This document shows positions 1-64,000 of a stretch of 64,000 bases of DNA, one piece after another. Position 1 is the first letter of the stretch, and each line of letters starts with the position of its first letter. Where the stretch lies: the NCBI GenBank assembly GCA_036555035.1, contig DATBMB010000056.1, forward strand, positions 1,267 to 65,266, in the 5' to 3' direction. The notes under the pieces were generated by a model that saw nothing but the letters and a program-made list of their open reading frames with translations, had not been told where the DNA came from and searched no databases. Made by a program: the position numbers and the translations under genes. The stretch is from Burkholderiales bacterium. GTDB taxonomy: Bacteria > Pseudomonadota > Gammaproteobacteria > Burkholderiales > SG8-41.

Positions 1-987
1 GGCAACCTCGCCACCAATGCCGGTGGCATCAACGTGCTGCGCTACGGCAATGCGCGCGATCTGACGCTGGGACTGGAGGTCGTGCTGCCGGACGGCCGGA
101 TCTGGGACGGGCTGAGGGGACTGCGCAAGGACAACACCGGCTACGACCTGAAACAGGTCTTCATCGGCTCCGAGGGGACGCTCGGAATCATCACCGCCGC
201 GGTGCTGAAGCTCTTCCCGCTGCCACGCACGACCGTGACCGCTGTCGTCGCGGTCGCGGCGCCTGCAGCCGCCGTCGAGCTGCTCGCGCTGCTGCGCGAG
301 GAGTGCGGGGAGCGGGTGAGCGCCTTCGAGCTACTTTCGCGTCGCTGCGTGGAGCTCGTGCTGGCCCACATTCCCGGCACGCGCGAGCCGCTCCCCGCCG
401 GGCATTCGTGGTACGTCCTCGCCGAGCTGGCGGAAGCGAGCGGCGACGGCCCGCTGCAGCGCGAGTTCGAGCAAGCGCTGGAGCGCGCGGCCGAGCGCGG
501 GCTGGCGCTCGATGCCGTCGTCGCGGCGAGCGGCGCGCAGCGCGCGGCGTTGTGGCGCATCCGCGAAGCGATCCCCGAGGCCTCCCAGAAGGAAGGCCTG
601 CTCTACCGCCACGACATCTCGGTGCCGGTCTCCCGCATCCCCGGGTTCATCGACGAGGCCGGCGCGGCGCTCGAGCGCGATTTTCCCGGCGCGCGGGTGC
701 TCTGCTTCGGCCACATCGGCGACGGCAACCTGCACTACAACTGCTTCGTCCCGGGGCGGGCCCGCAATGATCCCGCCGCGCTCGCTGCGACCGACGTCAA
801 CCGCACGGTGCTCGACGTCGTGCAGCGCTTCGGCGGCAGCTTCAGCGCCGAGCACGGCATCGGGCAGGCGAAGCGCGCGGAGCTCGCGCGCTACAAGGGC
901 GCGCTGGAGGTCGAGATGATGCGCGCGCTCAAGCGCGCGTTCGACCCGCGGAACCTCATGAATCCGGGCAAGGTCCTACCCGACTGA
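1..987 (+). CDS. FAD-linked oxidase (GlcD / D-2-hydroxyacid dehydrogenase family), C-terminal part; the 5' end lies outside the window
   Basis: The frame is open from nt 1, in the same frame as listed ORF 34..987. The translation GNLATNAGGINVLRYGNARDLTLGLEVVLPDGRIW...FSAEHGIGQAK...DPRNLMNPGKVL is typical of GlcD-like FAD oxidases. Confidence 0.8.
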   Translation, partial: GNLATNAGGINVLRYGNARDLTLGLEVVLPDGRIWDGLRGLRKDNTGYDLKQVFIGSEGTLGIITAAVLKLFPLPRTTVTAVVAVAAPAAAVELLALLREECGERVSAFELLSRRCVELVLAHIPGTREPLPAGHSWYVLAELAEASGDGPLQREFEQALERAAERGLALDAVVAASGAQRAALWRIREAIPEASQKEGLLYRHDISVPVSRIPGFIDEAGAALERDFPGARVLCFGHIGDGNLHYNCFVPGRARNDPAALAATDVNRTVLDVVQRFGGSFSAEHGIGQAKRAELARYKGALEVEMMRALKRAFDPRNLMNPGKVLPD

Positions 988-1072
988 CCGGTTGCGCGCG
1001 CTTGCTGTAACTCGTTGACTGCGCACTGCTTCCTGCTTACCGCTCGCGGCTTACCGGGTATAATAGGCCACG

Positions 1073-1606
1073 ATGAAATTCCTGTTCGACATCTTCCCGG
1101 TCGTCCTCTTCTTCATCGCCTTCAAGGTCTACGACATCTACGTGGCGACGGCGGTCGCGATGGTGGCCACCTTTCTCCAGATCGGCTGGACCTGGCTCGC
1201 CCACCGCAAGGTGGACAACCTGCTGTGGGTGAGCCTCGCCGTGATCGTGGTTTTCGGGGGCGCGACGCTGGTGCTGCAGGACGAGATGTTCATCAAGTGG
1301 AAGCCGACCGTGCTCTACTGGCTGTTCTCGGCCGTGCTGGCGGTCGCGGTGCTCGCGTTCCGGAAGAATCTTATCCGCGCCATGATGGAGAGCCAGGTGA
1401 CGCTGCCGGATCCCGTGTGGGGGCGGCTGCTGGCGAGCTGGATCGGCTTCTTCGCCTTCATGGGAGCGCTCAACATCATCGTCGCCTACAACTTCTCGAC
1501 CGACGCCTGGGTCAACTTCAAGCTCTTCGGCGGCATCGGCCTGATGCTCGCGTTCATCGTGGCGCAGGCGCTCCTGCTCGCCCGCCACATCGAGAAGGCC
1601 GACTGA
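1073..1606 (+). CDS. yciB: Intracellular septation protein A (YciB/IspZ family inner-membrane protein)
   Basis: 177 aa starting [26 protein letters not shown], polytopic and hydrophobic. It sits directly upstream of a bolA-family gene, as commonly seen. Confidence 0.9.
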
Positions 1607-1607
1607 C

Positions 1608-1871
1608 ATGAGCGTCGCGGAACGCATCGAGCAGAAGCTCGCGGCGCTCGAGCCCGAGACCCTCGAGCTCGTCGACGAGTCCGCCGCGCATGCCGGGCAC
1701 GCGGGCGCGCGATCCGGCGGCGGGCACTACCGACTCACGATCGTGGCGCGCGCATTCGACGGCAAGCCGGCGCAGCAGCGCCACCGCATGGTGTACGAGG
1801 CGCTCGGTCCCATGATGCGCCACGAAATACACGCCCTCGCCATCCAGGCCTATGCGCCCGGCGAGATCTGA
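1608..1871 (+). CDS. bolA: BolA family protein
   Basis: 87 aa with ...DESAAHAGHAG...GGHYRLTIVARAFDGK..QRHRMVYEAL...IHALAIQAY, the BolA signature. The start lies 1 nt after the yciB stop. Confidence 0.85.
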   Translation: MSVAERIEQKLAALEPETLELVDESAAHAGHAGARSGGGHYRLTIVARAFDGKPAQQRHRMVYEALGPMMRHEIHALAIQAYAPGEI

Positions 1872-1896
1872 TCACACCCACCGCAAAGGAATTCCG

Positions 1897-2682
1897 ATGA
1901 AGCGGATGCAACTGATACTTCTAATGGCGGCCGGCCTCGGCCTCGCCGCCGCCGCGCATGCCCAGGACGGGGCGCTGGCGAAGGTGAACGGCGTCACCAT
2001 CCCGCAGTCGCGCGCCGATACCCTGATTAAGGAAATGGCCGCGCAGGGCCGCCCGGACACGCCCGAGATGCGCGACATGATCAAGCAGGAGCTGATCAAC
2101 CGCGAGATCGTCGCCCAGGAGGCGGTCAAGAAGGGGCTTCACAAGCGGGCGGAGGTCGTGACGCAGATCGACCTGCAGCGGCAGGCGGTGCTCATCAACG
2201 CCTACCTGCAGGACTATCTCAAGTCCAATCCCGTCACCGACGAGGCTGTGAGGAAGGAATACGAGCGCGTCAAGGAATCCGCCGGCGCCCGCGAGTACAA
2301 GGCCCGCCACATCCTGCTCGAGACCGAGGACGAGGCGAAGCAGGTCATCGCGCAGATCAAGAAGGGCGGCAACTTCGAGAAGATCGCCGCGGAGAAATCG
2401 AAGGACCAGGGATCAAAAGGCCGCGGCGGCGACCTCGACTGGGCGACCCCCGCGCGCTACGTCCCGGCGTTCGGGCAGGCACTCACGAAGCTCAAGAAGG
2501 GCCAGATGACCGATGCGCCGGTGCAGACGCAGTTCGGCTGGCACGTGATCCGCGTGGATGACGAGCGTCCCAGCAAGTTCCCGGCGTTCGAGGAAGCGAA
2601 GCCCCAGATCGAGCAGCAGATGCGCCAGCAGACCGTCAACAAGGCATTCACCGACCTGCGCGCCAAAGCCAAGATTGAGTGA
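1897..2682 (+). CDS. Periplasmic parvulin-type (PpiC/SurA-like) peptidyl-prolyl cis-trans isomerase
   Basis: I chose the ATG at 1897, preceded by AAAGGAA. It gives signal peptide MKRMQLILLMAAGLGLAAAAHA. The PpiC domain reads EYKARHILLETEDEAKQVIAQIKKGGNFEKIAAEKSKDQGSKGRGGDLDW...FGWHVIRV. Confidence 0.85.
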   Translation: MKRMQLILLMAAGLGLAAAAHAQDGALAKVNGVTIPQSRADTLIKEMAAQGRPDTPEMRDMIKQELINREIVAQEAVKKGLHKRAEVVTQIDLQRQAVLINAYLQDYLKSNPVTDEAVRKEYERVKESAGAREYKARHILLETEDEAKQVIAQIKKGGNFEKIAAEKSKDQGSKGRGGDLDWATPARYVPAFGQALTKLKKGQMTDAPVQTQFGWHVIRVDDERPSKFPAFEEAKPQIEQQMRQQTVNKAFTDLRAKAKIE

Positions 2683-2782
2683 CGAGGTACGGGTGACGAG
2701 GTAGAGGTGACGAGATACGGGTGACGTACAACCTGCCGTCGCTCTTTGTCACCCTTATTCGTCACCTATATTCGTCACTTGG
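2679..2782. repeat. Compound tandem/inverted repeat in the convergent ppiC-purL intergenic region
   Basis: 14-nt units GTGACGAGGTACGG, GTGACGAGGTAGAG and GTGACGAGATACGG lie at 2679, 2693 and 2707, followed by a partial fourth unit. After 27 nt come 13-nt units GTCACCCTTATTC and GTCACCTATATTC plus a partial unit at 2748, 2761 and 2774. GTGAC and GTCAC are reverse complements. Confidence 0.7.
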
Positions 2783-2785
2783 CCG

Positions 2786-5700
2786 CTAGCCGCACCAGCG
2801 GCGGGCGTTCCGGAACATCCTCAACCACGGCCCCTCCTCGCCCCAGTCCCCGGGGCGCCAGGAGTGCTGCACGGCGCGGAACACGCGCTCCGGATGCGGC
2901 ATGATGATCGTGAAGCGCCCATCGGGCGTGGTGAGTCCCGTGATCCCGCCGGGCGAGCCGTTCGGATTGCACGGATACGCCTCGGTCGGCGCGCCGCGGT
3001 TGTCCACGAAACGCAGCGCCACCAGCGCCTCCGCGGCGGCGCGCGCGGCCGGGTCCCGGAATTCGCAGTAGCCCTCGCCGTGCGCGACCGCGATCGGCAT
3101 GCGGCTGCCCGCCATGCCGGCGAGCAGGATCGAGGGCGAGCGCTGCACTTCCAGCATCACGAAGCGCGCCTCGAACTGCTCCGAGCGGTTGCGCACGAAA
3201 TGCGGCCACGCCTCCGCGCCCGGGACGAGCTCGCGGAGGTTTCCCATCATCTGGCAGCCGTTGCATACGCCGAGCGCAAACGTATCCGCGCGCCTGAAGA
3301 ACGCCTCGAACTCGGCGCGCGCGCGGGCGTTGAAGAGCACGGACTTGGCCCACCCCTCCCCGGCCCCCAGCACGTCGCCGTAGGAAAATCCGCCGCACGC
3401 GGCGAATCCCCGGAAATCCTTCAGGCTCGCGCGGCCGGAGACGATGTCGCTCATGTGCACGTCCACCGTCGTGAACCCGGCGCGGTCGAAGGCGGCGGCC
3501 ATCTCGACCTGGCCGTTCACGCCCTGCTCGCGCAGGATCGCGATGCGCGGGCGGCCGCGGGCGACGTACGGCGCCGCAACGTCCTCGCGCGGGTCGAAGG
3601 TGAGCGCGGCATGCAGCCCCGGATCGGCTTCGTCGAGCAGCCGCTCGTATTCCTGCCGCGCGCAGTCCGGGTTGTCGCGCAGCTGCTGCAAGCGGAAGGA
3701 CGTCTCGGACCAGGCGCGCCGCAGCTCGACGAGGCTCTCGTCGAAGAGTACGCCTGAACGGTCTGCTATCCGCAGCTTGCGCTCGCCGCCGACGCCGCCG
3801 ATGACACGGCACAGCTCGCCGAGACCGGCGCTCGCGAAAGCCCGCGTGACCTCCGCAACGTCGCCTTCCCGCACCTGCAGCACCGCCCCGAGCTCCTCGT
3901 TGAAGAGGAACTCCAGCGCGGACTTCCCGCGGAGGGCGCTGTCGATGCGCAGTGAGGCGCCGGTGCGGCCGGCAAACATCATCTCGCACACCGCGGCAAA
4001 GAGCCCGCCGTCGGAGCGGTCGTGGTAGGCGAGTATCCTGCCGGCCTGCCTGAGCCTCTGGATGACGGCAACGAACGCCTTCAACCGCCCGGCGTCCACG
4101 TCGGGCGCCGTGTTGCCGGTCGCGCCGTAGACCTGCGCGAGCGCGGAGCCGCCCATGCGGCAGAGTCCCGCACCAAGATCCACCAGCATCAGAACCGTCT
4201 CCCCGAGATCGGTGCGTAATTGGGGCGTGAGCGTTTCGCGCACGTCAGGAACCGGCGCGAAGGCCGATACGATGAGAGAAAGCGGCGCGGTCACCGCCTT
4301 GCGCGCGCCGTTCTCCTCCCACGTCGTCTGCATGGACAGGCTGTCCTTGCCGACGGGAATGCTCACTCCAAGCTGCGGGCAGAGCTCCAGCGCCACGGCG
4401 CGCACGGTGTCGAACAGCGCGGCGTCCTCCCCGGGTTGCCCCGCCGCGGCCATCCAGTTCGCGGAGAGCTTGACATCGCCGAGCCCGGAGATGGGCGCCG
4501 CCGCGATATTGGTGAGCGCCTCACCGACCGCCATGCGGCCCGAGGCCTCGGGGCTCACCAGCGCGAGCTGAGTGCGCTCGCCCATCGCGAAAGCCTCTCC
4601 CCGATGGGTGTCATAGCCCATCAGCGTCACCGCGACGTCCGCCACCGGCACCTGCCACGGCCCCACCATCTGGTCGCGCGCAGTGAGCCCGCCCACCGTG
4701 CGGTCGCCGATCGTGATGAGGAAGCTCTTGTCCGCCACCGCCGGCAGCCGCAACACCCGGTACGCCGCCTCGCGCAGGTCCATGCCCGCGGTCTCGAACG
4801 GAGGGAGCTCGCGTCTCGCGTGCGCCACCTCGCGTGTCATGCGCGGCGGCTTGCCGAGAAGCACCGCAAGCTCCATGTCCACGGGGAGATTGCCGAACAG
4901 GGGATCGCTCACGACGAGTTGCCCCTCCGCGGACGCTTCGCCGAGCACGGCGAACGGGCAGCGCTCGCGCTCGCAGATCGAGCGGAAGCGCCCGAGGTCC
5001 TCCGGCGCGATCGCCAGCACGTAGCGCTCCTGGGCCTCGTTGCACCAAATCTGGAGCGGCGACATCCCGGGTTCCTCGCTCGGGATCCGGCGCAGGTCGA
5101 AGCGCCCGCCCCGGTGCGCCGAATGCACCAGCTCGGGCAGGGCGTTCGAGAGCCCCCCGGCGCCGACATCGTGTATCGACCGGATCGGGTTGACCTCGCC
5201 CAGCGCCCAGCAGCGGTCGATCACCTCCTGCGCGCGGCGCTGGATCTCCGCGTTGCCGCGCTGCACCGAGTCAAAATCCAGGTCCTCGAGGTTCGCTCCC
5301 GTGCCGAGGCTGGAGGCCGCGCCGCCGCCGAGCCCGATGCGCATGCCGGGGCCGCCGAGCTGGATGAGAAGCGCGCCGGGCTCGAGCTCACGCTTGTGGG
5401 CATGGCGCGCGGAGAGATTCCCGATGCCGCCCGCGATCATGATCGGCTTGTGATAGCCCCGCACTTCACCGGCGACGCGCTGCTCGAGGGTGCGGAAATA
5501 GCCGGCCAGATTGGGCCGGCCGAATTCGTTGTTGAAGGAAGCCGCCCCGATCGGCCCCTCGATCATGATCTGGAGGGCCGAGGCGATGCGCTGCGGCCGC
5601 CCGATGCCGTTCGCCTCCCAGGGCTGGACGAAATCCGGAATGCAGAGGTTCGACACGCTGAAGCCGGTGAGCCCCGCCTTGGGCTTCGCTCCGCGGCCGG

Positions 5701-6676
5701 TCGCCCCCTCGTCGCGGATCTCACCCCCCGCTCCCGTGGCCGCGCCCGGGAAAGGCGAGATCGCCGTGGGATGGTTGTGCGTCTCCACCTTCATCACGGT
5801 GTGCGTGAGCTCCTGCGTGGAGCGATACGCGCCATCCTCCCGCGGATAGAAGCGGCCGATGGTCTCGCCCTCCATCACCGCGGCGTTGTCCGCGTAGGCG
5901 ACGACGGTGCCGCGGGGATTTTTTTCGTGGGTCGTGCGGATCATGCCGAAGAGCGTGGCCGACTGCGGCCGGCCGTCGATCACCCAGCTCGCGTTGAAGA
6001 TCTTGTGCCGGCAATGCTCGGAATTGGCCTGGGCGAACATCATCAGCTCGACGTCGGTCGGGTTGCGCGCGAGGCGCCGGAAATGTTCGAGCAGGTACTC
6101 GATCTCGTCCGGCGACAGCGCGAGCCCCATCTCCCGGTTCGCGCGCTCCAGCGCCGCGATGCCCCCGCCGAGGAGGTCCACCGCCGCGAGCGGCGCCGGC
6201 GTGGTGTGCGCGAACAGGCGGTCCGCCTCGTCGAAGGCCGCAAGCACCGTTTCCGTCATGCGGTCGTGGACAAGGGGCGCAGCCGCCGCCCGTTCACCGG
6301 CGGCCAGCGCCTGACCGTCGGCGGTCGCCATGAAATAGGCGATGCCGCGCTCGATGCGGCGCACAGACTCGAGCCCACACTGGCGCGCGATGTCGGTCGC
6401 CTTGGACGACCAGGGAGAAATCGTGCCAAAGCGCGGCACGACGAGCAGGAGCTCGCCCCGCGCCGCGGCTGCTGTCTCCGCCGGGCCGTAGGCGAGAATG
6501 CGATCGAGGCGCCGCGCTTGCGGCTCCGTGAGTGCCCGCTCGAGCTCGACGAAATGCCAGGTTTCGGCATGAACCGCGGTGATGCGTGGGACGGAGGAAC
6601 GGAGGGAGCTGAGGAGCCGGCTTAAGCGGAAGGCCGAGAGCGCGCTTCGTCCTCTCAGCCTCAGGATCTGCGACAT
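2786..6676 (-). CDS. purL: Phosphoribosylformylglycinamidine synthase, single-chain large form
   Basis: About 1296 aa. The N-terminus [22 protein letters not shown] and the C-terminal glutamine amidotransferase region ([12 protein letters not shown]) match PurL. I chose the ATG at 6676; the listed ORF start at 6685 is a TTG. Confidence 0.97.
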
Positions 6677-6758
6677 GTGGCGCAATCGAAGTCGCTAAAA
6701 ACGCATTCTACCCGAAAGGGCGCTGCGCCGCGGCGAGCTCCGCGTCATTCACGTTAGA

Positions 6759-8264
6759 ATGCATGCACTTATGACGGTTCGCTGGGTCCACAACGCGCCC
6801 ATCTATCGCACTGCGGACGTGCGCGCCATCGAGGCCGCGGCCGCGTCCTCACCCTCGCCTCCCCAGCTGATGGAAAGAGCCGGACGGGCGGCGGCGGAGA
6901 TCGCGCGCGAGGTATCGGGCGGCACCGGCAAGCCGGTCCTGGTGCTGGCCGGCCCCGGCAACAACGGCGGCGACGCGTTCGTGGTCGCGCGCTATCTCAA
7001 GCAGTGGTACTTCAACGTTTCCGTGGCCTTTGCCGGCGATGAGGGAAAGCTCCCGGCGGACGCGTCCGCGGCGCTGCAGGCATGGCGTGCCGCGGGCGGC
7101 AGCATCGCCGGCGCCCTGCCCGGGATGCAGGACTGGGGGCTGGTGGTGGACGGCCTCTTCGGCGTCGGACTCGAGCGCGAGGTGTCCGGCCGCCATGCCG
7201 AATGGGTCGAAGCCGTCAACCGACTCCCCGCCACGGTGCTCGCCCTCGATGTGCCGAGCGGCCTGCAATCCGATTCCGGGCGCGTGATGGGCTGCGCGAT
7301 ACGCGCGGCTCACACTGTCACGTTCATCGCCTTGAAGCCGGGGCTCCTCACGCTCGAGGGCCCCGACCATTGCGGCGAGGTCCACGTGCGCGCCCTCGGG
7401 CTCGACACGCAGAAGCTCCAGCCGGCGCGCGGTTTCGTGATCGGGGCCGAGGTCCTGAACGGGATCCTCCCGCTGCGCGCCCGCAACAGCCACAAGGGCG
7501 ACTACGGCAGCGTGGGCATCATCGGCGGCGATCACGGGATGGTCGGCGCCGCGCTGCTGGCGGGACGGGCGGCGCTCAAGCTGGGAAGCGGCCGGGTGTA
7601 CGTCGGCCTGCTGGCGCGCGACGCGCAGGCAGTGGATGCGGATCAGCCGGAGCTCATGCTGCGCACCGCGGACGAAGTGCTGAAGCTCGGGCACCTTACC
7701 TGCCTCGCCGTCGGTCCCGGGCTCGGCCAGATGCCGGATGCCGCTTTCTACCTCGGCGTTGCCCTCGAATCGGCGCTCCCGCTGGTGCTCGACGCCGACG
7801 CGCTCAATCTCCTCGCCGCCGATGCCCGGCTCGCGGACATGCTGCGGAAACGGTCGGCGCCGTCGCTGCTCACGCCTCATCCGGCCGAGGCCGGGCGTCT
7901 GCTGGGAGCGTCCACGCGGGAAGTGCAGGACGACCGGATCGGGACCGCATTGAAGCTGGCGGAATCGTTCAATGGCCTGGCCGTACTGAAGGGCGCCGGC
8001 AGCGTGTGCGCCACGCCCGACGGGGCCTGGCACATCAACACGTCCGGCAATCCCGGCATGGCGAGCGCCGGCATGGGGGATGTCCTGAGCGGCATACTCG
8101 CCGCCCTGCTCGCGCAGGGCGTGGAAGCGAGGAACGCGCTTCTGGCCGGGGTCTACCTTCACGGCGCTGCCGCCGATCACGCCGTGGCCGGTGGCGCCGG
8201 CCCCGTCGGGCTCACTGCAACCGAGACGATAGCCGCGGCGCGCGCACTGCTCAATCGCCGCTAG
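6759..8264 (+). CDS. nnr: Bifunctional NAD(P)H-hydrate repair enzyme (epimerase / ADP-dependent dehydratase)
   Basis: 501 aa. The N-terminal YjeF_N motif is VLAGPGNNGGDAFVVARYL. The C-terminal carbohydrate-kinase part is HKGDYGSVGIIGG...LKGAGSV...GNPGMASAGMGDVLSG. Confidence 0.92.
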   Translation: MHALMTVRWVHNAPIYRTADVRAIEAAAASSPSPPQLMERAGRAAAEIAREVSGGTGKPVLVLAGPGNNGGDAFVVARYLKQWYFNVSVAFAGDEGKLPADASAALQAWRAAGGSIAGALPGMQDWGLVVDGLFGVGLEREVSGRHAEWVEAVNRLPATVLALDVPSGLQSDSGRVMGCAIRAAHTVTFIALKPGLLTLEGPDHCGEVHVRALGLDTQKLQPARGFVIGAEVLNGILPLRARNSHKGDYGSVGIIGGDHGMVGAALLAGRAALKLGSGRVYVGLLARDAQAVDADQPELMLRTADEVLKLGHLTCLAVGPGLGQMPDAAFYLGVALESALPLVLDADALNLLAADARLADMLRKRSAPSLLTPHPAEAGRLLGASTREVQDDRIGTALKLAESFNGLAVLKGAGSVCATPDGAWHINTSGNPGMASAGMGDVLSGILAALLAQGVEARNALLAGVYLHGAAADHAVAGGAGPVGLTATETIAAARALLNRR

Positions 8265-8265
8265 C

Positions 8266-10014
8266 TCAGGACAGGCTTTCGGGGTCGGCCTTCTCGTCCG
8301 CCTTGGGCCGGAGCGTGACTCCCGAAAGTCCGCGCGCGCCTTTCTCGAGCGCGATGATCTCCTGCGCGGTGAGCGGCGGGCTCACGTATTCTCCCTGGAT
8401 GCGCGAGCACCCGAGCGTCGTGAGCGCGAGCGCGGTCGTGCCATCCGCCACGCCCTCGGCCGTCACCTCGAGCCCGAGATCGCGCGCGAGGCGCACCAGC
8501 GAGCGGACGATCTTGTCGTGGACCGCGGACTTCCGCATGTCGCGCACGAACGCCGCGGAAAGCCGCAGCTCGTCGAGCGGCAGCTCCGCGACATTGCTCA
8601 ACGACGAGGAGCCGGTGCCGAAGCCGTCGATCGCGAGCCGCATGCCGTTGCCTTTCAGCCGCCCGAGCGCCTCCTTCACCTGCTCGAGCCCGCCGGCGAG
8701 CGCCGACTCGTGCATCTCGATGACCATGTGCTTGGGCGGAATCCCCCACGTCCGCAGCGCGCGCCCGAGGAACTCGGGAAAATCCGGCTGCAGCAGGCCG
8801 CTCGCCGTGATCTTGAGGCTCACCGGAACCTGGAGGCCGGCGCGCGCGATCTCGGCGCATTCGCGCAGCGCGTTGTTGAACGTCCACGACGACAGCTCGC
8901 TGCTCACGCCCGCGGCCTCCGCAGCCTCAAACGCCCGCGCCTCCGACACTTCGCCCAGCTCCGTGTCGTGCCAGCGCAACAGCCCCTCGAGCCCGGCGAT
9001 CCGCCCGGAGCGCAGGTCGAGCTGGGGCGCGAAGGCGAGCCGCAGTGCGCCCTCCTCCAGCGCGCGACGCACCCGCGCCGCGTAGCGCATCTTCTCCTCC
9101 TCGCTCTCGCCGTGCGCCGGATCGTAGAGCGCAACGCGCTCCGCGGTTCCGCGCGCGGCGCCCACCGCGAGCTTGCCGTTGCGCACCAGCGTCTGCTGGT
9201 CTGCTCCGTGCTCCGGGTACATTGCGATGCCGATCACTGCTTCCGGGGCGAATGCGCGCTCGCCGATCGCGATCGGTGCATTGAGCGCGCCCAGAATCTT
9301 GTTCGCGGCAAGGATCGCCACGCCTTCTCCCGCGATGCGCGGCAGCAGGCAGGCGAGCTGGCTGCGGCTCACCCGGCCCAATTGATCCTGCTTGCGCAGC
9401 ACCCCTTCGCGCATGCGCCGCGTCACGCGCAGCATGAACGCCTCGCCCCGCTGCAGCCCGAGGAGGCGGTCCACCTGCTCGACCTGCTCGACCTCGATCA
9501 GCAGCAGCCCGAGCTGCTTGCCTTCCTGGCGGTGGGACTCGATCGTCGTGCGGAAGATCTCCATGAACGCCGCATACTCCGGTGTCGGCAGCGTGCGCAC
9601 CACGGCGCCCGCGCCCTGGCTGCGCGCGGAAAGCGATGCGATCAGCGCGACCTGCAGGAAGACGAAGCGCTGCAGGGCCAGTATGTTCTCCGTGCATTGC
9701 TGCGGGTCGCCGGCGTGCAGCCGCAGCACGCCGCGCGTCATGGCGCTCTGGAAACGCAGGCAATCGCGCCGCATGCGCTCGAGCGCCTCGCCCTCCGTAT
9801 CGAGCGCCCATTCGCCGAGCGCGGAAAAAACCGGCTCGAGATCGGCGCCGCCCGCGGTCCCGGCCTTCGACAACGCGGCGTCGAGCCCGCCCGCCGCCGG
9901 CACGAACAGGTCGGGCGCGCGCTCGCGCACCCCGCCGAGCACGGCCGCGACGCGCGCGATCGTCCTGGGATCGACGCTGAACTCCTCCGCCAGGCGCCCG
10001 ATGAGCGCCCGCAT
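8266..10014 (-). CDS. Signalling protein with a degenerate GGDEF domain and an EAL-type domain (possibly non-catalytic)
   Basis: The EAL-type region contains LEGLLRW, IDGFGTGSSSLSNV and EGVADG. The upstream GGDEF-like region has RVSRSQLACLL where GGDEF is expected. I chose the start at MRALIGRL (10014), because the listed start at 10101 would overlap the HD-GYP gene by 23 nt. Confidence 0.8.
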   Translation of the reverse strand: MRALIGRLAEEFSVDPRTIARVAAVLGGVRERAPDLFVPAAGGLDAALSKAGTAGGADLEPVFSALGEWALDTEGEALERMRRDCLRFQSAMTRGVLRLHAGDPQQCTENILALQRFVFLQVALIASLSARSQGAGAVVRTLPTPEYAAFMEIFRTTIESHRQEGKQLGLLLIEVEQVEQVDRLLGLQRGEAFMLRVTRRMREGVLRKQDQLGRVSRSQLACLLPRIAGEGVAILAANKILGALNAPIAIGERAFAPEAVIGIAMYPEHGADQQTLVRNGKLAVGAARGTAERVALYDPAHGESEEEKMRYAARVRRALEEGALRLAFAPQLDLRSGRIAGLEGLLRWHDTELGEVSEARAFEAAEAAGVSSELSSWTFNNALRECAEIARAGLQVPVSLKITASGLLQPDFPEFLGRALRTWGIPPKHMVIEMHESALAGGLEQVKEALGRLKGNGMRLAIDGFGTGSSSLSNVAELPLDELRLSAAFVRDMRKSAVHDKIVRSLVRLARDLGLEVTAEGVADGTTALALTTLGCSRIQGEYVSPPLTAQEIIALEKGARGLSGVTLRPKADEKADPESLS

Positions 10015-10078
10015 TCCGATCCCCGGCTCGTGCTCCAGGCCGGTGCTGGATACCGGCTCCGGGGCGCCCGCGCCGCCG

Positions 10079-11299
10079 TCAGAGGAAGAACTCGGCGGCA
10101 TCGATCGCTACGCTGCTTTTCTCGAGGGTGCGCTTGATGCGGTAGGGCATGTCGGGGCCCGCCTTGGGCTCCTTCACCAGGTCGAGGATCTTCTGGGGCC
10201 GCATCGGGTTGCCCTTGGCGTCGAGCACGATCATGACGCGCGGCTGCAGCCGCCGCACCAGGTTCTGGGCGATCACGATCCCGACCTCTCCCGTGTTGAG
10301 CTCGACGGCGGCACCCACCGGGTAGATCCCGATGCACTGGATCAGCTGCTGGACCAGCGAGCCGTCGAACTGCCTGTCGCGCCAGTCATAGAGCTTGGAG
10401 AGCGCGTTCGAGGGGGAAAGCGCCTCGGCGTAGGCGCGCGGGCGCGTGAGCGCGTCAAAACAGTCGATCAGCCCGGCGATCGAGCCGAACAAGCCGATCT
10501 CCGGCCCCCGCAGCCCCTCGGGATAGCCGCTACCGTCGTAGCGCTCATGGTGCAGCGCCGCGAGAGCGGGAAGCTCGATGGGAAGTCCCGCGGTCTCCTT
10601 CAGGATCGCCACCGAGTGCTCGACATGGGACTGGCAGATCCTCCGCTCTTCCTCGCTCAACGTCTCCTTCTTGTCGAGCAGCCCTGAGGGCATGCGCACC
10701 TTCCCGACATCGAGCAGCAATCCCAGCATGCCGAGCAGATCGAGCTGCTCGCGCGGCAGCTGCAGGAAGCGGCCGAAGGTGATCATGTAGACGGAGACGC
10801 CGAGCGCGCGATCCAATGTTAACTCGCCTTTCTCCTTCATCTTGGAGAGCAGCAGCATGGCGTCGGGATTGCGCACGACGCTGTCGGTCATGCTCGTCAC
10901 CGCCTCGCGCACGCGCGGCGCGTCGATCACCTGGCCAATCTTGACGGTGTTGAACACGTCCTTCATCACGACCTCGGCCCGGCCCTGGGCGGCGCGCGCC
11001 GCCGGCAGCTCGATGTCGACCGCGACCTTTTCCTCGTAGACGACCCGGCGCGTGATGCTCGCGAGCACGCTTTCGTGCTTTCGAAGCGGGCTGGTTTTCA
11101 GCTCGCTGCGATCGCGGAGGTCCGTGCTCTTCTCCGGATCGACGTAGACCTTCCTGCAGTATTTCTTGAGTGTATTGAGCTGCTCGTCGTTCTCGAGCAC
11201 GAAGCCCTGGAACACGAACGGGGTTTCGGTCCACGGACGGTCGAGCTCGGAGATGTACACTCCGAACTGCAGCTGCTCGACGGGGATTTCCTTCTTCAT
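10079..11299 (-). CDS. HD-GYP domain phosphodiesterase with a DUF3391-type N-terminus
   Basis: 406 aa. The N-terminus MKKEIPVEQLQFGVYISELDRPWTETPF is characteristic, and the HD-GYP core reads HVEHS...HHERYDGSGYPEGL. Confidence 0.9.
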   Translation of the reverse strand: MKKEIPVEQLQFGVYISELDRPWTETPFVFQGFVLENDEQLNTLKKYCRKVYVDPEKSTDLRDRSELKTSPLRKHESVLASITRRVVYEEKVAVDIELPAARAAQGRAEVVMKDVFNTVKIGQVIDAPRVREAVTSMTDSVVRNPDAMLLLSKMKEKGELTLDRALGVSVYMITFGRFLQLPREQLDLLGMLGLLLDVGKVRMPSGLLDKKETLSEEERRICQSHVEHSVAILKETAGLPIELPALAALHHERYDGSGYPEGLRGPEIGLFGSIAGLIDCFDALTRPRAYAEALSPSNALSKLYDWRDRQFDGSLVQQLIQCIGIYPVGAAVELNTGEVGIVIAQNLVRRLQPRVMIVLDAKGNPMRPQKILDLVKEPKAGPDMPYRIKRTLEKSSVAIDAAEFFL

Positions 11300-11395
11300 G
11301 GCGGCGCCGGTCCCGGCGGGAGCGTATCCCGCGACGGAAACAGGGGAATTTTCCGTCCTGCGGGGCCGGGGCGCAAGCGGCCGTGCGGCGGCGCG

Positions 11396-12163
11396 TCAGA
11401 ACTCGAAAACGTGATTATTGTGCAGCGGGCGCGGCCGCCGGTCCCCGGGGATCTCGTCGATCTCCTGCATCGTCAGCTCGATCTCGCTGGGCTTCAGATG
11501 CGTGATGTAGATTTCCGCCGGGCGCTTGAGCTTGGCGAGCTCGTCGGCGAGCATGGACGGGCACAGGTGCAGAGCGAGCTTGGCGAGCTCGTAGTCCTTG
11601 TCGGAGAAAGCGGTCTCGATGATGAGGTACTTGAGATTCTCGATCCGGTTCACCGCCGCCCACAGCGCGTCGTTCGGCCCGGTGTCGCCGGTGAAGACGA
11701 GGCTGCCTTTGCCGCTGTCGAGCTGGTAGCCGACCGCGGGCACGGTGTGGACCGCGGGCAGCACGGTGATCTTCCGTCCATTGAGCCCGATCGTCTTTCC
11801 CACTTCGACCTCCTGGTAGCGCAGCCAGGGCTGCTCGGGCGTCGGGATCACGGTGAAATCCGGCCAGATATCCCAGTTGAAAAGATTCTTCTTCAGGATC
11901 GCGATGGTGGCGGCCGTCGCGTACACCGTGACGGGCTTCGGCCGCAGCGCGCCGACCGAGTCGAGGAAGAACGCGATAGAGTTGACGTGATCGAGGTGGG
12001 AATGGGTGACAAAGATGTGGTCGATCAACGTCAGCTCGGCGAGCGAAAGATCGCCGACCCCGGTCCCGGCATCGATCAGCACGTCGTGATCGACCAGGAA
12101 GGAGGTCGTTCGATTCTGCTGCCCGCCGATGCTGCCCGAGCAGCCGAGCACACGCAGACGCAT
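11396..12163 (-). CDS. Class II 3',5'-cyclic-nucleotide phosphodiesterase (metallo-beta-lactamase fold)
   Basis: 255 aa starting MRLRVLGCSGSIGG. It carries the exact class II PDE signature HxHLDH (THSHLDHV). Confidence 0.8.
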   Translation of the reverse strand: MRLRVLGCSGSIGGQQNRTTSFLVDHDVLIDAGTGVGDLSLAELTLIDHIFVTHSHLDHVNSIAFFLDSVGALRPKPVTVYATAATIAILKKNLFNWDIWPDFTVIPTPEQPWLRYQEVEVGKTIGLNGRKITVLPAVHTVPAVGYQLDSGKGSLVFTGDTGPNDALWAAVNRIENLKYLIIETAFSDKDYELAKLALHLCPSMLADELAKLKRPAEIYITHLKPSEIELTMQEIDEIPGDRRPRPLHNNHVFEF

Positions 12164-12197
12164 CTTGCCTATCCCCTGTCTACTTCAAGCCGCCCCG

Positions 12198-12656
12198 CTA
12201 GCCCTTCAGCCGCCAGCGCTCGGCCGCGATGTCGTCGGACACGCGCGCCTCGACCCAGCGCTCGCCGCCGCCGGTTTGCTCCTTCTTCCAGAACGGCGCC
12301 CGGGTCTTCAAATAGTCCATGATGAACTCGCAGGCGGCGAAGGCGTCGCCCCGGTGCGCGCTCGCCACGACTACGAGGACGATTTGATCGGTTGGCTTCA
12401 ACCTGCCCACGCGATGGATCACCAGGGAATCGAGGATGTTCCAGCGTGCTTGAGCCTGGACCACGATCTCCTCGATCGCTTTTTCGGTCATGCCGGGATA
12501 GTGCTCGAGCGTCATCCCCGCGACCGTGCCACCCTCGTTGATATCGCGCACCACCCCGATGAAGCTCGCAACCGCCCCGATCCTCGGATTGCCGCGGCGC
12601 AGCGCGGCGATCTCGGCGCTGACGTCGAAGTCGGCGGTTTGGATGCGAACCGTCAT
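12198..12656 (-). CDS. moaE: Molybdopterin synthase catalytic subunit
   Basis: 152 aa, MTVRIQTADFDVSAEIAALR...ASFIGVVRD...LEHYPGMTEKAI...VIHRVGRLKPTDQIVLVVVASAHR, which is MoaE-like. It is adjacent to moaD. Confidence 0.92.
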   Translation of the reverse strand: MTVRIQTADFDVSAEIAALRRGNPRIGAVASFIGVVRDINEGGTVAGMTLEHYPGMTEKAIEEIVVQAQARWNILDSLVIHRVGRLKPTDQIVLVVVASAHRGDAFAACEFIMDYLKTRAPFWKKEQTGGGERWVEARVSDDIAAERWRLKG

Positions 12657-12684
12657 ACCACCCCCATCCTAACCTTCCCCATCT

Positions 12685-12939
12685 CTATCCGCCGGTGACC
12701 GGCGGGAAGAATGCCACTTCGTCGCCGTCGGCAACCGGCGTGTCCCCGTGGGCCACCGCCTGATTGACCGCGGCGCGCACCGGCCGGCTCGGCGCAAGCG
12801 CCTGCTCCCACTCGCCTCCTCGCCCCACCAGCAACGCGCGCAGTCCTTCGACGTCGCGGACGGCAGCAGGCAGCGCGATGCGCTCTGTGCCGGTGCCCAG
12901 CGTCTCGCGCAGCCTCGCGAAATAAAGCACTGTAATCAT
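12685..12939 (-). CDS. moaD: Molybdopterin synthase sulfur-carrier subunit
   Basis: MITVLYFARLRETLG...FFPPVTGG ends in the Gly-Gly typical of MoaD. I chose the ATG at 12939. An alternative ATG at 12975 overlaps the mobB stop. Confidence 0.88.
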   Translation of the reverse strand: MITVLYFARLRETLGTGTERIALPAAVRDVEGLRALLVGRGGEWEQALAPSRPVRAAVNQAVAHGDTPVADGDEVAFFPPVTGG

Positions 12940-12974
12940 ATGGTTAATTATGCGCTTCGGGGCCCGTTCTGTCA

Positions 12975-13469
12975 TCACGACAGTTCCAGGTGCTTCAGGA
13001 TGAACGACGAGACCGCCGGCGCGTCATCCAGATCGAACTGCGGCAGCTTCGTGTCGAGCCGCCGGTCGCTGGCAATCGCGACGATATCGTGATCCTGCGG
13101 GTGCAGAAGGGGCTCGCCGGTCGCGGCGCGATAGACCTCCAGCTTGGACACGCGCTCCCGCTTGAAGCCCTCGATCAGCACGAGGTCGCACGGCGAGAGG
13201 CGTTCGAGCAGCTCCGCAAATTTCGGCTCGGCGGCGCCGCGCAACTCGTGCACCAGCGCCCAGCGCCGCGACGAGCTCACCAGCACCTCGGTGCAGCCCG
13301 CGTGGCGGTGGCGGTATGAGTCCTTGCCCGGCTGGTCCACGTCGAAGGTGTGGTGCGCGTGCTTGACGAGCGAGACCTTCAGGCCGCGCGCAACGAAGAG
13401 CGGAATCAGCTTCTCGATCAGCGTCGTCTTGCCGCTGCCCGACCAGCCCGCGAATCCGAATATCTTCAT
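12975..13469 (-). CDS. mobB: Molybdopterin-guanine dinucleotide biosynthesis adapter protein
   Basis: MKIFGFAGWSGSGKTTLIEKLIP...VSLVKHAHHTFDVDQPGKDSYRHR. The ATG at 13469 is preceded by AGGAAG. Confidence 0.9.
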   Translation of the reverse strand: MKIFGFAGWSGSGKTTLIEKLIPLFVARGLKVSLVKHAHHTFDVDQPGKDSYRHRHAGCTEVLVSSSRRWALVHELRGAAEPKFAELLERLSPCDLVLIEGFKRERVSKLEVYRAATGEPLLHPQDHDIVAIASDRRLDTKLPQFDLDDAPAVSSFILKHLELS

Positions 13470-13479
13470 GCTTCCTATC

Positions 13480-14571
13480 CTACCTTCCGCCCAGGCGATC
13501 AAGGGATACCGCCTTGATCAAGGCATAGACATCGAGTCCCGGCCGCAGCGCCAGCAGCTGGGCAGCGCGGGCAGTGATGCGGGATCGCAGCAGCGCGGAC
13601 CCCACCGCGATCGATACATCCACGATGCCGTCGCGCGCGTCGCCCACCGCGGTAATCCTGCCCGGGAGCACGTTCTGGATGCTGATTCGGCGGGGTGCCT
13701 CGAGGGCGATCGAAACGTCCCGGGCGCGTACCCGCGCCCGCACGTGCTCCCCGACCAGCGCGTCGAGATTCGTGACCGTCAACGTGCCGCCATCGAAGCC
13801 GAGCGTCGCCAGTTCGTACTGCATATCGTGCGCGATGACTCTGGCATCGATCACCGCGCCGCCCTCGAACGCGCCGGTTGCTGCCCGCAGGTCGGGGCGT
13901 CCCATCACGTCTTCCACGCCGCCGGCGGCGACCACTTTCCCGGCGGACATCAGCACCACCGTGTCCGCGAGGCGCACGACTTCCTCCACGGCATGGCTGA
14001 CGTAGATCACCGGGATCCTGATCTCGTCGCGCATGAGCTCGATGTAGCGCAGGACCTCGTCCTTGCGCAGCGCGTCGAGCGACGCGAGCGGCTCGTCGAG
14101 CAGCAGCGCTCGCGGGCCGGACAGCAAGGCGCGCCCGAGCGCGACGCGTTGCCGCTCTCCGCCCGAAAGCGCGCCCGGACGCCGGTGCAGCAGGTCGCGC
14201 AACCCCAGCAGCTCGACGACGTGGTCGAATCCGCCCGGCGCCGTCTGGCCGCGATGAAATATCCGCGAGAACGTCAGGTTCTGGCGCACCGTCAGGTGGG
14301 GAAACAGCCGCCCTTCCTGAAACACGTATCCGAAACGCCGCTTGCTCGCCGCCACGTGCACGCTGCGCGCAGCGTCGAACAGCGTTTCTCCGTCCAGCTC
14401 GATGTGGCCGCCGCGAGGACGCAGCAGGCCCGCGATGGCATTGACCAGCGTCGTCTTGCCCGCGCCCGAGCGCCCGAAGAGCGCGGTCACGCCCCCTTCG
14501 CACGCAAATTGCGCCTCGAGGTGGAAGCCCCCGAGATCGTGCTCAACGGCGACCGAGAGCGTCATGACCAA
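13480..14571 (-). CDS. modC: Molybdate ABC transporter ATP-binding protein with a C-terminal TOBE domain
   Basis: It has Walker A GRSGAGKTT, the signature LSGGERQRV and a C-terminal TOBE-like region. It lies downstream of modB. Confidence 0.92.
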   Translation of the reverse strand: MVMTLSVAVEHDLGGFHLEAQFACEGGVTALFGRSGAGKTTLVNAIAGLLRPRGGHIELDGETLFDAARSVHVAASKRRFGYVFQEGRLFPHLTVRQNLTFSRIFHRGQTAPGGFDHVVELLGLRDLLHRRPGALSGGERQRVALGRALLSGPRALLLDEPLASLDALRKDEVLRYIELMRDEIRIPVIYVSHAVEEVVRLADTVVLMSAGKVVAAGGVEDVMGRPDLRAATGAFEGGAVIDARVIAHDMQYELATLGFDGGTLTVTNLDALVGEHVRARVRARDVSIALEAPRRISIQNVLPGRITAVGDARDGIVDVSIAVGSALLRSRITARAAQLLALRPGLDVYALIKAVSLDRLGGR

Positions 14572-15292
14572 GGGCGCGCCGGCTGGCGCGCCGCACCAGT
14601 GCTTCCGAAACGAGCAGTGCCGCGAACGAAAGGACTATCGAGATCACGCACAGGCGCAGCGCTGCATCATCACCGCCGGGCACCTGGGTCAGGGCGTAGA
14701 TTGCGAGGGGCAGCGTTTGAGTCTCCCCGGGAATATTCGAGACAAACGTGATCGTCGCGCCGAACTCTCCAAGGCTGCGCGCGAACGAGAGCAGAACGCC
14801 GGTCACGATCCCGGGCAGCGCCAGCGGGAGCGTGACCACTAGAAACGTCCCTGCGCGGCCCGCGCCAAGGGTCGCGGCCGCGGCCTCGAGCTTGGGGTCG
14901 ATCGCTTCCATCGAGATCCGCATGGCCCGCACCATCAGCGGGAAGCCCATCACCGCGCACGCGATCGCGGCCCCGCGCCAGTTGAATGCGACGACGATGC
15001 CGAACCACTGTTCGAGCCACGCCCCCACCGGGCCGCTGCGGCCGAGAAGGACCAGGAGGAAGTAGCCGACCACCACCGGCGGCAGCACCAGCGGCAGGTG
15101 CACGCAGGCGTCCACCAGGCTCTTGCCGGGGAAATCGTGGCGGGCAAGCAGATGGGAGATGGCGAGCGCGACGGGCAAACTGACCACCACGCTCCACAAC
15201 GCGACCTTGAGGCTCAACAGGATGATGTCGAGCTCGAGGGGTGTCGGTAGCGGCACGCTCAGCTCCCCGGCCGGAAGCCGTGCCTCTGCCAT
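14543..15292 (-). CDS. modB: Molybdate ABC transporter permease
   Basis: 249 aa polytopic protein with the CysT/ModB-type EAA region SFARSLGEFGATITFVSNIPGETQTLPLAIY. Confidence 0.92.
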   Translation of the reverse strand: MAEARLPAGELSVPLPTPLELDIILLSLKVALWSVVVSLPVALAISHLLARHDFPGKSLVDACVHLPLVLPPVVVGYFLLVLLGRSGPVGAWLEQWFGIVVAFNWRGAAIACAVMGFPLMVRAMRISMEAIDPKLEAAAATLGAGRAGTFLVVTLPLALPGIVTGVLLSFARSLGEFGATITFVSNIPGETQTLPLAIYALTQVPGGDDAALRLCVISIVLSFAALLVSEALVRRASRRALGHDALGRR

Positions 15293-16032
15293 ACGGCCAA
15301 TGCAGCCTGCGAGCGCAGGTAGTGCAGGTACTCGACGGCAATCTTCGAGCGGCTGCTCGCGACGACGGCGGCGGGATACACGATCTCCGGGTGCAGGGTG
15401 CGCGCAAACTCGCCGACGATCCGGACCCTGCGCTCCGCGAGCGCATCGGTGCGGTACACGATGCCGAAGGGCGTCTCCGCGCGGGCAACCAGCGCAAGCG
15501 CCGCGCGCACGTTTTCGGCGCGAGCGACCTTCGGCGCGACTTCACCCCACACGCCCAGGCCTTCAAGCGCCACCCGCCCGTACTTGCCCGCGGGCACGCT
15601 GTCGGGATCGGCCATTGCGAGACGCCGGTCGCCGAGCAGCGCCGCCAAAGGGAAGCTGCGGCCGATCGTCAGCTGCACCCGGCTATCGGCCGGAGCAATG
15701 AGCACGAGGCGGTTTGAAAGCAGATTCACCCTCGTCTCGATCCGGATCAATCCCCGCTTCGCCATGTAGTCCATCCAGTCGGTGTCGGCGGATATGAACA
15801 GGTCCGCCGGGGCCCCTTTCTCGATCTGACGCGCCAGCATCGGACTGCCCGCGTAGGAAACAGCGGCCTTGCCCCTGCCCTGCCGCTCGTATTTGCGTGC
15901 CAGCTCATCGAGCGCATCGCGCAGGCTCGCCGCCGCAAAGATCGTCACATCGGCTCGCGACTGCGCCGCTACCGGAGACGGCAGGACGACCGCTGCGAAT
16001 ACGAGCCAGGCTAGAAAGGACGCCCGGGTCAT
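15259..16032 (-). CDS. modA: Periplasmic molybdate-binding protein
   Basis: I chose the ATG at 16032, preceded by GGAGA. It gives signal peptide MTRASFLAWLVFAAVVLPSPVAAQ. ModA-like segments are TIFAAASL...ISADTDWMDY...VPAGKY. Confidence 0.9.
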   Translation of the reverse strand: MTRASFLAWLVFAAVVLPSPVAAQSRADVTIFAAASLRDALDELARKYERQGRGKAAVSYAGSPMLARQIEKGAPADLFISADTDWMDYMAKRGLIRIETRVNLLSNRLVLIAPADSRVQLTIGRSFPLAALLGDRRLAMADPDSVPAGKYGRVALEGLGVWGEVAPKVARAENVRAALALVARAETPFGIVYRTDALAERRVRIVGEFARTLHPEIVYPAAVVASSRSKIAVEYLHYLRSQAALAVWQRHGFRPGS

Positions 16033-16041
16033 GCATTCTCC

Positions 16042-16069
16042 ATCGCTATGTTTATTGGAATATAACGCA
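16042..16069. promoter_or_regulatory. Candidate ModE operator (Mo-box) directly upstream of modA
   Basis: ATCGCTATGTTTATTGGAATATAACGCA resembles the E. coli ModE operator as I recall it, ATCGCTATATA-N6/7-TATATAACGAT. Both outer arms (ATCGCTAT and ATATAACG) are present. Confidence 0.55.
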
Positions 16070-16106
16070 TTGCCGCGCAGCACCTCAACCGCGCAAATTC
16101 AGGGGG

Positions 16107-16478
16107 TTAGCGGGCGCCCCGGGCGACCGCCTGGCGTCTCAAAAGGCGGGTAATGAGCCGTAGATCCTTCGCGATCGCGGCCGAAGCCTTGTCTTCCATT
16201 TCACGGTAGCGCCGGATCAGCTGGCGCCCGAACGGGGTCACGCTGGCGCCGCCGCCACGCTTGCCGCCGGTAGCGGTCAGCACGACCGGCTGGCTGAAGC
16301 TCTCGTTGAGTGCGTCCACGAGCTGCCAGGCGCGCCGATACGACATGCCCATCGCGCGGGCGGCGCCCGAAATGGATCCCGTGGCATCGATCGCGGCAAC
16401 GAGCCGCGCCTTTCCGGGCCCCATCGCCGGGTGCTTGTCGGCAAGTATGCGAAGCGTCAGGCCCGGGTAGCGTGCCAT
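16107..16478 (-). CDS. ModE-family transcriptional regulator, N-terminal HTH domain only (no Mop/TOBE domains)
   Basis: 123 aa. GSISGAARAMGMSYRRAWQLVDALNESFSQPVVLTATGGKRGGGASVTPFGRQLI parallels the E. coli ModE N-terminal domain (GSISQGAKDAGISYKSAW...ATGGKGGGGAVLT). Confidence 0.8.
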   Translation of the reverse strand: MARYPGLTLRILADKHPAMGPGKARLVAAIDATGSISGAARAMGMSYRRAWQLVDALNESFSQPVVLTATGGKRGGGASVTPFGRQLIRRYREMEDKASAAIAKDLRLITRLLRRQAVARGAR

Positions 16479-16513
16479 GAAGAGCCTATCTCGATCTGCA
16501 TTCTACCCACGCT

Positions 16514-17314
16514 TCAGTGCCGCCCTCCAGAAAGCGCTCCCCCCGGGATGCAGACCGGCCGTTCCACGCCTTCGCCCACCGCCACGCGGACGACGGCAAC
16601 CTCCACGCCATAAATCTCCCTGAGGGTATCGGGAGTGATGGTTGCCGATGGCGCGCCGAGCCGTGCGAGGTGCCCGTCGTGCAGCATGGCCACGCGGTGC
16701 GCGCAGATGAACGCGTGGTCGGGGTCGTGCGTCGAGAGCAGCACGCCGATGCCGGACTGCGCCAGCGACTGGATGTGCTGCAGCACGCGCACCTGGTTTC
16801 CGAAATCGAGGTTGGCAGTGGGCTCGTCCATGACGATGATGCGGGCGTCCTGCGCCAGCGCGCGCGCGATCAGGGTGAGCTGGCGTTCGCCTCCCGAGAT
16901 ACGGGTGTAGACGGAATCGGCCAGGTGCCCGATCTGCATGCGCGATATCGCGGCCAGCGCCGCTTCGCGGTCGCGCCGCGAGGGCGACGAAAACACGCCC
17001 AGATGCGCCGTGCGCCCCATGAGCACGACCTCCTCCACCGTGAACGGGAAGAATGCCGCGTGGGCTTGCGGCACGTAGCTCACCAGCCGCGCGACCTCAT
17101 CGCGCGCGCGCGACCTCAGGTCCACGTCGTCGACCAGCACCGCTCCGCCCTGCGCGGGCAGCAGGCCCAGCATCGTCTTGAACAGCGTCGTCTTGCCGCT
17201 GCCGTTCGGGCCGAGAAGGCACAGCACCTCCCCCGCTTCCAGCGACAGCGATACGCCCGACCCCACCCGCTTGTCGCGGTAACCAAAGTCGAGCCGCTTC
17301 GCTTCGAGCCTCAT
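16514..17314 (-). CDS. ABC transporter ATP-binding protein, FecE/BtuD/MolC type
   Basis: It has Walker A GPNGSGKTT, the signature ISGGERQLTLIARAL and Walker B IIVMDEPT. I chose the ATG at 17314, which overlaps the permease stop (ATGA). Confidence 0.88.
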   Translation of the reverse strand: MRLEAKRLDFGYRDKRVGSGVSLSLEAGEVLCLLGPNGSGKTTLFKTMLGLLPAQGGAVLVDDVDLRSRARDEVARLVSYVPQAHAAFFPFTVEEVVLMGRTAHLGVFSSPSRRDREAALAAISRMQIGHLADSVYTRISGGERQLTLIARALAQDARIIVMDEPTANLDFGNQVRVLQHIQSLAQSGIGVLLSTHDPDHAFICAHRVAMLHDGHLARLGAPSATITPDTLREIYGVEVAVVRVAVGEGVERPVCIPGGALSGGRH

Positions 17315-18327
17315 TGCCAGCCCCTGCGCGCCGTCGCGAGCTGCCACAGGAAGAGCGGCGTGCCGACAAACGCGGTCAGCACCCCGAGCGGGATCTCGAT
17401 GCGCGCGACCGTCCGCGCCAGCGTGTCGACGCCCAGCAGGAAGCCGGCGCCCAGCAGGATCGAAGTCGGCAGCAGGCGGCTGAAATCCGGCCCCACCAGC
17501 AGGCGCGCGAAATGGGGAATCACGAGCCCGATCCAGCCGATGACGCCCGAGATCGCCACCGCCGCCGACGTCATCAGCGTTGCCGCAGCGATCACGACCA
17601 AGCGTATGCGTCCCGTTTCCACGCCGAGCGCCCGCGCTTCCTCGTCATCCAGGGACAACAGATTGATGCGCCAACGCAGCAGCCACATCGGGACCAGGCC
17701 GAGCAACATGAGCGGGAGCGTCGACCAGACGTCCTCCGGGCTGGCGGAAGCGAGGCTGCCGAGCAGCCAGAACGTGATCGCCGGCAGCTGGTTGTAGGGA
17801 TCGGCGAGGTATTTCATCAGCGCGACGCACGCGCCCAGGAGCGACCCCACGACGACGCCTGCAAGCACGAGGACCAGCAGCGGATCGTGCCCGCGCACGG
17901 CATTGGCGGTCACGTAGACCAGCCCGACTGCAGCCAGGCCGAACGCAAAGGCCAGGCTCTGGATCATGATCACGTTGAGCGACAGGAAGATGCCGAGCAC
18001 CGCGCCCACCGCGGCGCCTGCGGACACGCCGAGGATGTCCGGCGAGACGAGTGGATTGCGGAACATGTTCTGGTAGGCGGCGCCCGCGGCCGCCAATGCC
18101 GCGCCGATCAGCAGGGCCGCGGCAACCCGGGGGCCCCGGATTTTCATGACCACCGTCTCGATCGTGGGGTCGAGGCCGTGCTCGGCGCCGGTCAGGCGCG
18201 CCCAAAGGAGGCTTGCCAGGTCGCCCGCCGATACCGGGAAGCGGCCCACTGCGAAGGCCACCGCGACCAGCAGCAGGAGCGCGGCACAGGCGCCCAGCAG
18301 CGCAGCCGGAAGGCGCGCGGAGGTCAT
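17311..18327 (-). CDS. FecCD/BtuC/MolB-family type II ABC importer permease
   Basis: A polytopic protein with the typical FecCD C-terminus ...IEIPLGVLTAFVGTPLFLWQL. I chose the ATG at 18327, which overlaps the binding-protein stop (ATGA). Confidence 0.9.
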   Translation of the reverse strand: MTSARLPAALLGACAALLLLVAVAFAVGRFPVSAGDLASLLWARLTGAEHGLDPTIETVVMKIRGPRVAAALLIGAALAAAGAAYQNMFRNPLVSPDILGVSAGAAVGAVLGIFLSLNVIMIQSLAFAFGLAAVGLVYVTANAVRGHDPLLVLVLAGVVVGSLLGACVALMKYLADPYNQLPAITFWLLGSLASASPEDVWSTLPLMLLGLVPMWLLRWRINLLSLDDEEARALGVETGRIRLVVIAAATLMTSAAVAISGVIGWIGLVIPHFARLLVGPDFSRLLPTSILLGAGFLLGVDTLARTVARIEIPLGVLTAFVGTPLFLWQLATARRGWQ

Positions 18328-19367
18328 GCCGGCGGCGTGGACGGTCCCAGCAACTGGTCGAGCTGCGCCTCGCTCGGCGTCTGGTGGTAGCACCGCGAAT
18401 AGAAGTCGCGCACGATCGGCCGCAGGTCTTCCGGGAAGGCCTCAGGATACAGGATGCGCGCGAGCCAGCGCAGGCCGATCAGGCGGTTCACCGATGGAGG
18501 AAAGTCGATCCAGCCGAACGGCACGTTGGGCGCGAGATGGAAATGCCCCGCCTTGATCGCCGGCAGCTCCCGCCACGAGGGGTGGACGCGCGCGAGCGCG
18601 TAGAAGTTGGGGTCGATGGTGACGACGATGTCGGGGTTCCAGCGCAGCACCTGCTCGATGGAAACCTGCACCAGGCCGCCCTTGCCCGATTCAGCGGCGA
18701 CATTGACGGCTCCCAGCTGCTCGATGAACTCCGCGCTGATCGAGCCCGCAAGACCGGTATTCAGTCCCTGCGGTCCGCGCCCGTAATAGACACGCGGCCT
18801 TCGGCTCGCCGGGACCTTTGCCACCCGCTGCCTGATTTCGGAAACCTTCTGCTTCGCGTAACGCGCCAGCGATTCCGCCCGTTTCTCCTCGTTGGCGATT
18901 CGTCCCACATGCAGAATCGCTTCTCCCATGCGGTCGAAATCGCCGTCCAGCATTACGTAAGGTATTCCCGTCTGCGCCTGCACCCGGTCCGCGAGAGATG
19001 CGAGCGTCGGGCTCACCGTGCCGTAGTCAACGATAAAATCGGGCTTCGCGTGCAGGACGACCTCAACATTCGCCGTGTTGCCGCGCCCCGTCAACCGTCC
19101 CAGCGTCGGCAGATCGGCATAGCGCTGCGCGATGAAGGGCCGCTCGGCGGCGCGCCACGCCGACGTCCACCCGATCAGCTTGTCAGGCGCGATCGCGAAT
19201 ACGAGGATGGAAGCCGGCGGGCCCGCCGCATAGATGCGCTCGACGCGGGCCGGAATCTCCACGCGGCGATCCGCGGCGTCCACGACCACGCGGCTGCCTT
19301 GCGCCCGGGCGGCACGCGGGATGAGCCCCGCAACAGCTGCAGCGGCCAGGAACCTGCGGCGTCTCAC
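18324..19367 (-). CDS. Periplasmic substrate-binding protein of the BtuF/FhuD/MolA class with a twin-arginine signal
   Basis: It has a GTG start. The N-terminus is MRRRRFLAAAAVAGLIPRAARAQ. The Peripla_BP_2-like pattern is ERIYAAGPPASILVFAIAPDKLIGW...KPDFIVDYG. Confidence 0.85.
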   Translation of the reverse strand: MRRRRFLAAAAVAGLIPRAARAQGSRVVVDAADRRVEIPARVERIYAAGPPASILVFAIAPDKLIGWTSAWRAAERPFIAQRYADLPTLGRLTGRGNTANVEVVLHAKPDFIVDYGTVSPTLASLADRVQAQTGIPYVMLDGDFDRMGEAILHVGRIANEEKRAESLARYAKQKVSEIRQRVAKVPASRRPRVYYGRGPQGLNTGLAGSISAEFIEQLGAVNVAAESGKGGLVQVSIEQVLRWNPDIVVTIDPNFYALARVHPSWRELPAIKAGHFHLAPNVPFGWIDFPPSVNRLIGLRWLARILYPEAFPEDLRPIVRDFYSRCYHQTPSEAQLDQLLGPSTPPA

Positions 19368-19391
19368 ATCAAGCGCGGGCGACGAAGTACT

Positions 19392-20579
19392 TCATAGCCG
19401 CAGCCAGCCGCGGCGCACGATCCACAGCACCGCGATGCCGAACACGAAGGCGACACCCACGTTCCAGATCGACAGCGCGGCGGTGCCGAGCGTAACGAAC
19501 CGTTCGCCCTTGTCCTTGGAAAAATCGCAGGATCCAAGCGCGAGCTGCAGCCCGGCAAGGAACAGCATGACGCCCAGCGCCGGCTGCGGGAAAAGCCGCA
19601 GCATGATCGCCACCGATTCGCTGAACGCGAGCGCCAGCACGATCAACAGCGTTCCAAGTATGACGGGCGCGCCGCCGGTTCGGGCGCCGAAGCTCACTTG
19701 CGCCGCCATTCCACCCGCTCCGTGGCACATCGGCACCGCCCCGATCAGGCTGCCCAATGTGTTCATGACGCCCGTCGACACCGCGACCTGGCGCTCGTTC
19801 GTGGGCCGGGCGGGGAACTCGCGGTTATTGAACTCGACTGGGGCAATCACCGCGTTGCCGAGCGTTAGCGGAACTTGTGGCAGAGCCAGCAGCACCACAC
19901 CTACGAACACGGCCTCCCAGCTCAGCGCATGAAACGGCCAGACGGGCGCTTTGAACCCCGGTTCCACCCCGGCCAGGGCGCCTGCCACCGCGGGCTCGGT
20001 CAACACGGCCCACGCCGCACCCGCCGCGAGGATCAGGACCATTGCAAGCAAGGCGCGATTCGCCAGCAGTAGAATCGTGGCGAGCAACAGCGGCGCCGCC
20101 AGCCAGATTCCCGTCGCCATCATGCGCGTGCCGTCCAGCATGAATGCAATGCCTAATCCGAGGACGATGCCGAGGGTGACGGGGCGTCCCACCCACCGCG
20201 CAACCCGTTCGGCAGTCCCGGTCAGGCCCAGGAGCAGCCAGATGACGCCGGTGGCGAGCGCGGCTACCGCTACCGCCTCCGGGGTGACGACCGCGGTCTG
20301 TGCGGCCCCGGTGATGGCGACCGCTCCGATCGCCTTCATCGGCTGCACCGGGAACGGGGTCCGGTAATACGCCCCCGCGGCAACGAAGGCGATTCCGAAC
20401 GCGAGCAGCATGCCGGCCGGCTCTACGCCGACCACGGTGACGTAGGCGAGGAGGAAGGGGACGAGCGTGCCGAGATCACCGAACGCCCCGGCCCATTCAC
20501 GCCGGTCGAAGCGCAGCGCCGTGCTGCCCGACGATGCGGCGGCGGCTTGCGAAGTGCCTGACGGCACAGGCGAATTCAT
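19392..20579 (-). CDS. MOT1-family (MFS_MOT1, SulP-related) putative molybdate/sulfate permease
   Basis: I chose the ATG at 20579 (MNSPVPSG...). GAFGDLGTLVPFLLAY and YRTPFPVQPMKAIGAVAI match the MOT1 hallmarks GDLGT.IP and P.PVQPMK.IAAVA, recalled from plant MOT1. Confidence 0.8.
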   Translation of the reverse strand: MNSPVPSGTSQAAAASSGSTALRFDRREWAGAFGDLGTLVPFLLAYVTVVGVEPAGMLLAFGIAFVAAGAYYRTPFPVQPMKAIGAVAITGAAQTAVVTPEAVAVAALATGVIWLLLGLTGTAERVARWVGRPVTLGIVLGLGIAFMLDGTRMMATGIWLAAPLLLATILLLANRALLAMVLILAAGAAWAVLTEPAVAGALAGVEPGFKAPVWPFHALSWEAVFVGVVLLALPQVPLTLGNAVIAPVEFNNREFPARPTNERQVAVSTGVMNTLGSLIGAVPMCHGAGGMAAQVSFGARTGGAPVILGTLLIVLALAFSESVAIMLRLFPQPALGVMLFLAGLQLALGSCDFSKDKGERFVTLGTAALSIWNVGVAFVFGIAVLWIVRRGWLRL

Positions 20580-20602
20580 GCGCGGGGAGCCTACCCCTCC
20601 CC

Positions 20603-20812
20603 TCAGTCCCGCGCAACCATCACGTCCGATGCCTTGATCACCGCGTAAGCGGCGTCGCCGGCCTTGAGCTTCAGTTCGTCCACGGCTTCGTTCGTGATCG
20701 ATGCCGTGACGATCGCTCCCGCCGCGATCTCGATTTTCACGTGAGCGGTTGTCTGCCCTTTGGTGACCTGGGTCACCTTGCCTTTGAGCACATTGCGAGC
20801 ACTGAGCTTCAT
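20603..20812 (-). CDS. mop: Molbindin (Mop / single TOBE domain molybdate-tungstate binding protein)
   Basis: 69 aa, MKLSARNVLKGKVTQVTKGQTTAHVKIEIAAGAIVTASITNEAVDELKLKAGDAAYAVIKASDVMVA, a canonical Mop sequence. Its ATG overlaps the tupA stop (TAATG). Confidence 0.9.
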   Translation of the reverse strand: MKLSARNVLKGKVTQVTKGQTTAHVKIEIAAGAIVTASITNEAVDELKLKAGDAAYAVIKASDVMVARD

Positions 20813-21648
20813 TACACCCCCTTGGCGTTGGCGTTGGGGAAGAACAGCTGATCACTGCCGATCTTGTAGCCCGCGATGGCCTTCTGGCCTTCGGGCGAAA
20901 CGATCCAATTGATGAAGGCCTGGCCCATGTCCTTCTTCACGTGCTTGTGCTTCGCCGGGTTGACCAGGATCACGCCGTACTGGTTGAACAGGCGCTTGTC
21001 GCCCTCCACCACGATCGTGAGATCGCCGCGATTCTTGAAGGAGATCCAGGTGCCGCGGTCGGTGAGGATGTAGCCGTTCATGGAGGAGGCCGAATTGAGG
21101 GCCGGACCCATACCCTGTCCCGTATCGCGATACCAGGGGCCTTTTTCCTTGGCGATGTCGATGCCTGCCTGCTTCCACAACCTGAGCTCGGCGTTGTGAG
21201 TTCCACTTCTGTCGCCGCGCGAGACGAACGGCGCGCTCGAGGCCTTGATCTTCTTGAGGGCCGCTGTGATGTCCTTGCCCCCGGCTACCTTCGCGGGATC
21301 GGATTTCGGCCCCACCAGCACGAAGTCGTTGTACATAACCGGGAAGCGCTTGACGCCGAAGCCTTCGGCAATGAATTTCTCCTCCAGCGAACGGGCATGC
21401 ACGAAGACGACATCGGCATCGCCGCGCTTGCCCATGTCAAGCGATTGGCCGGTTCCGAGCGCAACCACCCTCACTTCGATTCCCGTTTTCTTCTCGAAGA
21501 TCGGCAGAAGGTGCTTGAACAGGCCCGACTGCTCGGTCGAGGTGGTCGACGCGACGGTGATGAACTTCTGTGCCTGGGCGACCGGCGGCGCAGCAAGCAT
21601 CGATGCCGCAAACGCTATGCCGAGCAATACTCTACGGCTCATTTCCAT
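20812..21648 (-). CDS. tupA: Tungstate ABC transporter substrate-binding protein
   Basis: I chose the ATG at 21648. It gives signal peptide MEMSRRVLLGIAFAASMLAAPPVAQA. TupA-like segments are VASTTSTEQSGL...ALGTGQSL..G..GDADVVFVHA...SRGDRSGTH. The listed 501-aa ORF is an artefactual upstream extension. Confidence 0.9.
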   Translation of the reverse strand: MEMSRRVLLGIAFAASMLAAPPVAQAQKFITVASTTSTEQSGLFKHLLPIFEKKTGIEVRVVALGTGQSLDMGKRGDADVVFVHARSLEEKFIAEGFGVKRFPVMYNDFVLVGPKSDPAKVAGGKDITAALKKIKASSAPFVSRGDRSGTHNAELRLWKQAGIDIAKEKGPWYRDTGQGMGPALNSASSMNGYILTDRGTWISFKNRGDLTIVVEGDKRLFNQYGVILVNPAKHKHVKKDMGQAFINWIVSPEGQKAIAGYKIGSDQLFFPNANAKGV

Positions 21649-22343
21649 GGCAGCTCTCCTCTTATGAACGCTTCGGCTTCCGCCGACGCGGGCTTGGTGA
21701 AAAACCGGTCCACGGGCGCCCGCTCCACCAGGCGCCCTTGGCTCAAGAACAGAATCTCGTCTCCCAGCCGCTTCGCCTGGCCGAGGTTGTGGGTCGTCAT
21801 CACGATCTTGGTGCCGCCCGCCCGGATCTGGCCGATCAGTGACTCGATGTCGCGGGTCGCGCCCGGATCGAGATTGGCGGTGGGCTCGTCGAGGAACAGC
21901 ACCTCGGGGCCAAGCGCCCACGCGCGCGCCAGCGCCACCCGCTGCTGCTCGCCGCCGGACAGTACCCGTGCCGGGCGGTCCGCGATACCGGCGAGGTCCA
22001 CGGCCTCGAGCACATCTCGCGCACGCAGCTCCCGCTCGCGCGCCGATACGCCGGCGAGCTTGAGGCCGTATGCAATGTTGGCGACGGCGGAGCGGCGAAG
22101 CATCACGGGTCTCTGGAACACCATCGCCTGCCGGTTGCGTCCGTTGGCCGCCCCATGCCAGGCGACGCTGCCGTAGGTGGGATTGAGCAGGCCGTGACAT
22201 AGCCGCATCAGCACGCTCTTCCCCGCGCCGTTGGGCCCGAGGATGACCGTGCGCGGGCCCGCGGTGATCTCCATGGAAACCCGGTCGATGATCGTCCGGC
22301 CGTTGACGGCAAAACACACGTTGTTCAGGACGAGTGGCAGCAT
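21639..22343 (-). CDS. tupC: Tungstate ABC transporter ATP-binding protein
   Basis: 234 aa with Walker A GPNGAGKS, the signature LSGGEQQRVALARA and Walker B LFLDEPT. It lies between tupB and tupA. Confidence 0.88.
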   Translation of the reverse strand: MLPLVLNNVCFAVNGRTIIDRVSMEITAGPRTVILGPNGAGKSVLMRLCHGLLNPTYGSVAWHGAANGRNRQAMVFQRPVMLRRSAVANIAYGLKLAGVSARERELRARDVLEAVDLAGIADRPARVLSGGEQQRVALARAWALGPEVLFLDEPTANLDPGATRDIESLIGQIRAGGTKIVMTTHNLGQAKRLGDEILFLSQGRLVERAPVDRFFTKPASAEAEAFIRGELPWK

Positions 22344-22350
22344 CGTGCGC

Positions 22351-23055
22351 TCAGCCGTAGCGCCGCTGGGCGGCTTCCTTGACCCAGTACGCGGCCGCGT
22401 TCAGGGAGAGGACGAGCGTGATGAGGATGATCCCGAGGCCCAGCGCGAGCGGGAGATCGCCCTTGCTGGTTTCGAGCGCGATCGCGGTTGTCATGACGCG
22501 CGTGACGCCGTCGATATTGCCGCCCACGATGATCACGGCGCCGACCTCCGCAGCGGCGCGGCCGAATCCCGCCAGCACGATCGTCACCAGCGAGAATCGC
22601 GTGTCCCACAGCAGGGTGAGCGCGGATGCCGCCGGACCGGCTCCGAGAGAGCGCAGCTGCTCGCGGTATTCCTGCCACGTGTCCTCGATCACCTGGCGCG
22701 ACAGCGCCGCCACGATGGGCGCGATCAGGATCGTCTGCGCGATGATCATCGCGCCGGGCGTGAATAGGATGCCGAACTCGCCGAGCGGACCGGCCCGGGA
22801 CAACATCAGGTACACGATAAGACCGACCACCACCGGGGGCAGGCCCATGAGCGCGTTCAACAGCACTATCAGCGCGCGGCGGCCAGGAAAGCGCCCGACT
22901 GCAATTGCCGCACCGAGCGGCAAGCCGATCAGGCTCGCGAGAAGCACCGCCGTGAGGCTCACACGCAGCGACAGCAGCACGATGTCGACGACCGCGGCGT
23001 CAAACCGCGCGATCATTCGGCCGGCTTCACCGACCGCCGCGAAGATTTCATTCAT
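22351..23055 (-). CDS. tupB: Tungstate ABC transporter permease
   Basis: 234 aa polytopic protein with the EAA-type loop GFGRAAAEVGAVIIVGGNIDGVTRVMTTAI, typical of TupB. Confidence 0.88.
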   Translation of the reverse strand: MNEIFAAVGEAGRMIARFDAAVVDIVLLSLRVSLTAVLLASLIGLPLGAAIAVGRFPGRRALIVLLNALMGLPPVVVGLIVYLMLSRAGPLGEFGILFTPGAMIIAQTILIAPIVAALSRQVIEDTWQEYREQLRSLGAGPAASALTLLWDTRFSLVTIVLAGFGRAAAEVGAVIIVGGNIDGVTRVMTTAIALETSKGDLPLALGLGIILITLVLSLNAAAYWVKEAAQRRYG

Positions 23056-23056
23056 G

Positions 23057-23102
23057 GAGCGTGTTATGCTTTATGAGACATAACTAATCGTTTAACACGC
23101 TC
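23057..23102. promoter_or_regulatory. Nested inverted repeats in the divergent tupB / regulator promoter region (candidate operator)
   Basis: The outer perfect 10-bp inverted repeat is GAGCGTGTTA (23057-23066) with TAACACGCTC (23093-23102). The inner perfect 6-bp repeat is GTTATG-N10-CATAAC. The region is locally AT-rich. Confidence 0.4.
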
Positions 23103-23136
23103 AAGCTTAGCCAATCGCAATAGCGTCCATCTACTT

Positions 23137-24219
23137 ATGCCTAATGATGCATATGCAGCGATCGGCCCCGCTGTTCGTTGGCTGGCCGAAGGCCGATCCA
23201 TCGATTCGCGCCTGCTCCCGCTGCTGCGCGCCGTAGCCAAAACCGGCTCGCTCAACAGGGCGGTGGCGTCGCAGGGACTTTCCTATCGCCACGCGTGGGG
23301 TCTGATCGGGAAGATGGAGCGCACGCTGGGCCGGTCGCTGGTCGTGATGCAGCGTGGCCGCGGCGCAAAGCTGAGTCCGTTTTCACTCAAGCTCCTGGAA
23401 GCCGACGACACCGCCACCCGGGTCATCGAGCGGGAACTGGCCGCCACCGTGCGTGCGCTCGGGCGCGCGACGCCGCTCACGCTCGACGCACCGCGCGGAA
23501 TGCCGCTGCTGATCCACGCAAGCCACGACTTCGCGCTCGCCGCGTTACGGGACCTGGTAGCGGAATCAGGCGCTGCCGAAGTGGAGCTGCACTTTCGCGG
23601 CAGTCTGGAGTGCCTCGCGAGCCTCGCGCGAGGAGAATGCGACGTCGCCGGCTTCCACGTGCCGGATGCGTCCACCGGCCGCTCGGCGTTCGAGCCCTAC
23701 CGCCCGCTCCTGCGCTCGCGAGGGCTGCGTCTCGTGCGCTTTGTCGACCGCCGCCAGGGGCTGATCGTTTCCCGGGGCAATCCGAAGCGGTTGCTGTCGC
23801 TTGCCGATCTCGCTGCGAAAGGCGCCCGCTTCATCAACCGTCAGTCCGAATCCGGCACGCGCCTGGCCCTCGACCGCCTGCTGGGCGCGGCCGGCCTCAG
23901 GCCGTCGGAAATCAAGGGTTATCAGAGCGAGGAGTTCACTCACGCCGCCGTCGCGGCGACCGTGGCGAGCGGCATGGCGGACGCGGGGTTCGGCATCGAA
24001 GCCGCTGCGCGGCAACATCACCTCGATTTCGTCCCGCTCGCGAACGAGCGCTATTTTCTGGCCGCGCGGCAGGCAACGCTCGCCCGGCCCGCCGCTCGCG
24101 CCCTGCTCACCGCCATCAAGAGCCCGGCATTCGAGAAGCGAATTCAGGCTCTTCCGGGCTACGCGGCGCCCGGTATCGGCGAGGTCATCCGGGTACGCGA
24201 GGCCATCCCGTCGGCGTAG
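23137..24219 (+). CDS. Transcriptional regulator: ModE-type HTH fused to a periplasmic-binding-protein-like (oxyanion-binding type) sensor domain
   Basis: The N-terminus GSLNRAVASQGLSYRHAWGLIGKMERTLGRSLVVMQRGRGAKLSPF is ModE-like. The C-terminal ~230 aa are PBP-like (LRFVDRRQGLIVSRGNP...INRQSESGTR...ADAGFGIEAAA). Confidence 0.8.
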   Translation: MPNDAYAAIGPAVRWLAEGRSIDSRLLPLLRAVAKTGSLNRAVASQGLSYRHAWGLIGKMERTLGRSLVVMQRGRGAKLSPFSLKLLEADDTATRVIERELAATVRALGRATPLTLDAPRGMPLLIHASHDFALAALRDLVAESGAAEVELHFRGSLECLASLARGECDVAGFHVPDASTGRSAFEPYRPLLRSRGLRLVRFVDRRQGLIVSRGNPKRLLSLADLAAKGARFINRQSESGTRLALDRLLGAAGLRPSEIKGYQSEEFTHAAVAATVASGMADAGFGIEAAARQHHLDFVPLANERYFLAARQATLARPAARALLTAIKSPAFEKRIQALPGYAAPGIGEVIRVREAIPSA

Positions 24220-24282
24220 GCCCCGGTCCGGGAAATGGGCGTAGAATTTCCTGACACTTCGTTGCCGGCTCCGCCCTGCCCC

Positions 24283-25557
24283 ATGAATGATCCCGTCCAA
24301 AACCTGCACGCCCTGAGCTGCGCCGACGACTACGATCCCAATTCGATGCCGGTCGCTAAAGCGCGCGAGGTCATCGCGCGCTTCCTTTCCCCCGTGAACG
24401 CCATCGAGCGCGTCAACCTGCGTGCCGCCCTCGGGCGCGTCCTTGCCGAGGATGTGGTTTCGCCCTTGAACGTGCCCGCCCACGACAACTCCGCGATGGA
24501 CGGTTACGCCGTGCGCTTCGCGGATCTGAAAGCCGACGGCGAGGTTTCCCTCAAGAACGTCGGAAGCTCCTTTGCCGGCGCGCCATTCAAGGGGACCGTG
24601 GCGGCCGGGCAATGCGTGCGCATCATGACGGGCGGTGTCGTGCCGCCGGGCACCGACACCATCGTGATGCAGGAGCACGTCAAGGCCGGGAAGGACGGCG
24701 TCGCCGTCGGCCCCGGCCACAAGAAGGGACAGAATCTGCGCCGCGCAGGCGAGGACCTCAAGGTCGGCCAAGTCGCATTGAAGCGCGGCCTGGCGCTCCG
24801 TCCCGCCGAGATCGGGCTCATCTCATCGCTCGGGATCGGCGAGGTCGGCGTCTACCGCCGGCTGCGCGCCGCGTTCTTCTCCACCGGCGACGAGCTGGTT
24901 TCGATCGGCACGCAGCCCGGGGAAGGCCAGATCTTCGACAGCAACCGCTACACGATTCACGGCATGCTGACCCGCCTCGGCTGCGAGGTGATCGACATGG
25001 GCGTTGTGCGCGACGACCCGAAGCTGCTGGAGAAGGCGTTTCACGATGCCGCCGCGGCCGCGGACGTGGTGATCACGAGCGGCGGCGTGTCGGTCGGCGA
25101 GGCGGACTTCGTAAAGGAGCTGCTGAACAAGCTGGGCGAGGTGGTGTTCTGGAAGATCGCGATGAAGCCGGGGCGTCCCCTCGCCTACGGCAAGATCGGC
25201 GCGGCGCACTTCTTCGGCCTGCCGGGCAACCCGGTGTCGGTGATGGTGACCTTCTACCAGTTCGTGCGCGATGCGCTGCTCGTTCTCTCCGGCCGCGATC
25301 CCGTGCCGCCGCTGCCGACGTTCAAGGTTTCATGCACCTCCAGCCTCAAGAAGGCGCCCGGCCGCACCGAGTTCCAGCGCGGCATTCTCACGCAGGACTC
25401 CGCCGGCGCCTGGAGCGTGCGCGTCACCGGCGAGCAGGGGTCGGGGATACTCCGCTCGATGTCGGAGGCGAACTGCTTCATCATCCTGGCGACCGAACAG
25501 GGGAACGTGACGCCGGGGACGATGGTCGACGTGCAGGTGTTGGAAGGCCTGGTCTGA
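24283..25557 (+). CDS. moeA: Molybdopterin molybdotransferase
   Basis: MoeA pattern ...[11 protein letters not shown]...[18 protein letters not shown]...[14 protein letters not shown]...GLPGNPVS. I chose the ATG at 24283. Confidence 0.92.
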
Positions 25558-25573
25558 CGGGAGTGGGCAGCAC

Positions 25574-26074
25574 TTGGCGGGGACACCGTTGCTGACAAGG
25601 ATCCTGGGGACCCGGGGCGCCATCGTGCTCGCGGTCCTGCTCGGGATGCTCGCGGGCATCGGGGGCTTCACGTTCCTCTACGCCGAGGGGCTCTCGTACA
25701 TGAGTGACGACCCGAAGGTGTGCGTGAACTGCCACATCATGCAGCCCCAGTTCGATTCCTGGCAGAAGGCGAGCCACCACACCGTCGCCACCTGCGTCCA
25801 GTGCCATCTGCCGCACGGATTCATTGGCAAGTACTACTCCAAGGCCGAGAACGGCTACCATCATTCGGTGGCGTTCACCTTCCAGAATTTCCACGAGCCG
25901 ATCATGATCAAGGAGAAGAGCAGCCGGATCCTTCAGGACAACTGCCTGGCTTGCCACGGCGGCCTGGTACACGAGCAAATCGCCCGCGCCGCGGACGGTT
26001 CCGGCGAGGTCCAGTGCGTGCATTGCCACCGCTCGGTGGGGCACGGCACGCCCGCGGGACTCGGGCGCCGGTAG
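25574..26074 (+). CDS. nrfH: Tetraheme NapC/NirT-family quinol dehydrogenase, cytochrome c nitrite reductase small subunit
   Basis: 166 aa with an N-terminal TM helix and four CxxCH motifs (CVNCH, CVQCH, CLACH, CVHCH). It lies directly upstream of nrfA. The TTG start is uncertain. Confidence 0.85.
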
Positions 26075-26107
26075 GGAGGCAGGGTTACGCAAATGAGAGG
26101 GTGCACC

Positions 26108-27562
26108 ATGAGGAAATTCCAACACGGCGCTTCGCGCGCGGTCCTGATCGGCGTCATCGTGGCGGTGGCCGTCGCCTCCGCGGGCGTCACCGCGCTGCTG
26201 GTCAACATCTTCGAGCGCAAGAGCGAGGCGCGCAATCCCTACGTGCGCCTGGTCGAGGTGACCGAGAACACCACCGATCCGAAGCAGTGGGGCATCAACT
26301 GGCCCAAGCAGTACGACTCCTACCTGCTCACGGCCCAGACCACGCGGACGAAGTTCGGCGGGCACGGCGGGAGCGAGGCGCTGCCGGAAGAGAAGATCGC
26401 GCGCGACCCGTGGCTGAAGCGCATGTTCCTGGGCTACGCGTTCTCGATCGACTATCGCGACCGCCGCGGGCACGCCTACATGCTCGCCGACCAGGAAGCG
26501 ACCAAGCGCTTGACGAAGCCGCAGACGGGCTCCTGCCTGCACTGCCACGCCTCGGTGATGCCGCTCTACCGCGAGCTCGGCAAGGGAGATGCAGCCAAGG
26601 GCCTCGCAGAGAGCTACAAATATTCGTATCAGGAACTGAACAAGAAGCTGCACGACTCCGGCCACGCGCATCCGGTTTCCTGCGTGGATTGCCACGACCC
26701 CAAGACCATGGCGTTGCGCGTGACACGCCCTGGGTTCATCGAAGGCATCCGCCTGCTCGCGGCGTCGGACGCGCCGGTCGCGCACCTGCCATCGATCGAG
26801 CGCTGGCGCGCCGGCGGCAAGAAGACCCCCTATGACCCGAACGATGCGTCGCGCGGCGAGCTGCGGTCTTATGTCTGCGGCCAGTGCCACGTCGAGTACT
26901 ACTGCTCCTCCCAGATGAAGCTCACCTTCCCGTGGGGCAAGGGCCTGCGCGCGGCGGACCAGGAGAAGTTCTGGAATGAAACGAAATTCGCCGACGGCGC
27001 CCGCTTCTTCGACTACAAGCACGCGGAGACCGGCGCGCCGATCCTGAAGGCCCAGCATCCGGAGTTCGAGTTGTGGAGCCAAGGCGTGCATGCGCGCTCC
27101 GGCGTGGCATGCGCCGACTGCCACATGCCCTACGTGCGCGACGGCGCCACCAAGATTTCCGACCACTGGGTGCGCAGCCCGCTGCTCAACATCAATAACG
27201 CGTGCCAGACGTGCCACCGGGTGCCCGAGGCGGAGCTCAAGGCGCGCGTGGAGACGATCCAGCAGCGCAACTTCGAGCTGATGCAGCGCGGGGGCGCGGC
27301 GATAGTCGCGTTGATCGACGCGATCGTGAGGGCGAAAAAGGAAGGCGCGACCGAGGCGCAACTGCGGCCGGCGCTCGAGCTGCAGCGCAGCGCGCAGTGG
27401 CGGCTCGACTTCATCGCTGCGGAGAACTCGATGGGCTTCCATGCGCCGCAGGAAGCGGCCATGGTGCTCGGAGAGGCGCTCGACTACGCGCGCCAGGGAG
27501 AACTGGCGGCCCTGCGCTGGCGATCGCCCGTTGCGTCCGCGGCGGCAAAGCCCAAGCCCTGA
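26108..27562 (+). CDS. nrfA: Pentaheme cytochrome c nitrite reductase (ammonia-forming), CxxCH-type first heme
   Basis: Five heme motifs appear in NrfA order: CLHCH, CVDCH, CGQCH, CADCH, CQTCH. CGQCH and CADCH are identical to E. coli NrfA as recalled. I chose the ATG at 26108, preceded by GAGAGGG; an alternative ATG is at 26093. Confidence 0.9.
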
Positions 27563-27574
27563 GCCAGGCGAACG

Positions 27575-27627
27575 GGAAAAGGTGTCAGGAACCTTTTCGC
27601 CGCGAAAAGGTTCCTGACACCTTTTCC
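27575..27627. repeat. 53-nt near-perfect palindrome (26-nt arms, 1-nt centre) between convergent nrfA and the first radical SAM gene; likely a bidirectional terminator or REP-like element
   Basis: GGAAAAGGTGTCAGGAACCTTTTCGC, then c, then GCGAAAAGGTTCCTGACACCTTTTCC. It starts 13 nt after the nrfA stop and contains the last 14 sense codons plus the stop codon of the radical SAM gene. Confidence 0.6.
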
Positions 27628-28571
27628 AAGGACCAGGTCTCGTTGGCGTGCCGAAGGAGGCCCGGGTCCGAGCGGCACGCCTCGATGAACTCGCGCACTT
27701 CGCGCGAGCGCCAGGCCTCACGGTAGGCGTTCCAGGCCTCCTCCAGAGAGTCGCTACGCAGGTCGGCGGACGCGAACGGCAGCGCGTTCAGGAGCTTCAC
27801 CTTTCCGTTTGGGACCACCAGCAGCATCGCCTGCGGGCTCGCGAGCCGCTCCTCCAGTTCGGTGAGGATGTCCCACGGGTAGATTGAGAGCCCGGTCGCC
27901 GCTGCGCGGGATTTCGCGTGATCGCGTAGCGCCTCAACCGCCCCCTGCCAGTCGCGTTCCGAGCAGGCCAGCTTGTCCCAGGTAGCCGCCGCGCGCCCGA
28001 GGCGCATCAGCGGCCCGGTGACAAAGGTGCTGCAGCCCAGCTCGACCGCCAGGTCGTAGGTGCCGACCGCATCGCGGATATTCCACCGCGTGGGAACGAA
28101 CACGAGCTGGGGCGCGAGGCCGCGGACTGCCAGCCGTCGGATGGCTCCAATAGCCGCATCGAAGCTCGATCCCGGGCGCACGCGCTCGTGCATCTCGGCC
28201 GTTGCGCCGTCCACCGACACCTGCACGCATTGGACCTTCAGCCGCGCCAGGCGCGCGGCTGCGGCGTCATCGATATGAGACCCGTCAGTCTCGATTTTCA
28301 GGGCGACGCCACTCGCCGCGAGTAGCTCGGCAAGCTCCCAGAAATGGGAGACCCCAAGCGGCTCGCCCCCGCCGAAAGCGACATACGGGATGCCGGAGGC
28401 GACGATGTGGCGACCGAGCGCCAGCGCCTCGGCGCGCGTCAGCTCATCCGGCCAGGCCTTGTCGGGGCCGGATTCCTCGCAGCAGGTGACGCAGCGGGCC
28501 CCGCAGCGGTTGGTCAGCTGCCAGGCAAGAAAAAGGGGCGCGCGGTATTCGGTTACCGCGCGCCCCGGCAT
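27585..28571 (-). CDS. Radical SAM enzyme, PqqE/MftC-like, cysteine-poor C-terminal domain (paralog 1)
   Basis: APLFLAWQLTNRCGARCVTCCEESGPDK contains the CX3CX2C motif. Other matches are AFGGGEPL, LKIETDG, VQVSVDG and the C-terminal LLVVPNGKVKLLNALPFASADLRSDSLEEAWNAYREAW. I chose the ATG at 28571, preceded by GAGGTGG. Confidence 0.85.
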   Translation of the reverse strand: MPGRAVTEYRAPLFLAWQLTNRCGARCVTCCEESGPDKAWPDELTRAEALALGRHIVASGIPYVAFGGGEPLGVSHFWELAELLAASGVALKIETDGSHIDDAAAARLARLKVQCVQVSVDGATAEMHERVRPGSSFDAAIGAIRRLAVRGLAPQLVFVPTRWNIRDAVGTYDLAVELGCSTFVTGPLMRLGRAAATWDKLACSERDWQGAVEALRDHAKSRAAATGLSIYPWDILTELEERLASPQAMLLVVPNGKVKLLNALPFASADLRSDSLEEAWNAYREAWRSREVREFIEACRSDPGLLRHANETWSLEKVSGTFSRRKGS

Positions 28572-28607
28572 TGCGGTCCCCACCTCTATCTCTGAAGCAG
28601 GGGGGTG

Positions 28608-28626
28608 CGAGGGGAGTATCCCCTCG
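28608..28626 (-). promoter_or_regulatory. Stem-loop immediately downstream of the precursor-peptide ORF (possible attenuator or mRNA stabiliser)
   Basis: CGAGGGG-AGTAT-CCCCTCG forms a 7-bp GC-rich stem. On the mRNA it begins 12 nt after the peptide stop. No U-tract follows. Confidence 0.35.
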
Positions 28627-28638
28627 TTCCTATCTCTC

Positions 28639-28797
28639 TCAGGTGAAGCGGATGTACGGCTGGGCCATGACCTGCTCGGAAACGTCCTCCATCTTCGGCG
28701 TTTCCCAGTTCAGGCGCTCGGCCGGCTTGATCTTCTGGGCCTTCTCTTCCTGTTCCGTCTTTTCGCCCTGCTGCAGGTTCACTTTCATGTCGCCCAT
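28639..28797 (-). CDS. 52-aa candidate precursor peptide (PqqA-like C-terminal core)
   Basis: The ATG at 28797 is preceded by a strong AGGAGG 5 nt upstream. The peptide is MGDMKVNLQQGEKTEQEEKAQKIKPAERLNWETPKMEDVSEQVMAQPYIRFT. It is wedged between two radical SAM genes, and a PqqD-like gene lies in the same operon. Confidence 0.65.
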   Translation of the reverse strand: MGDMKVNLQQGEKTEQEEKAQKIKPAERLNWETPKMEDVSEQVMAQPYIRFT

Positions 28798-28811
28798 AGT
28801 GCCTCCTGTAT

Positions 28812-29771
28812 TCAAATTTGCGAAATCGCCAACCGGCGCCAACCATTGGCATCGGCATGCTGCAATTCATCCCCGCTCGCGCGGCGGACCGCACCTCGCA
28901 TCGCCTCGTCCCGCCAGGCGCCGCGGTATGCCGCCCACGCCTGCGCCAGGCTGTCGCGCCGCAGGTCGGCGCATATCTGCGGGAGCGCCGCCGCGACCTT
29001 CACCCACCCGTTGGGAAGCACCAGCAACGTCGCCGGAGCCTCGTCCAGGCTTGCACTCAGCGCCTCGCCCAACGTGAAGGGAGAATAGCAGAATTCCATC
29101 CGCCCTCCAAGATTGCGGGCCTCCCGTTCGAGCAGATCCCGGAAATCTCGATACTGTCCGGCAGCCGGTTCGAGCCGGTCCCACAGGCGCGCCGCGGTCC
29201 CGACCCTCATCAGCTTGCCGGTATTGAACCGGAACGCGCCCAGCCCCGCCGCGCGCTGGATCACCGCCCCGGCTTCGTGAATATTAAGGCGCGTCGGTGC
29301 AAATGTGATCTCCAGGGGCAAGCCCGCCGCCCGCACCGCCCGGCACGCCGCATGCGCCTTCTCGAGCGAGCCGCCCGGGCGCTGGCGCCCATAGACCTCC
29401 TGGCTGTCGCCATCGAGGCTCACCTGGATTGAGCGGACCGGCAGCCGGGCGAGTCTCTCTGCGATGGCGGTATCGAGCCGCTGGCCATTGGTTTCGATCT
29501 TGAGCTGCACGCCACCCGCCCCGAGGGCTTCCGCGAGCCGGAAGAAGTGCGGCACCACCAGCGGCTCTCCGCCGCACAGCATGACGTACGGCACCTCGTT
29601 GCGGATGATCTCGACCACGACCCCCATAGCCTCCTCTGCATCCAGCTCGTCCGGGAGGCGCTTGCCGGGCGCCGAATCGGTGCAGCAGTGCAGGCACGCG
29701 AGATCGCAGTCGCGCGTGATCTGCCACGAGACGAAGAGGGGTGCTCGCAGGCTGTCGATCCGGTTTTCCAT
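28812..29771 (-). CDS. Radical SAM enzyme, PqqE/MftC-like, cysteine-poor C-terminal domain (paralog 2)
   Basis: The ATG at 29771 gives MENRIDSLRAPLFVSWQITRDCDLACLHCCTDSAPGK. Other matches are LCGGEPL, LKIETNG, IQVSLDG and LLVLPNGWVKVAAALPQICADLRRDSLAQAWAAYRGAW. The listed 668-aa ORF is an upstream extension that overlaps the prenyltransferase gene in another frame. Confidence 0.85.
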   Translation of the reverse strand: MENRIDSLRAPLFVSWQITRDCDLACLHCCTDSAPGKRLPDELDAEEAMGVVVEIIRNEVPYVMLCGGEPLVVPHFFRLAEALGAGGVQLKIETNGQRLDTAIAERLARLPVRSIQVSLDGDSQEVYGRQRPGGSLEKAHAACRAVRAAGLPLEITFAPTRLNIHEAGAVIQRAAGLGAFRFNTGKLMRVGTAARLWDRLEPAAGQYRDFRDLLEREARNLGGRMEFCYSPFTLGEALSASLDEAPATLLVLPNGWVKVAAALPQICADLRRDSLAQAWAAYRGAWRDEAMRGAVRRASGDELQHADANGWRRLAISQI

Positions 29772-29782
29772 GAGAGACGGGG

Positions 29783-30712
29783 TCAGCCCAGCAGGAGGCC
29801 CACGCCAAACAGCGTGACGGCGACCGCATAGCAGCCGATGATGGCGCGGATGGCAGGCACGAACTGGCGCGGGGCTTCGTAGGTGTGCAGGGCGATTCGC
29901 GCGCTTGTCAGGAGCAAAGGCAACGCCAGCAGCGCAGACAGGCACGCTACGGGAAAGACGCCGGTGGCGACACCGGCCGCGGCAGTGCAAAGCCCCGCCG
30001 CAGCAAGCGCGAGGTAGAGCCACACTCCGCGCCGCCGCCCCAGCCGCACGACGAGATTGCGTTTTCCCACGAGCCGGTCCTGGTGATAGTCGGGGATGGC
30101 GTTTACCACGGCGAGCGACATGATCAGGAATCCCGGCACCAGCGATGCCCAGAACGCACCCCACGAAAGCGCCCGGGTGTGGAGATAAAGGCTCCCCAGC
30201 ACCATCCACGGGCCATAGGACAACGCGATCACGGTTTCGCCGAGGCCGCGATAGGCCCAGCGAATGGGCGGCGCCACGTAAAAAATGGCAGCGAGTCCTC
30301 CGAGCACCGCGAACGCCAGGATCGGCCAGCCGCCCCGGTAGGTGAGATAAACGCCCACGCCCAGAGCGCCGGCAAACGCTGCCACGCCCAGCCACAGCAC
30401 CCACCCGGACATGGGCGCCTCCTCGTCCGGATTGAACACGCGATCGGTGCCCATCTGCGAATCGAAATACTCGTTGAACGCTTCGACCCCGATGACTGCA
30501 AGCACCACGCCGCCGAGTCCGCTCCAGAAGACACTTGCATTGAACGCGCCTTCCATCGCATGCGCCCAGGCAGCGCCCAGGAGGTAGGGCAGCAGCCCCG
30601 CATACAGAAAGAAACGGTAACGAACGAGGCTCGCAACCCGCAGCAGCACGCGCAACGGCGAGCGCTCCGCCCCGAGGCGCTGATGCGGCGGGGTCGTCAG
30701 AGATAGACCCAT
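29783..30712 (-). CDS. UbiA-superfamily aromatic prenyltransferase, MenA-like
   Basis: About 309 aa and polytopic. The first Asp-rich motif is FNEYFDSQMGTD. The second is PDYHQDRLVGKRNLVVRLG. Recalled MenA equivalents are NDYGDAVKGSD and D...D...GK.TL.VRLG. The ATG at 30712 overlaps the upstream radical SAM gene by 16 nt. Confidence 0.85.
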   Translation of the reverse strand: MGLSLTTPPHQRLGAERSPLRVLLRVASLVRYRFFLYAGLLPYLLGAAWAHAMEGAFNASVFWSGLGGVVLAVIGVEAFNEYFDSQMGTDRVFNPDEEAPMSGWVLWLGVAAFAGALGVGVYLTYRGGWPILAFAVLGGLAAIFYVAPPIRWAYRGLGETVIALSYGPWMVLGSLYLHTRALSWGAFWASLVPGFLIMSLAVVNAIPDYHQDRLVGKRNLVVRLGRRRGVWLYLALAAAGLCTAAAGVATGVFPVACLSALLALPLLLTSARIALHTYEAPRQFVPAIRAIIGCYAVAVTLFGVGLLLG

Positions 30713-31698
30713 TGGTGCAGCGTTGCAGTCTTGCGCGGATCCTGCGCCAGGTCCTCGACAAACTTCGCGACGCGCGGATCCTGCCACGCGCGCTGGAATC
30801 GCGCCCAGATCTCGCCAAGCGTCTGCCGCCGCAGGTCGCCGCACACGAACGGCAACGCGTTGATGAGCTTGACCAGGCCGTTGGGCAGCACGATCAGGAG
30901 CGCTGCCGGGTGATGCAGGCGATAGCGCAGTTCCTCGAGCAGCCCCATCTCGTGGAAATAGACCCGCATTCGGCCGCGGTATTCCTCGGTCTTGCCGTGA
31001 AGCACGGCGAAAAATTCATCGTACTGTGCATCGGAAGGCGCCATCCGGTGCCAGGTCTTGACGGCGTTGCCGGTATACATCGTGCGCCCGGTATAGAAGC
31101 TGTAGGCGCCGAGCTCGGCGGCGAGGTCCACTGCAGTGCCGATCTCGTGGGTGTTGAAGCACGTGGGTGAGTAGTTGATCTCGATCGGCACTCCCGCGGC
31201 GCCCAGATTGCGGATCCCTTGGACTGTCAGGTCGAAATCGCCCCGCACCCGCATGCGGTTGAAGGTCTCGCGCGAGGCGCCGTCCAGGCTCACCTGCACG
31301 GCTTTCACGCCCAGGCGCTTCAGGCGCTCGCAGTTCTCCGCAGAGAGATAGGCGCCGTTGGTCTCGATCTTGAGCTGACCGTTGCGCTTGCAGACATACT
31401 CCACCATATCGAAGAAGCGCGGATGCACCATCGGTTCCCCGCCCGAGAACGACAGATAGGGCACCTCGAGGTCGATTGCCTGCTCGAGAACGCTGAATAC
31501 CTGCTCGTCGCTCAGCTCGTCGTGGAACGCCTTGCCGGGGCCGCTTTCCTCGATGCAATGGAGGCAGGCGAGATTGCATTCGTTGGTCACCTGCCATGCG
31601 ATATAGAGCGGCGCGCCGAGATCTCCCGAGCCGGTCTCGGCTGGAGTGGATTCCGGCACCGGGGAGCGCACCCCAGCACCACTCACCTGCGTGGCCAC
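30697..31698 (-). CDS. Radical SAM enzyme, PqqE/MftC-like, cysteine-poor C-terminal domain (paralog 3)
   Basis: GAPLYIAWQVTNECNLACLHCIEESGPGK, FSGGEPM, LKIETNG, VQVSLDG and LLIVLPNGLVKLINALPFVCGDLRRQTLGEIWARFQRAW. I chose the GTG at 31698, with GAGGA 8 nt upstream and 4 nt after the PqqD-like stop. The listed TTG at 31740 is the alternative. Confidence 0.85.
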   Translation of the reverse strand: MATQVSGAGVRSPVPESTPAETGSGDLGAPLYIAWQVTNECNLACLHCIEESGPGKAFHDELSDEQVFSVLEQAIDLEVPYLSFSGGEPMVHPRFFDMVEYVCKRNGQLKIETNGAYLSAENCERLKRLGVKAVQVSLDGASRETFNRMRVRGDFDLTVQGIRNLGAAGVPIEINYSPTCFNTHEIGTAVDLAAELGAYSFYTGRTMYTGNAVKTWHRMAPSDAQYDEFFAVLHGKTEEYRGRMRVYFHEMGLLEELRYRLHHPAALLIVLPNGLVKLINALPFVCGDLRRQTLGEIWARFQRAWQDPRVAKFVEDLAQDPRKTATLHQWVYL

Positions 31699-31702
31699 CG
31701 CG

Positions 31703-31954
31703 TCAATCCTCGACCAGTCCCTTTTGCCGCAGCTCGGCAATGAACGCGACAGCCTCGCGCTCGATCGCCCCGCCTTCGTCGCGGAAGCGCGCCTTCAGTA
31801 GTCCCGGGATGTCACGCTCCGCGCGCCCCGCCTGGATCTCGCGCACCACCGCGGTCGCGGTGGGATTGAGGGTGTAGACCTTCTCGGAGCGCGTCTCGAA
31901 CAACACGCCGCCGAACTTCTCCTCGCGGAATTTGACGTACTGGGTGAGTTTCAT
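31703..31954 (-). CDS. PqqD/MftB-family peptide chaperone (RiPP recognition element)
   Basis: 83 aa, MKLTQYVKFREEKFGGVLFETRSEKVYTLNPTATAVVREIQAGR...AVAFIAELRQKGLVE, a typical PqqD-family pattern. The radical SAM gene follows immediately. Confidence 0.8.
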   Translation of the reverse strand: MKLTQYVKFREEKFGGVLFETRSEKVYTLNPTATAVVREIQAGRAERDIPGLLKARFRDEGGAIEREAVAFIAELRQKGLVED

Positions 31955-32011
31955 GAAGCGCCTCGCGGACCGCCATTATAACGGCCGGGCCCGGCGCCAC
32001 CACGACCGCAA

Positions 32012-32530
32012 TCAGTACTTGCCGTGCACCTTGTAGATATAGTTCGTGAGCTCGCTGGTCTGCATCGCCATGCGGTTCACGATGAGGTGCACGACGCGGA
32101 AGATCGCGCGCATGACGCGGTAGACGATGACCGGCTCGCGCTCGAGCAGCGATTCCAGCTTCTCGCGCTCCAGGCACAGGACCTGAGTTGGCCCGGTCGC
32201 GCGCAACGCCGCGTAGTGCGGCCGGCCGTCCATGAAGCCGAGTTCCCCGGCGAGGTCGCCCTTGGTGAGGAGGTGCAGGTTGATCCACTGCCCGTCCGCC
32301 TCGACCTGCCGGGCCACCGCCAGCGCCCCGCCCACGATCACGTAGAGGTGATTGTCGCTGGCGCCCTGTCGGACGAGGACCTCCCCGTCCGCCAGGTTGC
32401 GCACAGACACCAGGTCGGCGAGAACGCTGCACTGGTCCCCGGTCAGCTCCACCGCCAGCGCCGCGTTGCGCAGCAGCTCCAGCTTTTGCTTGGTTTCCTG
32501 GCTCTTTCCCCGGGCAGCCGCGTCAGGCAC
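32012..32530 (-). CDS. Stand-alone cyclic-nucleotide-binding domain protein (no DNA-binding domain)
   Basis: 172 aa with the cNMP-binding beta-roll pattern GEVLVRQGASDNHLYVIVGGALAV...GDLAGELGFMDGRPHYAALRA. The GTG start is preceded by AAGGAG. Confidence 0.8.
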   Translation of the reverse strand: MPDAAARGKSQETKQKLELLRNAALAVELTGDQCSVLADLVSVRNLADGEVLVRQGASDNHLYVIVGGALAVARQVEADGQWINLHLLTKGDLAGELGFMDGRPHYAALRATGPTQVLCLEREKLESLLEREPVIVYRVMRAIFRVVHLIVNRMAMQTSELTNYIYKVHGKY

Positions 32531-32595
32531 GGATTCGCTCCTTTGCGCGAAAGGACACTATGTTGCGGATTATTATGCTATTGGGAAATGTTAGC

Positions 32596-32609
32596 TTGAT
32601 CTAGATCAA
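32596..32609. promoter_or_regulatory. Perfect FNR/Anr-type box TTGAT-N4-ATCAA in the divergent promoter region
   Basis: TTGATCTAGATCAA matches the consensus exactly. Its centre is about 72 nt from the cNMP-binding gene start and about 117 nt from the fumA ATG. On the minus strand a TAATAA/CATAAT hexamer lies 18-20 nt beyond the box, which fits class II geometry. Confidence 0.7.
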
Positions 32610-32719
32610 CCGCTGTCGTGAGTCTTTGGCAAGTATTGCATTGTGTACGCGGCGCCATTTGAGAAAACCAGCATCCGTGTTACATCATCGGTTAATATCC
32701 CTGCCTGCCGGAGCGAAAC

Positions 32720-34237
32720 ATGACGACCATCAAGCAGCAAGACTTCATTCAAAGCATTGCCGACGCGTTCCAGTTCATCTCCTACTACCACCCCGTCGAT
32801 TTCATCCGCGCGATGGGCAAGGCCTACGAAGGCGAGCAGTCGCCTGCCGCCAAGAATGCCATCGCGCAGATCCTCATGAACAGCCGCATGTCGGCGGAGG
32901 GCCATCGCCCCGTCTGCCAGGACACAGGCATCGCAGTCGTGTTCCTCAAGATCGGAATGAACGTGCGCTGGGACGCGACGATGAGCGTCCAGGAGATGGT
33001 GGATGAAGGGGTGCGCCGCGCTTACACCGACAAGGACAATCCGCTGCGCGCTTCCGTGCTCTCGGATCCGGACGGCGCCCGCAAGAATACGCGTGACAAC
33101 GCGCCGGCAGTGGTCCACATGGAGGTCGTGCCGGGCGACCGCCTCGAGGTCAAGCTCGCTGCCAAGGGCGGCGGCTCCGAGAGCAAGTCGCGCTTTGCCG
33201 TTCTCAATCCGAGCGACGACGTGGTGGAGTGGATACTCGGGCAGATCCCGACCATGGGGGGAGACTGGTGCCCGCCCGGGATGCTGGGTGTGGGTATCGG
33301 CGGCACGCCCGAGAAAGCCATGGTGATGGCGAAGGAATCGCTGATGGCGCCGATCGACATCAACGACCTGAAGAAGCGCGGTGCGAAGAACCGCGCCGAG
33401 GAGCTGCGGCTCGAGCTCCACGAGAAAGTCAACGCCCTGGGAATGGGCGCTCAAGGGCTCGGCGGCCTGACCACGGTCCTCGACGTCAAGGTTCTCGACT
33501 ACCCCACTCACGCGGTGATGAAGCCGGTGGCCATTGTTCCCAACTGCGCAGCCACCCGCCACATCGAGTTTCATCTCGACGGCAGCGGGCCGGCACGCTT
33601 CGAGCCGCCAAGCCTCGACAACTGGCCCAAGATTGCCCTCGATCTCGGCGCCGGTGCGACGCGCGTCGACCTCGAGAAGCTGACGAAAGCCGAAACCGCG
33701 AAGTGGAAGGCAGGCGACCGGCTGCTGTTGACCGGCAAAATCCTGACCGGCCGCGACGCAGCCCACAAGCGCCTGACCGATCTCATTGCGAAAGGCGAGA
33801 AGCTGCCGGTGGATCTCAGGAATCGCCTCATCTACTACGTCGGTCCCGTGGACGCGGTTCGCGACGAAGTCGTGGGCCCCGCCGGCCCCACCACCTCCCG
33901 CCGCATGGACAAGTTCATGGACACCATGCTCGGCAAAACCGGAATGCTCGGTTCGATCGGGAAATCGGAGCGCGGCGCAGACGCCGTGAAGGTCATCAAG
34001 CAGCACAAGGGTGTTCACCTCATCGCAATTGGTGGTGCGGCCTACCTGGTGGCAAAAGCCATTCGCGGGGCACGCGTGCTCGCGTTCAAGGAGCTCGGCA
34101 TGGAGGCGGTGCACGAGTTCGACGTCAAGGACATGCCGGTGACCGTCGCCGTCGATACGAACGGAAACGCGGTGCACGAAAGCGGCCCGCGCGAATGGCG
34201 CGCGAAGATCGGCAAGATTCCCGTAACGGTGGCCTGA
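32720..34237 (+). CDS. fumA: Class I (Fe-S dependent) fumarate hydratase, fused alpha/beta form
   Basis: 505 aa with ...RPVCQDTGIAVVFLKIG..., ...GGGSESKS... and C-terminal ...GPAGPTTSRRMD...IGKSERG, typical of class I fumarase. Confidence 0.92.
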   Translation: MTTIKQQDFIQSIADAFQFISYYHPVDFIRAMGKAYEGEQSPAAKNAIAQILMNSRMSAEGHRPVCQDTGIAVVFLKIGMNVRWDATMSVQEMVDEGVRRAYTDKDNPLRASVLSDPDGARKNTRDNAPAVVHMEVVPGDRLEVKLAAKGGGSESKSRFAVLNPSDDVVEWILGQIPTMGGDWCPPGMLGVGIGGTPEKAMVMAKESLMAPIDINDLKKRGAKNRAEELRLELHEKVNALGMGAQGLGGLTTVLDVKVLDYPTHAVMKPVAIVPNCAATRHIEFHLDGSGPARFEPPSLDNWPKIALDLGAGATRVDLEKLTKAETAKWKAGDRLLLTGKILTGRDAAHKRLTDLIAKGEKLPVDLRNRLIYYVGPVDAVRDEVVGPAGPTTSRRMDKFMDTMLGKTGMLGSIGKSERGADAVKVIKQHKGVHLIAIGGAAYLVAKAIRGARVLAFKELGMEAVHEFDVKDMPVTVAVDTNGNAVHESGPREWRAKIGKIPVTVA

Positions 34238-34247
34238 GGACGATCGC

Positions 34248-36017
34248 ATGCAATCCGTACAGACGGATGTCGTGGTGGTGGGCGGCGGGGGTGCGGGGTT
34301 GCGCGCTGCGATCGCAGTGGCGGAGAGTGATCCGCGCCTGCGCATCGCGCTCGTGTCAAAGGTCGTGCCCATGCGCAGCCACACCGTGGCCGCCGAAGGC
34401 GGCTCCGCAGGGGTCATCCGCACGGACGACAGCCTCGACAATCACTTCGACGACACCGTGGGCGGCGGTGACTGGCTGTGCGACCAGGACGTCGTCGAGT
34501 ATTTCGTGGCCCATTGCACGGAGGAGATGACCCAGCTCGAGCACTGGGGCTGCCCGTGGAGCCGCAAGGACGACGGGCACGTCAACGTGCGCTTCTTCGG
34601 CGGCATGAAGGTGCAGCGCACGTGGTTCGCCGCGGACAAGACCGGCTTCCACATGCTGCACACGCTGTTCCAGACTTCGCTCAAGTACCCGTCAATCAAA
34701 CGCTACGACGAGTTCTTCTGCGCCGACCTGATCGTCGAGGACGGGCGGGTGCAGGGCGTGGTCGCGATCGACATCGCGAGCGGCGAGTTCCATCTCCTGG
34801 AGTGCAAGGCGGCGATTATCTGCACCGGGGGCGCCGGGCGCGTCTTCGGCCAAAACACCAACGCCGGGATCGTCACCGGCGACGGCATGGGCATCGCGTT
34901 CCGCCACGGCGTGCCGCTCCGCGACATGGAATTCGTGCAGTGGCATCCAACGGCGCTCCCGGGAACCGGGGTGCTCATCACCGAAGGCTGCCGCGGCGAA
35001 GGCGGCATCCTCACCAACAAGGACGGCTACCGCTACCTGCAGGACTACGGCCTGGGCCCGCCCGATCCGTGGCCGCGCCCGAAGGCGATGGAGCTCGGCC
35101 CTCGCGACCGCCTGTCGCAGGCGTTCTGGCACGAGGAGCAGAAGGGCCGCACGGTGAGCACTCCACTGGGCCATGCAGTATGGCTCGACCTGCGTCAATT
35201 GGGAGCCGCCAAGATCCACGAGCGGCTGCCGATGATTACCGAAGTCGCTAAGGTCTTCGCGGGCGTCGACCCCGTGGTCGCACCGATTCCGGTGCGTCCC
35301 GCGGTGCACTACACGATGGGCGGCATTCTCTGCAACGGCCAGACCGCGACGCCCCTCAAGGGTCTATTTACAGCGGGCGAATGCTCGAGCGTGGGCATCC
35401 ACGGCGCCAACCGCCTCGGCTCCAACTCGCTTGCGGAAATCGTGGTATTTGGCAAGGTCGCAGGCGAGGAGGCGGCGCGGCACGCCAAGGTGACCGGGGC
35501 GGGCAAGAGCGATGCGGCGCGCCAGCAGGCGGAGGCCGTGGAAAAGCGGCTGCTCGGCCTGCTCGGCAAGGACAAAGGCGAGCGCGTCGCGACGATACGC
35601 GACGAAATGCACGAAGCCATGGAGACCGGCGTCGGCATTTTTCGCAAGGCCGACGGCATGCAGGCGGCGTGCGCCAAGCTCGTTCAGCTTCGCGACCGCT
35701 ACCGGCGCGGCCTCAAGCTCGATGACCGCAACCGCGCGTTCAACACCGAATGGCTGTCGGCGATCGAGCTCGGCTTCACGCTCGAGCTCGCCGAGGTGAT
35801 CGCGCAATCTGCGCTCCATCGCAAGGAATCTCGCGGCGCGCACACCCGTCTCGACGAGTTCAAGGAGCGCGATGACGCCAACTACCTGAAGCACACGCTT
35901 GCCCACCGCACCGGCGATGGACCGCCCCGGATCGAGTACACGCCGGTGACCATCACCAAGTCTCCGCCCAAGACGCGCGTCTACGGCGGCGAGGGCAAGA
36001 AAGCCGTAATGACCTGA
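34248..36017 (+). CDS. frdA: Fumarate reductase flavoprotein subunit
   Basis: 589 aa with the FAD fingerprint DVVVVGGGGAGLRAAI, SHTVAAEGG (histidyl-FAD site) and HPTALPGTGVLITEGCRGEGG. frdBCD follow. Confidence 0.93.
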   Translation: MQSVQTDVVVVGGGGAGLRAAIAVAESDPRLRIALVSKVVPMRSHTVAAEGGSAGVIRTDDSLDNHFDDTVGGGDWLCDQDVVEYFVAHCTEEMTQLEHWGCPWSRKDDGHVNVRFFGGMKVQRTWFAADKTGFHMLHTLFQTSLKYPSIKRYDEFFCADLIVEDGRVQGVVAIDIASGEFHLLECKAAIICTGGAGRVFGQNTNAGIVTGDGMGIAFRHGVPLRDMEFVQWHPTALPGTGVLITEGCRGEGGILTNKDGYRYLQDYGLGPPDPWPRPKAMELGPRDRLSQAFWHEEQKGRTVSTPLGHAVWLDLRQLGAAKIHERLPMITEVAKVFAGVDPVVAPIPVRPAVHYTMGGILCNGQTATPLKGLFTAGECSSVGIHGANRLGSNSLAEIVVFGKVAGEEAARHAKVTGAGKSDAARQQAEAVEKRLLGLLGKDKGERVATIRDEMHEAMETGVGIFRKADGMQAACAKLVQLRDRYRRGLKLDDRNRAFNTEWLSAIELGFTLELAEVIAQSALHRKESRGAHTRLDEFKERDDANYLKHTLAHRTGDGPPRIEYTPVTITKSPPKTRVYGGEGKKAVMT

Positions 36018-36026
36018 GGACCGCGC

Positions 36027-36785
36027 ATGGCCGATACCCGGACAATCGAGATCGAGGTGCTGCGCTACAACCCCGAGAAGGACACGGAGCCGCATTTCCA
36101 GACCTTCAAGGTGCCCTTCACCCACGACACCTCGGTGCTGCAGGGCCTGCAATACATCAAGGACCATCTCGACGGCAGCCTCACCTTCCGCTGGTCGTGC
36201 CGCATGGCGATCTGCGGCAGCTGCGGCAAGATGGTGAACGGAAGACCGGAGCTTTCCTGCCACACTTTTCTGCGCGACTACTATCCCGGCAAGGTCAGGA
36301 TCGAGCCGCTCAACCATTTCCCGATCGTGCGCGACCTTGTGATCGACCAGACTGACTTCTTCAACAATAAGCTGCCCTCGGTCAAGCCGTACGTGGTTTC
36401 CAAGGAGAGTAAACCGCTGTCGGCGGGAACGTTTCTCCAGACTCCGAAGCAGTTTCACAGCTATTACCAGTATTCGCAGTGCATCAACTGCCTGCTGTGC
36501 TACGCCGCCTGCCCGCAGTACGGCCTCAAGCCGGGGTTCACCGGCCCGGCGGCGCTCGCGCTGATGCACCGCTACAACGCGGACTCGCGTGACCGCGGCT
36601 GGGAGGAGCGCGCGGAGATCCTCAACGCCGAGGACGGGGTGTGGGGCTGCACGCTGGTCGGCTACTGCTCCGAAGTCTGCCCGAAGCACGTGGATCCCGC
36701 GCATGCCATCAACCAGAACAAGGTCAACAGCACGATGGACTACTTCGGCGTGCGGAAGCTCCTCATGCCCAAGGGAGGTGCGTGA
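36027..36785 (+). CDS. frdB: Fumarate reductase iron-sulfur subunit
   Basis: 252 aa with cluster motifs SCRMAICGSCG, CINCLLCYAACP and CTLVGYCSEVCP. Confidence 0.93.
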   Translation: MADTRTIEIEVLRYNPEKDTEPHFQTFKVPFTHDTSVLQGLQYIKDHLDGSLTFRWSCRMAICGSCGKMVNGRPELSCHTFLRDYYPGKVRIEPLNHFPIVRDLVIDQTDFFNNKLPSVKPYVVSKESKPLSAGTFLQTPKQFHSYYQYSQCINCLLCYAACPQYGLKPGFTGPAALALMHRYNADSRDRGWEERAEILNAEDGVWGCTLVGYCSEVCPKHVDPAHAINQNKVNSTMDYFGVRKLLMPKGGA

Positions 36786-37177
36786 TGGCGAAGGTCAAGA
36801 CCTACGTCCGCCCGATGCAGGGCTGGTGGCGCAGGAATCCGTACTTCGTGCGCTACATGATCCGCGAAGGGAGCAGCGTTCTGCTCGCGATCTACTCCAT
36901 TATTCTGCTGGTGGGTTTGTTCCGCCTCACTCAGGGCGAGGCGGCCTGGGAAGCCTGGCGAACCGCGCTGACGAGCCCGATCTCACTGCTGTTCCATTGG
37001 CTGGCGCTGCTGACGGTTAGCTATCACGCCTACACCTGGTGGCTGGTGGCGCCCAAGACCGCGCCCGATCTTCGCATCGCGGGCCGGCCCCTGCCCGAGT
37101 GCGCGATCACGGCAGGCGGCTTGCTGGGGACGGTCGGCGCTTCCGTCGTGATTTACGTCATCGTGCGGTGGATGTGA
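36785..37177 (+). CDS. frdC: Fumarate reductase membrane anchor subunit C
   Basis: About 130 aa. MAKVKTYVRPMQGWWRRNPYFVRYMIREGSSV resembles the E. coli FrdC N-terminus (recalled pattern W...P.Y..YM.RE.T). Its ATG overlaps the frdB stop. Confidence 0.85.
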   Translation: MAKVKTYVRPMQGWWRRNPYFVRYMIREGSSVLLAIYSIILLVGLFRLTQGEAAWEAWRTALTSPISLLFHWLALLTVSYHAYTWWLVAPKTAPDLRIAGRPLPECAITAGGLLGTVGASVVIYVIVRWM

Positions 37178-37178
37178 C

Positions 37179-37535
37179 ATGAAACGCTCCCACGAACCCA
37201 TCTTCTGGTCGCTGTTCGGGGCCGGCGGCGTGCTCTCCGCGCTGGTCGCGCCGATACTCATCTTCATCACCGGCATCATCGCGCCGATCGGGCTGTGGCT
37301 GCCCGGGGAAGCCCTCGCCTACTCCCGCATCCTCGGATTTTCGCAGCATTGGTTTGGCAAGCTGCTTATCCTCGCGGTGATCTCGCTCTTCCTGTTCCAC
37401 GCCGTGCATCGCATCTACCACGGCCTGCACGACCTCGGGGTGCATGCGGGGACCGGGGCCATGGTCGCCGCTTATGGCAGCGCGCTCGCCGGCACCTTGA
37501 TTGCCGCCTGGCTGCTGCTCGGCATTGGCTTCTGA
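37179..37535 (+). CDS. frdD: Fumarate reductase membrane anchor subunit D
   Basis: 118 aa. MKRSHEPIFWSLFGAGGVLSALVAPILI is FrdD-like. It has three predicted TM helices and starts 1 nt after the frdC stop. Confidence 0.85.
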   Translation: MKRSHEPIFWSLFGAGGVLSALVAPILIFITGIIAPIGLWLPGEALAYSRILGFSQHWFGKLLILAVISLFLFHAVHRIYHGLHDLGVHAGTGAMVAAYGSALAGTLIAAWLLLGIGF

Positions 37536-37572
37536 TGCAGTAGATTCGGCAACAACGAAAGGGGAGAACGCC

Positions 37573-39018
37573 ATGAACTGGAAAGCCATCGCACCGGTCG
37601 CTGTTGCCATCATCATCGCCCTCATACCCGCGCCGGCGGGTTTGCCCCAATACGCCTGGTATTACTTCGCCATTTTCGTCGGGGTCATCGTGGGCCTCAT
37701 GTTCGAGCCGCTGCCGGGAGGTGCGATCGGGTTGATCGGCGTCGCACTGGTGACGGTGTTGTCGGAGTACGTGTTCTTCAGTCCGGATCAGCTCGCCAAG
37801 GCCGGCTTCAGCTCGGCCCGGGCGTCCCTCTCCTGGGCGCTATCGGGCTTTTCCAACACCACGGTGTGGCTGATCTTCGGCGCGTTCATGTTTGCCCTCG
37901 GCTACGAGAAGACCGGCCTCGGACGGCGCATCGCGCTGCTGCTGGTCAAGGCGATGGGGCGCAAGACGCTCACCCTGGGCTACGCCGTGACGATCGCCGA
38001 CCTGCTGCTCGCACCGTTCACACCGTCCAACACGGCTCGCAGCGGCGGCACGATCTACCCCGTGATCCGCAACCTGCCGGCGCTCTACGAGTCGAAGCCC
38101 AACGACCCCTCCATGCGGCGCATGGGGTCGTACCTCATGTGGGTGGCGCTTGCGGCGACCTGCGTGACGAGCTCCATGTTCCTTACCGCGCTCGCGCCCA
38201 ACCTGCTTGCCGTCGAGCTGGTGCGGAAGACCGCGAAGATCGAGTTTGCGTGGGTCGACTGGTTCATCTATTTCGCGCCGGTCGGTATTCTGCTGCTGGT
38301 GCTGGTTCCGCTCCTCGTCTACTGGATCTATCCCCCGCAGGTGAAGGAGGGCAAGGAGGTCCCGGCGTGGGCGGCGAAGGAACTCGAGAAGATGGGGCCG
38401 CTCTCCCAGCGCGAGATCATACTGGGCGTGCTGGTCCTGATCGCGCTGCTGCTGTGGATCTTCGGCGGCAAGATCATGGAGGCCACCACCGCGGCCATCG
38501 CTGTCATCTCGCTCATGCTGCTGCTGAAGGTTGTCACCTGGGACGACATCACGGCCAACAAGGCCGCGTGGAACACGCTCGCGTGGTTCGCGACGCTGGT
38601 CGCGCTCGCCGACGGCCTGACCCGAGTGGGATTCGTGAAGTGGTTCGCGGAAAGCGTCGCCGGGGGGCTCTCCGGAGTCTCGCCTACGGTAGCGGTCATC
38701 GCGCTGCTGCTCATAAACTTCTTCGGCCACTACCTCTTCGCGAGCGTCACCGCCCACGTCACCGCCATGATCCCGGTGCTGCTCGCGGTAGCCTCGACCA
38801 TCCCGGGGGTCAACATGCACACGCTCGCCCTGGGCCTGTGCCTGCAGCTCGGCATCATGGGCGTCCTCACCCCGTACGCGACCGGCCCGAGCCCGGTCTA
38901 CTATGGCAGCGGGTTTCTGCCGGCTGCGGACTACTGGCGGCTGGGCGCGATTTTCGGCGTGATCTTCTTCGCCGCGTTCATGGTGATCGGCGTGCCCTGG
39001 ATGCTATTCATACGGTAA
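37573..39018 (+). CDS. DASS-family anion permease (CitT/TtdT/2-oxoglutarate-malate translocator type), likely a C4-dicarboxylate exchanger
   Basis: The ATG at 37573 is preceded by GGGGAG. MNWKAIAPVAVAIIIALIPAP...YAWYYFAIFVGVIVGLMFEPLP and ...TPSNTARSGGTIYP... are typical of this family. Confidence 0.85.
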   Translation: MNWKAIAPVAVAIIIALIPAPAGLPQYAWYYFAIFVGVIVGLMFEPLPGGAIGLIGVALVTVLSEYVFFSPDQLAKAGFSSARASLSWALSGFSNTTVWLIFGAFMFALGYEKTGLGRRIALLLVKAMGRKTLTLGYAVTIADLLLAPFTPSNTARSGGTIYPVIRNLPALYESKPNDPSMRRMGSYLMWVALAATCVTSSMFLTALAPNLLAVELVRKTAKIEFAWVDWFIYFAPVGILLLVLVPLLVYWIYPPQVKEGKEVPAWAAKELEKMGPLSQREIILGVLVLIALLLWIFGGKIMEATTAAIAVISLMLLLKVVTWDDITANKAAWNTLAWFATLVALADGLTRVGFVKWFAESVAGGLSGVSPTVAVIALLLINFFGHYLFASVTAHVTAMIPVLLAVASTIPGVNMHTLALGLCLQLGIMGVLTPYATGPSPVYYGSGFLPAADYWRLGAIFGVIFFAAFMVIGVPWMLFIR

Positions 39019-39022
39019 TCAG

Positions 39023-40552
39023 GTGAACGTCGCCACTGTCCGCCGCATCGGCCTGTTCGCAGCGCCGGTGCTGGCGGCGCTCTGCTACTACTGGCTGCCG
39101 CCCCACTACTCGACCGGGCCCGGCGAGTGGGTCGAGTTCAGCCAGGCCGGGCGCACCACGCTCGCCATGATGGTCTGGATGGCCACGTGGTGGCTCACCG
39201 AGGCGGTGGACATCGAGGTCACCGCGCTGCTGCCGGTCGTGGCCTTCCCGCTCCTGGGCATCGCGCCCCTCAGCAAGGTCCTGCCGCCCTACGCCGCGGA
39301 CGTGATCTTCCTCTTCATGGGCGGCTTCATCATCGGGCTCGCCATCGAGCGCTGGGGGCTCGACCGCCGCATCGCGTTCTTCGTGCTACGCCTGGTCGGC
39401 GCCCGCCCGGGCGCGATCGTCGGCGGATTCATGGCGGTCACCGCGTTCCTCAGCATGTGGGTCTCGAACACCGCGTGCGCGGCGATGATGGTGCCGATCG
39501 CGCTCTCGGTGATCGACCTCGTGCTGGTGAGCCGCACGGGCAAGGGCCTAAAGGAATCCGGCGGGATACCCCAGGACCGGGTTCCGGAGCGCAATTTCGC
39601 GACCGGCCTGCTGCTGAGCGTTGCCTACGCCGCCTCGATCGGGGGCATCGCGACGATCATCGGCTCGCCGCCCAATGGCATCGCGGTGCGCTATATCGAG
39701 CAGACATTCAGCAAGCAGGTCACCTTCTTCGACTGGATACTGATCGGAGGACCGTTCACGCTCATCTTCCTGCCGATCGCGTGGCTCATGATCACCCACG
39801 TGCTCTTCCGCGCGGATATCGGTGAGATCGCCGGCGGCCGCCAGCATTTCGCCGAGGAGTACCGCAAGCTCGGGCCGCTTTCGCGGGGCGAAAAGACCGT
39901 GCTAGCGGTCTTTTCCGCTACGGCGTTTCTGTGGATCTTCAGCCCGCTGCTGAAGCCCCTCGTGATCGCGGGCATGAAGCCCCTTTCCGGCCTCTCGGAT
40001 GCCGGCATCGCGATGCTGGCGGCGATGGCGCTGTTCCTCATTCCGGTGGACCGCGCCAAGGGCGTGCGCGCCATGGACTGGGACACCGCGGTGAAGCTTC
40101 CCTGGGGCGTGCTCATGCTCTTCGGCGGCGGGCTCACGCTCGCTGCGTCGGTCGAGGCGAACGGCGTCTCCGAGTACATCGGCAACGCGAGCCGCGGCCT
40201 GTCGGGCCTGCACCCCATACTGCTGCTGCTCGCGATCACGGCCATGACGGTGTTCCTCTCGGAGCTCACCTCCAACACCGCGCAGGTCGCGACCATGGTG
40301 CCGGTGCTCGCGGCGATGGCGCCGGTGCTGGGGATGAATCCCTACGTGCTGATCATCGCGTGCACGCTGGGGGCGAGCAGCGCCTACATGATGCCGGTGG
40401 GCACGCCCCCGAACGCGATCGTGTTCGGAACGGGGCTCGTGCGGATGCCGCAGATGATGAAGGCGGGCTTCTGGCTCAACCTAGCCGGGATCCTGGTCAT
40501 CACGGCGCTCGCCTCGTTCTTCATCACGCCGCTCCTCGGCAACGTCTACTAG
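39023..40552 (+). CDS. SLC13/DASS-family permease (second, divergent paralog)
   Basis: 509 aa with a GTG start. ...MVWMATWWLTEAVDIEVTALLPVVAFPLLGI... and ...SELTSNTAQVATMVP... are DASS hallmarks. Confidence 0.85.
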   Translation: MNVATVRRIGLFAAPVLAALCYYWLPPHYSTGPGEWVEFSQAGRTTLAMMVWMATWWLTEAVDIEVTALLPVVAFPLLGIAPLSKVLPPYAADVIFLFMGGFIIGLAIERWGLDRRIAFFVLRLVGARPGAIVGGFMAVTAFLSMWVSNTACAAMMVPIALSVIDLVLVSRTGKGLKESGGIPQDRVPERNFATGLLLSVAYAASIGGIATIIGSPPNGIAVRYIEQTFSKQVTFFDWILIGGPFTLIFLPIAWLMITHVLFRADIGEIAGGRQHFAEEYRKLGPLSRGEKTVLAVFSATAFLWIFSPLLKPLVIAGMKPLSGLSDAGIAMLAAMALFLIPVDRAKGVRAMDWDTAVKLPWGVLMLFGGGLTLAASVEANGVSEYIGNASRGLSGLHPILLLLAITAMTVFLSELTSNTAQVATMVPVLAAMAPVLGMNPYVLIIACTLGASSAYMMPVGTPPNAIVFGTGLVRMPQMMKAGFWLNLAGILVITALASFFITPLLGNVY

Positions 40553-40563
40553 ACCCGGGCAAC

Positions 40564-40590
40564 AAAAAAGCCCGGTGCGACCGGGCTTTC
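40564..40590. terminator. Bidirectional intrinsic terminator between the convergent DASS gene and the fdh operon
   Basis: AAAAAAGCCCGG-TGCGA-CCGGGCTTTC forms a GC stem flanked by an A-run and a T-run. Confidence 0.7.
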
Positions 40591-40612
40591 TGGCGAGGCG
40601 GGACCCGCTGCG

Positions 40613-40855
40613 CTATTTCTTCATGGCCGCCGCGGTACCGCTGCCCTTGTTCCGCTTGTAATTCTGCACCGCGCGATCCTGCGCCTTCTCCAGGGCCACC
40701 GCCGCCTTCTTGGCGGCCTCGCCCTTCTTGGCCTTCGCTTCTGCCGCCTTGGCTTTCTCCGCGTCGCTCAAGGGCGGCAGCTTGGCGGAGGCGACGCCGA
40801 CCGCCAACCCGACCAGCAGCGCCGGGATCACGATCCAGAATCTCGTTGCTTTCAT
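40613..40855 (-). CDS. Small secreted Ala/Lys-rich protein of unknown function, translationally coupled to the fdh gamma subunit
   Basis: The ATG at 40855 overlaps the gamma-subunit stop (ATGA). Signal peptide MKATRFWIVIPALLVGLAVGVASA is followed by a low-complexity AEKAKAAEAKAKKGEAAKK region. Confidence 0.5.
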   Translation of the reverse strand: MKATRFWIVIPALLVGLAVGVASAKLPPLSDAEKAKAAEAKAKKGEAAKKAAVALEKAQDRAVQNYKRNKGSGTAAAMKK

Positions 40856-41928
40856 AGCTTCCATCCCTCCTTCATCGAGTTCGCGCGCGCGGCCGCCGTG
40901 CTGCCCGCGGCGCCCGGCCGGCCTTTGACGACGTCGTTATACCAGTGCTCGTGGTGCTCCTTGGCCCACTGCTCGTCGACCTTCCCGTCGGTGCGCATGC
41001 ACTCGTAGGCCCCTTCCACGCCGACGGACCCGAGGTAGATGTGCCCGAGCATCATGGCGACATAGAGCACGCCGGTCACCGCGTGGATGATGTTCGAGTA
41101 CTGCATGACCAGCCGGCCCTGCTCGAAGTTCGGGAACAGCATGATGATGCCGGATGCGCCGACGATGATCGTGAACAGGAACAGCCCGACCCAGAACACG
41201 ATCTTCTCGCCCGCGTTGAAGAATCCCGACGGGACGTGCTCGCCCGTCAGCATGCCGCCGCCCTTGAGCAGCCACCCGAAATCGTATCCGCGCGGGATGT
41301 TGCGCGAGAGATAGGTGAAGAACATCAGCGCCGCGGCGATCAGGAAGACCGGCCCGATGAAGTTGTGCAGGTTCTTCGACAGGATCGCGAGCCAGGAGAA
41401 CACTGTATAGCCGAACATCGGCAGCACGACATACTTGCCGAAGAGCAGCAGAACCCCGGAGATCGCGAGAATCACCCAGCTGATCGCGACCGTCCAGTGC
41501 ATGGTGCGATCCCAGCTCGACAGGCGCTGGATCTTCCTTCCGGTCAGCCGGCCGTGGACCTTGAGCGGGCCCCGCCACAGGTAGAAGCCGAGTATCAGCA
41601 GCGGAACGATGATGAGCAGCCAGCCGCCGTAGACCGTGATCGGGCCATTGCGGATCTGGCGCCAGATCTCGCCCTCGGACTGGATGAGGACGTTGGTCTC
41701 GATGCCGCGCACCTGGGTGGTCTGCGCGGGGGAGGTCGTGGTGCTGCGCACGTCGCGCCAGACCGGCGCGTTGTTGAGCGGCTGGTCCTGCTGGCGCTGC
41801 ACCTGCTCCTTGGCGTGCTCCTGTGCGACGCCCTGAGCGGCCAGCGGCAGCGGCGTGAGGAGCATCACGCCCGCCAGGGCCATGAGACGAACCATTGCTC
41901 GCATGTCGCCGATGCGGACCATGCGCAT
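40852..41928 (-). CDS. fdhC: Formate dehydrogenase gamma subunit (cytochrome b) with an extended N-terminal region
   Basis: SSWDRTMHWTVAISWVILAISG...NLHNFIGPVF...IIHAVTGVLYVAMMLGHIYLG matches FdnI/FdoI-type cytochrome b histidine-containing helices. The exact start is uncertain. Confidence 0.88.
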   Translation of the reverse strand: MRMVRIGDMRAMVRLMALAGVMLLTPLPLAAQGVAQEHAKEQVQRQQDQPLNNAPVWRDVRSTTTSPAQTTQVRGIETNVLIQSEGEIWRQIRNGPITVYGGWLLIIVPLLILGFYLWRGPLKVHGRLTGRKIQRLSSWDRTMHWTVAISWVILAISGVLLLFGKYVVLPMFGYTVFSWLAILSKNLHNFIGPVFLIAAALMFFTYLSRNIPRGYDFGWLLKGGGMLTGEHVPSGFFNAGEKIVFWVGLFLFTIIVGASGIIMLFPNFEQGRLVMQYSNIIHAVTGVLYVAMMLGHIYLGSVGVEGAYECMRTDGKVDEQWAKEHHEHWYNDVVKGRPGAAGSTAAARANSMKEGWKL

Positions 41929-41943
41929 CCCTCCTATCGCGTT

Positions 41944-42180
41944 CTAGTTCCTGGCGCTGGGCGTGCCGCGGGAATACTCGTTCTGCCCTTCGATGCGCTT
42001 CTTGATGGCGGTTTCCCAGGCCAGCTTGTCGCCCTTGAATTGATCGTTGTCCCAGGGCTGCTTGTCCGGCTTCCCTTGGTACTGGCCCTGCTTGTACACG
42101 GTGACCTGCGTACTTTCGCCGCAGCCTGCCGCTGCCGCCGCCAGGGCCATGGCGGCGGCTATCAACAGCGCTTTTCTCAT
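41944..42180 (-). CDS. 78-aa predicted lipoprotein inserted between the fdh beta and gamma genes
   Basis: The ATG at 42180 overlaps the fdhB stop (ATGA). MRKALLIAAAMALAAAAAGC carries a lipobox (AAGC). Confidence 0.6.
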   Translation of the reverse strand: MRKALLIAAAMALAAAAAGCGESTQVTVYKQGQYQGKPDKQPWDNDQFKGDKLAWETAIKKRIEGQNEYSRGTPSARN

Positions 42181-42800
42181 GACTTGGCTCCCGGGCGCGG
42201 CGTGGGTTGCCGCTCGGGCTTGCCATAGGCCGTGCCCCAGCCCCAGACCTCGGACCCCTTGCCGCGCTTCAGCACGCGGTTGCGGTAGATGTCGGCGATC
42301 TCGTCGGCGTCGCCGCCGAGCAGCGCCTTGGTCGCGCACATCTCGGCGCAGGCCGGGAGCTTGCCCTCCGCCAGGCGGTTGCGGCCGTACTTCTTGAACT
42401 CGGCCGCGGAGAAGTCCGCCTCGGGACCGCCGGCGCAGAACGTGCACTTGTCCATCTTGCCGCGCAGGCCGAACGCACCGTCCTGCGGGAACTGCGGCGC
42501 CCCGAACGGGCAGGCGTAGAAGCAGTAGCCGCAGCCGATGCACAGGTCCTTGTCGTGCAGCACCACACCCTCGGTGGTCTTGTAGAAGCAGTCCACCGGG
42601 CAGACCGCCATGCACGGCGCATCCGAGCAGTGCATGCAGGCGACCGAGATCGATTTCTCGCCCGGCACCCCGTCATTCAGCGTGACCACCCGGCGGCGGT
42701 TCACGCCCCACGGGATCTCGTGCTCCTGCTTGCACGCCGTCACGCAGCCATTGCACTCGATGCAACGCTCGGCATCCGCGAGAAATTTCATTCTTGCCAT
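42177..42800 (-). CDS. fdhB: Formate dehydrogenase beta (4Fe-4S ferredoxin-type) subunit
   Basis: 207 aa with multiple ferredoxin motifs: CIECNGCVTAC, CMHCSDAPCMAVCP, CIGCGYCFYACP and CTFC...CAEMC. Confidence 0.92.
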   Translation of the reverse strand: MARMKFLADAERCIECNGCVTACKQEHEIPWGVNRRRVVTLNDGVPGEKSISVACMHCSDAPCMAVCPVDCFYKTTEGVVLHDKDLCIGCGYCFYACPFGAPQFPQDGAFGLRGKMDKCTFCAGGPEADFSAAEFKKYGRNRLAEGKLPACAEMCATKALLGGDADEIADIYRNRVLKRGKGSEVWGWGTAYGKPERQPTPRPGAKS

Positions 42801-42829
42801 GGTTCAGCTCCTCTGTGTCCCGTTCTCGA

Positions 42830-45748
42830 TCAGGCCTTGGATACCTGGCACAGCGTGGTCTTGGTCTCCTGCATCATGGTCACGATGTCGTAGCCGTAGG
42901 TGGTGGCCGTGTTCACGGCCTCGCCGCGCACGAACGGCGCCGCGCCCTCCGGATACTTGTCGAGCAAGTCCCTGCCCTCCATCCAGCCGGCGAAGTGGAA
43001 CGGGCAGAATACGGTTCCCGGACCAACGCGCTCGGTGACCAGCGTCTTGACCTTGATGCGCGCCTTGCTCGGCGTTGAAACCCACACGTACTCGTTGTTC
43101 TTCACGCCGCGGTCGTTGGCGTCCTTGGGATTGATCTCGACGAACATCTCCTGCTGCAGCTCGGCGAGCCAGGGATTGGACCGCGTCTCGTCGCCGCCGC
43201 CCTCGTACTCGACCAGGCGGCCGCTGGTGAGAATGAGCGGGTAGGTCTTGACCGCGTCCCGGTTCGCGTCCTGCACCGTCTTGAACAGCACCGGCATGCG
43301 CCAGCGGACCTTCTGGTCGGCGTGCGTCGGGAACTTGTCGATCAGGTCCGGCCGCGGAGTATAGAGCGGCTCCCGGTGCAGCGGCACGCCATCCGGGAAG
43401 TTCCAGACCACCGCCCGCGCCTTGGCGTTGCCCCAGGGGTGGCACCCGTGCTTCATCACCACCCGCTGGATGCCGCCCGAGAGATCGGTCTTCCAGTTCT
43501 TGCCCTCGGCCGCCTTCTTCTCGCTCTCGGTCAGGTCGTCCCACCAGCCGAGCTTCTTCATCAGCACGTGGTCGAACTCGGGATAGCCGGTCGTGATCTC
43601 GGCTCCCTTGGAGTGCGAGCCGTCCTCGGCCAGCAGGTTGACGCCGTCCCGTTCCACCCCGAAGTTGGCGCGGAAGTTACCGCCCCCGTCCATCATGTGC
43701 AGGGAGGTGTTGTAGAGATTGGGCGTCCCGGGATGCTTGATCGCCGCGCTCCCGTAGCACGGCCACGGCATGCCGTAGTAGTCGCCGTCCAGCACGTAGC
43801 CGGTCTTGGCGTCCTTGCCGCCCTTCGCGCGCAGGGTCTTCACGTCGAACACATGCTGGTTGCGCATGTGCGCCTGCAGCCGCTCCGGTGACTGGCCGGT
43901 GTAGCCGATGGTCCAGGCGCCGCGGTTGATCTCGCGCAGCGCGTCCTCCATGTCGGGCTCATCCATGCCGCCTTTGCCCTTCACCAGCTTGATCTTCGCC
44001 ACGAACTCCTTGCCGAAGCCGAACTTCTGCGCGAGCTGGTACATGATCATGTGGTCGGTCCGGGAATCGAACATCGGGTCGATCACCTTCTCGCGCCACT
44101 GGATCGAGCGGTTGGACGCGGTAACCGAACCCGCGCATTCCATCTGCGTCGCCGCCGGCAGGAGGTAGACGTTCTCCTGGCGCACCAGCGCCGCCATCGC
44201 CGCGGTCGCGCTGGGGTAGGGATCGACCACCACCAGCAGGTCGAGCTTCTTCATCGCCTCGAGCATTTCCTTGCCGCGGTTCTGGCTGTTCGGGGCATGC
44301 CCCCAGAAGATCACCGCCCGCACGTTCGGATCCTGGTCGAGGTTCTCGTTCTTCTCCGTCACCGCGTCCTGCCAGCGGGATACCGTGATGCCCGGCTTCT
44401 CCATGGATGCAACCGACGAGAACTGCTTGACGATCCAGTCATAGTCCACGCCATACACCGCAGCCCAATGCTTCCACGCGCCCGCGGCGATTCCGTAGTA
44501 GCCGGGAAGCGAGTCGGGATTCGGCCCGACGTCGGTCGCGCCCTGCACGTTGTCGTGGCCGCGGTAGATGTTGGTGCCGCCGCCGGAGACGCCGACGTTG
44601 CCCAGCGCCAGCTGGAAGCAGGCCGACGCGCGCACGATGGCGTTGCCGTTGGTGTGCTGGGTCTGGCCCATCGCCCAGACAATCGTGCTGGGCCGGTTCT
44701 TGGCCATCATTTCAGCGACGTCGCGGACCTCGGCTTCCTTCATGCCGGTGACGCTCTCGGTCACCTCCGGAGTCCACTTCATCACCTCTTCCCGCACCTT
44801 GTCCATGCCGTAGACGCGGGCCTTGATGTATTCCTTGTCCTCCCACCCGTTCTTGAACACGTGGTAGAGCATGCCCCACAGGAATGCCACGTCCGTGCCG
44901 GAGCGGATGCGGTAGTACTTGTCCGCCCGCGCCGCCGTGCGTGTGAACCGTGGGTCGACGCAGACCACCTTGGCTCCGTTCTCCTTGGCGACCAGCGTGT
45001 GCATCATCGATACCGGATGCGCCTCCGCGGCATTGCTGCCGAAGAACAGGATGCACTTCGAGTTCAGCTCGTCGTTGTACGAGTTCGTCATCGCGCCATA
45101 GCCCCAGGTATTCGCGATGCCCGCGACCGTGGTCGAGTGGCAGATGCGCGCCTGATGATCCATGTTGTTCGTGCCGAAGAACGACACGAACTTGCGGAAC
45201 AGGGCGGACTGCTCGTTGTTGTGCTTGGAGGAGCCGATCCAGAAAGTCGCGTCCGCGCCGCTCTCCTTCTTGATCGCGAGGAGTTTCTTGCTGACCTCGT
45301 CGAGCGCCTGGTCCCAGGACACCTTCTGCCACTTGCCCCCGACGAGCTTCATCGGGGTCTTCAGGCGATGCGAATCATGATGGATGCCATGCTCGCGGAT
45401 CGATGCGCCCTTCGCGCAGTGCGCGCCGAGGTTGATCGGCGAGTCGAATACCGGCTCCTGCCGGATCCAGATGCCGTCCTGGACCACGGCGTCGATGGAG
45501 CAGCCGACGGAGCAATGCGTGCAGATCGTGCGGTGCACCTCGATCTTGCCCCCGGCGCCCTGCGCCGCCGCGGACTTCTCCACGATGCTGAACGGCAGCT
45601 GGGTCGCCACCGCCCCGGCGCCGAGCGTGACGCCCGAGCGCTTGAGGAAGGTGCGGCGATCGATCGTCCGGCCGAGCATTCCCGCGACGTTGCGGGAAAG
45701 GCGGCTCGCGCTCGAGGATACGCTGGTGGATTTTCTCGTGAGCAACAT
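42830..45748 (-). CDS. fdhA: Periplasmic molybdopterin formate dehydrogenase alpha subunit, Cys-type (no selenocysteine)
   Basis: The ATG at 45748 is preceded by GAGGAG. It has Tat signal RRTFLKRSG and an N-terminal Fe-S motif CTHCSVGCS. The active-site region HQARICHSTTVAG carries Cys where FdnG has Sec. Confidence 0.95.
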   Translation of the reverse strand: MLLTRKSTSVSSSASRLSRNVAGMLGRTIDRRTFLKRSGVTLGAGAVATQLPFSIVEKSAAAQGAGGKIEVHRTICTHCSVGCSIDAVVQDGIWIRQEPVFDSPINLGAHCAKGASIREHGIHHDSHRLKTPMKLVGGKWQKVSWDQALDEVSKKLLAIKKESGADATFWIGSSKHNNEQSALFRKFVSFFGTNNMDHQARICHSTTVAGIANTWGYGAMTNSYNDELNSKCILFFGSNAAEAHPVSMMHTLVAKENGAKVVCVDPRFTRTAARADKYYRIRSGTDVAFLWGMLYHVFKNGWEDKEYIKARVYGMDKVREEVMKWTPEVTESVTGMKEAEVRDVAEMMAKNRPSTIVWAMGQTQHTNGNAIVRASACFQLALGNVGVSGGGTNIYRGHDNVQGATDVGPNPDSLPGYYGIAAGAWKHWAAVYGVDYDWIVKQFSSVASMEKPGITVSRWQDAVTEKNENLDQDPNVRAVIFWGHAPNSQNRGKEMLEAMKKLDLLVVVDPYPSATAAMAALVRQENVYLLPAATQMECAGSVTASNRSIQWREKVIDPMFDSRTDHMIMYQLAQKFGFGKEFVAKIKLVKGKGGMDEPDMEDALREINRGAWTIGYTGQSPERLQAHMRNQHVFDVKTLRAKGGKDAKTGYVLDGDYYGMPWPCYGSAAIKHPGTPNLYNTSLHMMDGGGNFRANFGVERDGVNLLAEDGSHSKGAEITTGYPEFDHVLMKKLGWWDDLTESEKKAAEGKNWKTDLSGGIQRVVMKHGCHPWGNAKARAVVWNFPDGVPLHREPLYTPRPDLIDKFPTHADQKVRWRMPVLFKTVQDANRDAVKTYPLILTSGRLVEYEGGGDETRSNPWLAELQQEMFVEINPKDANDRGVKNNEYVWVSTPSKARIKVKTLVTERVGPGTVFCPFHFAGWMEGRDLLDKYPEGAAPFVRGEAVNTATTYGYDIVTMMQETKTTLCQVSKA

Positions 45749-45758
45749 GGCGCTCTCC

Positions 45759-45956
45759 TCAGACCTTGGTGGTGTTGTAGTACTTGCGGATGTGTTCCGT
45801 GACGTGATAGCCCTTCGAGCCGCTCGCGATTTCGGTCTTCCTGGGCTCACCCTGCGCGCTCGTGCCGGCCACGACGGCGGCGGTTGCCGCGACGCTCCCA
45901 GCACCAGCAGCCAGCAGGAAATTACGACGGGAAAGTTTGCGGTCCGGACTCTTCAT
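45759..45956 (-). CDS. Small Tat-signal protein of the 'formate dehydrogenase region TAT target' type
   Basis: The ATG at 45956 is preceded by AAGGAGG. MKSPDRKLSRRNFLLAAGAGSVAATAAVVAG is followed by a ~35-aa tail. It lies directly upstream of fdhA. Confidence 0.75.
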   Translation of the reverse strand: MKSPDRKLSRRNFLLAAGAGSVAATAAVVAGTSAQGEPRKTEIASGSKGYHVTEHIRKYYNTTKV

Positions 45957-46116
45957 CACACCCTCCTTGCCGAAGCAATCCAATACGGGTTGTTCTTGGA
46001 TGCAAATTTACTCTGCGGGCAATGCCAAATCAATCACATTTTGACCTATTCAGAGAGTAAGAACCATTCTCATCAAGGAACAACCGGAGTTATTGAGAGT
46101 AATTCTTATCCTGAGC
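45957..46116 (-). promoter_or_regulatory. AT-richer intergenic region, probable promoter/regulatory region of the fdh structural operon
   Basis: 160 nt with locally low GC. The direct repeat GAGAGTAA occurs at 46053-46060 and 46095-46102 (42-nt phasing). Each copy is followed by (A)TTCT(C/T)ATC. Confidence 0.35.
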
Positions 46117-46740
46117 TCACCCACCCGGCTCGATCATCTCGAACGCCTGGCGCTCGACCTCGAGAAACGCGCCCAGGAATTGTGCAACGTGACGATAGAA
46201 CACGGCGCTGGTCGCCGTGCCGACAGCATCGCAGAACGGCTTCACGCAAGGGTAGACGAACTCGTTGAAAAACTGCATTTGTTCAGACAGTGCATGCCCC
46301 TCCTCGATGAGGACGCGCATCACGTCGCAAAGGCCCGAGACATGGTCTTCCATCTCGTATGCTGCATCGCGGCGACCGAGCCCCAAGCTCCCCAGCCGTT
46401 CACGCAGGCGAACCAGGTGCTGCTCCGGTGAATGACCCTTCAGATAATGCGTGGTATAGGGCGTTACCTCGGATCTTCCCACCCCGATGAAGAGCGTGTC
46501 GTACTCCTGCTTCACAACCACCGGGTAGGCACTGCCGCAGGCGTCCCGCAACGCGCTCCAGGCCTGATCCAGAGGTTGGCTGCTTCCGGAGGGCTCCCCT
46601 TCCCCGCGGCGCAGCTGCGCCAGCAATATGGAATCCGGTGCGTCGTAGAAGAGCCGTCCGATCAGCGCATAGAGATTGGCGCGGGCGGCGTCCTCCTCAG
46701 CCAGCGGACCCCGCTCCTGCAAGTCGCCGCCGGCACTCAC
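46117..46740 (-). CDS. TorD/DmsD-family redox enzyme maturation chaperone
   Basis: ARANLYALIGRLFY..P....L........W....................EY..LF.G......PY.S.Y is the TorD-like pattern. The GTG at 46740 overlaps the upstream stop (GTGA). Confidence 0.8.
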   Translation of the reverse strand: MSAGGDLQERGPLAEEDAARANLYALIGRLFYDAPDSILLAQLRRGEGEPSGSSQPLDQAWSALRDACGSAYPVVVKQEYDTLFIGVGRSEVTPYTTHYLKGHSPEQHLVRLRERLGSLGLGRRDAAYEMEDHVSGLCDVMRVLIEEGHALSEQMQFFNEFVYPCVKPFCDAVGTATSAVFYRHVAQFLGAFLEVERQAFEMIEPGG

Positions 46741-48839
46741 GGCTTGCCGTCCCCGCCACCGCTGTAATCGAAAATGTTGAGGTCGCCCTGCCGTTCGGTC
46801 ATGTCGATGACCCTGCAATCCGCGCACATGCGCAGCCGCCGCACCGCGTCTTCCGTGGGGAACATCGAGTGCGAGCTCAGGCGCCCGACCATGTTCTCGA
46901 TCATCTGCTTCGTTGCAAAGGGCTTCCCGCAGCGCACGCAGTTATACGGCTCCGCGGCGTTGAGCACGACCGCCTCCTGCGCCTGCCTTCCCAGCAGCAG
47001 CCGCGGCGCCAGACTGATGGCGTCCTCGGGGCAGGTCTTCTCGCACAGCCCGCACTGAACGCAGTTGCGCTCGATGAACTTCAACTGCGGCGTCTCCTTG
47101 GAATCGAGCAGCGCCGACTCCGGGCAGGCGCCGACGCAGGCCATGCACAGGGTGCAGGTCTGCTGATTGACCAGGACGCGCCCGTAGGGCGCCCCCGCAG
47201 CCAGCGCCAATTCCTCTTTCGGCGCGGGTGCGTGCTTGAGCAAATGATCGAAGACGAAATCGAGCGTGCGGCGCTTTTCCCCGGAGAGGTTGAAAGCTGC
47301 GGCCGGCAGGCCGCGCAGGGTTCCCAGATTCCACACCGCCTGCTCCAGCGCCGGAGGGTCCCGTGCCTCGAGCAGCCGCAGGCGTCCTGCGCCGTGGCCC
47401 AGCCCCGACAGGATCTGCTCGCCAAAACCGAGCTGATCGCTGAGCGCCGCGCGGTACGCCTGCGGCTCGGTTCCCGCAGCGAGGACAAGGCAGCCTGCCG
47501 CGCCCAACGCGATCGCGCCCAGTGCGATGTCCAGCCCGAGGGAGGCGATGTGGAAGACCTCGAGCGGGATCACGTTCGCCGGCAGGCCGCGTCCACGCCG
47601 GGCGAGCCGCGCGATGAGCTCTCGGCCGTCCGTCGTGTTATGGAACAGCAGCACGGGGTCGCGCCCGCCGGCTTCCCGGTAGGTCTGCAGCACGGTCTTG
47701 ATCCTCGCGCCGATGTCCGGAACGCGCGGGTAGGCGTAACTCATCGCGCCGGAGGGACAGACCGTGGCGCAGCCGCCGCATCCCATGCACAGGTGCGGCT
47801 CGACCTTGATGCGGTTTTCCTCCTTCTCGCTCGTGATCGCGCGCGTGGAGCAGACATCGATGCAGCGGGTGCAGCCGGTGATTTCCGACCGGCTGTGGGC
47901 GCAGATGCTCTCCTTGTAGAGGAAGAACTTCGGCTTCTCGAACTCCCCCACCATGCGCGCGAGCTCCCGCGCCGCGAGGGCCTGCTCGAACGGATCGCTC
48001 CCCGGCGCAAAATAGCCTTGCGGCGGCTGCTCCAGCCGGATCAGCGGTTCGCGCGAGAGATCGAGCACCAGGTCGAATTTGTCGCTGCGCTGCTTCTCCG
48101 CGCGCTCGAAATCGATCGCCCGGATCTCCCCGCAGGCCTTGACGCATTGGCGGTGCGCCTTGCACTTCTCGAGATCGATCTGGTAGGAAAAATCGATGGC
48201 CTGCTCGGGACAGACCCGGATGCAGGCATTGCAGCGGGTGCAGGTCTCGAGATCGATGGGGTTCGCCTGGTCCCACTTGACCTCGAACGCGCCCAGATAG
48301 CCTGTCACCGCGCGCGGCCGGCCGGAAAACACCGGGTAGCGCCGCTCCGCCGGCATTTCGTAGGGCTCGCCACCTGCGGTCACCAGCACGTTCACCGAGA
48401 ACTGTTCGGCGAGCCGCTCCGCCCAGGAAAGCGCCGCGCCGCCCGGACCGATGATGAGCAGCCGTCCTTCCGATTGGTAGGACACCGCGGGCACCGGCTC
48501 GGGCTCGGGAACGTCCGCGAGCGCCAGCAAGGCGGCGATCTTGGGCGTCGCCTCCCGGGCCTCCCCCGACCAGCCCGCGGTTTCCCGGATATTGACGAAT
48601 TTCAGCGCGCCTTCACCCTTCAGCTGCTCGTGCAGCTCGGAAAAGAGCGGCGCTTCCTGGGTGCAGGCAACGACCAGGTCGCCGCCCTTCTTGACCGCCG
48701 CCTCGAACGCCGCGACATGCCTGCGGCACAGCTCGCTCGCGATGTTTGGCGTGGCATCGAGCTTGAGCGCGCGCGCGAGCGCCTTGCCGTCGAGCGGCAT
48801 GGTGCGGTTGCAGTCGCAGATGAGCTTGTCCTTCGCCAT
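46737..48839 (-). CDS. 700-aa multi-cluster 4Fe-4S ferredoxin-domain protein
   Basis: At least six to seven CxxCxxC(xxx)C(P)-type motifs are present: CTRCNACIRVCP, CKAHRQCVKAC, CTRCIDVC, CMGCGGCATVCP, CTLCMACVGACP, CVQCGLCEKTCP and CVRCG...CADC. Confidence 0.85.
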   Translation of the reverse strand: MAKDKLICDCNRTMPLDGKALARALKLDATPNIASELCRRHVAAFEAAVKKGGDLVVACTQEAPLFSELHEQLKGEGALKFVNIRETAGWSGEAREATPKIAALLALADVPEPEPVPAVSYQSEGRLLIIGPGGAALSWAERLAEQFSVNVLVTAGGEPYEMPAERRYPVFSGRPRAVTGYLGAFEVKWDQANPIDLETCTRCNACIRVCPEQAIDFSYQIDLEKCKAHRQCVKACGEIRAIDFERAEKQRSDKFDLVLDLSREPLIRLEQPPQGYFAPGSDPFEQALAARELARMVGEFEKPKFFLYKESICAHSRSEITGCTRCIDVCSTRAITSEKEENRIKVEPHLCMGCGGCATVCPSGAMSYAYPRVPDIGARIKTVLQTYREAGGRDPVLLFHNTTDGRELIARLARRGRGLPANVIPLEVFHIASLGLDIALGAIALGAAGCLVLAAGTEPQAYRAALSDQLGFGEQILSGLGHGAGRLRLLEARDPPALEQAVWNLGTLRGLPAAAFNLSGEKRRTLDFVFDHLLKHAPAPKEELALAAGAPYGRVLVNQQTCTLCMACVGACPESALLDSKETPQLKFIERNCVQCGLCEKTCPEDAISLAPRLLLGRQAQEAVVLNAAEPYNCVRCGKPFATKQMIENMVGRLSSHSMFPTEDAVRRLRMCADCRVIDMTERQGDLNIFDYSGGGDGKP

Positions 48840-48919
48840 CTTTCCGGGATCGTGCAGGTTCAGAGCGGACTACGGATCGTCTTGGAATCGCGGAGCGTAG
48901 CGAAAACCGGGTTCCGGCG

Positions 48920-49447
48920 CTACGCGTCCGTGCTCCGGGAACGGGGTGCGGCGGGAACCTCGTCCGGAACAGCGGTCAGGGGCTCCGCAGGCTCGGCCTG
49001 CGGGGCGGGCGGCTCGAGCCGCTTCGCGGCTGCGGCCTGCTCCAGCTCCTTTTTCCGGCGCTCCTCGGCGTCTTCCTTCGCCCACTGCAGGATGTTCTGC
49101 GCCTGGCGCAGTCCCGCGAGCATCTCGGGCGGGATCGGCTCGGTCTTGCTGTAATCGTCGATGTAGACGTCGAGCCCGTCCATGACGTTGAAGCGCGGAT
49201 CGCTGAAGAGCTTCTTCAGCGCCGCGCGGCGCACGTCCTCACCGATCTTGGGGTGAAAGAACGGGCGGAAATCGGACTCCGGCGTCAGCTGGTCGACCGG
49301 GGGCAGCTCCGGCGGCGGCGCTTTCGGATCGACCGCGGGCTCCGCTCCCTTTACCTGGGCCTTCTCGGGCGGCGCCTCGGTGCGCGCCTCCTTCTTCCGG
49401 CGCGACCAGCGGTCGAGAAAGGCTTCCTTGTCGTTCCGGGTCGTCAT
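48920..49447 (-). CDS. DUF3306-type protein (fdh-associated, unknown function)
   Basis: [21 protein letters not shown]...DFRPFFHP....VRRAALKKLFSDPRFNVMDGLDVYIDDYS, recalled as the DUF3306 pattern. The ATG at 49447 overlaps the upstream stop (ATGA). Confidence 0.7.
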   Translation of the reverse strand: MTTRNDKEAFLDRWSRRKKEARTEAPPEKAQVKGAEPAVDPKAPPPELPPVDQLTPESDFRPFFHPKIGEDVRRAALKKLFSDPRFNVMDGLDVYIDDYSKTEPIPPEMLAGLRQAQNILQWAKEDAEERRKKELEQAAAAKRLEPPAPQAEPAEPLTAVPDEVPAAPRSRSTDA

Positions 49448-49974
49448 CCCGTCGCGTCCTGCGGTCCACCCGTGCCGTCGCGGTGCGACGCCACGCCCTT
49501 GTCCTTGCTGCTGGCGTAGCGCTTCTTCTTTTTCGGCTCCGGCTTGTAATGCTCGGTTGCGAACTCGGAGATCCACGGCACCAGGTCGGGCGGAAGCGCC
49601 ACGCCGCCCACGTTCTCTTCGGTGTCCATCCAGCGCGCGCCTTCGTGGTAGCTCACGGTAACCCGCTCGGGTTTCGCGAACTCCCCGTGCATGCGCCACA
49701 TGACGAACACCTTGGGATGCGGCGAGGTGACGTTGTAGAGATAGCCTTCCGCCTCGTCCGGCTGCAGCTTGAGCTCGAACCCGGGAAACAGGACCTGAGT
49801 GATCCGCTCCTCGGCAACGATCACCCGCTCGGCGCTCCCGGCAGGCGCGGCATCGCTGACCACTCCCTTCGCCTCCCAGCGCTCCGTCGCCCACCGACCG
49901 GCGAGCCGGGTCCGCTCCATGATGACGGCGAGACGGTACGGCGCAGTGCGACTCGGGCTGGCGGATTCCGTCAT
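49444..49974 (-). CDS. DUF3305-type protein (fdh-associated, unknown function)
   Basis: I chose the ATG at 49974. ...[23 protein letters not shown]...[20 protein letters not shown]...PKVFVMWRM... is recalled as DUF3305. It is always paired with DUF3306 next to polyferredoxin/fdh genes. Confidence 0.7.
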
Positions 49975-50117
49975 GGCGGGGATTGTGCGCCACGGTTGAG
50001 CGCCGCGCAACCGGAAACACTCCCAAATACTTGATTTGCCGAAAGTGTTTTCCTTGCGGACGGGCCCGCCACTTTGGGATAATTCCCTGCGTAGAATCCC
50101 GCTATCGCTGGCCTCAA

Positions 50118-51158
50118 ATGAACACGCCCCTAGACCTTGCGCCGTCGCGCGCCGAGCGCCTCGACGACCGCCTGCACCGCCCGCTGCGCGACCTGCGCAT
50201 CTCGGTCACCGACCGCTGCAACTTCCGGTGCGTCTATTGCATGCCGAAGGAAGTGTTCGGCAAGGACTATCAGTTCCTCGAGCGCCGGGAAATCCTCACC
50301 TTCGAGGAAATCGCCCGGCTCGTCCGCATCTTCCGGGGGCTCGGCGTGGAGAAGGTGCGGCTGACCGGCGGTGAGCCCCTGGTACGGCGCAACCTCGAGC
50401 AACTGATCGGGCACCTCGCCGCCATTCCCGGGCTCGATCTCACGCTCACCACGAACGGCTCCTTCCTCGCGCGCAAGGCACGCGCGCTCAAGGCGGCGGG
50501 CCTGACGCGCATCACCGTGAGCCTCGATGCGCTCGAGGACGCCGTGTTCCGGCGCCTGAACGACGTGGATTTCCCGGTCGCCAAGGTTCTCGAGGGGATC
50601 GAGGCCGCCGCCGCCGCGGGACTCACCCCGGTCAAGGTCAACATGGTGGTCAAGCGCGGCGAGAACGACGCGAGCATCCTGCCGATGGCGGGCTTCTTCC
50701 GCGGCACCGGGCACATCCTGCGCTTCATCGAGTACATGGACGTCGGGCACACCAACGGCTGGCGCATGAACGACGTCGTGCCCGCGCGCGAGATCATCGA
50801 GCGCATCGGCCGCGAGTGGCCGCTCGAGCCCGTCGATCCCAACTACCCGGGTGAGGTCGCGGAGCGCTGGCGCTACCGCGACGGCCGCGGAGAGATCGGC
50901 GTCATCGCCTCCGTCACCCAGGCCTTCTGCCGCACTTGCACCCGCGCCCGGCTCTCCACCGAGGGCCAGCTCTACACGTGCCTGTTCGCGACGAGCGGCC
51001 ACGACCTGCGGGCGCTCGTGCGCGGAGGCGCCTCCGACGCGGACATCCGCGCCGCGGTTGCCGGGATCTGGTCGAAGCGGGCCGACCGCTACTCCGAAAT
51101 CCGCGGGAGCCAGACCGCGCGGCTGCCGAAGATCGAGATGTCCTATATCGGAGGGTGA
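50118..51158 (+). CDS. moaA: GTP 3',8-cyclase (molybdenum cofactor biosynthesis protein A)
   Basis: [18 protein letters not shown] contains the radical SAM cluster motif. Other matches are LTGGEPL, the C-terminal auxiliary cluster [20 protein letters not shown] and the ending SYIGG. Confidence 0.95.
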
Positions 51159-51994
51159 TGGACAAGCCCTACCGCCCCCAGCTCACCCATGCCGGCCGGC
51201 CGCTGACGTTCGAAGTGGAAGCCGTCAACGAGCGCGGGGAGCGCCTGCCCACGCCGATCGCCGGGGAGCACCCGCTGACGCTCTTCCTCGACAACCGCGA
51301 GATCGTCACCTTGATGACGTTGGGCCAGGCGCCGGAGGCGCTCACGATCGGTTACCTGCGCAACCAGCGCCTGGTGGGATCCATCGAGGAAATCGCGGCG
51401 GTGCAGGTTGACTGGGAGACGGATGCCGTCGCCGTCACCACCCGCAAGGGCGTGAAGGGCCTGCGAGAGCGCCTGAAGAAGCGCACCGTCACCACCGGCT
51501 GCGGCCAGGGCACCGTGTTCGGCGATCTGATGGAAGAGATCGACTCCATCGAGCTGCGCAACGACGTGAAGCTCACCGAGGAGACGCTCTACGGGCTGCT
51601 CGACGCCGTGCGGCACCGCGAGACCATCTACAAGAGCGCGGGCGCGGTGCACGGCTGCGCGCTGGCCGAGGGCGCGGAGATCCTTTACTTCGTCGAGGAC
51701 GTCGGGCGCCACAACGCAGTGGACGCCATCGCCGGCCAGATGTGGCTCGACCGCGTGGACGGCTCGGACAAGATTTTCTACACCACTGGTCGGCTCACTT
51801 CCGAGATGGTGATCAAGGCCGCCCAGATGCGCATCCCCTTCCTGGTTTCGCGCTCGGGGCTGACCGAGATGGGCCACCAGATCGCGAGCCGGGTCGGCAT
51901 CACCATGATCGGGCGCGCGGTGACCAAGCACTATCTCCTCTTCACCGGCAAGCACCGCTTCGTCAAGACCGTCATGCCCACGATGCTGGCATGA
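51158..51994 (+). CDS. fdhD: Formate dehydrogenase accessory sulfurtransferase
   Basis: ...TTGCGQG..., ...GAVHGCAL..., ...EDVGRHNAVDA... and ...SRSGLTEMG... are FdhD hallmarks. Its ATG overlaps the moaA stop. Confidence 0.92.
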   Translation: MDKPYRPQLTHAGRPLTFEVEAVNERGERLPTPIAGEHPLTLFLDNREIVTLMTLGQAPEALTIGYLRNQRLVGSIEEIAAVQVDWETDAVAVTTRKGVKGLRERLKKRTVTTGCGQGTVFGDLMEEIDSIELRNDVKLTEETLYGLLDAVRHRETIYKSAGAVHGCALAEGAEILYFVEDVGRHNAVDAIAGQMWLDRVDGSDKIFYTTGRLTSEMVIKAAQMRIPFLVSRSGLTEMGHQIASRVGITMIGRAVTKHYLLFTGKHRFVKTVMPTMLA

Positions 51995-52578
51995 TCACCG
52001 GGGTGATCCTCGCCGGCGGCCAGGGCCGCCGCATGGGCGGCGTGGACAAGGGGCTGCAGCCGCTGCGCGGACGCCCGATGGTGGCATGGGTCATCGAGCG
52101 CTTCGCGCCGCAGGTAAACGAAGTCCTGATCAACGCCAACCAGAACCTCGAGCGCTACGGCGCGCTCGGCCACCGCGTGATCCCGGACGAGATCACGGGA
52201 TTCGCCGGCCCGCTGGCCGGGTTGCACCGCGGCTTGACCGAGGCCGCGCATGACCTCGTCGCGACCGTGCCCTGCGATTCGCCGTTTCTGCCGCGCGACC
52301 TCGTGGCTCGGCTGCGGGCAGCGCTGGAGCACAACCAGGCTGACATCGCCGTCGCGAAGACCGGGCCGCAGCCGCACCCGGTCTTCTGCCTGTGCCGCAG
52401 GAGCGTGCTTCCCGGTCTCGGTGCCTTCCTGGCCGGCGGCGGCCGCAAGATCGACGCGTGGTATGCGAGCCTGAAAGTCGTCGAGGTCGCGTTCGATGAC
52501 AATCCGGACGCGTTCAGCAATATCAATACGGGGGATGAGTTGCGCGCCTTCGAGACCCGCGAGCTGCCCTCAGCCTGA
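51991..52578 (+). CDS. mobA: Molybdenum cofactor guanylyltransferase
   Basis: MITGVILAGGQGRRMGGVDKGL...GPLAGL...VPCDSPFLP... matches MobA. Its ATG overlaps the fdhD stop (ATGA). Confidence 0.92.
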   Translation: MITGVILAGGQGRRMGGVDKGLQPLRGRPMVAWVIERFAPQVNEVLINANQNLERYGALGHRVIPDEITGFAGPLAGLHRGLTEAAHDLVATVPCDSPFLPRDLVARLRAALEHNQADIAVAKTGPQPHPVFCLCRRSVLPGLGAFLAGGGRKIDAWYASLKVVEVAFDDNPDAFSNINTGDELRAFETRELPSA

Positions 52579-53601
52579 TTTTCCCCCGGTGAGGCGCGCG
52601 GCCTCCGCGAGCGCGCCGTGAAGACCTACCAGCGGGTTCATGATCACGAGCACCGGCATCGTCGCGAGCAGCTCGCTGAAGCGGCCCTTGGCCGTGAACG
52701 CACGCATGAATGCGCCCTCCTTCAGCTTCGGCGCGATCCGGGGCGCGATTCCGCCCGCGATGTAGACGCCGCCGTGCGCCAGCGTGGCGAGCGCCAGGTT
52801 GCCCGCGAAGGCGCCGTATACCGCGACGAAGAGATCGAGCGCGCGCACGGCCAGCGGATCGAGCTTGGCGAGCGCGAACTCCGCGATCAGCTCCGCGGTG
52901 TCCTTGCGCGTCTTGTCCGCATCGCGCAGTTGCTTCGAAGGCACTCCGACGCCGGTTTCCTGCAGGAAGCTGAAGATGCGCATCAATCCCGGCCCGGAGA
53001 CCACCCGCTCGTAGGAGACCCGCCCGTAGGTGCGGCGCAGGTGCGCGAGCAGCCGGTCCTGCTGCTCGTCCACCGGCGCAAAATCCGCGTGGCCCGCTTC
53101 CGAGGGCTGCACGGCGTAGCCGTCGTCCTGCCAGCTCAGAAGCGCGACGCCGAGACCGGTGCCGGCTCCGATGATGAGCCGGGAGGCGCGCGCGACCGGC
53201 CTTCCCTCCTGAAGCGTCTCGAGCTCGCCCGGCGCAAGCCGGTTGATGCCGAGCCCGGCGGCCGCGAAATCGTTCATCAGGCGCACTTCCGGCAGCCGCA
53301 GCTCGGCGGCGATCGTGTTGCCGCTCACCTGCCACCCCAGGTTCGTCAAGGTCGTGCTGTTGCCCGCGACCGGCCCCGCCACGGAGAAGCAGGCGCCGGC
53401 GATCGCGCTGCGATGTCCCGCCACGGCCTGCTGCTGAAGGAAATCCGCGAGGATCGGCTGCACGCCGTCGAAATCCCGGCAAGAATAGATATGCTCCGCC
53501 ACGATCTGCGGGCGCGCGCCGGCGGTCGCGAGCGCAAGCGCCGCCTTGGTGCCGCCGATGTCCGCCGCGAGGAGGTAGCGCCGCCGCGACCGCTCGCTCA
53601 T
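52570..53601 (-). CDS. glk: Glucokinase
   Basis: The ATG at 53601 gives MSERSRRRYLLAADIGGTKAALAL. ...NDFAAAGLG...IIGAGTGLG...E.GH.DFAP... is the Glk pattern. The listed 695-aa ORF is an artefactual extension. Confidence 0.9.
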   Translation of the reverse strand: MSERSRRRYLLAADIGGTKAALALATAGARPQIVAEHIYSCRDFDGVQPILADFLQQQAVAGHRSAIAGACFSVAGPVAGNSTTLTNLGWQVSGNTIAAELRLPEVRLMNDFAAAGLGINRLAPGELETLQEGRPVARASRLIIGAGTGLGVALLSWQDDGYAVQPSEAGHADFAPVDEQQDRLLAHLRRTYGRVSYERVVSGPGLMRIFSFLQETGVGVPSKQLRDADKTRKDTAELIAEFALAKLDPLAVRALDLFVAVYGAFAGNLALATLAHGGVYIAGGIAPRIAPKLKEGAFMRAFTAKGRFSELLATMPVLVIMNPLVGLHGALAEAARLTGGKSG

Positions 53602-55997
53602 GCGAACAGTGCCTTCTGCTGCTGCGCCGGCTCCTCCCCCAGCGCCTCGGGCTCCGCGACGAAATAGCCCTGCGCGTAGTCGAGCCCGAGCTCGGTGATG
53701 CTGGCGAGGGTCTCCGCGTCCTCCACCGATTCGGCCACCGTGCGCATGCCCAGGATATGCCCGATGCGGTTGACCGAGTCCACGATCGCGAAGTCCATCG
53801 GGTCGGTCACCATGTCCTTGATGAACACGCCGGCGATCTTCAGGAAGTCGACCGGGAGGTACTTGAGGTAGGCGAACGAGGACATGCCGGTGCCGAAATC
53901 GTCGAGCGCGAAGCGGCAGCCCATGCCCTTCAGCTCGTGCATCAGCTCCGCCGCCTTGGAGAGATTCGAGATCGCGGTGGTCTCCGTGATCTCGAAGCAC
54001 AGCAGCCCGCTCGGCAGCTGGTAGCGCGTGAGGAGGTTGCGGATGAAGTCCGGGAAGCTCTTGTCGTTGATGCTCGCGCCCGAGATGTTGACCGAGTAGA
54101 AACCGCGCTCGCCGCTGCCGTGGAGATCGTGTGGAATCGCGCCGGCTGCCCACTGCCGGTTCAGGAACTCCACGAGCGAGCTCACCACCCAGCGCTCGAT
54201 CGAGGTCAGCAGGTTGTAGCGCTCCGCCGCCGGCATGAAGCCGGTGGCCGGAATCAGGTTGCCGGCGCGGTCCACCATACGCACGAGGATCTCGTAATTG
54301 CGCTCGCGGCGCGGCGTCGCGTCGAGCGGGTCGATACGCTGGCGGTAAAGCCGGAACTGGCCCAGCTCGAAGGCGCGGTTGATCTGCGACACGAGCTGCA
54401 GCTCCTCGCGCCGGCCGCTGCGGCTGGGCTCCTCCGGGCGGTACACCTGCACCCGGTCGCGACCGCGGTTCTTGGCTTCGTAGCAGGTCGCATCCGCGTT
54501 TGCGAGCACCTGGTTCACATCCCCGCTCGCCGCGTCGATCGGCACGAGACCCACGCTCACCCCGACGCTGAAGGTCTTGCCTTCCCACACGAACCGGAAC
54601 TCGCGCACCGTCTCGCGCAGGCCATTGGCGATGCGCACGCCCTGGTCGACCGGGCACGCCTCGAGCAGCGCGCCGAACTCATCGCCCCCGAGGCGCGCCA
54701 GCGTGTCGCTGCCGCGCATGCGCGTCAGCATGATCGAGGTGAGCTGCCGCAGCAGCTCGTCGCCCGCGCTGTGGCCGCAGGTATCGTTCACCGCCTTGAA
54801 GTTGTCGAGATCCATGAAGAGCAGCGCGTGCTCGCGCCGCTGCGTCCCGGCGGTCTCGATCAGCTCGGCCAGGCGCCGCTCGAACTCGCGGCGGTTGACC
54901 AGCCCCGTCAGCGAGTCATGGCTCGCCTGCCACAGCAGCTGCTGCGACATGGCGCGCAGCTGGCTCATGTCGTGGAACACCACGATCATGCCGTGCACGG
55001 TGCCGTCGCGGCCCAGGATCGGCGCGTGCGAGTAGCGCACCGGGCACTCGCGCCCGCTGCGGTCGACGAGCCGCACCGCGGCGAGCTCCGCCTCGCCGCC
55101 GCCCGCCGTCTCGGTCAGGGGCAGCGGATCGATCGGCTTGCCGGTGCGCTCGTCGAGCACGCGGTAGATCTCGGACAGCGGCTTGCCGATCGCCTCCGCG
55201 CCCGTCCAGCCGAGCTGCTGCTCGGCCACCGGGTTGAGATACTCGACCCTTCCCGCTGCGTCCGTGGTGATGACTCCGTCCACGATCGAGTGCAGCGTGA
55301 CTTCCGCGAGCTCCTTCTCGTGCTCGAGCGTCGCCTGGGTCGCGGCGACGCTGCGGCTCACCCACACCGCGATCACGATGCCCGCCAGCAGGGCCAGCAG
55401 CCCCCCGGCCCCGATCAGGAGGAAGCCGTAGCGCATGCCCTGGTTCGCAGCCGCGATCGCCTCCGCGGTGCGCGCGTGGTTGGCTTCGAGCATCAGGTAG
55501 AGCGTCTCCTGGAACCGGGAATCCTCCAGCACCGCCTGCGTGAGGTTCAGCTCCGAGGCGCGCGCGATCTCGCTCTTCATGAGGAGCGCTACGATGTCCT
55601 CGCCGATCGCCCGCGAGCGCGCCGCCGCGGCGATCGCCTCGTCGCGCGCCGCCCGTTCGGAGGCGTCGAGCTGGAGCGTTCCCAGCCTCTCCACCGCCCG
55701 GTCGTAGGCCCCGATCGCCCGCCGGTACTGCTCGTGCACGGTCCGGCGCGCCTCGCCCATCTCCGCCCCGAACATCTTGTCGATCAGCGCGGAGCGCTGG
55801 CCGTTGGCGAGGAAGAGCTCGGACGCGGTGCCGATCTTGCGGCCCTGCGCTCCGGTCAGGGAGTGAATCTGCTGGTTGAAGGACTCGATGCGCGCAAGCC
55901 CGAGCGCGATCAGCGCGGTGAGCGCGGCGAGCAGCAGTCCGAAGCTGGCATACAGCAGGTATTTCGACTTGGGGCTGGCCAGCAGGGGCGTCATCAC
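53598..55997 (-). CDS. Membrane sensor with periplasmic/four-helix sensor region, PAS, GGDEF and EAL domains
   Basis: It has two TM segments and a PAS-like region. GGDEF reads RLGGDEFGAL. EAL-type segments are YEILVRM, LDDFGTGMSSFAYLK and AESVED. The start is the GTG at 55997 or the ATG at 55994. Its stop overlaps the glk ATG (ATGA). Confidence 0.9.
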   Translation of the reverse strand: MMTPLLASPKSKYLLYASFGLLLAALTALIALGLARIESFNQQIHSLTGAQGRKIGTASELFLANGQRSALIDKMFGAEMGEARRTVHEQYRRAIGAYDRAVERLGTLQLDASERAARDEAIAAAARSRAIGEDIVALLMKSEIARASELNLTQAVLEDSRFQETLYLMLEANHARTAEAIAAANQGMRYGFLLIGAGGLLALLAGIVIAVWVSRSVAATQATLEHEKELAEVTLHSIVDGVITTDAAGRVEYLNPVAEQQLGWTGAEAIGKPLSEIYRVLDERTGKPIDPLPLTETAGGGEAELAAVRLVDRSGRECPVRYSHAPILGRDGTVHGMIVVFHDMSQLRAMSQQLLWQASHDSLTGLVNRREFERRLAELIETAGTQRREHALLFMDLDNFKAVNDTCGHSAGDELLRQLTSIMLTRMRGSDTLARLGGDEFGALLEACPVDQGVRIANGLRETVREFRFVWEGKTFSVGVSVGLVPIDAASGDVNQVLANADATCYEAKNRGRDRVQVYRPEEPSRSGRREELQLVSQINRAFELGQFRLYRQRIDPLDATPRRERNYEILVRMVDRAGNLIPATGFMPAAERYNLLTSIERWVVSSLVEFLNRQWAAGAIPHDLHGSGERGFYSVNISGASINDKSFPDFIRNLLTRYQLPSGLLCFEITETTAISNLSKAAELMHELKGMGCRFALDDFGTGMSSFAYLKYLPVDFLKIAGVFIKDMVTDPMDFAIVDSVNRIGHILGMRTVAESVEDAETLASITELGLDYAQGYFVAEPEALGEEPAQQQKALFA

Positions 55998-55998
55998 G

Positions 55999-56796
55999 CT
56001 AGGTCGCGCCTTCCTCCGCCAGCGGCTGGCGCGCGAGGCGCGCCGCCGGGTCCTGGCGATAGAGCGCCGCGAGCTGGCGGTAGATCTCCCCGTACTCCTC
56101 GAGGACGGCGGCGGGCGTCTCGAAGAATGCCTCGCTCAGCACCGCGAAGAACTCGGATGGATGCTCGGCGGCATAGGGATCGATCGCGCTCGGCTCCCCG
56201 CGAGCGGTTCGCCGGCAGAAATCCTCGTAGGCCGCGCCGAACGCGCGGGTCCACGCCGCCCGGTCCATGTCGCGGTGCAACGGCGGAAAGCCGTTGGCCT
56301 CCCCGTTCAGCATGTCGATCTTGTGCGCGAACTCGTGGATCACCACGTTGTAGCCGGGGTCCCCGCCGCGCAGCTGCGCGTCGGCCCAGGACAGGATCAC
56401 CGGCCCCTCGAGCCAGGACTCGCCGGTCATCGGCGCCCGGACATGGTGCGCAACCCCGTCCTCGTCCACGTAGTCGTACTCGGCGACGAACTCGTCCGGA
56501 TACACAATGACCTCGATCCAGCCGCGGTAGTAGCCGAGATCGAGATTCATAACGAGCATACATGCCTGCGCCGCGATCGACACGCGCATTTCGTCACGCA
56601 GCGCGAGGCCGCCCGCGCCGACGATTGATTTCTCGTGCAGAAACAGCACCACGAGCTCGCGCAGCCGCGCGCGCTCCTCGCGGTCGAGCGCGCGCGTGAA
56701 GGGATAGCGCTCGAGCGCCGCCCGCCACGCGCCCTCGTCGAGCGTGGAGCGCCGGAGGATCCTTCCGCGGCGCCAGTTCCGGAACGCTTGGAGCAT
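55999..56796 (-). CDS. mtfA: MtfA-family zinc-dependent peptidase (Mlc titration factor A, DUF980/M90)
   Basis: The ATG at 56796 gives MLQAFRNWRR. ...YPDEF...G....GPVILSW...NVVIHEFAHKIDM...EFFAV.SE.FF is the MtfA HExxH pattern. Confidence 0.85.
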   Translation of the reverse strand: MLQAFRNWRRGRILRRSTLDEGAWRAALERYPFTRALDREERARLRELVVLFLHEKSIVGAGGLALRDEMRVSIAAQACMLVMNLDLGYYRGWIEVIVYPDEFVAEYDYVDEDGVAHHVRAPMTGESWLEGPVILSWADAQLRGGDPGYNVVIHEFAHKIDMLNGEANGFPPLHRDMDRAAWTRAFGAAYEDFCRRTARGEPSAIDPYAAEHPSEFFAVLSEAFFETPAAVLEEYGEIYRQLAALYRQDPAARLARQPLAEEGAT

Positions 56797-56813
56797 CTCG
56801 GGCGGGACCGCCG

Positions 56814-57983
56814 TCACTTGGCCTTGCCGTCGTCGCGCAGCTCGACGACCTTCAGCGAGGCGGCCTCGGGGGGCTCCAGGTCGGCGGTCTCGATGCGCTG
56901 GAACTGCTGCGCGATCTTGCGGCTCGAGGTCTGCACGTCCTCGGCGTCCTGGTGCGCGAGGCGGATGTGATCGGCGAGCTTCTTCATCCGCTCCTCGAAG
57001 CGCCGGAAGTCCTGCCCGAGGCGCGACAGGGCATCGCGGATGACGTGGATCTGCTTGCGGGTCTCCACGTCCTTCAGCACGGCGCGGGCGGTATTGAGGA
57101 CGGCCATCAGCGTCGTGGGCGAGACGATCCACACGCGCCGGGACATGGCGTAATCGACCACCTCGCCGTGGTGCGCGTGGATCTCGGCGAACACCGCCTC
57201 CGCCGGCACGAACATCACGGCGCCGTCGGAAGTCACGTCGGGCAGGATGTATTTCCGCGAGATGTCGTCGACATGCTTCCTCACGTCGGCGCGGAACTGG
57301 CGGCCGCCCAGGGCGCGCTCCACGTCGTTGGCGCCGGGCGCGAGCATCCGGTGATAGTTCTCGAGCGGGAACTTGGAGTCGATGCACACGAGTCCCGTGG
57401 GCTCCGGAAGCCTCAGCACGCAGTCTACGCGGGACCCGTTGGGGAGCGTGTACTGCATTTCGAACGCCGCCGGGGGCAGCACGTTGCGCACCAGCGCCTC
57501 GAGCTGGACCTCGCCGAAGGCGCCGCGGGACTGCTTGTTGCCGAGGAGCTCCTGCAGGCTCACCACGCTGCCGGTGAGGGTGTCGATCTTCTTCTGCGCC
57601 TCGTCGATGGTGGCGAGGCGCTGCATCACGCTGACGAAGGTCTCGTTGGTCTTCTTGAAGCCCTCGTCCAGCCGCTCGTTCACCTTGCCGGCGATCTGCT
57701 CGAGCCGCTGGTCGATCCGCGCGCCAAGCGCAAGCTCGAGCCGGTGCAGCGTCTCGCGGGTCTGGTTGAGCTCCTCGGAGAGGCGGGAGTTGAGGCGGTC
57801 CGACTGCTGGGCGAGCCCGCCGTGAAGGTCGGTCAGCATCGCCCGGTGCCGCTCTTCCAGCACGCGGGCGAGATCTTCGGGCAGCTTGCGAATCGCGGTG
57901 CCCTGGGCCGCCAGCCTCGCGATCAGCACGATGAGAACGGCGAGGACAGCGAGTGCCAGAATCGCCAGCAGGAAGTCGGGCAT
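56814..57983 (-). CDS. rmuC: DNA recombination protein RmuC
   Basis: 389 aa with an N-terminal TM helix, a long coiled coil and the C-terminal segment CIDSKFPLENY...MFVPAEAVF...VSPTTLMAVL. Confidence 0.92.
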   Translation of the reverse strand: MPDFLLAILALAVLAVLIVLIARLAAQGTAIRKLPEDLARVLEERHRAMLTDLHGGLAQQSDRLNSRLSEELNQTRETLHRLELALGARIDQRLEQIAGKVNERLDEGFKKTNETFVSVMQRLATIDEAQKKIDTLTGSVVSLQELLGNKQSRGAFGEVQLEALVRNVLPPAAFEMQYTLPNGSRVDCVLRLPEPTGLVCIDSKFPLENYHRMLAPGANDVERALGGRQFRADVRKHVDDISRKYILPDVTSDGAVMFVPAEAVFAEIHAHHGEVVDYAMSRRVWIVSPTTLMAVLNTARAVLKDVETRKQIHVIRDALSRLGQDFRRFEERMKKLADHIRLAHQDAEDVQTSSRKIAQQFQRIETADLEPPEAASLKVVELRDDGKAK

Positions 57984-57998
57984 CGCCTGCGAATTATA

Positions 57999-60497
57999 TC
58001 AGCCGAGCGCGCGCAGAACCTTGAGTGGCGCAACCTCCAGCACCCGCCGCGTGCCGAGGTATCCGGCCGCCGTCACGCCGAGCGCCCCGCCGGCGACCCC
58101 GATCAGCCATACCGCCGGATCCGGCGTGTAGGTGAGGTGCAGGAAGCGGTGCGCGATGAAGTAGGCGAGCCCGCTCGCACCCGCCGCCGCGACGAAGCCC
58201 GCCGCCGCGCCTGTCAGCCCGAACTCGGCAAGGTGCGCGCGGCGGATCTGCGGCCGGCTCGCGCCCAGCGTGCGCAGGATGGTCGCCTGGTAGAGCCGCT
58301 CGTCCTGGGTGCTGGCAACGGCCGCGTACAGCACCACCAGCCCGGCGGCGAGCGTGAACAGGAACACGAACTGCACCGCGCGCGCGGCCTGATCCATCAT
58401 CCGCTGCACGTGGGAGAGCACCTGCGCGACGTCGATGAGGACGATGTTGGGGAAGGCCTTGACCAGCGCGTTCAGGACCTCGACCCGTCCCCCGGCCAGG
58501 TGAAAGCTCGTCACATACTGCGCGGGATAGACCTCCAGCAGCCCGGGCGGGGCGAGGACGAAGAAGTTCACGTTGAAGCTGTCCCAGTCCACGGTGCGCA
58601 GGCTCGTCACCGTGGCGGTGACCGGCGTTCCCGCGATGTCGAACGTCAGCGCGTCCCCCAGGCTGATGCCGAGCGCTTCGGCGAGGCCGCGCTCCACCGA
58701 GAACTGGTCGGCGCCCCCGGCTGCGTCGTCCCACCAGCGGCCGGCGACGACGCGGTTGTCCGCCTGCGGGCGCGCCGCCCACGACAGGTTGAACTCGCGC
58801 GTGACGAGGCGCCGCGCCCGCTCCTCCGCATAGTCGTCAGCCGCGACCGGGCGCTCCCCGATTCGCACGAGCCGCCCGCGCACCATCGGAAAGAGCCCGG
58901 GGGGCGCCATGCCGCGCTCCGCGAAAAAGCGCCCGATCGCCGTGACCTGGTCCGGCTGGATGTTGATGATGAAGCGGTTGGGAGCGTCCCGCGGCAGGCT
59001 CTCGTGCCACGTGCGCAGCAGGTCCGCGCGCACCAGGGTGAGCGTGAGCAGCGCCATGATGCCGAGCGCGAGCGCCACCACCTGGAGGATCGTGCCCAGC
59101 GCCCGGCGGCGCAGGTTCGCCACGCCGAAGCGCCACGAAACCCCGCGCGACTTCAGCGTCCCCACCGCGCGCAGCAGCGCCCAGGTGAGCGCGCACGCGC
59201 CCACCATGGCTGCGACGAACCAGCCGAGCACGGTGAGACCAAGCCGCAGCTCCTGCGCCCGCCACAGGATGAGTGCCGCGATGACCACGGCGCCGAGCCC
59301 GTACGCGATGATCGCGTCTCCCTGGGGCGCGCCCAGCTCGCGTCTCAGCACCCGCAGCGTCGGCACGCGCGCGAGGCTCACGAGCGGGGGCAGCGCGAAG
59401 CCCAGCAGCAGCAGCCACCCGACCGCTGCGCCATGGACCGCGGGCAGCACGCTTGCCGCGGGCAGCGTCACCGCGACCACCCGTCCGAGCCACGCCACCA
59501 GCACGGCCTGGGTGAGTGCCCCGATCGCGATCCCGGCCGACGCGGCGGCGGCGCCGAGCAGCGTGAAATGCGCAACATGCAGCCGCACGATCAGGGCCTG
59601 GCTCGCGCCCAGGCAGCGCATCAGGGCGCAGCCGTCGAGGTGGCGCTGCAGGTAGCGCCGCGCCGAGAGCGCGATCGCGACCGCAGCGAGGAAAACGCTC
59701 GAGAGCGCCGCCAGGTTGAGATACTTTTCGGCGCGCTCGAGCGCCGAGCGCACCTCGGGCCGGGCATCGCGCACGCCCTCGATGCGCGTTCCCGGCGCAA
59801 GCCGCTCGCGTGCCCAGGCCCGGTATGCATCCACGCTTGCGCTCTCTCCCGCAAGGAGCAAACGGTAACGGACGCGGCTGCCCGGTTGCACCAGGCGGGT
59901 CGCGGCGAGATCCTCGGCATTCAAAATGACGCGCGGGGCGCCGCTCAGGAATCCCAGCTCCACGCCCGGCTCGTGGGTGATCACGGCCCCGACCGCAAGG
60001 CGGCTCGCGCCCACCCCGATGCGGTCCTCCGCGGCGAGATCAAGCGAGGTGTGCAGCCGCTCGTCCACCCAGACCGTCCCGGGCTTCGGAATCGCCTCGG
60101 CGAGGCGATCGGGAGCAAACAGCCGGTCCGCGATGCGCAATTCCCCGCGCAACGGATAACCCGGAGACACCACCCTCACGTCGGCCAGGACGGTGCGCTC
60201 TCGCAGCACCACCATGCTGGGAAAGCGGATGACCTCGGCCGCGGCGAGCCCGCGGCGCGCCGCTTCCCGCTTGAGCTCCGGGTCGATCGCGCGGGAGTCG
60301 CTGATCACGAGGTCGGCGCCCAGCAGGCGGTTTGCTTCCAGCTCGAGCACCCGCTGCACGCGGTCGGTGAAGAAGCCGACCGTGGTGACGGCGGCGACCG
60401 CCACGACGATTGCGGTCGCGATCAGCGTGATCTCTCCCGCTCGAGCATCGCGCGCGAGCAGCCGCCACGCCAGCCGGATCTCGCGCAGGAGGCTCAT
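57999..60497 (-). CDS. FtsX-domain ABC transporter permease, YbbP type (duplicated FtsX/MacB-like)
   Basis: 832 aa starting MSLLREIRLAWRLLARDARAGE, with two FtsX-like membrane modules. It overlaps the stop of the ATPase gene (ATGA). Confidence 0.9.
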   Translation of the reverse strand: MSLLREIRLAWRLLARDARAGEITLIATAIVVAVAAVTTVGFFTDRVQRVLELEANRLLGADLVISDSRAIDPELKREAARRGLAAAEVIRFPSMVVLRERTVLADVRVVSPGYPLRGELRIADRLFAPDRLAEAIPKPGTVWVDERLHTSLDLAAEDRIGVGASRLAVGAVITHEPGVELGFLSGAPRVILNAEDLAATRLVQPGSRVRYRLLLAGESASVDAYRAWARERLAPGTRIEGVRDARPEVRSALERAEKYLNLAALSSVFLAAVAIALSARRYLQRHLDGCALMRCLGASQALIVRLHVAHFTLLGAAAASAGIAIGALTQAVLVAWLGRVVAVTLPAASVLPAVHGAAVGWLLLLGFALPPLVSLARVPTLRVLRRELGAPQGDAIIAYGLGAVVIAALILWRAQELRLGLTVLGWFVAAMVGACALTWALLRAVGTLKSRGVSWRFGVANLRRRALGTILQVVALALGIMALLTLTLVRADLLRTWHESLPRDAPNRFIINIQPDQVTAIGRFFAERGMAPPGLFPMVRGRLVRIGERPVAADDYAEERARRLVTREFNLSWAARPQADNRVVAGRWWDDAAGGADQFSVERGLAEALGISLGDALTFDIAGTPVTATVTSLRTVDWDSFNVNFFVLAPPGLLEVYPAQYVTSFHLAGGRVEVLNALVKAFPNIVLIDVAQVLSHVQRMMDQAARAVQFVFLFTLAAGLVVLYAAVASTQDERLYQATILRTLGASRPQIRRAHLAEFGLTGAAAGFVAAAGASGLAYFIAHRFLHLTYTPDPAVWLIGVAGGALGVTAAGYLGTRRVLEVAPLKVLRALG

Positions 60498-61180
60498 GAC
60501 GCCGCGCCCTCCAGGCGGCCGGCGGCGAGGCGCAGCACGCGGTCGCAGCGCGCCGTGATCGCCTCGTCGTGCGTCACCAGCAGCAGCGTCGTGCCGCTCT
60601 CGCGATTCAACTCGAACAGGAGCTCGATCACCTGCAGTCCCGTCGCCGCGTCCAGGTTGCCGGTCGGCTCGTCGGCCAGCAGCAGCTTGGGGCGGGTCAC
60701 GAAGGCGCGCGCGATCGCGACGCGCTGCTGCTCGCCGCCGGAGAGCTGCTTCGGGTAGTGGTGCAGGCGGTCGGCGAGGCCCACCCGCCCGAGCATGGCC
60801 CGCGCCGGGGCGGATGCCTCGGGCGCGCCGGCGAGCTCGAGCGGCAGCATCACGTTCTCGAGCGCGGTCATCGCCGGCAGCAGCTGGAAGGACTGGAACA
60901 CGAACCCGACCATCCGGCCGCGCAGCGCGGCGCGCCCGTCCTCATCGAGCGTGGTGAGATCGTGGCCGTCGATCCGCACCGAGCCCGCGCTCGGCGTATC
61001 GAGCCCCGCGAGGAGTCCCAGCAGGGTGGACTTTCCGGATCCGGACACCCCGACGATGGCGACCGACTCTCCTGCGCCGACCTCGAAACTCACGCCGCTC
61101 AAAATGGTCAGTTCGGTTGTGCCGGTGGTAACCTGCTTGCCGACTCCCGAGGCCTTGAGAATGATCTGCGCGCGGCTCAT
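60494..61180 (-). CDS. ABC transporter ATP-binding protein, YbbA/LolD-like
   Basis: It has Walker A GVSGSGKST, the signature LSGGEQQRVAIARA and Walker B LLLADEPT. The start is the ATG at 61180 or 61189. Confidence 0.9.
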   Translation of the reverse strand: MSRAQIILKASGVGKQVTTGTTELTILSGVSFEVGAGESVAIVGVSGSGKSTLLGLLAGLDTPSAGSVRIDGHDLTTLDEDGRAALRGRMVGFVFQSFQLLPAMTALENVMLPLELAGAPEASAPARAMLGRVGLADRLHHYPKQLSGGEQQRVAIARAFVTRPKLLLADEPTGNLDAATGLQVIELLFELNRESGTTLLLVTHDEAITARCDRVLRLAAGRLEGAAS

Positions 61181-61790
61181 CGACTTCATCCTGCGTTCAA
61201 TAATGGTGTGTGCGCTGGCCGCCCCGGCCGCAGCCAACGGCGCCGCGACAATCCTCGTCTTCGGCGACAGTCTCGCGACGGGATACGGTTTGCCCCGGGA
61301 AAGGAGCTGGGTCTACCTGCTCGAGCAACGCCTGCGTACGGAAAAGCTCGATTATAAAGTAGTCAACGCGAGCATCAGCGGTGAGACGACGCTCGGCGGC
61401 GTGAATCGCATCGCCGCCGCGCTCAAGGCACATCGCCCCGAGCTCGTGATTCTCGAGCTGGGCGGAAACGACGGGCTGCGCGGCGCGGCCCCCGAGTCGA
61501 TCCGCCGCAACCTCGAGGCGATCACCGATGCGAGCCAGCGCGCCCGGGCCCGCGTGCTGCTGGTGGGCGTGCGCATGCCCCCGAACTATGGCATGGCCTA
61601 CACCGAGAAGTTCCAGGAAGTCTTCAGCGCCGTGGCGCGCAGCCGCAAGCTGCCGCTCGTGCCCTTTCTGCTGGACGGCTTTGCCGAGGACCGCGGGCTC
61701 TTTCTGGACGACGGCATCCACCCCAACGCCGCGGCGCAGCCGCTGATCCTCGAAACCGTGTGGAAGGGACTGCGGCCGCTGCTCAGGTAA
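61161..61790 (+). CDS. SGNH/GDSL hydrolase, TesA-like arylesterase / acyl-CoA thioesterase I
   Basis: ILVFGDSLATGYG (block I), ISGETT, LELGGNDGLR and DGIHPN (block V). The start is uncertain: 61161 gives a signal-peptide-like N-terminus, and 61203 is the alternative. Confidence 0.8.
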   Translation: MICARLIDFILRSIMVCALAAPAAANGAATILVFGDSLATGYGLPRERSWVYLLEQRLRTEKLDYKVVNASISGETTLGGVNRIAAALKAHRPELVILELGGNDGLRGAAPESIRRNLEAITDASQRARARVLLVGVRMPPNYGMAYTEKFQEVFSAVARSRKLPLVPFLLDGFAEDRGLFLDDGIHPNAAAQPLILETVWKGLRPLLR

Positions 61791-62841
61791 CGACGACACG
61801 CGCGGCGCCGGTGCTGAGCGCGCCGATTTGCGCCGCGTGGTTGAACCCTTCGCGCTTGAAGACCTCCAGCACCGCGGGCGCCGTCGCGGCATCGCACGCG
61901 ACGAGCAGCCCCCCGCTCGTCTGCGGATCGGTGAGAATCCTGCGGCGCCATTGCGGCCAGCTCCCCGGCAGCTCCACCGCATCCTGGCAGCTTGCCCAGT
62001 TGCGGTCCGAGGCGCCGGTCGCGTAGCCGGCCTCCACCAGCTGACGCGCGGCCGACAGGATCGGCACCCGGTCGAATTCGAGCTGCGCCTGAAGCTTCGA
62101 ACCGCGGCAAATCTCGAGCAAATGCCCGAGCAGGCCGTAGCCGGTGACATCGGTCAGCGCGTGCACGCCCTCCATCTCGGCGAGCTTCAACCCCGGCGTG
62201 TTGAGCTGGGTCGCGGTCTCCAGCATCTGGCGGTACGACTTGTCCTTGAGCTCCCCCTTCTTGAGCGCGGCGCCCATCACGCCGATGCCGAGCCCCTTGC
62301 CCAGAATCAGGACATCACCCGCCCGGGCGCGGTCATTGCGCTTGACCTTGGCGGGATCGATCAGGCCGAGCGCGACCAGCCCGTAGAGCGGCTCGGGGGA
62401 GTCGATCGAATGGCCGCCGGCAATCGGCACGCCCACCCGCTCGCACACGTCGTGGCCGCCGGCGACGATGCGCTGCACGGCCCAGGTCGGAAGCTTTCCG
62501 AGGGGCACACCCAGCAGCGCGAGCGCGAGGATCGGGCGCGCGCCCATCGCGTAGACATCCGAGATCGCGTTGGTCGCGGCGATGCGCCCGAAGTCGTAGG
62601 GGTCGTCCACGATCGGCGTGAAGAAATCCGTGGTCGCGACGAGCGCCTGGGTATCGTTCAGACGGTACACCGCGGCATCGTCGCTCGTCTCGTTGCCCAC
62701 GAGCAGGTTCGGCCACGCCTTCCCCAGCGGCGTTCCCGCAAGCACTTCGCTCAGCAACGCCGGCGTGAGCTTGCAGCCTCAGCCGCCGCCGTGCGCGAGC
62801 TGGGTGAGCCGGATCGTGGTGCCTTCCGTCGGCTTGTTCAT
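61783..62841 (-). CDS. selD: Selenide, water dikinase (selenophosphate synthetase) with an in-frame UGA read as selenocysteine
   Basis: The listed ORF 61783..62757 lacks the N-terminus. Reading upstream in frame gives ATG(62841) MNKPTEGTTIRLTQLAHGGG-TGA(62781..62779)-GCKLTPALLSEVLAG. This is the conserved SelD GGG(U/C)GCK active-site loop. The rest is SelD-like (DDAAVY..., DFFTPIVDDPYDFG..., HALTDVTGYGLLGH). Confidence 0.88.
62738..62781 (-). other. UGA (Sec) codon plus candidate SECIS stem-loop in selD mRNA
   Basis: The mRNA reads UGA GGCU GCAAGCUCACGCCGGCGUUGCUGAGCGAAGUGCUUGC. GCAAG pairs with CUUGC and CAC with GUG. An alternative fold pairs GCUCA with UGAGC. The structure lies 4-8 nt after the UGA. 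Confidence 0.5.
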
Positions 62842-62864
62842 GATTTCCCGTAAAATGTCCGCCG

Positions 62865-63947
62865 GTGCGCGCAGAAAAAAACAGGATTCCCGTGCGAGGT
62901 CCGGCCACGGCAACCGTAGCACACCTCACGGACTTTGACGAGGTCATCGACGTCCGCTCCGAGGGCGAATTCGCCGAGGACCACGTTCCCGGCGCGGTCA
63001 ACTGCCCGGTCCTCGACGACGCCGCGCGCGCGCGCGTCGGCACGATCTACAAGCAGCGCTCCGCGTTCGAGGCGAAGAAGATCGGCGCAGCGCTCGTGAG
63101 CGCCAGCATCGCGCGCCATCTCGACGAGCGCTTCCTCGACCGGCCGCGGGAGTGGCGGCCGCTGGTGTACTGCTGGCGCGGGGGCAGCCGCAGCGGCGCC
63201 TTCGCGCACGTGCTGCACCAGGTCGGCTGGCGCGTCGCGCAGCTCGACGGCGGCTACCGCGCCTACCGGCGGGCGGTCGTTTCCGACCTTGAGCGCCTGC
63301 CGAAGCGAGTTCGCCTGCGCGTGGTGTGCGGGCTGACCGGAAGCGGCAAGAGCCGATTGCTCGCCGCGCTGCGCGATGCCGGCGCCCAGGTGCTCGATCT
63401 GGAGGCGCTCGCCGCGCACCGCGGCTCGGTCCTCGGGGAGCTGCCGGATGTCCCCCAGCCGACGCAGAAGATGTTCGAGAGCCGGGTGTGGGCGGCGCTC
63501 ACCGGATTCGACCGCAAGCGCCCGGTCTACGTCGAGGCCGAGAGCCGGAAGATTGGCTCGCTGCGCGTGCCCGAGGCGTTGATCCAGGCGATGTGGAAAG
63601 CGGACTGCATCGTGCTGGAAGCGCCCGATGCGGCGCGGGTCGAGCTCCTCAAGCGCGAGTACGCCCATTTCTTCGAGCAGACGGCGGCGCTCGGCCGCCA
63701 GCTGGATTGCCTGCTGCCCCTGCACGGGCACGCGATCATCGCCCGGTGGAAGGAGCTCGCAGCCGCGCGCCGCTGGGACAAGCTGATCGTCGAGTTGCTG
63801 GTGCGCCATTACGATCCCGCCTACACCCGTTCCACCGGCAAGCACTACGCGAAGCTGTCGCAGGCGCTCAAGCTCGCGCTCGGGAGCGCGGATGACGCGG
63901 CTTTCGCTCCGCTCGCCCGCCGCTGCCTCGAAACAGAGCTCCCGTGA
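62865..63947 (+). CDS. selU: tRNA 2-selenouridine synthase (rhodanese domain plus P-loop)
   Basis: The rhodanese part is IDVRSEGEFAEDHVPGAVNCP...GTIYKQ...VYCWRGGSRS. The P-loop is CGLTGSGKS. It is divergent from selD. The start is the GTG at 62865 or 62892. Confidence 0.88.
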   Translation: MRAEKNRIPVRGPATATVAHLTDFDEVIDVRSEGEFAEDHVPGAVNCPVLDDAARARVGTIYKQRSAFEAKKIGAALVSASIARHLDERFLDRPREWRPLVYCWRGGSRSGAFAHVLHQVGWRVAQLDGGYRAYRRAVVSDLERLPKRVRLRVVCGLTGSGKSRLLAALRDAGAQVLDLEALAAHRGSVLGELPDVPQPTQKMFESRVWAALTGFDRKRPVYVEAESRKIGSLRVPEALIQAMWKADCIVLEAPDAARVELLKREYAHFFEQTAALGRQLDCLLPLHGHAIIARWKELAAARRWDKLIVELLVRHYDPAYTRSTGKHYAKLSQALKLALGSADDAAFAPLARRCLETELP

Positions 63948-64000
63948 AGCTGGGCCTGCGCATCGAGGTCGCCACGCTGCGCGGCACGCGCGAGGCCGTG
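63944..64000 (+). CDS. Possible polysaccharide deacetylase (ArnD-like), 5' fragment only
   Basis: The GTG at 63944 overlaps the selU stop (GTGA). VKLGLRIEVATLRGTREAV resembles the recalled E. coli ArnD N-terminus [20 protein letters not shown]. Only 19 codons are visible. Confidence 0.4.
   Translation, partial: MKLGLRIEVATLRGTREAV

Follow-up and report, generated by a model that had tools for sequence, protein, structure and literature searches.

Organization of the locus

Within the window, the whole 64-kb stretch of DNA analysed here, the open reading frame listing and a direct read of the sequence placed seven tightly packed genes on the minus strand, encoding a cNMP-binding protein, a PqqD-like protein, three radical SAM (rSAM) paralogs, a MenA-like prenyltransferase and a 52-a.a. 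peptide. The cNMP-binding gene (32012-32530; 172 a.a.; Pfam PF00027, E = 6e-18) encodes a stand-alone domain with no HTH, and is followed by the gene for the PqqD-like protein (31703-31954; 83 a.a.; PF05402, E = 1.5e-10), a PqqD-family peptide chaperone (RRE). After a gap of 4 nt comes rSAM3 (30697-31698; 333 a.a.; GTG start), which overlaps the prenyltransferase gene (29783-30712; 309 a.a.; PF01040, UbiA, E = 5e-23) by 16 nt, and rSAM2 (28812-29771; 319 a.a.) and the precursor peptide gene (28639-28797; AGGAGG 6 nt upstream) follow after gaps of 11 and 14 nt, respectively. The last gene, rSAM1 (27585-28571; 328 a.a.), is separated from the peptide gene by a 67-nt spacer (28572-28638) that folds into two stem-loops (dG -29.4 kcal/mol, z = -2.98). 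This length is specific to the present lineage, the spacer being about 20-25 nt in most loci, and the hairpins may form a transcript-processing or attenuation element. Between rSAM1 and the convergent nrfA lies a perfect inverted repeat (27576-27626) with two 23-bp arms and a 5-nt loop, which also codes for the final codons of rSAM1; zero such repeats are expected by chance, and it looks like a bidirectional terminator.

Upstream of the operon, the FNR/CRP-type box TTGATCTAGATCAA (32596-32609) is the sole perfect TTGAT-N4-ATCAA site within the 64 kb, in which 0.48 sites with at most one mismatch are expected by chance. The cNMP-binding gene and fumA-frdABCD diverge from a 189-bp region that contains the box, some 66 nt ahead of the cNMP-binding start codon. 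The operon is flanked by nrfH/nrfA, a class I fumarase gene, frdABCD, genes for two DASS carriers, and a formate dehydrogenase with cytochrome b; the window is also a molybdenum cofactor (Moco) island. The original prediction had described seven co-directional genes with these gaps and this overlap, a perfect FNR box upstream, and flanking NrfH, Frd and cytochrome b Fdh genes, all of which were confirmed, and Pfam returned the domains it had called (cNMP_binding, PqqD, three Radical_SAM without SPASM, and UbiA).

Conservation of the module

Homologs of the peptide formed 1108 clusters. Of the 65 informative loci, drawn from Alpha-, Beta- and Gammaproteobacteria, 61 share the order PqqD-rSAM3-prenyltransferase-rSAM2-peptide-rSAM1, and the syntenic loci of these three classes are 55-90% identical at the amino-acid level. 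Because of this number of clusters and this constancy of order, the gene arrangement is far beyond chance, bearing out the earlier expectation that both the peptide ORF and its gene order would be conserved across genomes. Outside Proteobacteria, for example in Omnitrophota, we found a minimal form consisting of the peptide, PqqD, one rSAM and the prenyltransferase, sometimes followed by a polyprenyl synthase. The prenyltransferase was present in 27 of the 30 minimal loci with sufficient downstream DNA, and a polyprenyl-diphosphate synthase, closest to the long-chain heptaprenyl, solanesyl and octaprenyl enzymes, in 8 of 25. The PqqD-like gene occurs in every complete locus of both architectures. 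The unit that is conserved comprises six genes in this operon and four or five in other forms, and the simpler form is probably ancestral.

Some features that the original prediction had treated as part of the system are narrower in distribution. Of its seven-gene set, six genes are conserved as a unit; the cNMP-binding gene, restricted among 80 loci to close relatives (L004, L005, L013, L020 and L022), is the operon's lineage-specific first gene and lies outside the conserved module. The three rSAM paralogs hold for the proteobacterial form but are not essential, because the minimal form has a single rSAM, the ortholog of rSAM3 (in L086-L090, 44-47% identity to rSAM3 versus 37-42% to rSAM2 and rSAM1). 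The FNR box, although present here, belongs to a minority of loci: some related loci carry a similar box ahead of pqqD, the cNMP gene or frdC, and an FNR-like box was found within 400 nt of pqqD in 6 of 64. The box, the cNMP gene and the rSAM triplication are lineage-specific traits.

No curated NCBIfam model claims any of the module proteins, and our literature search found no paper describing the module, in keeping with the initial view of an unnamed PQQ/mycofactocin-like system; it is a widespread, undescribed and uncharacterised module. Neither a hydroxylase nor a peptidase was conserved with it, nor was a methyltransferase, except in L151. Exporters, immunity genes and dedicated or leader proteases were absent from the recurrent neighbours in more than 150 loci, as were pqqB, pqqC and pqqF in about 170.

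The precursor peptide family

The peptide, MGDMKVNLQQGEKTEQEEKAQKIKPAERLNWETPKMEDVSEQVMAQPYIRFT, belongs to a family found in 129 species genomes and on at least 600 metagenome contigs. Its members have a variable leader, a W-x2-P-x-[LMI]-x-[DE]-V-S stretch, predicted to serve in recognition, and a near-invariant C-terminus of nine to fifteen residues; an index-free HMM search, with representatives taken at 50% identity, found the C-terminal MAQPYIRFT in 81 of 94. Glu41 and Gln42 are variable, Met44 can be Thr or Ile, and Tyr48 is replaced by Phe in two rare variants and by Cys in one. Tyr48 and Trp31 had both been proposed as the basis of the product; Tyr48 does lie in the core, but Trp31 is in the recognition/leader part.

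An NCBIfam profile search gave no PqqA or MftA match for the peptide. We take it to share the PqqA register, with W-x2-P, an acidic residue at +7 and Tyr at +17. It differs from PqqA in lacking E-x3-Y, with Met44 at the Glu position.

Radical SAM enzymes and the PqqD-like protein

All three rSAMs keep CX3CX2C and GGEP across orthologs. In rSAM3 the cluster motif is at C41/C45/C48, with further conserved Cys at 103, 123 and 286; rSAM2 and rSAM1, which are 42% and 36% identical to rSAM3, have CX3CX2CC, with conserved Cys at 66, 143, 228 and 267 and at 115, 180, 203 and 299, respectively. None has a Pfam SPASM match or the CX2CX5CX3C motif. The best fold matches of the AF2 model of rSAM3 (pLDDT 83) were SkfB, PqqE, BlsE, SuiB and MoaA, and its sequence matches in the PDB were SkfB (7e-21) and PqqE (4e-13). 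The module shares RRE dependence with SPASM/twitch RiPP maturases (SkfB, SuiB, PqqE, sactisynthases and three-residue cyclophane enzymes); SkfB (fold 1.2e-15) and SuiB are the best matches of its rSAMs, which end in a beta-hairpin region that looks like the beginning of a SPASM domain. In contrast to these maturases, the module has its RRE on a protein of its own, keeps only three or four scattered conserved Cys and not the SPASM motif, and couples its enzymes to a membrane prenyltransferase.

The PqqD-like protein did not reach the cutoff of the PqqD, MftB or lasso model. With the PQQ pathway the module has in common its PqqD domain and an rSAM fold similar to that of PqqE (Foldseek E = 2e-13), but the module rSAMs score 46-81 against a PqqE cutoff of 381, pqqB, pqqC and pqqF are missing, and PQQ itself is soluble, periplasmic and unprenylated. 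In the mycofactocin pathway, too, a small peptide varies at its N-terminus and is invariant at its C-terminus, the PqqD-family chaperone stands alone, a final decoration step occurs with no exporter, and the expected product is a redox cofactor that stays in the cell; MftC is the best curated match of the module rSAM (E about 1e-36). The scores of 120-127 nevertheless fall short of the MftC cutoff of 265 and cover the N-terminal two-thirds, without a SPASM domain; the mycofactocin peptide ends in GVY rather than MAQPYIRFT; and the module lacks MftD, MftE and MftF. Mycofactocin is decorated by a glycosyltransferase and has nicotinoprotein dehydrogenases as genomic partners, whereas the module uses a membrane UbiA-family prenyltransferase and is partnered with membrane respiratory complexes.

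The prenyltransferase

Both Asp-rich motifs of the prenyltransferase (N80-E-x2-D84-x5-D90 and N204-x3-D208-x3-D212) are invariant in 63 orthologs. Its best NCBIfam matches are DHNA polyprenyltransferases, all under cutoff (98.8 versus 264; TIGR00751, 70.5 versus 102). MenA is matched at E = 4e-28 and chlorophyll synthase at 2e-9, and haem O synthase is not represented in the 14 families listed at E <= 0.01. The sole match in a PDB sequence search was UBIAD1 (E = 0.003). The enzyme is thus predicted to be a MenA/UBIAD1-like membrane protein of the UbiA superfamily. Menaquinone tail attachment (MenA/UBIAD1 with HepT/IspB-type synthases) resembles the module in this enzyme, which keeps the Asp-rich motifs of MenA/UBIAD1, in the long-chain-like synthase that follows it in the minimal form, and in having quinone-coupled enzymes as neighbours; in contrast, no MenB-F or Mqn genes lie near the module, and its presumed acceptor would come from a ribosomal peptide, not chorismate.

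Respiratory neighbourhood

The Wolinella-type frdCAB and NrfH/CymA-type enzymes are classically menaquinol-dependent, and NQR reduces ubiquinone in model organisms. A quinone-coupled respiratory gene was located within 10 kb in 38 of 56 long proteobacterial loci (raw count), the neighbours being fumarate reductases and NapC/NirT/NrfH-type quinol dehydrogenases; Wolinella-type frdCAB lies directly upstream on the same strand in about 10. In the minimal form, NQR/RNF-like genes are directly upstream in 17 of 47 loci (raw count), with nqrF and rnfC models above their curated cutoffs, and the nqrE-like and nqrF-like genes of L101, L121 and L123 have the module between them. The predicted link to quinone-coupled enzymes therefore recurs across phyla. 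Fumarate reductase works with low-potential quinones, which Pseudomonadota gained secondarily (PMC11707229). Three cultured alphaproteobacterial loci had no respiratory neighbours. MoeA/MobB, CobA/HemD and FecCD-type transporter genes also recur as neighbours and hint at links to other cofactors.

Proposed function and alternatives

We favour, with moderate confidence, a RiPP-type route in which the module, here in its proteobacterial version, would convert a ribosomally made peptide into a polyprenylated molecule that sits in the membrane and takes part in anaerobic electron transport. A long isoprenoid tail is most likely attached, and the neighbouring genes suggest that the product is a new electron carrier of the membrane, or a cofactor, used in anaerobic respiration; the core of the original prediction, PQQ/mycofactocin-like maturation with a probably prenylated product for low-potential anaerobic respiration, held up in all the analyses made here. 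PqqD would bind the W-x2-P stretch and offer the core to the rSAM enzyme(s), which may form radical-mediated C-C or C-X bonds, or carry out oxidative decarboxylation, in MAQPYIRFT. The prenyltransferase would then attach a polyprenyl tail to an aromatic ring; the simplest acceptor would be the Tyr48 phenol or a ring made from it. Para-substituted phenols are similar to 4-hydroxybenzoate. Trimming of the peptide could fall to housekeeping proteases. As a quinone-like carrier of low potential, or as a cofactor anchored by its lipid, the product would work with fumarate reductase and NrfH/CymA-type enzymes at this locus, under the control of FNR, and with NQR/RNF-like complexes in other phyla. 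The lack of a recurrent exporter, immunity gene or dedicated protease fits a cofactor retained in the cell. Several observations weigh against this reading: the Phe and Cys replacements of Tyr48, the presence of NQR-like genes at only about a third of minimal-form loci, the three cultured alphaproteobacterial loci devoid of respiratory neighbours, and the recurrent MoeA/MobB, CobA/HemD and FecCD-type neighbours. Moreover, no hydroxylase, peptidase or (L151 excepted) methyltransferase is conserved with the module, so that no path to a true quinone can be seen. We know of no UbiA-family enzyme that acts on peptides.

The product might instead remain a cross-linked, prenyl-anchored peptide, acting not as a redox carrier but as an accessory subunit or assembly/stability factor of respiratory complexes. 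The long near-invariant C-terminus with no conserved protease and the three loci embedded between nqrE-like and nqrF-like genes are consistent with this, and [YF]-I-R fits the aromatic-x-x pattern of rSAM three-residue cyclophanes, which is a lead only. Yet the identical core is found next to complexes unrelated to one another (Frd, Nrf, NQR-like and Psr-like) and also by itself, so that a diffusible or common cofactor fits better than a subunit of one complex; the dedicated long-chain polyprenyl synthase is moreover typical of quinone-type lipids. We consider a peptide subunit unlikely.

Quite unlikely, too, is a third route, templated by a peptide and independent of O2, to a known low-potential quinone (menaquinone, demethylmenaquinone or a head group), in which the rSAMs would build a ring from Tyr48 and a neighbouring side chain before the MenA-like enzyme added the tail. 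Such a route would agree with the MenA/UBIAD1 affinity of the prenyltransferase, the synthase closest to quinone side-chain synthases, and the frdCAB, NrfH/CymA-type and NQR-like neighbours; Rhodothalassium and Rhodopila, for which MK has been reported, carry the module, as does Rhodovibrio. However, the conserved set contains no enzyme that would introduce the second ring oxygen or excise the ring. Nine invariant core residues exceed the need of a two-residue ring donor, Y48F variants exist, and the hosts may simply have men or mqn genes.

An exported lipopeptide (signal, antimicrobial or metallophore) would suit the RiPP-like architecture, and prenylated peptide pheromones such as ComX exist. 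FecCD/Peripla_BP_2 ABC transporter genes adjoin the peptide in L083 and L084, but FecCD systems are importers, and these are only two atypical loci, one of them without the prenyltransferase and with Y48F. Given also the missing exporter, immunity gene and leader protease across more than 150 loci, and a core invariance across phyla that is the opposite of usual antimicrobial or signalling RiPPs, we regard export as improbable. Highly improbable is a tetrapyrrole or Moco intermediate as the substrate, with the peptide as scaffold or chaperone, rSAMs like AhbD, NirJ or MoaA and a prenyltransferase like haem O or chlorophyll synthase: the rSAMs fit AhbD, NirJ and MftC models to a similar degree; MoeA, MobB-like and CobA/HemD genes recur nearby, and the window is a Moco island, but PqqD/RRE domains are to our knowledge only peptide binders, MenA is a much closer match to the prenyltransferase than chlorophyll synthase is, with haem O synthase missing from its 14 listed families, and Moco genes are expected anyway beside genes for molybdoenzyme respiration.

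A six-gene unit conserved in order across Proteobacteria

The operon comprises seven co-directional genes on the minus strand, and the strand reading combined with the ORF list reproduced exactly the junctions described in the original prediction. A gene for a cNMP-binding protein (32012-32530) comes first, followed by the PqqD-like gene (31703-31954), the gene for the radical SAM enzyme rSAM3 (30697-31698; GTG start, 4-nt gap), the UbiA-family prenyltransferase (PT) gene (29783-30712; 16-nt overlap), the rSAM2 gene (28812-29771; 11-nt gap), the 52-aa peptide gene (28639-28797; 14-nt gap, AGGAGG 6 nt upstream) and, after a 67-nt spacer, the rSAM1 gene (27585-28571). All of the predicted domain assignments were confirmed by Pfam, with no SPASM domain detected. 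The operon is flanked by nrfH-nrfA, a class I fumarase gene, frdABCD and two DASS dicarboxylate carrier genes, and the window at large forms an island of genes for anaerobic respiration and the molybdenum cofactor (12198-25557, 40852-52000 and 61783-63947). The island contains moaE, modABC-like transporter genes, a ModE-like regulator, moeA, moaA, fdhD, selD, a rhodanese (SelU-like) gene, a 700-aa polyferredoxin with a DUF3305 protein, and genes for the alpha, beta and cytochrome b subunits of formate dehydrogenase. No men, mqn, ubi or rquA gene was found within the 64-kb window. Besides the cNMP-binding protein of the operon, which is of the stand-alone kind, the window encodes two GGDEF-EAL proteins, one with PAS domains (8266-10101 and 53598-55997).

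When the window proteins were searched by tblastn against 80 loci, the order PqqD-rSAM3-PT-rSAM2-peptide-rSAM1 was found in 61 of the 65 loci long enough to be judged, and the syntenic loci showed 55-90% identity across three proteobacterial classes. The conserved proteobacterial unit is six genes. The seven-gene set originally proposed holds for this core, and the cNMP-binding gene was rejected as a module member because only five close relatives among the 80 loci carry one. The original prediction had been staked on the persistence of the peptide ORF and the gene order in related genomes, and both are kept (1108 peptide clusters; order in 61/65). The four exceptions (loci L014, L016, L028 and L033) are partial second copies. 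They consist of the peptide with rSAM1 or of gene fragments, some directly after frdCAB, and such copies sit in MAGs with a fuller copy (L016 with L020, L028 with L036, L033 with L019); of the two copies in the last of these MAGs, the one at L019 is missing most of rSAM1, and the one at L033 has the peptide together with an intact rSAM1. Three loci of one Burkholderiales sub-lineage (L010, L012 and L022) have an insertion of ~650 nt between rSAM2 and the peptide gene.

As a raw count, a quinone-coupled respiratory gene lies within 10 kb in 38 of the 56 long loci. The commonest such neighbour is frdCAB of the Wolinella type, with one cytochrome b subunit of 270 aa; it is directly upstream on the same strand in about ten proteobacterial loci. 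NapC/NirT tetrahaem proteins, MtrA-like multihaem cytochromes and 2-oxoacid:ferredoxin oxidoreductases come next, and Crp/Fnr regulators, malic enzyme and NiFe hydrogenase also recur. The alphaproteobacterial loci have no respiratory neighbours, which weakens the case for a respiratory role.

A peptide family with a near-invariant C-terminus

Homologs of the window peptide form 1108 clusters, every one unnamed. With each GTDB species represented by one genome, a scan detected the peptide in 129 genomes, most of them from uncultured Burkholderiales, Casimicrobiaceae, Usitatibacter and Steroidobacteraceae; the cultured carriers were three purple non-sulfur Alphaproteobacteria (Rhodothalassium salexigens, Rhodopila globiformis and Rhodovibrio sodomensis). 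Core motifs served as the search patterns in the collection scans, so that invariance in those sets is partly by construction, and we therefore judged the real variability from an index-free profile HMM search of 1.84 billion representatives. MAQPYIRFT was the C-terminal end in 81 of the 94 matches in this search, and 87 fitted the pattern AQP[YF]IRF[TS]. The family consensus is W-x2-P-x-[LMI]-x-[DE]-V-S-x-x-[VI]-M-A-Q-P-Y-I-R-F-T; the N-terminal ~30 residues are free to vary, and the C-terminus is nearly constant. In the numbering of the window peptide, Glu41 and Gln42 are not conserved in the family, position 44 (Met) is now and then Thr or Ile, and at position 48 (Tyr) two representatives have Phe and one has Cys. 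The change of Tyr48 to Phe occurs in the atypical members L082 and L083. In two database proteins, P0269 (140 aa) and P0331 (119 aa), the peptide appears at the rSAM2 C-terminus by fusion or stop-codon read-through; both probably stem from frameshifts or gene-calling errors in assembled metagenomes.

The peptide had been described as lacking both the GVY end of MftA and the E-x3-Y motif of PqqA, and this description stands: it ends in IRFT, and Met, Thr or Ile occupies the place of the Glu four residues before Tyr48. A PqqA or MftA identity was rejected, with zero matches to the peptide in NCBIfam release 20. The lack of downstream enzymes noted originally also extended beyond the window, as neither pqqB, pqqC nor pqqF/G was among the recurrent neighbours within 10 kb (80 + 90 loci), and mftD, mftE and mftF were absent from all loci examined.

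Modifying enzymes below the cutoffs of named families

Families were assigned with the curated cutoffs of NCBIfam release 20, and none of the seven operon proteins exceeded any of them. The best match of all three rSAMs was MftC (119.5-127 bits versus a cutoff of 265, aligned over positions 7-236 of 339), followed by AhbD, NirJ, PqqE and SkfB; the PqqE model TIGR02109 gave 81, 59 and 46.5 versus a cutoff of 381. The PqqD-like protein passed Pfam PF05402 (41.6 versus 23.4) and stayed under the cutoffs of the PqqD equivalog TIGR03859 (26.9 versus 46), MftB (19.1 versus 33) and the lasso models. A full-text literature search, with subscription-only papers outside its reach, returned no description of the module, including its core sequence, in agreement with the earlier view that it is no named system. 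The module shares with PQQ and mycofactocin the set of peptide, PqqD-like chaperone and rSAM, an invariant core and a proposed cell-retained product, but differs from both in its peptide motif, the sub-threshold model scores, the lack of SPASM and the lack of downstream enzymes. As in RiPP clusters in general, one operon encodes the precursor together with an RRE and an enzyme that modifies it.

All three rSAMs look active, since each retains the CX3CX2C and GGEP motifs and has >100 invariant positions. Neither a PF13186 match nor a CX2CX5CX3C motif was found in them, and each has three or four extra conserved cysteines, which are dispersed. The solved structures nearest to rSAM3 by sequence are SkfB and PqqE, and its AlphaFold model (pLDDT 83) matches the folds of SkfB, PqqE, BlsE, SuiB and MoaA. 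The dispersed cysteines and the predicted SkfB/PqqE/MoaA-like fold make one auxiliary cluster possible. The PT scored 82.1 versus 34.2 with PF01040, and all 63 orthologs compared keep its two Asp-rich motifs (N80/D84/D90 and N204/D208/D212) unchanged. Its nearest solved structure by sequence is UBIAD1, and its best NCBIfam matches are the DHNA polyprenyltransferases (MenA), all sub-cutoff (TIGR00751, 70.5 versus 102.15; NF004751, 98.8 versus 264).

A minimal form outside Proteobacteria

The contexts of divergent peptides and 80 metagenome loci, analyzed with a tblastn panel, contained a second architecture, peptide-PqqD-one rSAM-PT. The DNA that carries it ranges from 28 to 66% GC, and one of the carriers is a genome of Candidatus Omnitrophota. 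The PT, which likewise falls short of the MenA equivalog cutoffs, is present in 27 of the 30 minimal-form loci that extend far enough downstream. In 8/25 loci it is followed by a polyprenyl-diphosphate synthase (adjacent in L086, L089, L090, L120, L126, L160 and L170, among others), which best matches enzymes that make quinone side chains, namely the heptaprenyl (HepT), solanesyl and octaprenyl synthases. The minimal form has the pairing of an aromatic PT with a long-chain polyprenyl-diphosphate synthase that is a trait of isoprenoid quinone clusters; no such synthase adjoins the module in the window. With a MenA-like PT and a polyprenyl-diphosphate synthase of the long-chain type, the module follows the same logic as tail attachment in menaquinone synthesis. 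The combination of peptide, PqqD and rSAM with a MenA-like PT and a long-chain synthase is described in no searchable source.

The single minimal-form rSAM matches rSAM3 at 44-47%, versus 37-42% for rSAM2 and rSAM1. Because it most resembles rSAM3, rSAM1 and rSAM2 are, judged by sequence likeness, duplicates that arose in Proteobacteria. The three paralogs noted originally are thus a feature of the proteobacterial form and not of the minimal one.

As a raw count, 17 of 47 minimal-form loci have an RnfC/NqrB-F-like cluster of six genes upstream, on the module's own strand and with its end <600 nt away. The first gene of this cluster exceeds the rnfC cutoff and its last the nqrF equivalog cutoff, with NqrB/RnfD-, NqrC/RnfG-, NqrD/RnfE- and NqrE/RnfA-like genes in between and no RnfB. 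The cluster looks like an RNF-to-NQR intermediate. Examples are L088 (3064-8818) and L089 (2930-8406), as well as L131, L147, L170, L099, L129 and L156. The peptide-PqqD-rSAM-PT block is itself inserted between the nqrE-like and nqrF-like genes in L101, L121 and L123. Other neighbours of the minimal form include Hdr/Flx-like genes, a PsrABC-like molybdoenzyme with an NrfD subunit, MoeA, a MobB-like gene, IspH and two-component regulators.

Moco genes adjoin the module in both forms (L086 at 10775-11983, L090, L121, L114 and L164; MobB-like in L160 and L170), and moeA in the window (24235-25557) is three genes from it. In L083 (1143-4200) and L084 (66-3956), and only there, peptide-PqqD-rSAM lies beside FecCD/Peripla_BP_2/ABC importer genes. 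L083 has no PT within 3.3 kb, and a 241-aa multi-pass membrane protein without a family match is encoded upstream.

A possible ribosomally templated isoprenoid carrier

To our knowledge, the head groups of all known respiratory quinones come from chorismate-derived or related small-molecule pathways, and PQQ and mycofactocin, both soluble, are the only redox cofactors derived from a peptide by PqqD and rSAM proteins. In the likeliest mechanism, the PqqD-type RRE would bind the W-x2-P...[DE]-V-S stretch, the rSAM enzyme or enzymes would carry out radical chemistry on MAQPYIRFT, and the MenA-like PT would attach a long polyprenyl chain to an aromatic group. The simplest candidate acceptor is the Tyr48 phenol or a ring made from this residue. 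The product would remain in the membrane as a low-potential carrier or a lipid-anchored cofactor. L083, the only Y48F locus with enough flank, lacks the PT; this single case is consistent with prenylation at Tyr48.

Low-potential quinols serve fumarate reductase, NrfH and CymA. Ubiquinone is the ancestral quinone of Pseudomonadota, which gained low-potential quinones secondarily (PMC11707229), and more quinones are probably still undiscovered (PMC13386864). Building on the observed gene set, its conservation, the intact catalytic motifs and the respiratory context, we tentatively propose, with somewhat less than even confidence, that the module makes the first ribosomally templated isoprenoid carrier. 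This would be a MAQPYIRFT-derived, polyprenylated low-potential membrane carrier or obligatory lipid cofactor, made by one rSAM and the MenA-like PT. Its partners would be NQR/RNF-like complexes in uncultured anaerobes such as Omnitrophota and, in ubiquinone-based Proteobacteria, fumarate reductase and enzymes of the NrfH/CymA type.

Against a carrier, the conversion of a peptide into a two-electron redox centre would be hard to route without oxygenating or excising enzymes, and we know of no UbiA enzyme with a peptide substrate. Hydroxylases and methyltransferases are not among the recurrent neighbours; in L151 alone (12268-13065), a gene for a class I SAM methyltransferase, a candidate for methylating the ring or the peptide, begins 12 nt past the PT. 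The product might instead be a lipid-anchored peptide subunit, which we consider unlikely. Slightly less credible is a third route to menaquinone (MK) itself. MK is also reported for the carriers Rhodothalassium and Rhodopila. MK-10 is documented for Rhodovibrio (PMC7179689). An exported lipopeptide is improbable, as the recurrent neighbours of both forms include no exporter, immunity gene, leader peptidase or other dedicated peptidase. A link to tetrapyrrole or Moco synthesis seems hardly more than marginal, since the moeA/MobB-like genes right beside the module in both architectures, which speak for it, may only reflect nearby molybdoenzyme respiration genes.

If the proposed carrier exists, bioenergetic lipids and RiPPs would each gain a new class in this polyprenylated membrane molecule derived from a peptide, and the PT would be the first member of the UbiA family to take part in maturing a peptide. 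Confirmation of a respiratory role would make the class of product categorically new. Such a carrier could account for menaquinol-type fumarate reductases, NrfH and CymA in ubiquinone-type Beta-/Gammaproteobacteria, and for the supply of NQR-like complexes in lineages without recognisable quinone pathways. The module is plentiful in soil, sediment and groundwater metagenomes, old enough to span phyla and wired into core bioenergetic operons. Because three culturable phototrophs carry it, the question is directly testable.

Regulatory and intergenic elements of the window operon

Between the convergent nrfA and rSAM1 genes, at 27576-27626, is a perfect inverted repeat of 23 bp around a 5-nt loop; a REP-like repeated element was rejected here, the repeats being the two arms of a single palindrome. 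Since this inverted repeat encodes the final ~14 codons of the rSAM1 ORF, the C-terminal tail (...EKVSGTFSRRKGS) is probably not functional protein sequence. The hairpin predicted in the 67-nt spacer between the peptide and rSAM1 genes was recovered as two hairpins (dG -29.4 kcal/mol, z = -2.98). Its interpretation as a conserved attenuator was dropped because most loci have peptide-rSAM1 spacers of only ~20-25 nt.

The perfect FNR box reported upstream of the operon is present and is the sole one in the 64 kb (TTGATCTAGATCAA, 32596-32609), and anaerobic control of the window operon is plausible. Module neighbourhoods are rich in FNR-like boxes, which precede frdC, the cNMP gene or pqqD in some loci. 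However, a site with at most one mismatch lies within 400 nt of pqqD in only 6 of 64 loci, versus ~1.5 expected, and the box was therefore rejected as a defining part of the system and as a trait of the family. A second type of stand-alone cNMP-binding protein is encoded near the module in seven other loci.

Follow-up and report, generated by a model that had tools for sequence, protein, structure and literature searches.

The window, by which we mean the whole stretch of 64,000 nucleotides (64 kb) of Burkholderiales DNA that was analysed, carries on its minus strand a cassette of genes in the order PqqD, rSAM1, UbiA, rSAM2, peptide, and rSAM3 (rSAM, radical SAM). The features of the cassette and its borders are the following.

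32596..32609, no strand: perfect FNR-type palindrome TTGATCTAGATCAA, in the divergent promoter region between the cassette operon and the fumarate hydratase-frdABCD operon.
32012..32530, minus strand: cyclic-nucleotide-binding-domain protein at the head of the operon, also found in loci L003 and L005.
31703..31954, minus strand: PqqD-family peptide chaperone (RiPP recognition element, RRE), matching PF05402 with an E value of 1.5e-10, above the Pfam threshold.
30697..31698, minus strand: radical SAM paralogue 1 (rSAM1), the most conserved of the three and the nearest to the rSAM of the minimal cassettes.
29783..30712, minus strand: MenA-like UbiA-family membrane prenyltransferase, with NExxDxxxGTD and DxxQDRxxGK conserved.
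28812..29771, minus strand: radical SAM paralogue 2 (rSAM2), with CX3CX2C and four more conserved Cys residues.
28802-28807, minus strand: Shine-Dalgarno motif AGGAGG, 4 nt from the ATG, inside the 14-nt gap after the rSAM2 stop codon.
28639..28797, minus strand: precursor peptide gene, 52 amino acids, MGDMKVNLQQGEKTEQEEKAQKIKPAERLNWETPKMEDVSEQVMAQPYIRFT, with the ATG at 28797 and the stop codon at 28639-28641.
Peptide residues 1-30, minus strand: charged, variable N-terminus.
Peptide residues 31-40, 28678-28707, minus strand: WETPKMEDVS, the putative PqqD/RRE recognition motif.
Peptide residues 41-52, 28642-28677, minus strand: core, EQVMAQPYIRFT, of which the VMAQPYIRFT part is invariant.
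28608..28626, minus strand: intergenic hairpin CGAGGGGA-TAC-TCCCCTCG, just 3' of the peptide stop codon.
28525..28566, minus strand: terminator-like hairpin with a 13-bp stem (11 G-C pairs) and a 6-nt loop, followed by TTTTTCTTGC.
27585..28571, minus strand: radical SAM paralogue 3 (rSAM3), with CX3CX2C at C27/C31/C34 of a 332-residue ORF and no SPASM cysteine set.

The cassette is flanked by nrfHA and fumarate hydratase-frdABCD, with two DASS transporters and an FdnGHI-like enzyme as further neighbours, and the cyclic-nucleotide-binding-domain protein may have a regulatory role. The minus-strand location, the conservation of the last 10 residues of the peptide, and the UbiA and quinone-linked partners had been passed over in the sequence-only reading of this DNA, which had dealt with the small ORF.

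The 52-codon ORF is a real gene under purifying selection. It is present as the sequence-only reading had described it, and so is its AGGAGG motif, although the spacer is 4 nt long and not 5 nt; an SD-like motif lies ahead of the peptide start in most homologous loci. Pairwise codon differences among 58 loci amount to 42% at third positions versus 7% at positions 1 and 2, making the third positions about six times more variable. Despite the use of several synonymous codons, the last 10 residues are invariant among these loci, with the Tyr kept in 58 of 58 and the Met of M-A-Q-P-Y, which takes the place of the PqqA cross-link Glu as had been claimed, in 56 of 58. The peptide gene is found in every homologous cassette for which the fetched sequence spans its position. 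A supposed second peptide copy in L172 was rejected, being an unrelated 43-residue ORF.

The peptide has 1,109 metagenomic homologues at E <= 10, with (V/I)MAQPYIRFT as their C-terminus. An exhaustive HMM search among 1.84 billion proteins matches 95 representatives; about 90 of these clearly belong to the family and end in this sequence or differ from it by one residue, the rest being truncated or spurious. AQPYIRFT is encoded by more than 600 stretches in JGI metagenomes, but the metagenome scan gave only close relatives of the window peptide and so added abundance and not diversity. All 60 genome-collection loci with the peptide derive from MAGs and none from isolates, a tblastn search with the core against 72,556 plasmids gives no match, and the named copies that were seen are annotated only as “hypothetical protein.”

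The terminator-like hairpin sits within the first codons of rSAM3 and is probably an attenuator that keeps the peptide mRNA above the downstream enzyme mRNA. A comparable hairpin 3' of the peptide gene is found in most loci (42 of 58 with z < -2); the stem sequences of this post-peptide hairpin differ between clades, and its outer stem is shifted by one position between them. As expected, a hairpin or terminator after the peptide gene fits a substrate made in excess of its enzymes. The FNR palindrome is the only zero-mismatch site in the 64 kb. FNR control of the cassette was nevertheless rejected, the box being found upstream in 3 of 45 other loci, which is about the background rate.

The gene order of the window is kept in 60 species-level MAGs from the Beta-, Gamma-, and Alphaproteobacteria and the Elusimicrobiota, the complete genome CP096137.1 being among them. 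A minimal cassette of overlapping peptide, PqqD, rSAM, and UbiA genes is found in at least four other contexts (L068/L070/L071, L167, L172-174, and L175), and its single rSAM is closest to rSAM1, with 41% identity. The generic layout of an RRE-dependent radical-SAM RiPP system, composed of a short precursor, a PqqD-type RRE, and a radical SAM enzyme, is thereby present in at least 60 loci, and this conserved cassette bears out the suggestion that a precursor-type peptide is linked to a PqqD-family protein.

The neighbours of the cassette are repeatedly linked to quinones. In L175, the four cassette genes lie between nqrE and nqrF of an nqrABCDE-F-like operon, which opens with a polyprenyl-diphosphate synthase. 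Of 18 long Elusimicrobiota loci, 16 also have a polyprenyl-diphosphate synthase immediately upstream and in the same orientation, with the best matches being hepta-, solanesyl-, nona-, and octaprenyl enzymes and with small residues before the DDxxD motif; the Elusimicrobiota loci show no respiratory neighbours besides this synthase. The cassette neighbours in L166/L167 are a polyprenyl synthase, two geranylgeranyl-reductase-family flavoproteins, a TtrA-like molybdoenzyme, NrfD, an FeS subunit, and a NarJ-like chaperone. Of 24 long proteobacterial genome loci, 16 encode a NapC/NirT/NrfH quinol-dehydrogenase cytochrome and/or FrdA within 10 kb, as do 11 of 14 long metagenome loci, and L004 and L005 have a NapC-type gene inside the cassette. 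The evidence from context is a matter of correlation, and the loci are related by descent, though their arrangements differ. On the short low-GC contigs L067 and L073, the peptide and PqqD genes, in part with an rSAM gene, lie beside a BtuF/FecCD-type importer (Peripla_BP_2/FecCD), and no UbiA is seen in L073. The link to an ABC importer suggested by L067, L073, and the window at 16.5-19.4 kb was rejected, since it is absent near the cassette in L001-L060.

The sequence-only reading had aligned the last 22 residues of the peptide with a Klebsiella PqqA sequence. The sequence that it used is correct, with a 100% match to K. pneumoniae records in which the feature is annotated pqqA, and the identities W1, P4, D8, Y18, and I19 and the common end four residues past the Tyr are all as described; these identities and the shared C-terminal distance also hold against nine further real PqqA sequences. 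We compared the profile of 61 family members with that of 10 PqqAs, ungapped and anchored at the C-terminus, against column permutations, and found a score of 19.4 versus -21.7 +/- 8.6 for the permutations (p = 4e-5). The whole signal lies in the first 10 columns (p = 1e-5), whereas the last 12 columns, which form the core, are not significant (p = 0.18), so that the proposed likeness over 22 residues stands for its first part and not for the core. The hhalign comparison of the peptide with PqqA covers those 10 columns only, with a probability of 54% and P = 1.2e-4, and the motif in common is W-x-x-P-x-hydrophobic-x-[DE]-hydrophobic. Membership in the PqqA family, for which an alignment to PF08042/TIGR02107 had been suggested, is not borne out: the window peptide has no match in Pfam or NCBIfam, TIGR02107 is touched by only 1 of the 61 relatives (E value of 0.035), and PqqA does not appear in the exhaustive profile search among 1.84 billion proteins.

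Because PqqA and lasso-peptide leaders carry the same motif, it is a putative PqqD-docking site. The lasso-peptide precursor model NF033524 (paeninodin family) weakly matches 13 of the 61 members (best E value of 0.004), and the window PqqD has its best score with the lasso-type PqqD chaperone model; both results fit the earlier suggestion that the N-terminal part of the PqqA-like region may dock PqqD.

PF04055 is matched three times in the window cassette. The predicted fold of rSAM1 is nearest to the RiPP maturases SkfB, PqqE, and SuiB, with the structure matches being 6efn (E value of 7e-21 by sequence, TM score of 0.69), 6c8v, and 5v1t. The conserved Cys residues beyond CX3CX2C are C137 and C300 in rSAM1, C53, C166, C251, and C290 in rSAM2, and C35 and C119 in rSAM3. 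No SPASM or twitch motif of the CX2CX5CX3C type is found in the three enzymes, unlike typical PqqE and MftC, although rSAM2 might still bind one cluster of a non-canonical kind.

The gene, its conservation, the cassette, and its genomic contexts are direct observations, and from them we lean towards reading the ORF as the gene for the precursor in an undescribed, widespread cofactor pathway of the RiPP type, with a polyprenylated, membrane-bound redox product. The pathway product is probably a lipid-anchored redox cofactor for anaerobic respiration. A C-terminus that is invariant across phyla is what PqqA and MftA, as precursors of cofactors, show, in contrast to variable bioactive peptides. 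In the first step, the PqqD-family chaperone would bind W-x-x-P-x-[LM]-E-[DE]-V-S, as suggested by the motif similarity. A PqqE/SkfB-like radical SAM enzyme would then modify the (V/I)MAQPYIRFT core, with one enzyme acting in the minimal cassettes and three paralogues here. The target would most likely be Tyr48 or an adjacent residue; Tyr48 and the modified Tyr of PqqA are equally far from the docking motif. The chemistry must differ from that of PqqA, as had been argued before, with the E-X3-Y pair being absent and M-A-Q-P-Y standing in its place. In the third step, which the strict gene linkage suggests, UbiA would equip either the modified aromatic residue or a fragment cut from the peptide with a long all-trans polyprenyl chain. 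The repeated context points to a membrane-bound, peptide-derived redox cofactor, probably quinone-like, as the outcome of the fourth step, and this cofactor would serve quinone-dependent enzymes, which in the window organism are the NrfHA nitrite reductase, the FrdABCD fumarate reductase, and the Fdn-type formate dehydrogenase. How Tyr would become a true quinone is not apparent, since the cassette has no protease and no obvious hydroxylase or oxidase; flavoproteins that might hydroxylate are found only in L166/L167 and a Rieske protein in L017.

UbiA is a core partner because it is kept in the minimal cassettes of at least four other contexts. The protein scores 81.5 bits against PF01040 (gathering score of 34.2), and its N124-E-x-x-D128...D134 and D252-x-x-Q-D256 residues are at least 97% conserved among 48 orthologues. 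Its best matches are MenA proteins, yet it reaches 98 bits against an equivalog cut-off of 264 and 69.8 bits against TIGR00751, where the cut-off is 102. To our knowledge, all characterised UbiA-family enzymes have small-molecule acceptors, and we know of none with a peptide acceptor. The rSAMs could accordingly modify the peptide while UbiA prenylates a separate small molecule, with the peptide being a soluble cofactor, chaperone, or scaffold and the gene linkage reflecting a shared physiological role and not a shared substrate. The MenA-like best matches agree with this, and so does L073, where no UbiA adjoins the peptide, PqqD, and rSAM genes and the core Tyr is replaced by Phe. We regard it as rather unlikely, considering that four independent minimal cassettes couple the translation of UbiA to that of the rSAM gene, that no other gene in these cassettes could make an aromatic head group, and that the protein stays far under every MenA equivalog cut-off.

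The layout of RRE, radical SAM, and short precursor is also typical of bioactive RiPPs, and prenylated RiPPs exist, such as ComX and the cyanobactins. Accordingly, the peptide could be the precursor of a secreted or membrane-active prenylated lipopeptide (an antibiotic, signal, or metallophore) and not of a cofactor, and the two contigs with the genes beside a Peripla_BP_2/FecCD importer would suit a metallophore. This importer link is missing from L001-L060, however, and no cassette has an exporter, an immunity gene, or a leader protease. Unlike bioactive peptides, the core does not vary between Burkholderiales, Elusimicrobiota, and marine lineages; the cassette is also part of nqr, ttr-like, and nrf/frd operons and lies by polyprenyl synthases of the quinone-side-chain type, and we give the lipopeptide little weight.

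A role in tetrapyrrole modification, with the rSAMs acting like NirJ/AhbC/AhbD, UbiA acting like haem O or chlorophyll synthase, and the peptide and PqqD being accessory, seems very unlikely to us. The second tier of rSAM HMM matches does include AhbD, NirJ, and AhbC (E values of 1e-18 to 1e-35), UbiA weakly matches chlorophyll synthase, and the neighbours are rich in haem proteins, with hemC in L166; but the scores are all far under the family cut-offs, the nearest folds are peptide maturases, UbiA is nearer to MenA than to ChlG or CyoE, PqqD domains bind peptides, and wherever the cassette occurs, the peptide co-varies with it. A divergent PqqA serving another, anaerobic route to PQQ would share the docking motif, the W-to-Y spacing, the C-terminal length, and a PqqD-family gene with the window, but it is hardly credible with the missing Glu of E-X3-Y, which effectively refutes it, with a peptide that does not pass the PqqA models, with rSAMs scoring 46-81 bits against the 381-bit cut-off of the PqqE equivalog TIGR02109, with no pqqB or pqqC in the cassette or its homologues, and with an obligatory UbiA that has no place in PQQ synthesis.

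If the proposed cofactor pathway is correct, it would add a new class to a very short list of peptide-derived cofactors, and the enzyme would be the first UbiA-family membrane prenyltransferase in a ribosomal-peptide pathway. More tentatively, we may be dealing with the first ribosomally encoded lipoquinone-type electron carrier, its Tyr-containing MAQPYIRFT core being converted by the rSAMs and polyprenylated by the MenA-like enzyme. In uncultured anaerobes, this carrier could form the redox pool of the membrane or be bound as a cofactor by complexes of the NQR, NapC/NrfH, Frd, and Ttr types. With PQQ and mycofactocin, it would then be the third redox cofactor made from a peptide, and the first of them to carry a lipid. 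Such a carrier could explain how membrane electron carriers are supplied in uncultured soil Burkholderiales, Elusimicrobiota, and marine lineages, and it would feed low-potential respiration, that is, nitrite ammonification, fumarate respiration, and NQR-like complexes. The meaning of the finding rests on the obligatory UbiA partnership and the quinone-linked respiratory genes. The databases and literature that we searched hold no description of a peptide/PqqD/UbiA/radical SAM system; a paper on Hyphomicrobium PqqD and UbiA (PMC12423496) concerns a different, second pqqADE copy, and the quinone and radical-SAM passages of an Elusimicrobia survey (10.1101/765248) do not mention the cassette.

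Among known systems, the MenA/UbiA step of quinone synthesis shares with the cassette a UbiA-superfamily enzyme with MenA-type Asp-rich motifs, often co-operonic with a long-chain polyprenyl-diphosphate synthase and near quinone-dependent enzymes. The enzyme here differs in scoring under every MenA equivalog cut-off and in having no men, mqn, or ubi head-group genes nearby; within the minimal operon, the ribosomal peptide is the sole candidate for providing an aromatic acceptor. The maturases SkfB, PqqE, and SuiB are the best sequence and structure matches of rSAM1, with an identity of only 14-23%, whereas the C-terminal domain here has no ligands for a twitch/SPASM cluster and three rSAM paralogues surround one precursor.

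Lasso-peptide leaders have the same aromatic-x-x-P-x-L motif ahead of the core. The lasso models score under their cut-offs here (37 versus 70 bits), and the modifying enzymes are radical SAM proteins, with neither a lasso cyclase nor a leader peptidase (the B2 protease of lasso systems) in any cassette examined.

Mycofactocin is likewise a cofactor derived from a peptide: a PqqD-type chaperone serves its small precursor, and a radical SAM enzyme acts close to a C-terminal Tyr. In NCBIfam, all three rSAMs match MftC best (119-126 bits, cut-off of 265), and the MftB model gives 19 bits against a cut-off of 33. A wider resemblance, EEVS...M...Y, may connect the peptide to MftA; a full-length MftA query has no match in the plasmid collection, and the weak rSAM loci L061-L066, which are unrelated, have no MftA-like ORF. 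The MftA model has no match among the 61 members at E <= 10, and mftD, mftE, and mftF are absent here. The MftA signature IDGxCGVY-COOH (PMC5264612) is absent as well, the peptide ending in PYIRFT with a Tyr that is not C-terminal.

The PQQ system differs from the cassette in its pqqB, pqqC, and pqqF genes, which are absent here, and in the E-x-x-x-Y of PqqA, whose Glu partner is lost in M-A-Q-P-Y; the cores are not significantly similar, the peptide does not pass the PqqA HMMs, the rSAMs here have no SPASM cysteines, and a UbiA prenyltransferase is obligatory here. Common to both are a short ribosomal precursor, a stand-alone PqqD-family chaperone, and a PqqE-like radical SAM fold, together with a Tyr 17 residues past the Trp of the motif, a C-terminus 4 residues past this Tyr, and an invariant core, as expected of a cofactor precursor.

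The 52-residue peptide ORF lies on the minus strand among genes for a PqqD-family chaperone, three radical SAM paralogues (rSAM1 to rSAM3) and UbiA, a MenA-like membrane prenyltransferase, arranged as follows.

32012-32530, minus strand: cNMP-binding protein, first in gene order
31703-31954, minus strand: PqqD (PF05402, E 1.5e-10)
30697-31698, minus strand: rSAM1, 3' of PqqD in gene order
29783-30712, minus strand: MenA-like UbiA prenyltransferase (PF01040, 81.5 bits)
28812-29771, minus strand: rSAM2, between UbiA and the peptide gene
28802-28807, minus strand: Shine-Dalgarno AGGAGG, 4 nt ahead of the ATG
28797 (ATG) to 28639-28641 (stop), minus strand: peptide ORF, product MGDMKVNLQQGEKTEQEEKAQKIKPAERLNWETPKMEDVSEQVMAQPYIRFT
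28608-28626: intergenic hairpin, 3' of the peptide gene
28525-28566, minus strand: terminator-like hairpin (28535-28566) and T-tract, within the first codons of rSAM3
27585-28571, minus strand: rSAM3, last, 3' of the peptide gene

The ORF is a real gene for a conserved, translated peptide. Its AGGAGG, to which the sequence-only reading had given a spacer of 5 nt rather than the 4 nt measured, sits inside the 14-nt gap 3' of the preceding gene's stop codon. A word-indexed search at E <= 10 gave 1,109 homologues, and the best 120 are 48 to 61 aa long and, where the source gives a name, are called "hypothetical protein". When the family profile was run exhaustively over 1.84 billion representatives, 95 matches came back; none was PqqA or MftA, and about 90 are clear members whose C-terminus is (V/I)MAQPYIRFT-COOH or differs from it at one residue. 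The family consensus is W-x-x-P-x-[LM]-E-[DE]-V-S-x-x-[VI]-M-A-Q-P-Y-I-R-F-T. When the 22 C-terminal codons of 58 loci are compared in pairs, third positions differ in 42% of the comparisons and positions 1 and 2 in 7%; the final ten residues are invariant, yet two to four synonymous codons serve for each. By contrast, the first 30 residues vary and are in part dispensable, the peptide being 33 to 40 aa long in Elusimicrobiota. One low-GC contig (L073 1143-1274, protein P0195) has Phe for the core Tyr (VMAQPFIRFT), followed by an rSAM and then a binding protein and permease, with no UbiA in that place; as it is a single contig, this variant is anecdotal.

Conservation in homologous clusters, proposed earlier as a check, is borne out across GTDB, scanned at one genome per species, where the identical order PqqD-rSAM1-UbiA-rSAM2-peptide-rSAM3 occurs in 60 loci, from Burkholderiales (Casimicrobiaceae, Usitatibacter), Steroidobacteraceae, other Gamma- and Alphaproteobacteria and about 30 Elusimicrobiota. 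All 60 species-level genomes are MAGs; there is no cultured isolate among them and no copy in the plasmid collection, which may be the reason that the system has gone unstudied. Other lineages (GC 35-67%) carry a minimal operon with the peptide first, then PqqD, one rSAM and UbiA, whose genes overlap at their ends (for example L068/L070/L071, L167, L172-174 and L175). UbiA is present in these four-gene operons and is therefore a core component, and PqqD, rSAM and UbiA are fixed partners of the peptide. The sole rSAM of the minimal form stands at about the same distance from all three paralogues, with rSAM1 nearest (41%), and the three enzymes of the window thus arose by duplication of a single ancestor.

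Downstream of the peptide gene, 42 of 58 loci have a stable hairpin (z < -2). Across L001-L060, the loci with the full cassette, the stem sequences differ between Burkholderiales and Elusimicrobiota with the pairing kept, so that RNA structure and rSAM3 protein sequence appear to be co-constrained; the rSAM3 codons carrying the terminator-like hairpin encode G-R-A-V...Y-R-A-P-L-F. The hairpins fit transcription of the substrate gene in excess over the downstream enzyme gene. The divergent promoter region common to the cassette and fum-frd operons contains a perfect FNR-type palindrome, TTGATCTAGATCAA (32596-32609), the sole zero-mismatch site in 64 kb; other loci do not share it ahead of their cassettes.

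No cassette protein of the window reaches an NCBIfam equivalog cut-off. The rSAMs match MftC best, with 119-126 bits where its cut-off is 265; they retain CX3CX2C and miss the SPASM cysteine set, and the public names of rSAM1 homologues are generic. The AlphaFold model of rSAM1 (pLDDT 84) is nearest to the RiPP maturases SkfB, PqqE and SuiB, and also to BlsE, an enzyme outside the RiPP maturases. Neither a protease nor an obvious oxygen-independent hydroxylase is encoded with the peptide system.

The sequence-only reading had aligned the last 22 residues with a Klebsiella PqqA sequence, which proved exact (100% match to K. pneumoniae records, feature annotated pqqA). In an ungapped profile-profile comparison anchored at the C-terminus, with ten real PqqA sequences aligned as reference, the peptide family scores 19.4, whereas permuted columns give -21.7 +/- 8.6 (p = 4e-5). 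All of this signal lies in the first ten columns (p = 1e-5, permutation), the last twelve being at chance level (p = 0.18), so the significant likeness is confined to the W-x-x-P segment. Likewise, hhalign pairs only WekPxlEDV with WkKPAfxdL (probability 54%, P = 1.2e-4). Of 61 members searched in NCBIfam at E <= 10, 13 weakly match the model for lasso-peptide precursors of the paeninodin family and one matches the PqqA model, and the top-scoring model for the window's PqqD is the lasso-type chaperone; the common element is therefore aromatic-x-x-P-x-hydrophobic. By analogy with the established lasso and PQQ systems, it can be read as a putative recognition sequence for PqqD-type RiPP recognition elements. 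The same W-to-Y spacing as in PqqA suggests, but does not prove, that Tyr48 is the radical SAM site of action. The peptide is not PqqA, because the cross-link Glu, correctly noted earlier as missing, is replaced by an invariant Met and because it falls short of the PqqA family models.

The cassette is flanked in the window by nrfH-nrfA (25574-27562) and by class I fumarate hydratase with E. coli-type frdABCD (32720-37535; Fumarate_red_C and _D, E 1e-38 and 1e-42), and further out lie two DASS dicarboxylate transporters (37501-40552) and an FdnGHI-like formate dehydrogenase (40852-45904), near which a 700-aa protein with many 4Fe-4S ferredoxin-type domains is encoded (46737-48839, minus strand). 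Molybdate/tungstate uptake and Moco genes (11396-25557 and 49983-51158: TupA-like binding protein, ABC components, MOT1-type MFS transporter, TOBE ATPase, ModE-like regulator, moeA, moaA) are grouped about these respiratory genes. The window is an anaerobic-respiration island in what appears to be a Burkholderiales-lineage, MAG-like genome. NrfH, E. coli-type Frd and Fdn-N use menaquinone; Burkholderiales typically produce ubiquinone only.

Of the long proteobacterial loci, 16 of 24 from genomes and 11 of 14 from metagenomes have a NapC/NirT/NrfH-type tetrahaem quinol dehydrogenase and/or FrdA within 10 kb, with varying position and orientation; a NapC-type gene separates rSAM2 from the peptide gene in L004 and L005, and Sdh_cyt-FrdA-FrdB adjoins the cassette in L021 and L057. 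An alphaproteobacterial MAG (L017 10991-11838) encodes a COQ10-like START/polyketide-cyclase-family protein and a Rieske [2Fe-2S] protein directly after rSAM3. In Elusimicrobiota, a polyprenyl-diphosphate synthase is directly upstream on the same strand in 16 of 18 long loci; it matches heptaprenyl, solanesyl, nonaprenyl and octaprenyl enzymes best, and its first DDxxD motif has small residues at -4 and -5. The marine scaffold L175 reads polyprenyl-diphosphate synthase, nqrA, B, C, D, E, peptide, PqqD, rSAM, UbiA, nqrF (NqrD above its equivalog cut-off; NqrB, C, E and F slightly under theirs), and the nqrE-peptide junction recurs in L171, L176 and L178. L166/L167 carry a polyprenyl synthase, NrfD, a TtrA-like molybdoenzyme and two geranylgeranyl-reductase-family flavoproteins, then the peptide, PqqD, rSAM, UbiA, a NarJ-like chaperone, an FeS protein and MobB. 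Correlative as it is, the evidence shows the cassette placed repeatedly in operons that serve quinone-dependent respiration and the supply of polyprenyl.

The two flavoproteins directly 5' of the L167 peptide gene (1530-4209) could saturate the prenyl chain or hydroxylate a ring; one weakly resembles QhpG, LodB and GoxB, flavoenzymes that hydroxylate residues in protein-quinone cofactor formation. In a Steroidobacteraceae MAG (L008 12324-13799), the cassette is followed after 1.4 kb by another gene of the UbiA family, which is fused to a HAD-like hydrolase domain. A BtuF/FhuD-type ABC importer (Peripla_BP_2, FecCD, ATPase; 16514-19367, minus strand) lies 8-10 kb from the window's cassette and adjoins peptide-PqqD(-rSAM) in two low-GC contigs (L067 66-2993, L073 2588-4200), which might indicate salvage of the product; none is near the cassette in L001-L060.

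We infer a pathway in which PqqD would dock on WxxPxLEDV, an rSAM would modify the MAQPYIRFT core, probably at Tyr48, and UbiA would add a long polyprenyl chain, giving a membrane redox cofactor that is possibly quinone-like. UbiA might instead prenylate a separate small molecule, which we consider unlikely for an enzyme kept with the peptide even in the minimal operons, and a bioactive lipopeptide seems quite improbable next to so many respiratory genes. Tetrapyrrole modification is very doubtful, and an alternative PQQ route is scarcely credible for a core that carries Met at the Glu position. As for the favoured cofactor pathway, neither a model nor a name nor a paper for the peptide-PqqD-rSAM-UbiA system came to light in NCBIfam 20.0, in Pfam, in the protein sources or in the literature searched, and to our knowledge an obligatory UbiA prenyltransferase has been described for no RiPP class. 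The system shares its logic with the PQQ and mycofactocin pathways but differs from both in its new precursor family, its cluster-less PqqE-like rSAMs and its obligatory prenyltransferase.

Follow-up and report, generated by a model that had tools for sequence, protein, structure and literature searches.

A MenA/UBIAD1-like prenyltransferase encoded in a widespread peptide, PqqD and radical SAM gene cassette: a candidate enzyme for a peptide-derived membrane redox cofactor

Comparative genomics placed the prenyltransferase described here, at the level of its sequence, in a distinct clade within the MenA/UBIAD1 branch of the UbiA superfamily, and its gene belongs to a widespread, previously undescribed cassette which also encodes a short peptide, a PqqD-like protein and one or three radical SAM enzymes. 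Since the cassette is found in carriers without a known vitamin K2 pathway, its prenyltransferase probably makes a new lipid-tailed electron carrier. From the genomic evidence we lean towards the view that the enzyme polyprenylates an aromatic head group derived from the peptide, which would yield a membrane redox cofactor. The gene is located in a stretch of 64,000 nt from Burkholderiales bacterium GCA_036555035.1 (contig DATBMB010000056.1, positions 1,267-65,266 of the forward strand), and this whole stretch is referred to below as the window.

The larger form of the cassette (type A) has the gene order PqqD-like protein, radical SAM enzyme, prenyltransferase, radical SAM enzyme, peptide of about 50 amino acids and radical SAM enzyme, and all six genes were present in this same order in 67 of the 68 evaluable genome loci, which were distributed among Alpha-, Beta- and Gammaproteobacteria. 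When metagenomes were searched with the peptide as the centre, the prenyltransferase was found in 20 of the 21 evaluable loci with three radical SAM genes (type A) and in all five evaluable loci with one radical SAM gene (type B). The minimal type-B cassette consists of the peptide, PqqD, a single radical SAM enzyme and a prenyltransferase of the sister clade; the core of its peptide is the same as in type A, although the prenyltransferases of the two forms share just 41-46% identity, and both peptides have the common end ...[VI]MAQPYIRFT-COOH. This linkage lends strong support to the proposal of the sequence-only reading that the substrate of the enzyme would be generated by the neighbouring enzymes, possibly from the peptide. 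The neighbourhoods were also surveyed for a conserved methyltransferase, decarboxylase, peptidase or oxidase, none of which was found, and only the six cassette genes proved to be universal. A polyprenyl-diphosphate synthase is encoded next to the prenyltransferase in locus L177, where it follows with overlapping codons, and within the same gene block in locus L089. Full-text searches of the literature gave no description of a cassette combining UbiA, radical SAM and PqqD proteins.

In the window the gene of the MenA/UBIAD1-like polyprenyltransferase of the cassette clade, recognized by PF01040, motifs, structural model and tree, occupies 29783..30712 on the minus strand and runs from the ATG at 30712 to the TGA at 29783, thus encoding 309 aa. 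An alternative start (GTG 30844) appears among the listed open reading frames; 120 homologues of 308-313 aa align from residue 1 of the 309-aa form. An overlap of 16 nt with the gene of a radical SAM maturase had been noticed earlier, and it is borne out by the codon positions, as the TGA of radical SAM 1 lies at 30699-30697 and the ATG of the prenyltransferase at 30712-30710. The same 16-nt overlap was observed in a relative (L084). At its other end the prenyltransferase gene is separated by 11 nt from the ATG of radical SAM 2 at 29771.

The further genes of the cassette lie on the minus strand as well. The PqqD-like peptide chaperone (RiPP recognition element; 31703..31954, 83 aa) matched PF05402 with 41.6 bits against a cut-off of 23.4, and its gene keeps the same position in the related loci. 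Radical SAM 1 (30697..31698) likely starts with the GTG at 31698, 4 nt past the PqqD stop; it matched PF04055 with 84 bits, it had no SPASM match, and its best NCBIfam match was MftC with 124 bits against a cut-off of 265. Its identity to the type-B radical SAM enzymes is 41-46%, and, judged by sequence, it is orthologous to the only radical SAM enzyme which the minimal cassette encodes. Two paralogues follow: radical SAM 2 (28812..29771; PF04055, 79.6 bits), with a CX3CX2C motif and further conserved Cys, and radical SAM 3 (27585..28571; PF04055, 67 bits), the last gene of the cassette, which is kept in the related loci, starts with ATG 28571 or GTG 28583 and is convergent with nrfA. A stand-alone cyclic-nucleotide-binding-domain protein, with weak matches to cNMP-domain families only, is encoded in the promoter-proximal position (32012..32530, minus strand); such a gene was found upstream of PqqD only in loci L005, L006, L017 and L065, and it is lineage-specific and lies outside the universal cassette.

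The precursor peptide of 52 aa, MGDMKVNLQQGEKTEQEEKAQKIKPAERLNWETPKMEDVSEQVMAQPYIRFT, is encoded at 28639..28797 on the minus strand with AGGAGG located 4 nt upstream of its ATG. It consists of a variable leader and an invariant C-terminal part with the end MAQPYIRFT. Among the genome loci about 75 kept the C-terminus ...EDVSEQVMAQPYIRFT directly before the stop, and so did 80 loci from metagenomes, for the retrieval of which the MAQPYIRFT core itself was a condition. The peptide had no match in either of the two profile sets, Pfam and NCBIfam, and in U. palustris it is annotated as a hypothetical protein. An encoded precursor whose leader varies while its core is conserved, an RRE/PqqD domain and putative modifying enzymes encoded next to it are the generic features of RiPP systems, and the cassette may be regarded as a candidate member of these.

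Concerning the prenyltransferase itself, both Asp-rich motifs which bind Mg2+ and diphosphate in the UbiA superfamily are present (NEYFD...GTD and DYHQD). They had been read as MenA-type from the sequence, and this assignment was upheld by a MAFFT alignment with E. coli K-12 MenA and by the best NCBIfam matches, which are MenA models. Motif 1 (N80-E-Y-F-D84-S-Q-M-G88-T-D90) and motif 2 (D208-Y-H-Q-D212-R-L-V-G216-K217-R-N-L-V-V-R223-L-G225) align with ANDYGDAVKGSD and NNLRDINSDRENGKNTLVVRLG of the E. coli enzyme. Their spacing is that of MenA and UBIAD1, with the common patterns N-[DE]-Y-x-D-x3-G-x-D and D-x3-D-x3-G-K-x-x-L-x-V-R-L-G, and it is unlike that of UbiA (INDCADRRF--D) and CtaB of the same genome. 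N80, Y82, F83, D84, G88, D90, D208, D212, G216, K217, R223 and G225 were invariant in 22 diverse homologues.

Membership in the UbiA superfamily was evident also from the match to Pfam UbiA PF01040 (82.1 bits against a cut-off of 34.2; 84.4 bits in the whole-genome search) and from the AF2 model (pLDDT 83.1, pTM 0.81), which shows nine TM helices in the UbiA fold, as in MenA and UBIAD1. The top Foldseek match of this model was UBIAD1 (8djk_B, TM 0.67/0.73), and DGGGP synthase and the UbiA homologues of A. pernix and A. fulgidus were matched as well. UBIAD1, the animal orthologue of MenA, is the nearest solved structure both by sequence and by fold. The top NCBIfam matches were MenA models only, and every one of them stayed below the curated cut-off: 70.5 against 102.15 for TIGR00751 (MenA), 98.8 against 264 for NF004751 (MenA), 84.2 against 277 for NF004749 and 81.8 against 225 for TIGR02235. 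By score the protein thus falls outside the MenA equivalogs.

A phylogeny had been suggested as a check of this placement, and it was carried out as a quick IQ-TREE search without bootstraps, with references for MqnP, chlorophyll synthase and DGGGP synthase left out. The cassette prenyltransferases formed a clade of their own (22 rows, SH-aLRT 99) with both cassette types inside, apart from the validated MenA: the E. coli enzyme and the MenA of the men operon in carrier genome G010 were placed in another clade (SH-aLRT 99), and UbiA and CtaB were found in the outgroup. Further differences from MenA were recognized. The cassette enzyme shares 23% identity with E. coli MenA, it has Glu at the second position of motif 1, which occurs in some non-cassette relatives too, and it possesses the distinctive motif R-Y-R-F-F-L-[YF]-A-G-L-x-P-Y in its N-terminal part. 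Compared with its nearest non-cassette relatives, the cassette clade has a loop after motif 1 that is shortened by about 14 residues. Finally, the gene of the enzyme adjoins those of radical SAM enzymes, PqqD and peptide, and nearly all sampled carriers are devoid of a pathway to DHNA (1,4-dihydroxy-2-naphthoate).

This last point was established by searching the genomes. The observation that the window holds no other men or mqn gene is true and extends to the whole assembly (86.6% complete), where no MqnA/D and no MenD or MenB above cut-off was detected; the only UbiA-family genes besides that of the cassette enzyme are UbiA and CtaB. MenD, MenB and MqnA/D were all absent in 24 of 25 sampled carrier genomes (above cut-off, MenD and MenB were each detected in one of the 25 and MqnA/D in none), and all three are also missing from Usitatibacter palustris and strain GR16-43, whose genomes are 99-100% complete. 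It had been stated in advance that an ordinary menaquinone role would be indicated by a complete men or mqn set; no such set was found in the window's genome, and the absence of these genes, the failure at all MenA cut-offs and the separate, well-supported clade agree with the earlier opinion that it is not an ordinary menaquinone enzyme. The one carrier with a genuine men operon together with the cassette is G010, therefore the product there is either redundant with MK or different from MK; this coexistence was counted against the formation of a peptide-derived cofactor. In the window's genome a 238-bit MenB/BadI-like paralogue on contig C92 was below cut-off and common to one other carrier only, and it was placed outside the system.

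Rhodopila globiformis DSM 161, a cultured carrier, contains UQ, RQ and MK, and in its reaction centre a menaquinone has been modelled at QA (PMC9640540, PMC12542754). In its genome no MenD, MenB or MqnA/D was found. A 318-bit MenB-like match, which seemed to be a counter-example, turned out to be BadI (464 bits) in a badH/aliA/aliB-type (bad/ali) cluster. The UbiA-family genes of this organism are only those of CtaB, UbiA, BchG, a HAD-fused phosphoribosyltransferase-like protein and the cassette enzyme, where all names but the last were given by eye from the motifs and architecture of the translations, with no family scan; the cassette enzyme is the only MenA-like protein among them. The supplementary tables of a 2026 quinone survey contained none of the six genera looked for, Rhodopila included, and no quinone data for Usitatibacter were found in the literature searched.

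The surroundings of the cassette are respiratory. In the window it is flanked by nrfHA and fumA-frdABCD, and a perfect FNR-type box, TTGATCTAGATCAA (32596..32609), is located in the divergent promoter region of the cassette operon and fumA-frdABCD; within the 64 kb no second match occurs, against a chance expectation of 0.01 matches. FNR-like boxes with at most one mismatch were detected upstream of PqqD in 9 of 74 loci, against about 2.5 expected, and FNR control as a general property of the cassette was rejected since only these 9 loci have a box; this restriction was also counted against cofactor formation. Elsewhere the commonest neighbours are FrdCAB-like genes, NapC/NirT, MtrAB-like genes and PFOR (pyruvate:ferredoxin oxidoreductase), and enzymes of anaerobic respiration which depend on quinol (Frd, NrfH/NapC, Mtr) are often encoded nearby. 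In three type-B loci nqrF is situated directly upstream of the peptide gene.

On the basis of these features the following sequence of events could be proposed. The PqqD-like protein would bind the W-x-x-P-x-h-E-[DE]-V leader and present the core to radical SAM 1, which, in the window together with its paralogues 2 and 3, might turn Tyr and/or Phe of the core into a hydroquinone-like aromatic head group. The prenyltransferase, with its intact Mg-diphosphate motifs and its shortened post-motif-1 loop, would move a long polyprenyl chain from polyprenyl diphosphate onto this head group. This would yield a redox carrier of low potential which resides in the membrane and serves quinol-dependent anaerobic respiration, i.e. 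FrdABCD and NrfHA in the window's organism, and elsewhere type-B fumarate reductases, NapC/NirT-type quinol dehydrogenases, Mtr conduits and NQR. A more specific form of this proposal, which we consider doubtful, is that the product is (demethyl)menaquinone itself; the cassette would then represent a third, peptide-derived route to vitamin K2 with a naphthoquinol-type (or new) head group made from the MAQPYIRFT core, and in R. globiformis it would supply the menaquinone of the membrane and of QA.

Three known pathways can be compared with the proposed one. With PQQ biosynthesis the cassette has in common the short precursor peptide, the stand-alone chaperone of PqqD fold (by its PF05402 match the only component assignable to the PQQ system), a PqqE/MftC-like radical SAM enzyme and a conserved aromatic residue near the C-terminus of the peptide, and the invariance of the peptide is cofactor-like, not antibiotic-like. 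The leader W-x-x-P-x-h-x-[DE]-h presumably resembles that of PqqA, and Met of the cassette peptide presumably stands at the position of the cross-linked Glu of PqqA. In contrast to PQQ biosynthesis, the peptide has no PqqA family match, the radical SAM enzymes reached 81, 59 and 46 bits against the PqqE cut-off of 381 and so fall outside that family, PqqB, PqqC and PqqF are missing, and the membrane prenyltransferase has no counterpart. The radical SAM enzymes differ from PqqE and other peptide-modifying relatives also by their lack of SPASM cysteines (no PF13186 match); the absence of these auxiliary-cluster residues, typical of such relatives, speaks against cofactor formation.

Similarly, MftC of the mycofactocin system was the best NCBIfam match of all three radical SAM enzymes (119-127 bits), a PqqD-like chaperone is common to both systems, and by analogy the chemistry would be expected at the extreme C-terminus of the peptide with a peptide-derived redox cofactor as the product. 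The scores are nevertheless outside the mycofactocin families (MftC 119-127 against 265, MftB 19.1 against 33), the core is MAQPYIRFT with the end IRFT and not ...GVY, MftD, MftE, MftF and the SPASM domain are missing, and the tailoring enzyme is a polyprenyltransferase instead of a glycosyltransferase. In the futalosine (Mqn) pathway the radical SAM enzymes MqnE and MqnC build the naphthoquinol ring anaerobically and a UbiA-family enzyme then prenylates it, which is a precedent for the combination of ring-building by radical SAM enzymes with UbiA-family prenylation. The carriers of the cassette differ in having no protein of MqnA/D fold, and the cassette radical SAM enzymes differ in belonging to the peptide-modifying PqqE/MftC lineage and in being accompanied by a peptide and a PqqD chaperone.

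The PQQ and mycofactocin pathways need enzymes of peptidase/oxidase type. The cassette encodes no peptidase, oxidase or hydroxylase which could excise or oxidise a head group, and this argues against the formation of a cofactor, as does the minimal form, where the entire chemistry of the ring would fall to one radical SAM enzyme. The lack of peptidase and oxidase would be in better agreement with lipidation of the peptide, which we consider rather improbable: the whole or trimmed peptide, cross-linked by the radical SAM enzymes, would be prenylated at Tyr, either at the ring or at the oxygen, or else at its C-terminal carboxylate as in the esterification by chlorophyll synthase, and would become a membrane-anchored non-quinone peptide, e.g. 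a signal, an envelope component or a protein-like redox tag. The invariance of nine consecutive core residues and of the free C-terminus fits recognition of a peptide better than the use of one or two residues, and the loss of about 14 residues after motif 1 might open the site for a bulky acceptor. Established UbiA enzymes with non-aromatic acceptors (chlorophyll synthase, DGGGP synthase, heme O synthase) point in the same direction, and DGGGP synthase was among the fold matches. However, the enzyme is specifically MenA/UBIAD1-like and belongs to the group of aromatic quinol prenyltransferases, lipidation of the peptide offers no obvious reason for the persistent quinone-reducing and quinol-oxidising respiratory neighbours, and it leaves the menaquinone of R. 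globiformis unexplained.

It is quite improbable, in our judgement, that the prenyltransferase and the peptide are linked but do not act in sequence, so that the enzyme prenylates a small aromatic compound (scavenged DHNA or one from an unrecognised route) and the modified peptide acts separately within the same respiratory module, as a soluble cofactor or as an accessory factor. Salvage of DHNA with MenA only is known in some bacteria (Streptococcus agalactiae), DHNA could be available in soil and wetland habitats, the motifs are entirely of MenA type, and G010 has kept both men operon and cassette. Against this stand the conserved translational coupling, in which the gene overlaps that of radical SAM 1 by 16 nt and is followed by that of radical SAM 2 after 11 nt, and the near-absolute co-occurrence with the peptide over very distant lineages and two architectures; had DHNA remained the substrate, a dedicated clade and failed MenA cut-offs would not be expected. 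An ordinary MenA whose menaquinone pathway is encoded elsewhere in the genome is effectively refuted, for although IMG annotates homologues as 1,4-dihydroxy-2-naphthoate octaprenyltransferase and the best HMM matches are MenA models, neither the window's genome nor 24 of 25 sampled carriers nor two complete carrier genomes have MenD, MenB or MqnA/D, the scores are far from sufficient (70.5 against 102 for TIGR00751, 98.8 against 264 for NF004751), and the tree separates the clade from MenA of E. coli and of the men operon in G010.

To our knowledge, the head groups of all isoprenoid quinones (UQ, MK, PQ, RQ and relatives) are derived from small molecules originating from chorismate, and all peptide-derived cofactors (PQQ, mycofactocin) are soluble. 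A membrane prenyltransferase of the UbiA family fixed in a cassette with peptide, PqqD and radical SAM genes would connect the two groups and would point either to lipid-anchored redox cofactors of peptide origin as a new class or to a source of menaquinone which has gone unrecognised. Polyprenylation of a peptide-derived head group could explain how Pseudomonadota with ubiquinone only, without Men, Mqn and perhaps RquA, run FrdABCD, NrfH, NapC/CymA and Mtr in anoxic soils and wetlands, and also how R. globiformis has menaquinone without either known pathway. Genome-based predictions of quinones and anaerobic capacity now label these genes as ordinary MenA or overlook them.

Rubrivivax and Rhodocyclus are further Betaproteobacteria which contain MK. 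In an order-level sample the cassette was detected in only 6 of 401 genomes; most carriers are MAGs, and the sequencing runs with the locus were DNA metagenomes only. Nevertheless cultured carriers do exist, namely R. globiformis DSM 161 and Usitatibacter palustris Swamp67, thus the question is directly testable.

The prenyltransferase gene (29783-30712, minus strand), which encodes a 309-aa polytopic membrane protein, belongs to a cassette of six genes on the minus strand. A PqqD-like protein (31703-31954) comes first, radical SAM 1 (30697-31698) lies between it and the prenyltransferase, and radical SAM 2 (28812-29771), a precursor peptide of 52 aa with an AGGAGG ribosome-binding site (28639-28797) and radical SAM 3 (27585-28571) follow. 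The prenyltransferase start was placed at ATG 30712, and the longer open frame from GTG 30844 was rejected, because alignments with 120 close homologues (81-97% identical, 308-313 aa in length) begin at residue 1. The TGA of radical SAM 1 (30699-30697) falls inside the prenyltransferase gene, which bears out the 16-nt overlap described in the sequence-only reading, and the ATG of radical SAM 2 (29771) stands 11 nt past the prenyltransferase stop.

The cassette is real and widespread but patchy. The arrangement was found in 80 related genome loci of Beta-, Gamma- and Alphaproteobacteria, including Casimicrobiaceae, Usitatibacter, Steroidobacteraceae, Caldimonas, Rhodopila and Acidocella; within the order it was detected in 6 of 401 genomes and 5 of 168 genera. 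The linkage of the prenyltransferase with the peptide, PqqD-like and radical SAM genes is obligate, all six genes being present in identical order in 67 of the 68 evaluable genome loci. The sole evaluable locus where the cassette ends after the prenyltransferase (L014, MFD06435.bin.2.8) is devoid of radical SAM 2, peptide and radical SAM 3 and has only a partial match to radical SAM 1, which may be due to decay or rearrangement or to an error of the long-read assembly. A stand-alone cNMP-binding-domain protein (32012-32530) is the promoter-proximal gene of the operon in the window; since it is limited to the close relatives L005, L006, L017 and L065, it is a lineage-specific addition.

The leader of the peptide varies among the genome loci; its tail, W-E-T-P-K-[LM]-E-D-V-S-E-Q-V-M-A-Q-P-Y-I-R-F-T-stop, is essentially invariant. 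Radical SAM 1, 2 and 3 are paralogues with 38-43% identity among them and three to five additional conserved Cys in each; their best family match is MftC (119-127 bits vs a cut-off of 265), and neither a SPASM domain match nor the SPASM cysteine pattern was found in them. No model of NCBIfam release 20 claims any of the six proteins; in public annotation the peptide is a hypothetical protein, and the enzyme is either a DHNA (1,4-dihydroxy-2-naphthoate) octaprenyltransferase or a plain prenyltransferase. PQQ and mycofactocin are near in cassette logic, but the defining tests of each set this cassette apart.

The prenyltransferase matches the Pfam UbiA family (82.1 bits vs a cut-off of 34.2). 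In a MAFFT alignment its two Asp-rich motifs, FNEYFDSQMGTD and NAIPDYHQDRLVGKRNLVVRLG, are aligned with ANDYGDAVKGSD and NNLRDINSDRENGKNTLVVRLG of E. coli K-12 MenA respectively, and the spacing differs from that of the genome's own UbiA and CtaB, so that the motifs quoted in the sequence-only reading are present and follow the MenA pattern. Across 22 homologues, with identities as low as 34%, neither the catalytic Asp residues nor the G-K of the second motif vary. The AlphaFold2 model (pLDDT 83, pTM 0.81) contains nine transmembrane helices; its best structural match is UBIAD1 (8djk_B, TM 0.67/0.73), followed by DGGGP synthase and archaeal UbiA homologues, and UBIAD1 is the sole PDB match by sequence as well. 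UBIAD1 is the animal orthologue of MenA. The original observation of a MenA-type prenyltransferase inside a peptide-maturation operon is confirmed.

The enzyme is MenA-like, yet it is not MenA: MenA/UBIAD1 is the nearest known system, but the tests which define MenA place the protein outside. Its top NCBIfam matches are all MenA models, each far under the curated cut-off (NF004751, 98.8 vs 264; TIGR00751, 70.5 vs 102), and it shares 23% identity with E. coli MenA. A maximum-likelihood tree, 70 sequences in all, included 57 representatives drawn from an exhaustive search of 1.84 billion proteins, E. coli MenA and the MenA of the men operon of one carrier genome (G010); UbiA and CtaB of the window's genome served as outgroup. 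The cassette-linked enzymes form one clade of 22 rows (SH-aLRT 99) and the validated MenA sequences a different one (SH-aLRT 99). According to the alignment, a conserved N-terminal RYRFFL[YF]AGLxPY motif distinguishes the cassette enzymes from their nearest non-cassette relatives, and the loop after the first Asp-rich motif, which is the active-site cap in UbiA-family structures, is about 14 residues shorter.

A complete men or mqn pathway elsewhere in the genome would indicate an ordinary menaquinone role. The window's assembly, a Burkholderiales MAG of 3.2 Mb and 86.6% completeness, contains three UbiA-family genes only (CtaB, UbiA and the cassette prenyltransferase), no MqnA/D-fold protein and neither MenD nor MenB above cut-off. 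Among 25 carrier genomes MqnA/D was absent from all, MenD and MenB exceeded the cut-off in G010 only, the cassette enzyme stayed under the MenA cut-off in every carrier, and in 23 of the 25 (the exceptions being G010 and G021) no protein reached it. The closed genomes of two carriers, Usitatibacter palustris and Betaproteobacteria bacterium GR16-43 (99-100% complete), have neither MenD nor MqnA/D. The search for such a pathway was therefore negative in the window's assembly, in 24 of 25 carriers and in both closed genomes, and, judged by gene content, the prenyltransferase is without any known DHNA source. G010, where a men operon occurs alongside the cassette, shows that neither rules out the other.

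Some scattered MenA- and MenB-like genes were also recorded. G021, which is without MenD, MenB and Mqn, encodes an orphan MenA over the cut-off (L093, C4:495938-496768, 161 bits), whose second Asp is lost, as its first motif reads NLQNDVGYTERGGE. Usitatibacter has a second MenA-like UbiA-family protein (L239 in U. palustris, G072:C1:1946795-1947376; L094, G015:C8) under both cut-offs (TIGR00751 76 bits, NF004751 149 bits), with a degenerate first motif, LFTDTHE in place of N-D-x-x-D. A MenB/BadI-family crotonase paralogue outside the window (C92:22627-23397; 238 bits vs the MenB cut-off of 343, BadI 210 bits) is unlinked to the cassette, and a similar protein occurs in one other carrier only (G010).

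Rhodopila globiformis DSM 161 has a complete cassette (L043). Ubiquinone, rhodoquinone and menaquinone were reported from its membranes, the 2.24 Å LH1-RC structure (PMC9640540) was modelled with a menaquinone at QA, and its MK-9 is cited in PMC12542754 too. In the draft genome neither MenD, MenB nor MqnA/D was found; a near-threshold MenB match was rejected, being BadI (464 bits) inside a cyclohexanecarboxylate cluster. There are five UbiA-family genes: CtaB, UbiA, BchG, a HAD-fused phosphoribosyltransferase-like protein (these four named by eye from the motifs and domain layout of their translations) and the cassette enzyme, the only MenA-like one. On this circumstantial ground the cassette enzyme is the only candidate menaquinone prenyltransferase of the organism, unless the draft hides a whole pathway; if it does not, the head group would have to come from an unknown route, for which the neighbouring genes for the peptide and the radical SAM enzymes are, equally circumstantially, the obvious candidates. 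Whatever the reading of the cassette, quinone biosynthesis in R. globiformis appears to contain an unexplained gap.

The neighbourhood of the cassette is respiratory. In the window it is flanked by convergent nrfHA on one side and by a divergent operon of class I fumarase (fumA), frdABCD and a DASS transporter on the other. A perfect FNR box, TTGATCTAGATCAA (32596-32609), the only match in 64 kb, lies between this operon and that of the cassette; upstream of the cassette, FNR-like boxes occur more often than expected, yet they are not general (9 of 74 loci vs about 2.5 expected). The survey of 80 genome loci yielded five recurrent neighbour types and no others: single-anchor FrdCAB-type fumarate reductases (15-18 loci), NapC/NirT/NrfH-type quinol dehydrogenases (14), pyruvate:ferredoxin oxidoreductase (12-13), MtrA/MtrB-like genes (11) and Coq10/RatA-like START proteins (about 10). 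Most of the recurrent neighbour enzymes trade electrons with the quinone pool, with low-potential quinones as classical partners; pyruvate:ferredoxin oxidoreductase works with ferredoxin, and the sole access of the Mtr conduit to the pool is through NapC/CymA-type quinol dehydrogenases. The START gene (PF03364, 113.8 bits) directly adjoins the cassette in L026 (6070-6564), L042 (11078-11554) and about eight more loci. Proteins of the Coq10 type bind isoprenoid quinones, but the gene is common in Proteobacteria and may adjoin the cassette by chance. The organism of the window recurs in soil, wetland and rhizosphere metagenomes.

We consider it slightly more probable than not that the enzyme yields a peptide-derived, polyprenylated redox cofactor. 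The PqqD-like protein would dock the leader, one or more radical SAM enzymes would rework residues within the MAQPYIRFT core to give an aromatic acceptor, to which the prenyltransferase would attach a long polyprenyl chain, and the product would serve as a membrane redox carrier. Within the cassette neither peptidase nor oxidase genes were found, which leaves the excision of a head group in question and speaks for the main rival, namely that the modified peptide itself is directly lipidated. It is doubtful that the product is menaquinone itself. The interpretation in the sequence-only reading, that the role is not an ordinary menaquinone one and that the substrate comes from the neighbouring enzymes, gains support from the missing DHNA pathway and from the cassette being intact in those 67 loci. 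In the literature that could be searched the system is undescribed: none of the full texts searched reports a peptide cassette with PqqD and radical SAM genes that includes a UbiA-family enzyme. The cassette joins two fields, isoprenoid quinones and ribosomal-peptide cofactors, in an unprecedented manner.

A minimal sister cassette exists as well. The next tier of prenyltransferase homologues (40-46% identical, inside the cassette clade) is encoded in operons which consist of a 45-48-aa peptide, PqqD, one radical SAM enzyme and then the prenyltransferase (L089, L090, L091). These peptides have the same tail, ...W-[EQ]-[KT]-P-K-L-E-D-V-S-[GA]-K-[VI]-M-A-Q-P-Y-I-R-F-T, and among the window's enzymes radical SAM 1 is the closest paralogue of their single radical SAM enzyme (41-46% identity) and occupies the same position between PqqD and prenyltransferase. 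Metagenome contigs were scanned with the back-translated core MAQPYIRFT-stop, which removes the bias of prenyltransferase-based retrieval; the 80 loci obtained comprised 60 with three radical SAM genes, 17 with one and 3 others (one variant and two orphan peptide genes). Where the flanking DNA sufficed, the prenyltransferase was present in 20 of 21 three-radical-SAM and 5 of 5 one-radical-SAM loci. The GC content of the minimal loci ranges from 30% to 69%, therefore the system spans very distant lineages. The two orphans, L147 and L183, encode full WxxPxhE[DE]V...MAQPYIRFT peptides, but neither PqqD nor radical SAM nor prenyltransferase genes occur in the 3.7-5.7 kb downstream of them; the two represent either orphan copies of the precursor or what is left of lost cassettes, and the gene upstream of L147 is the same as in the intact minimal locus L184. 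In L177 a polyprenyl-diphosphate synthase gene (PF00348, 218 bits) overlaps the prenyltransferase stop, and in L089 such a gene lies in the same gene block. Furthermore, on three different contigs (L089, L177, L181) the peptide gene stands directly downstream of an NqrF-like gene, the last of an nqr/rnf-like operon, and in L089 and L177 a pair of genes for a response regulator and a histidine kinase comes after the minimal cassette.
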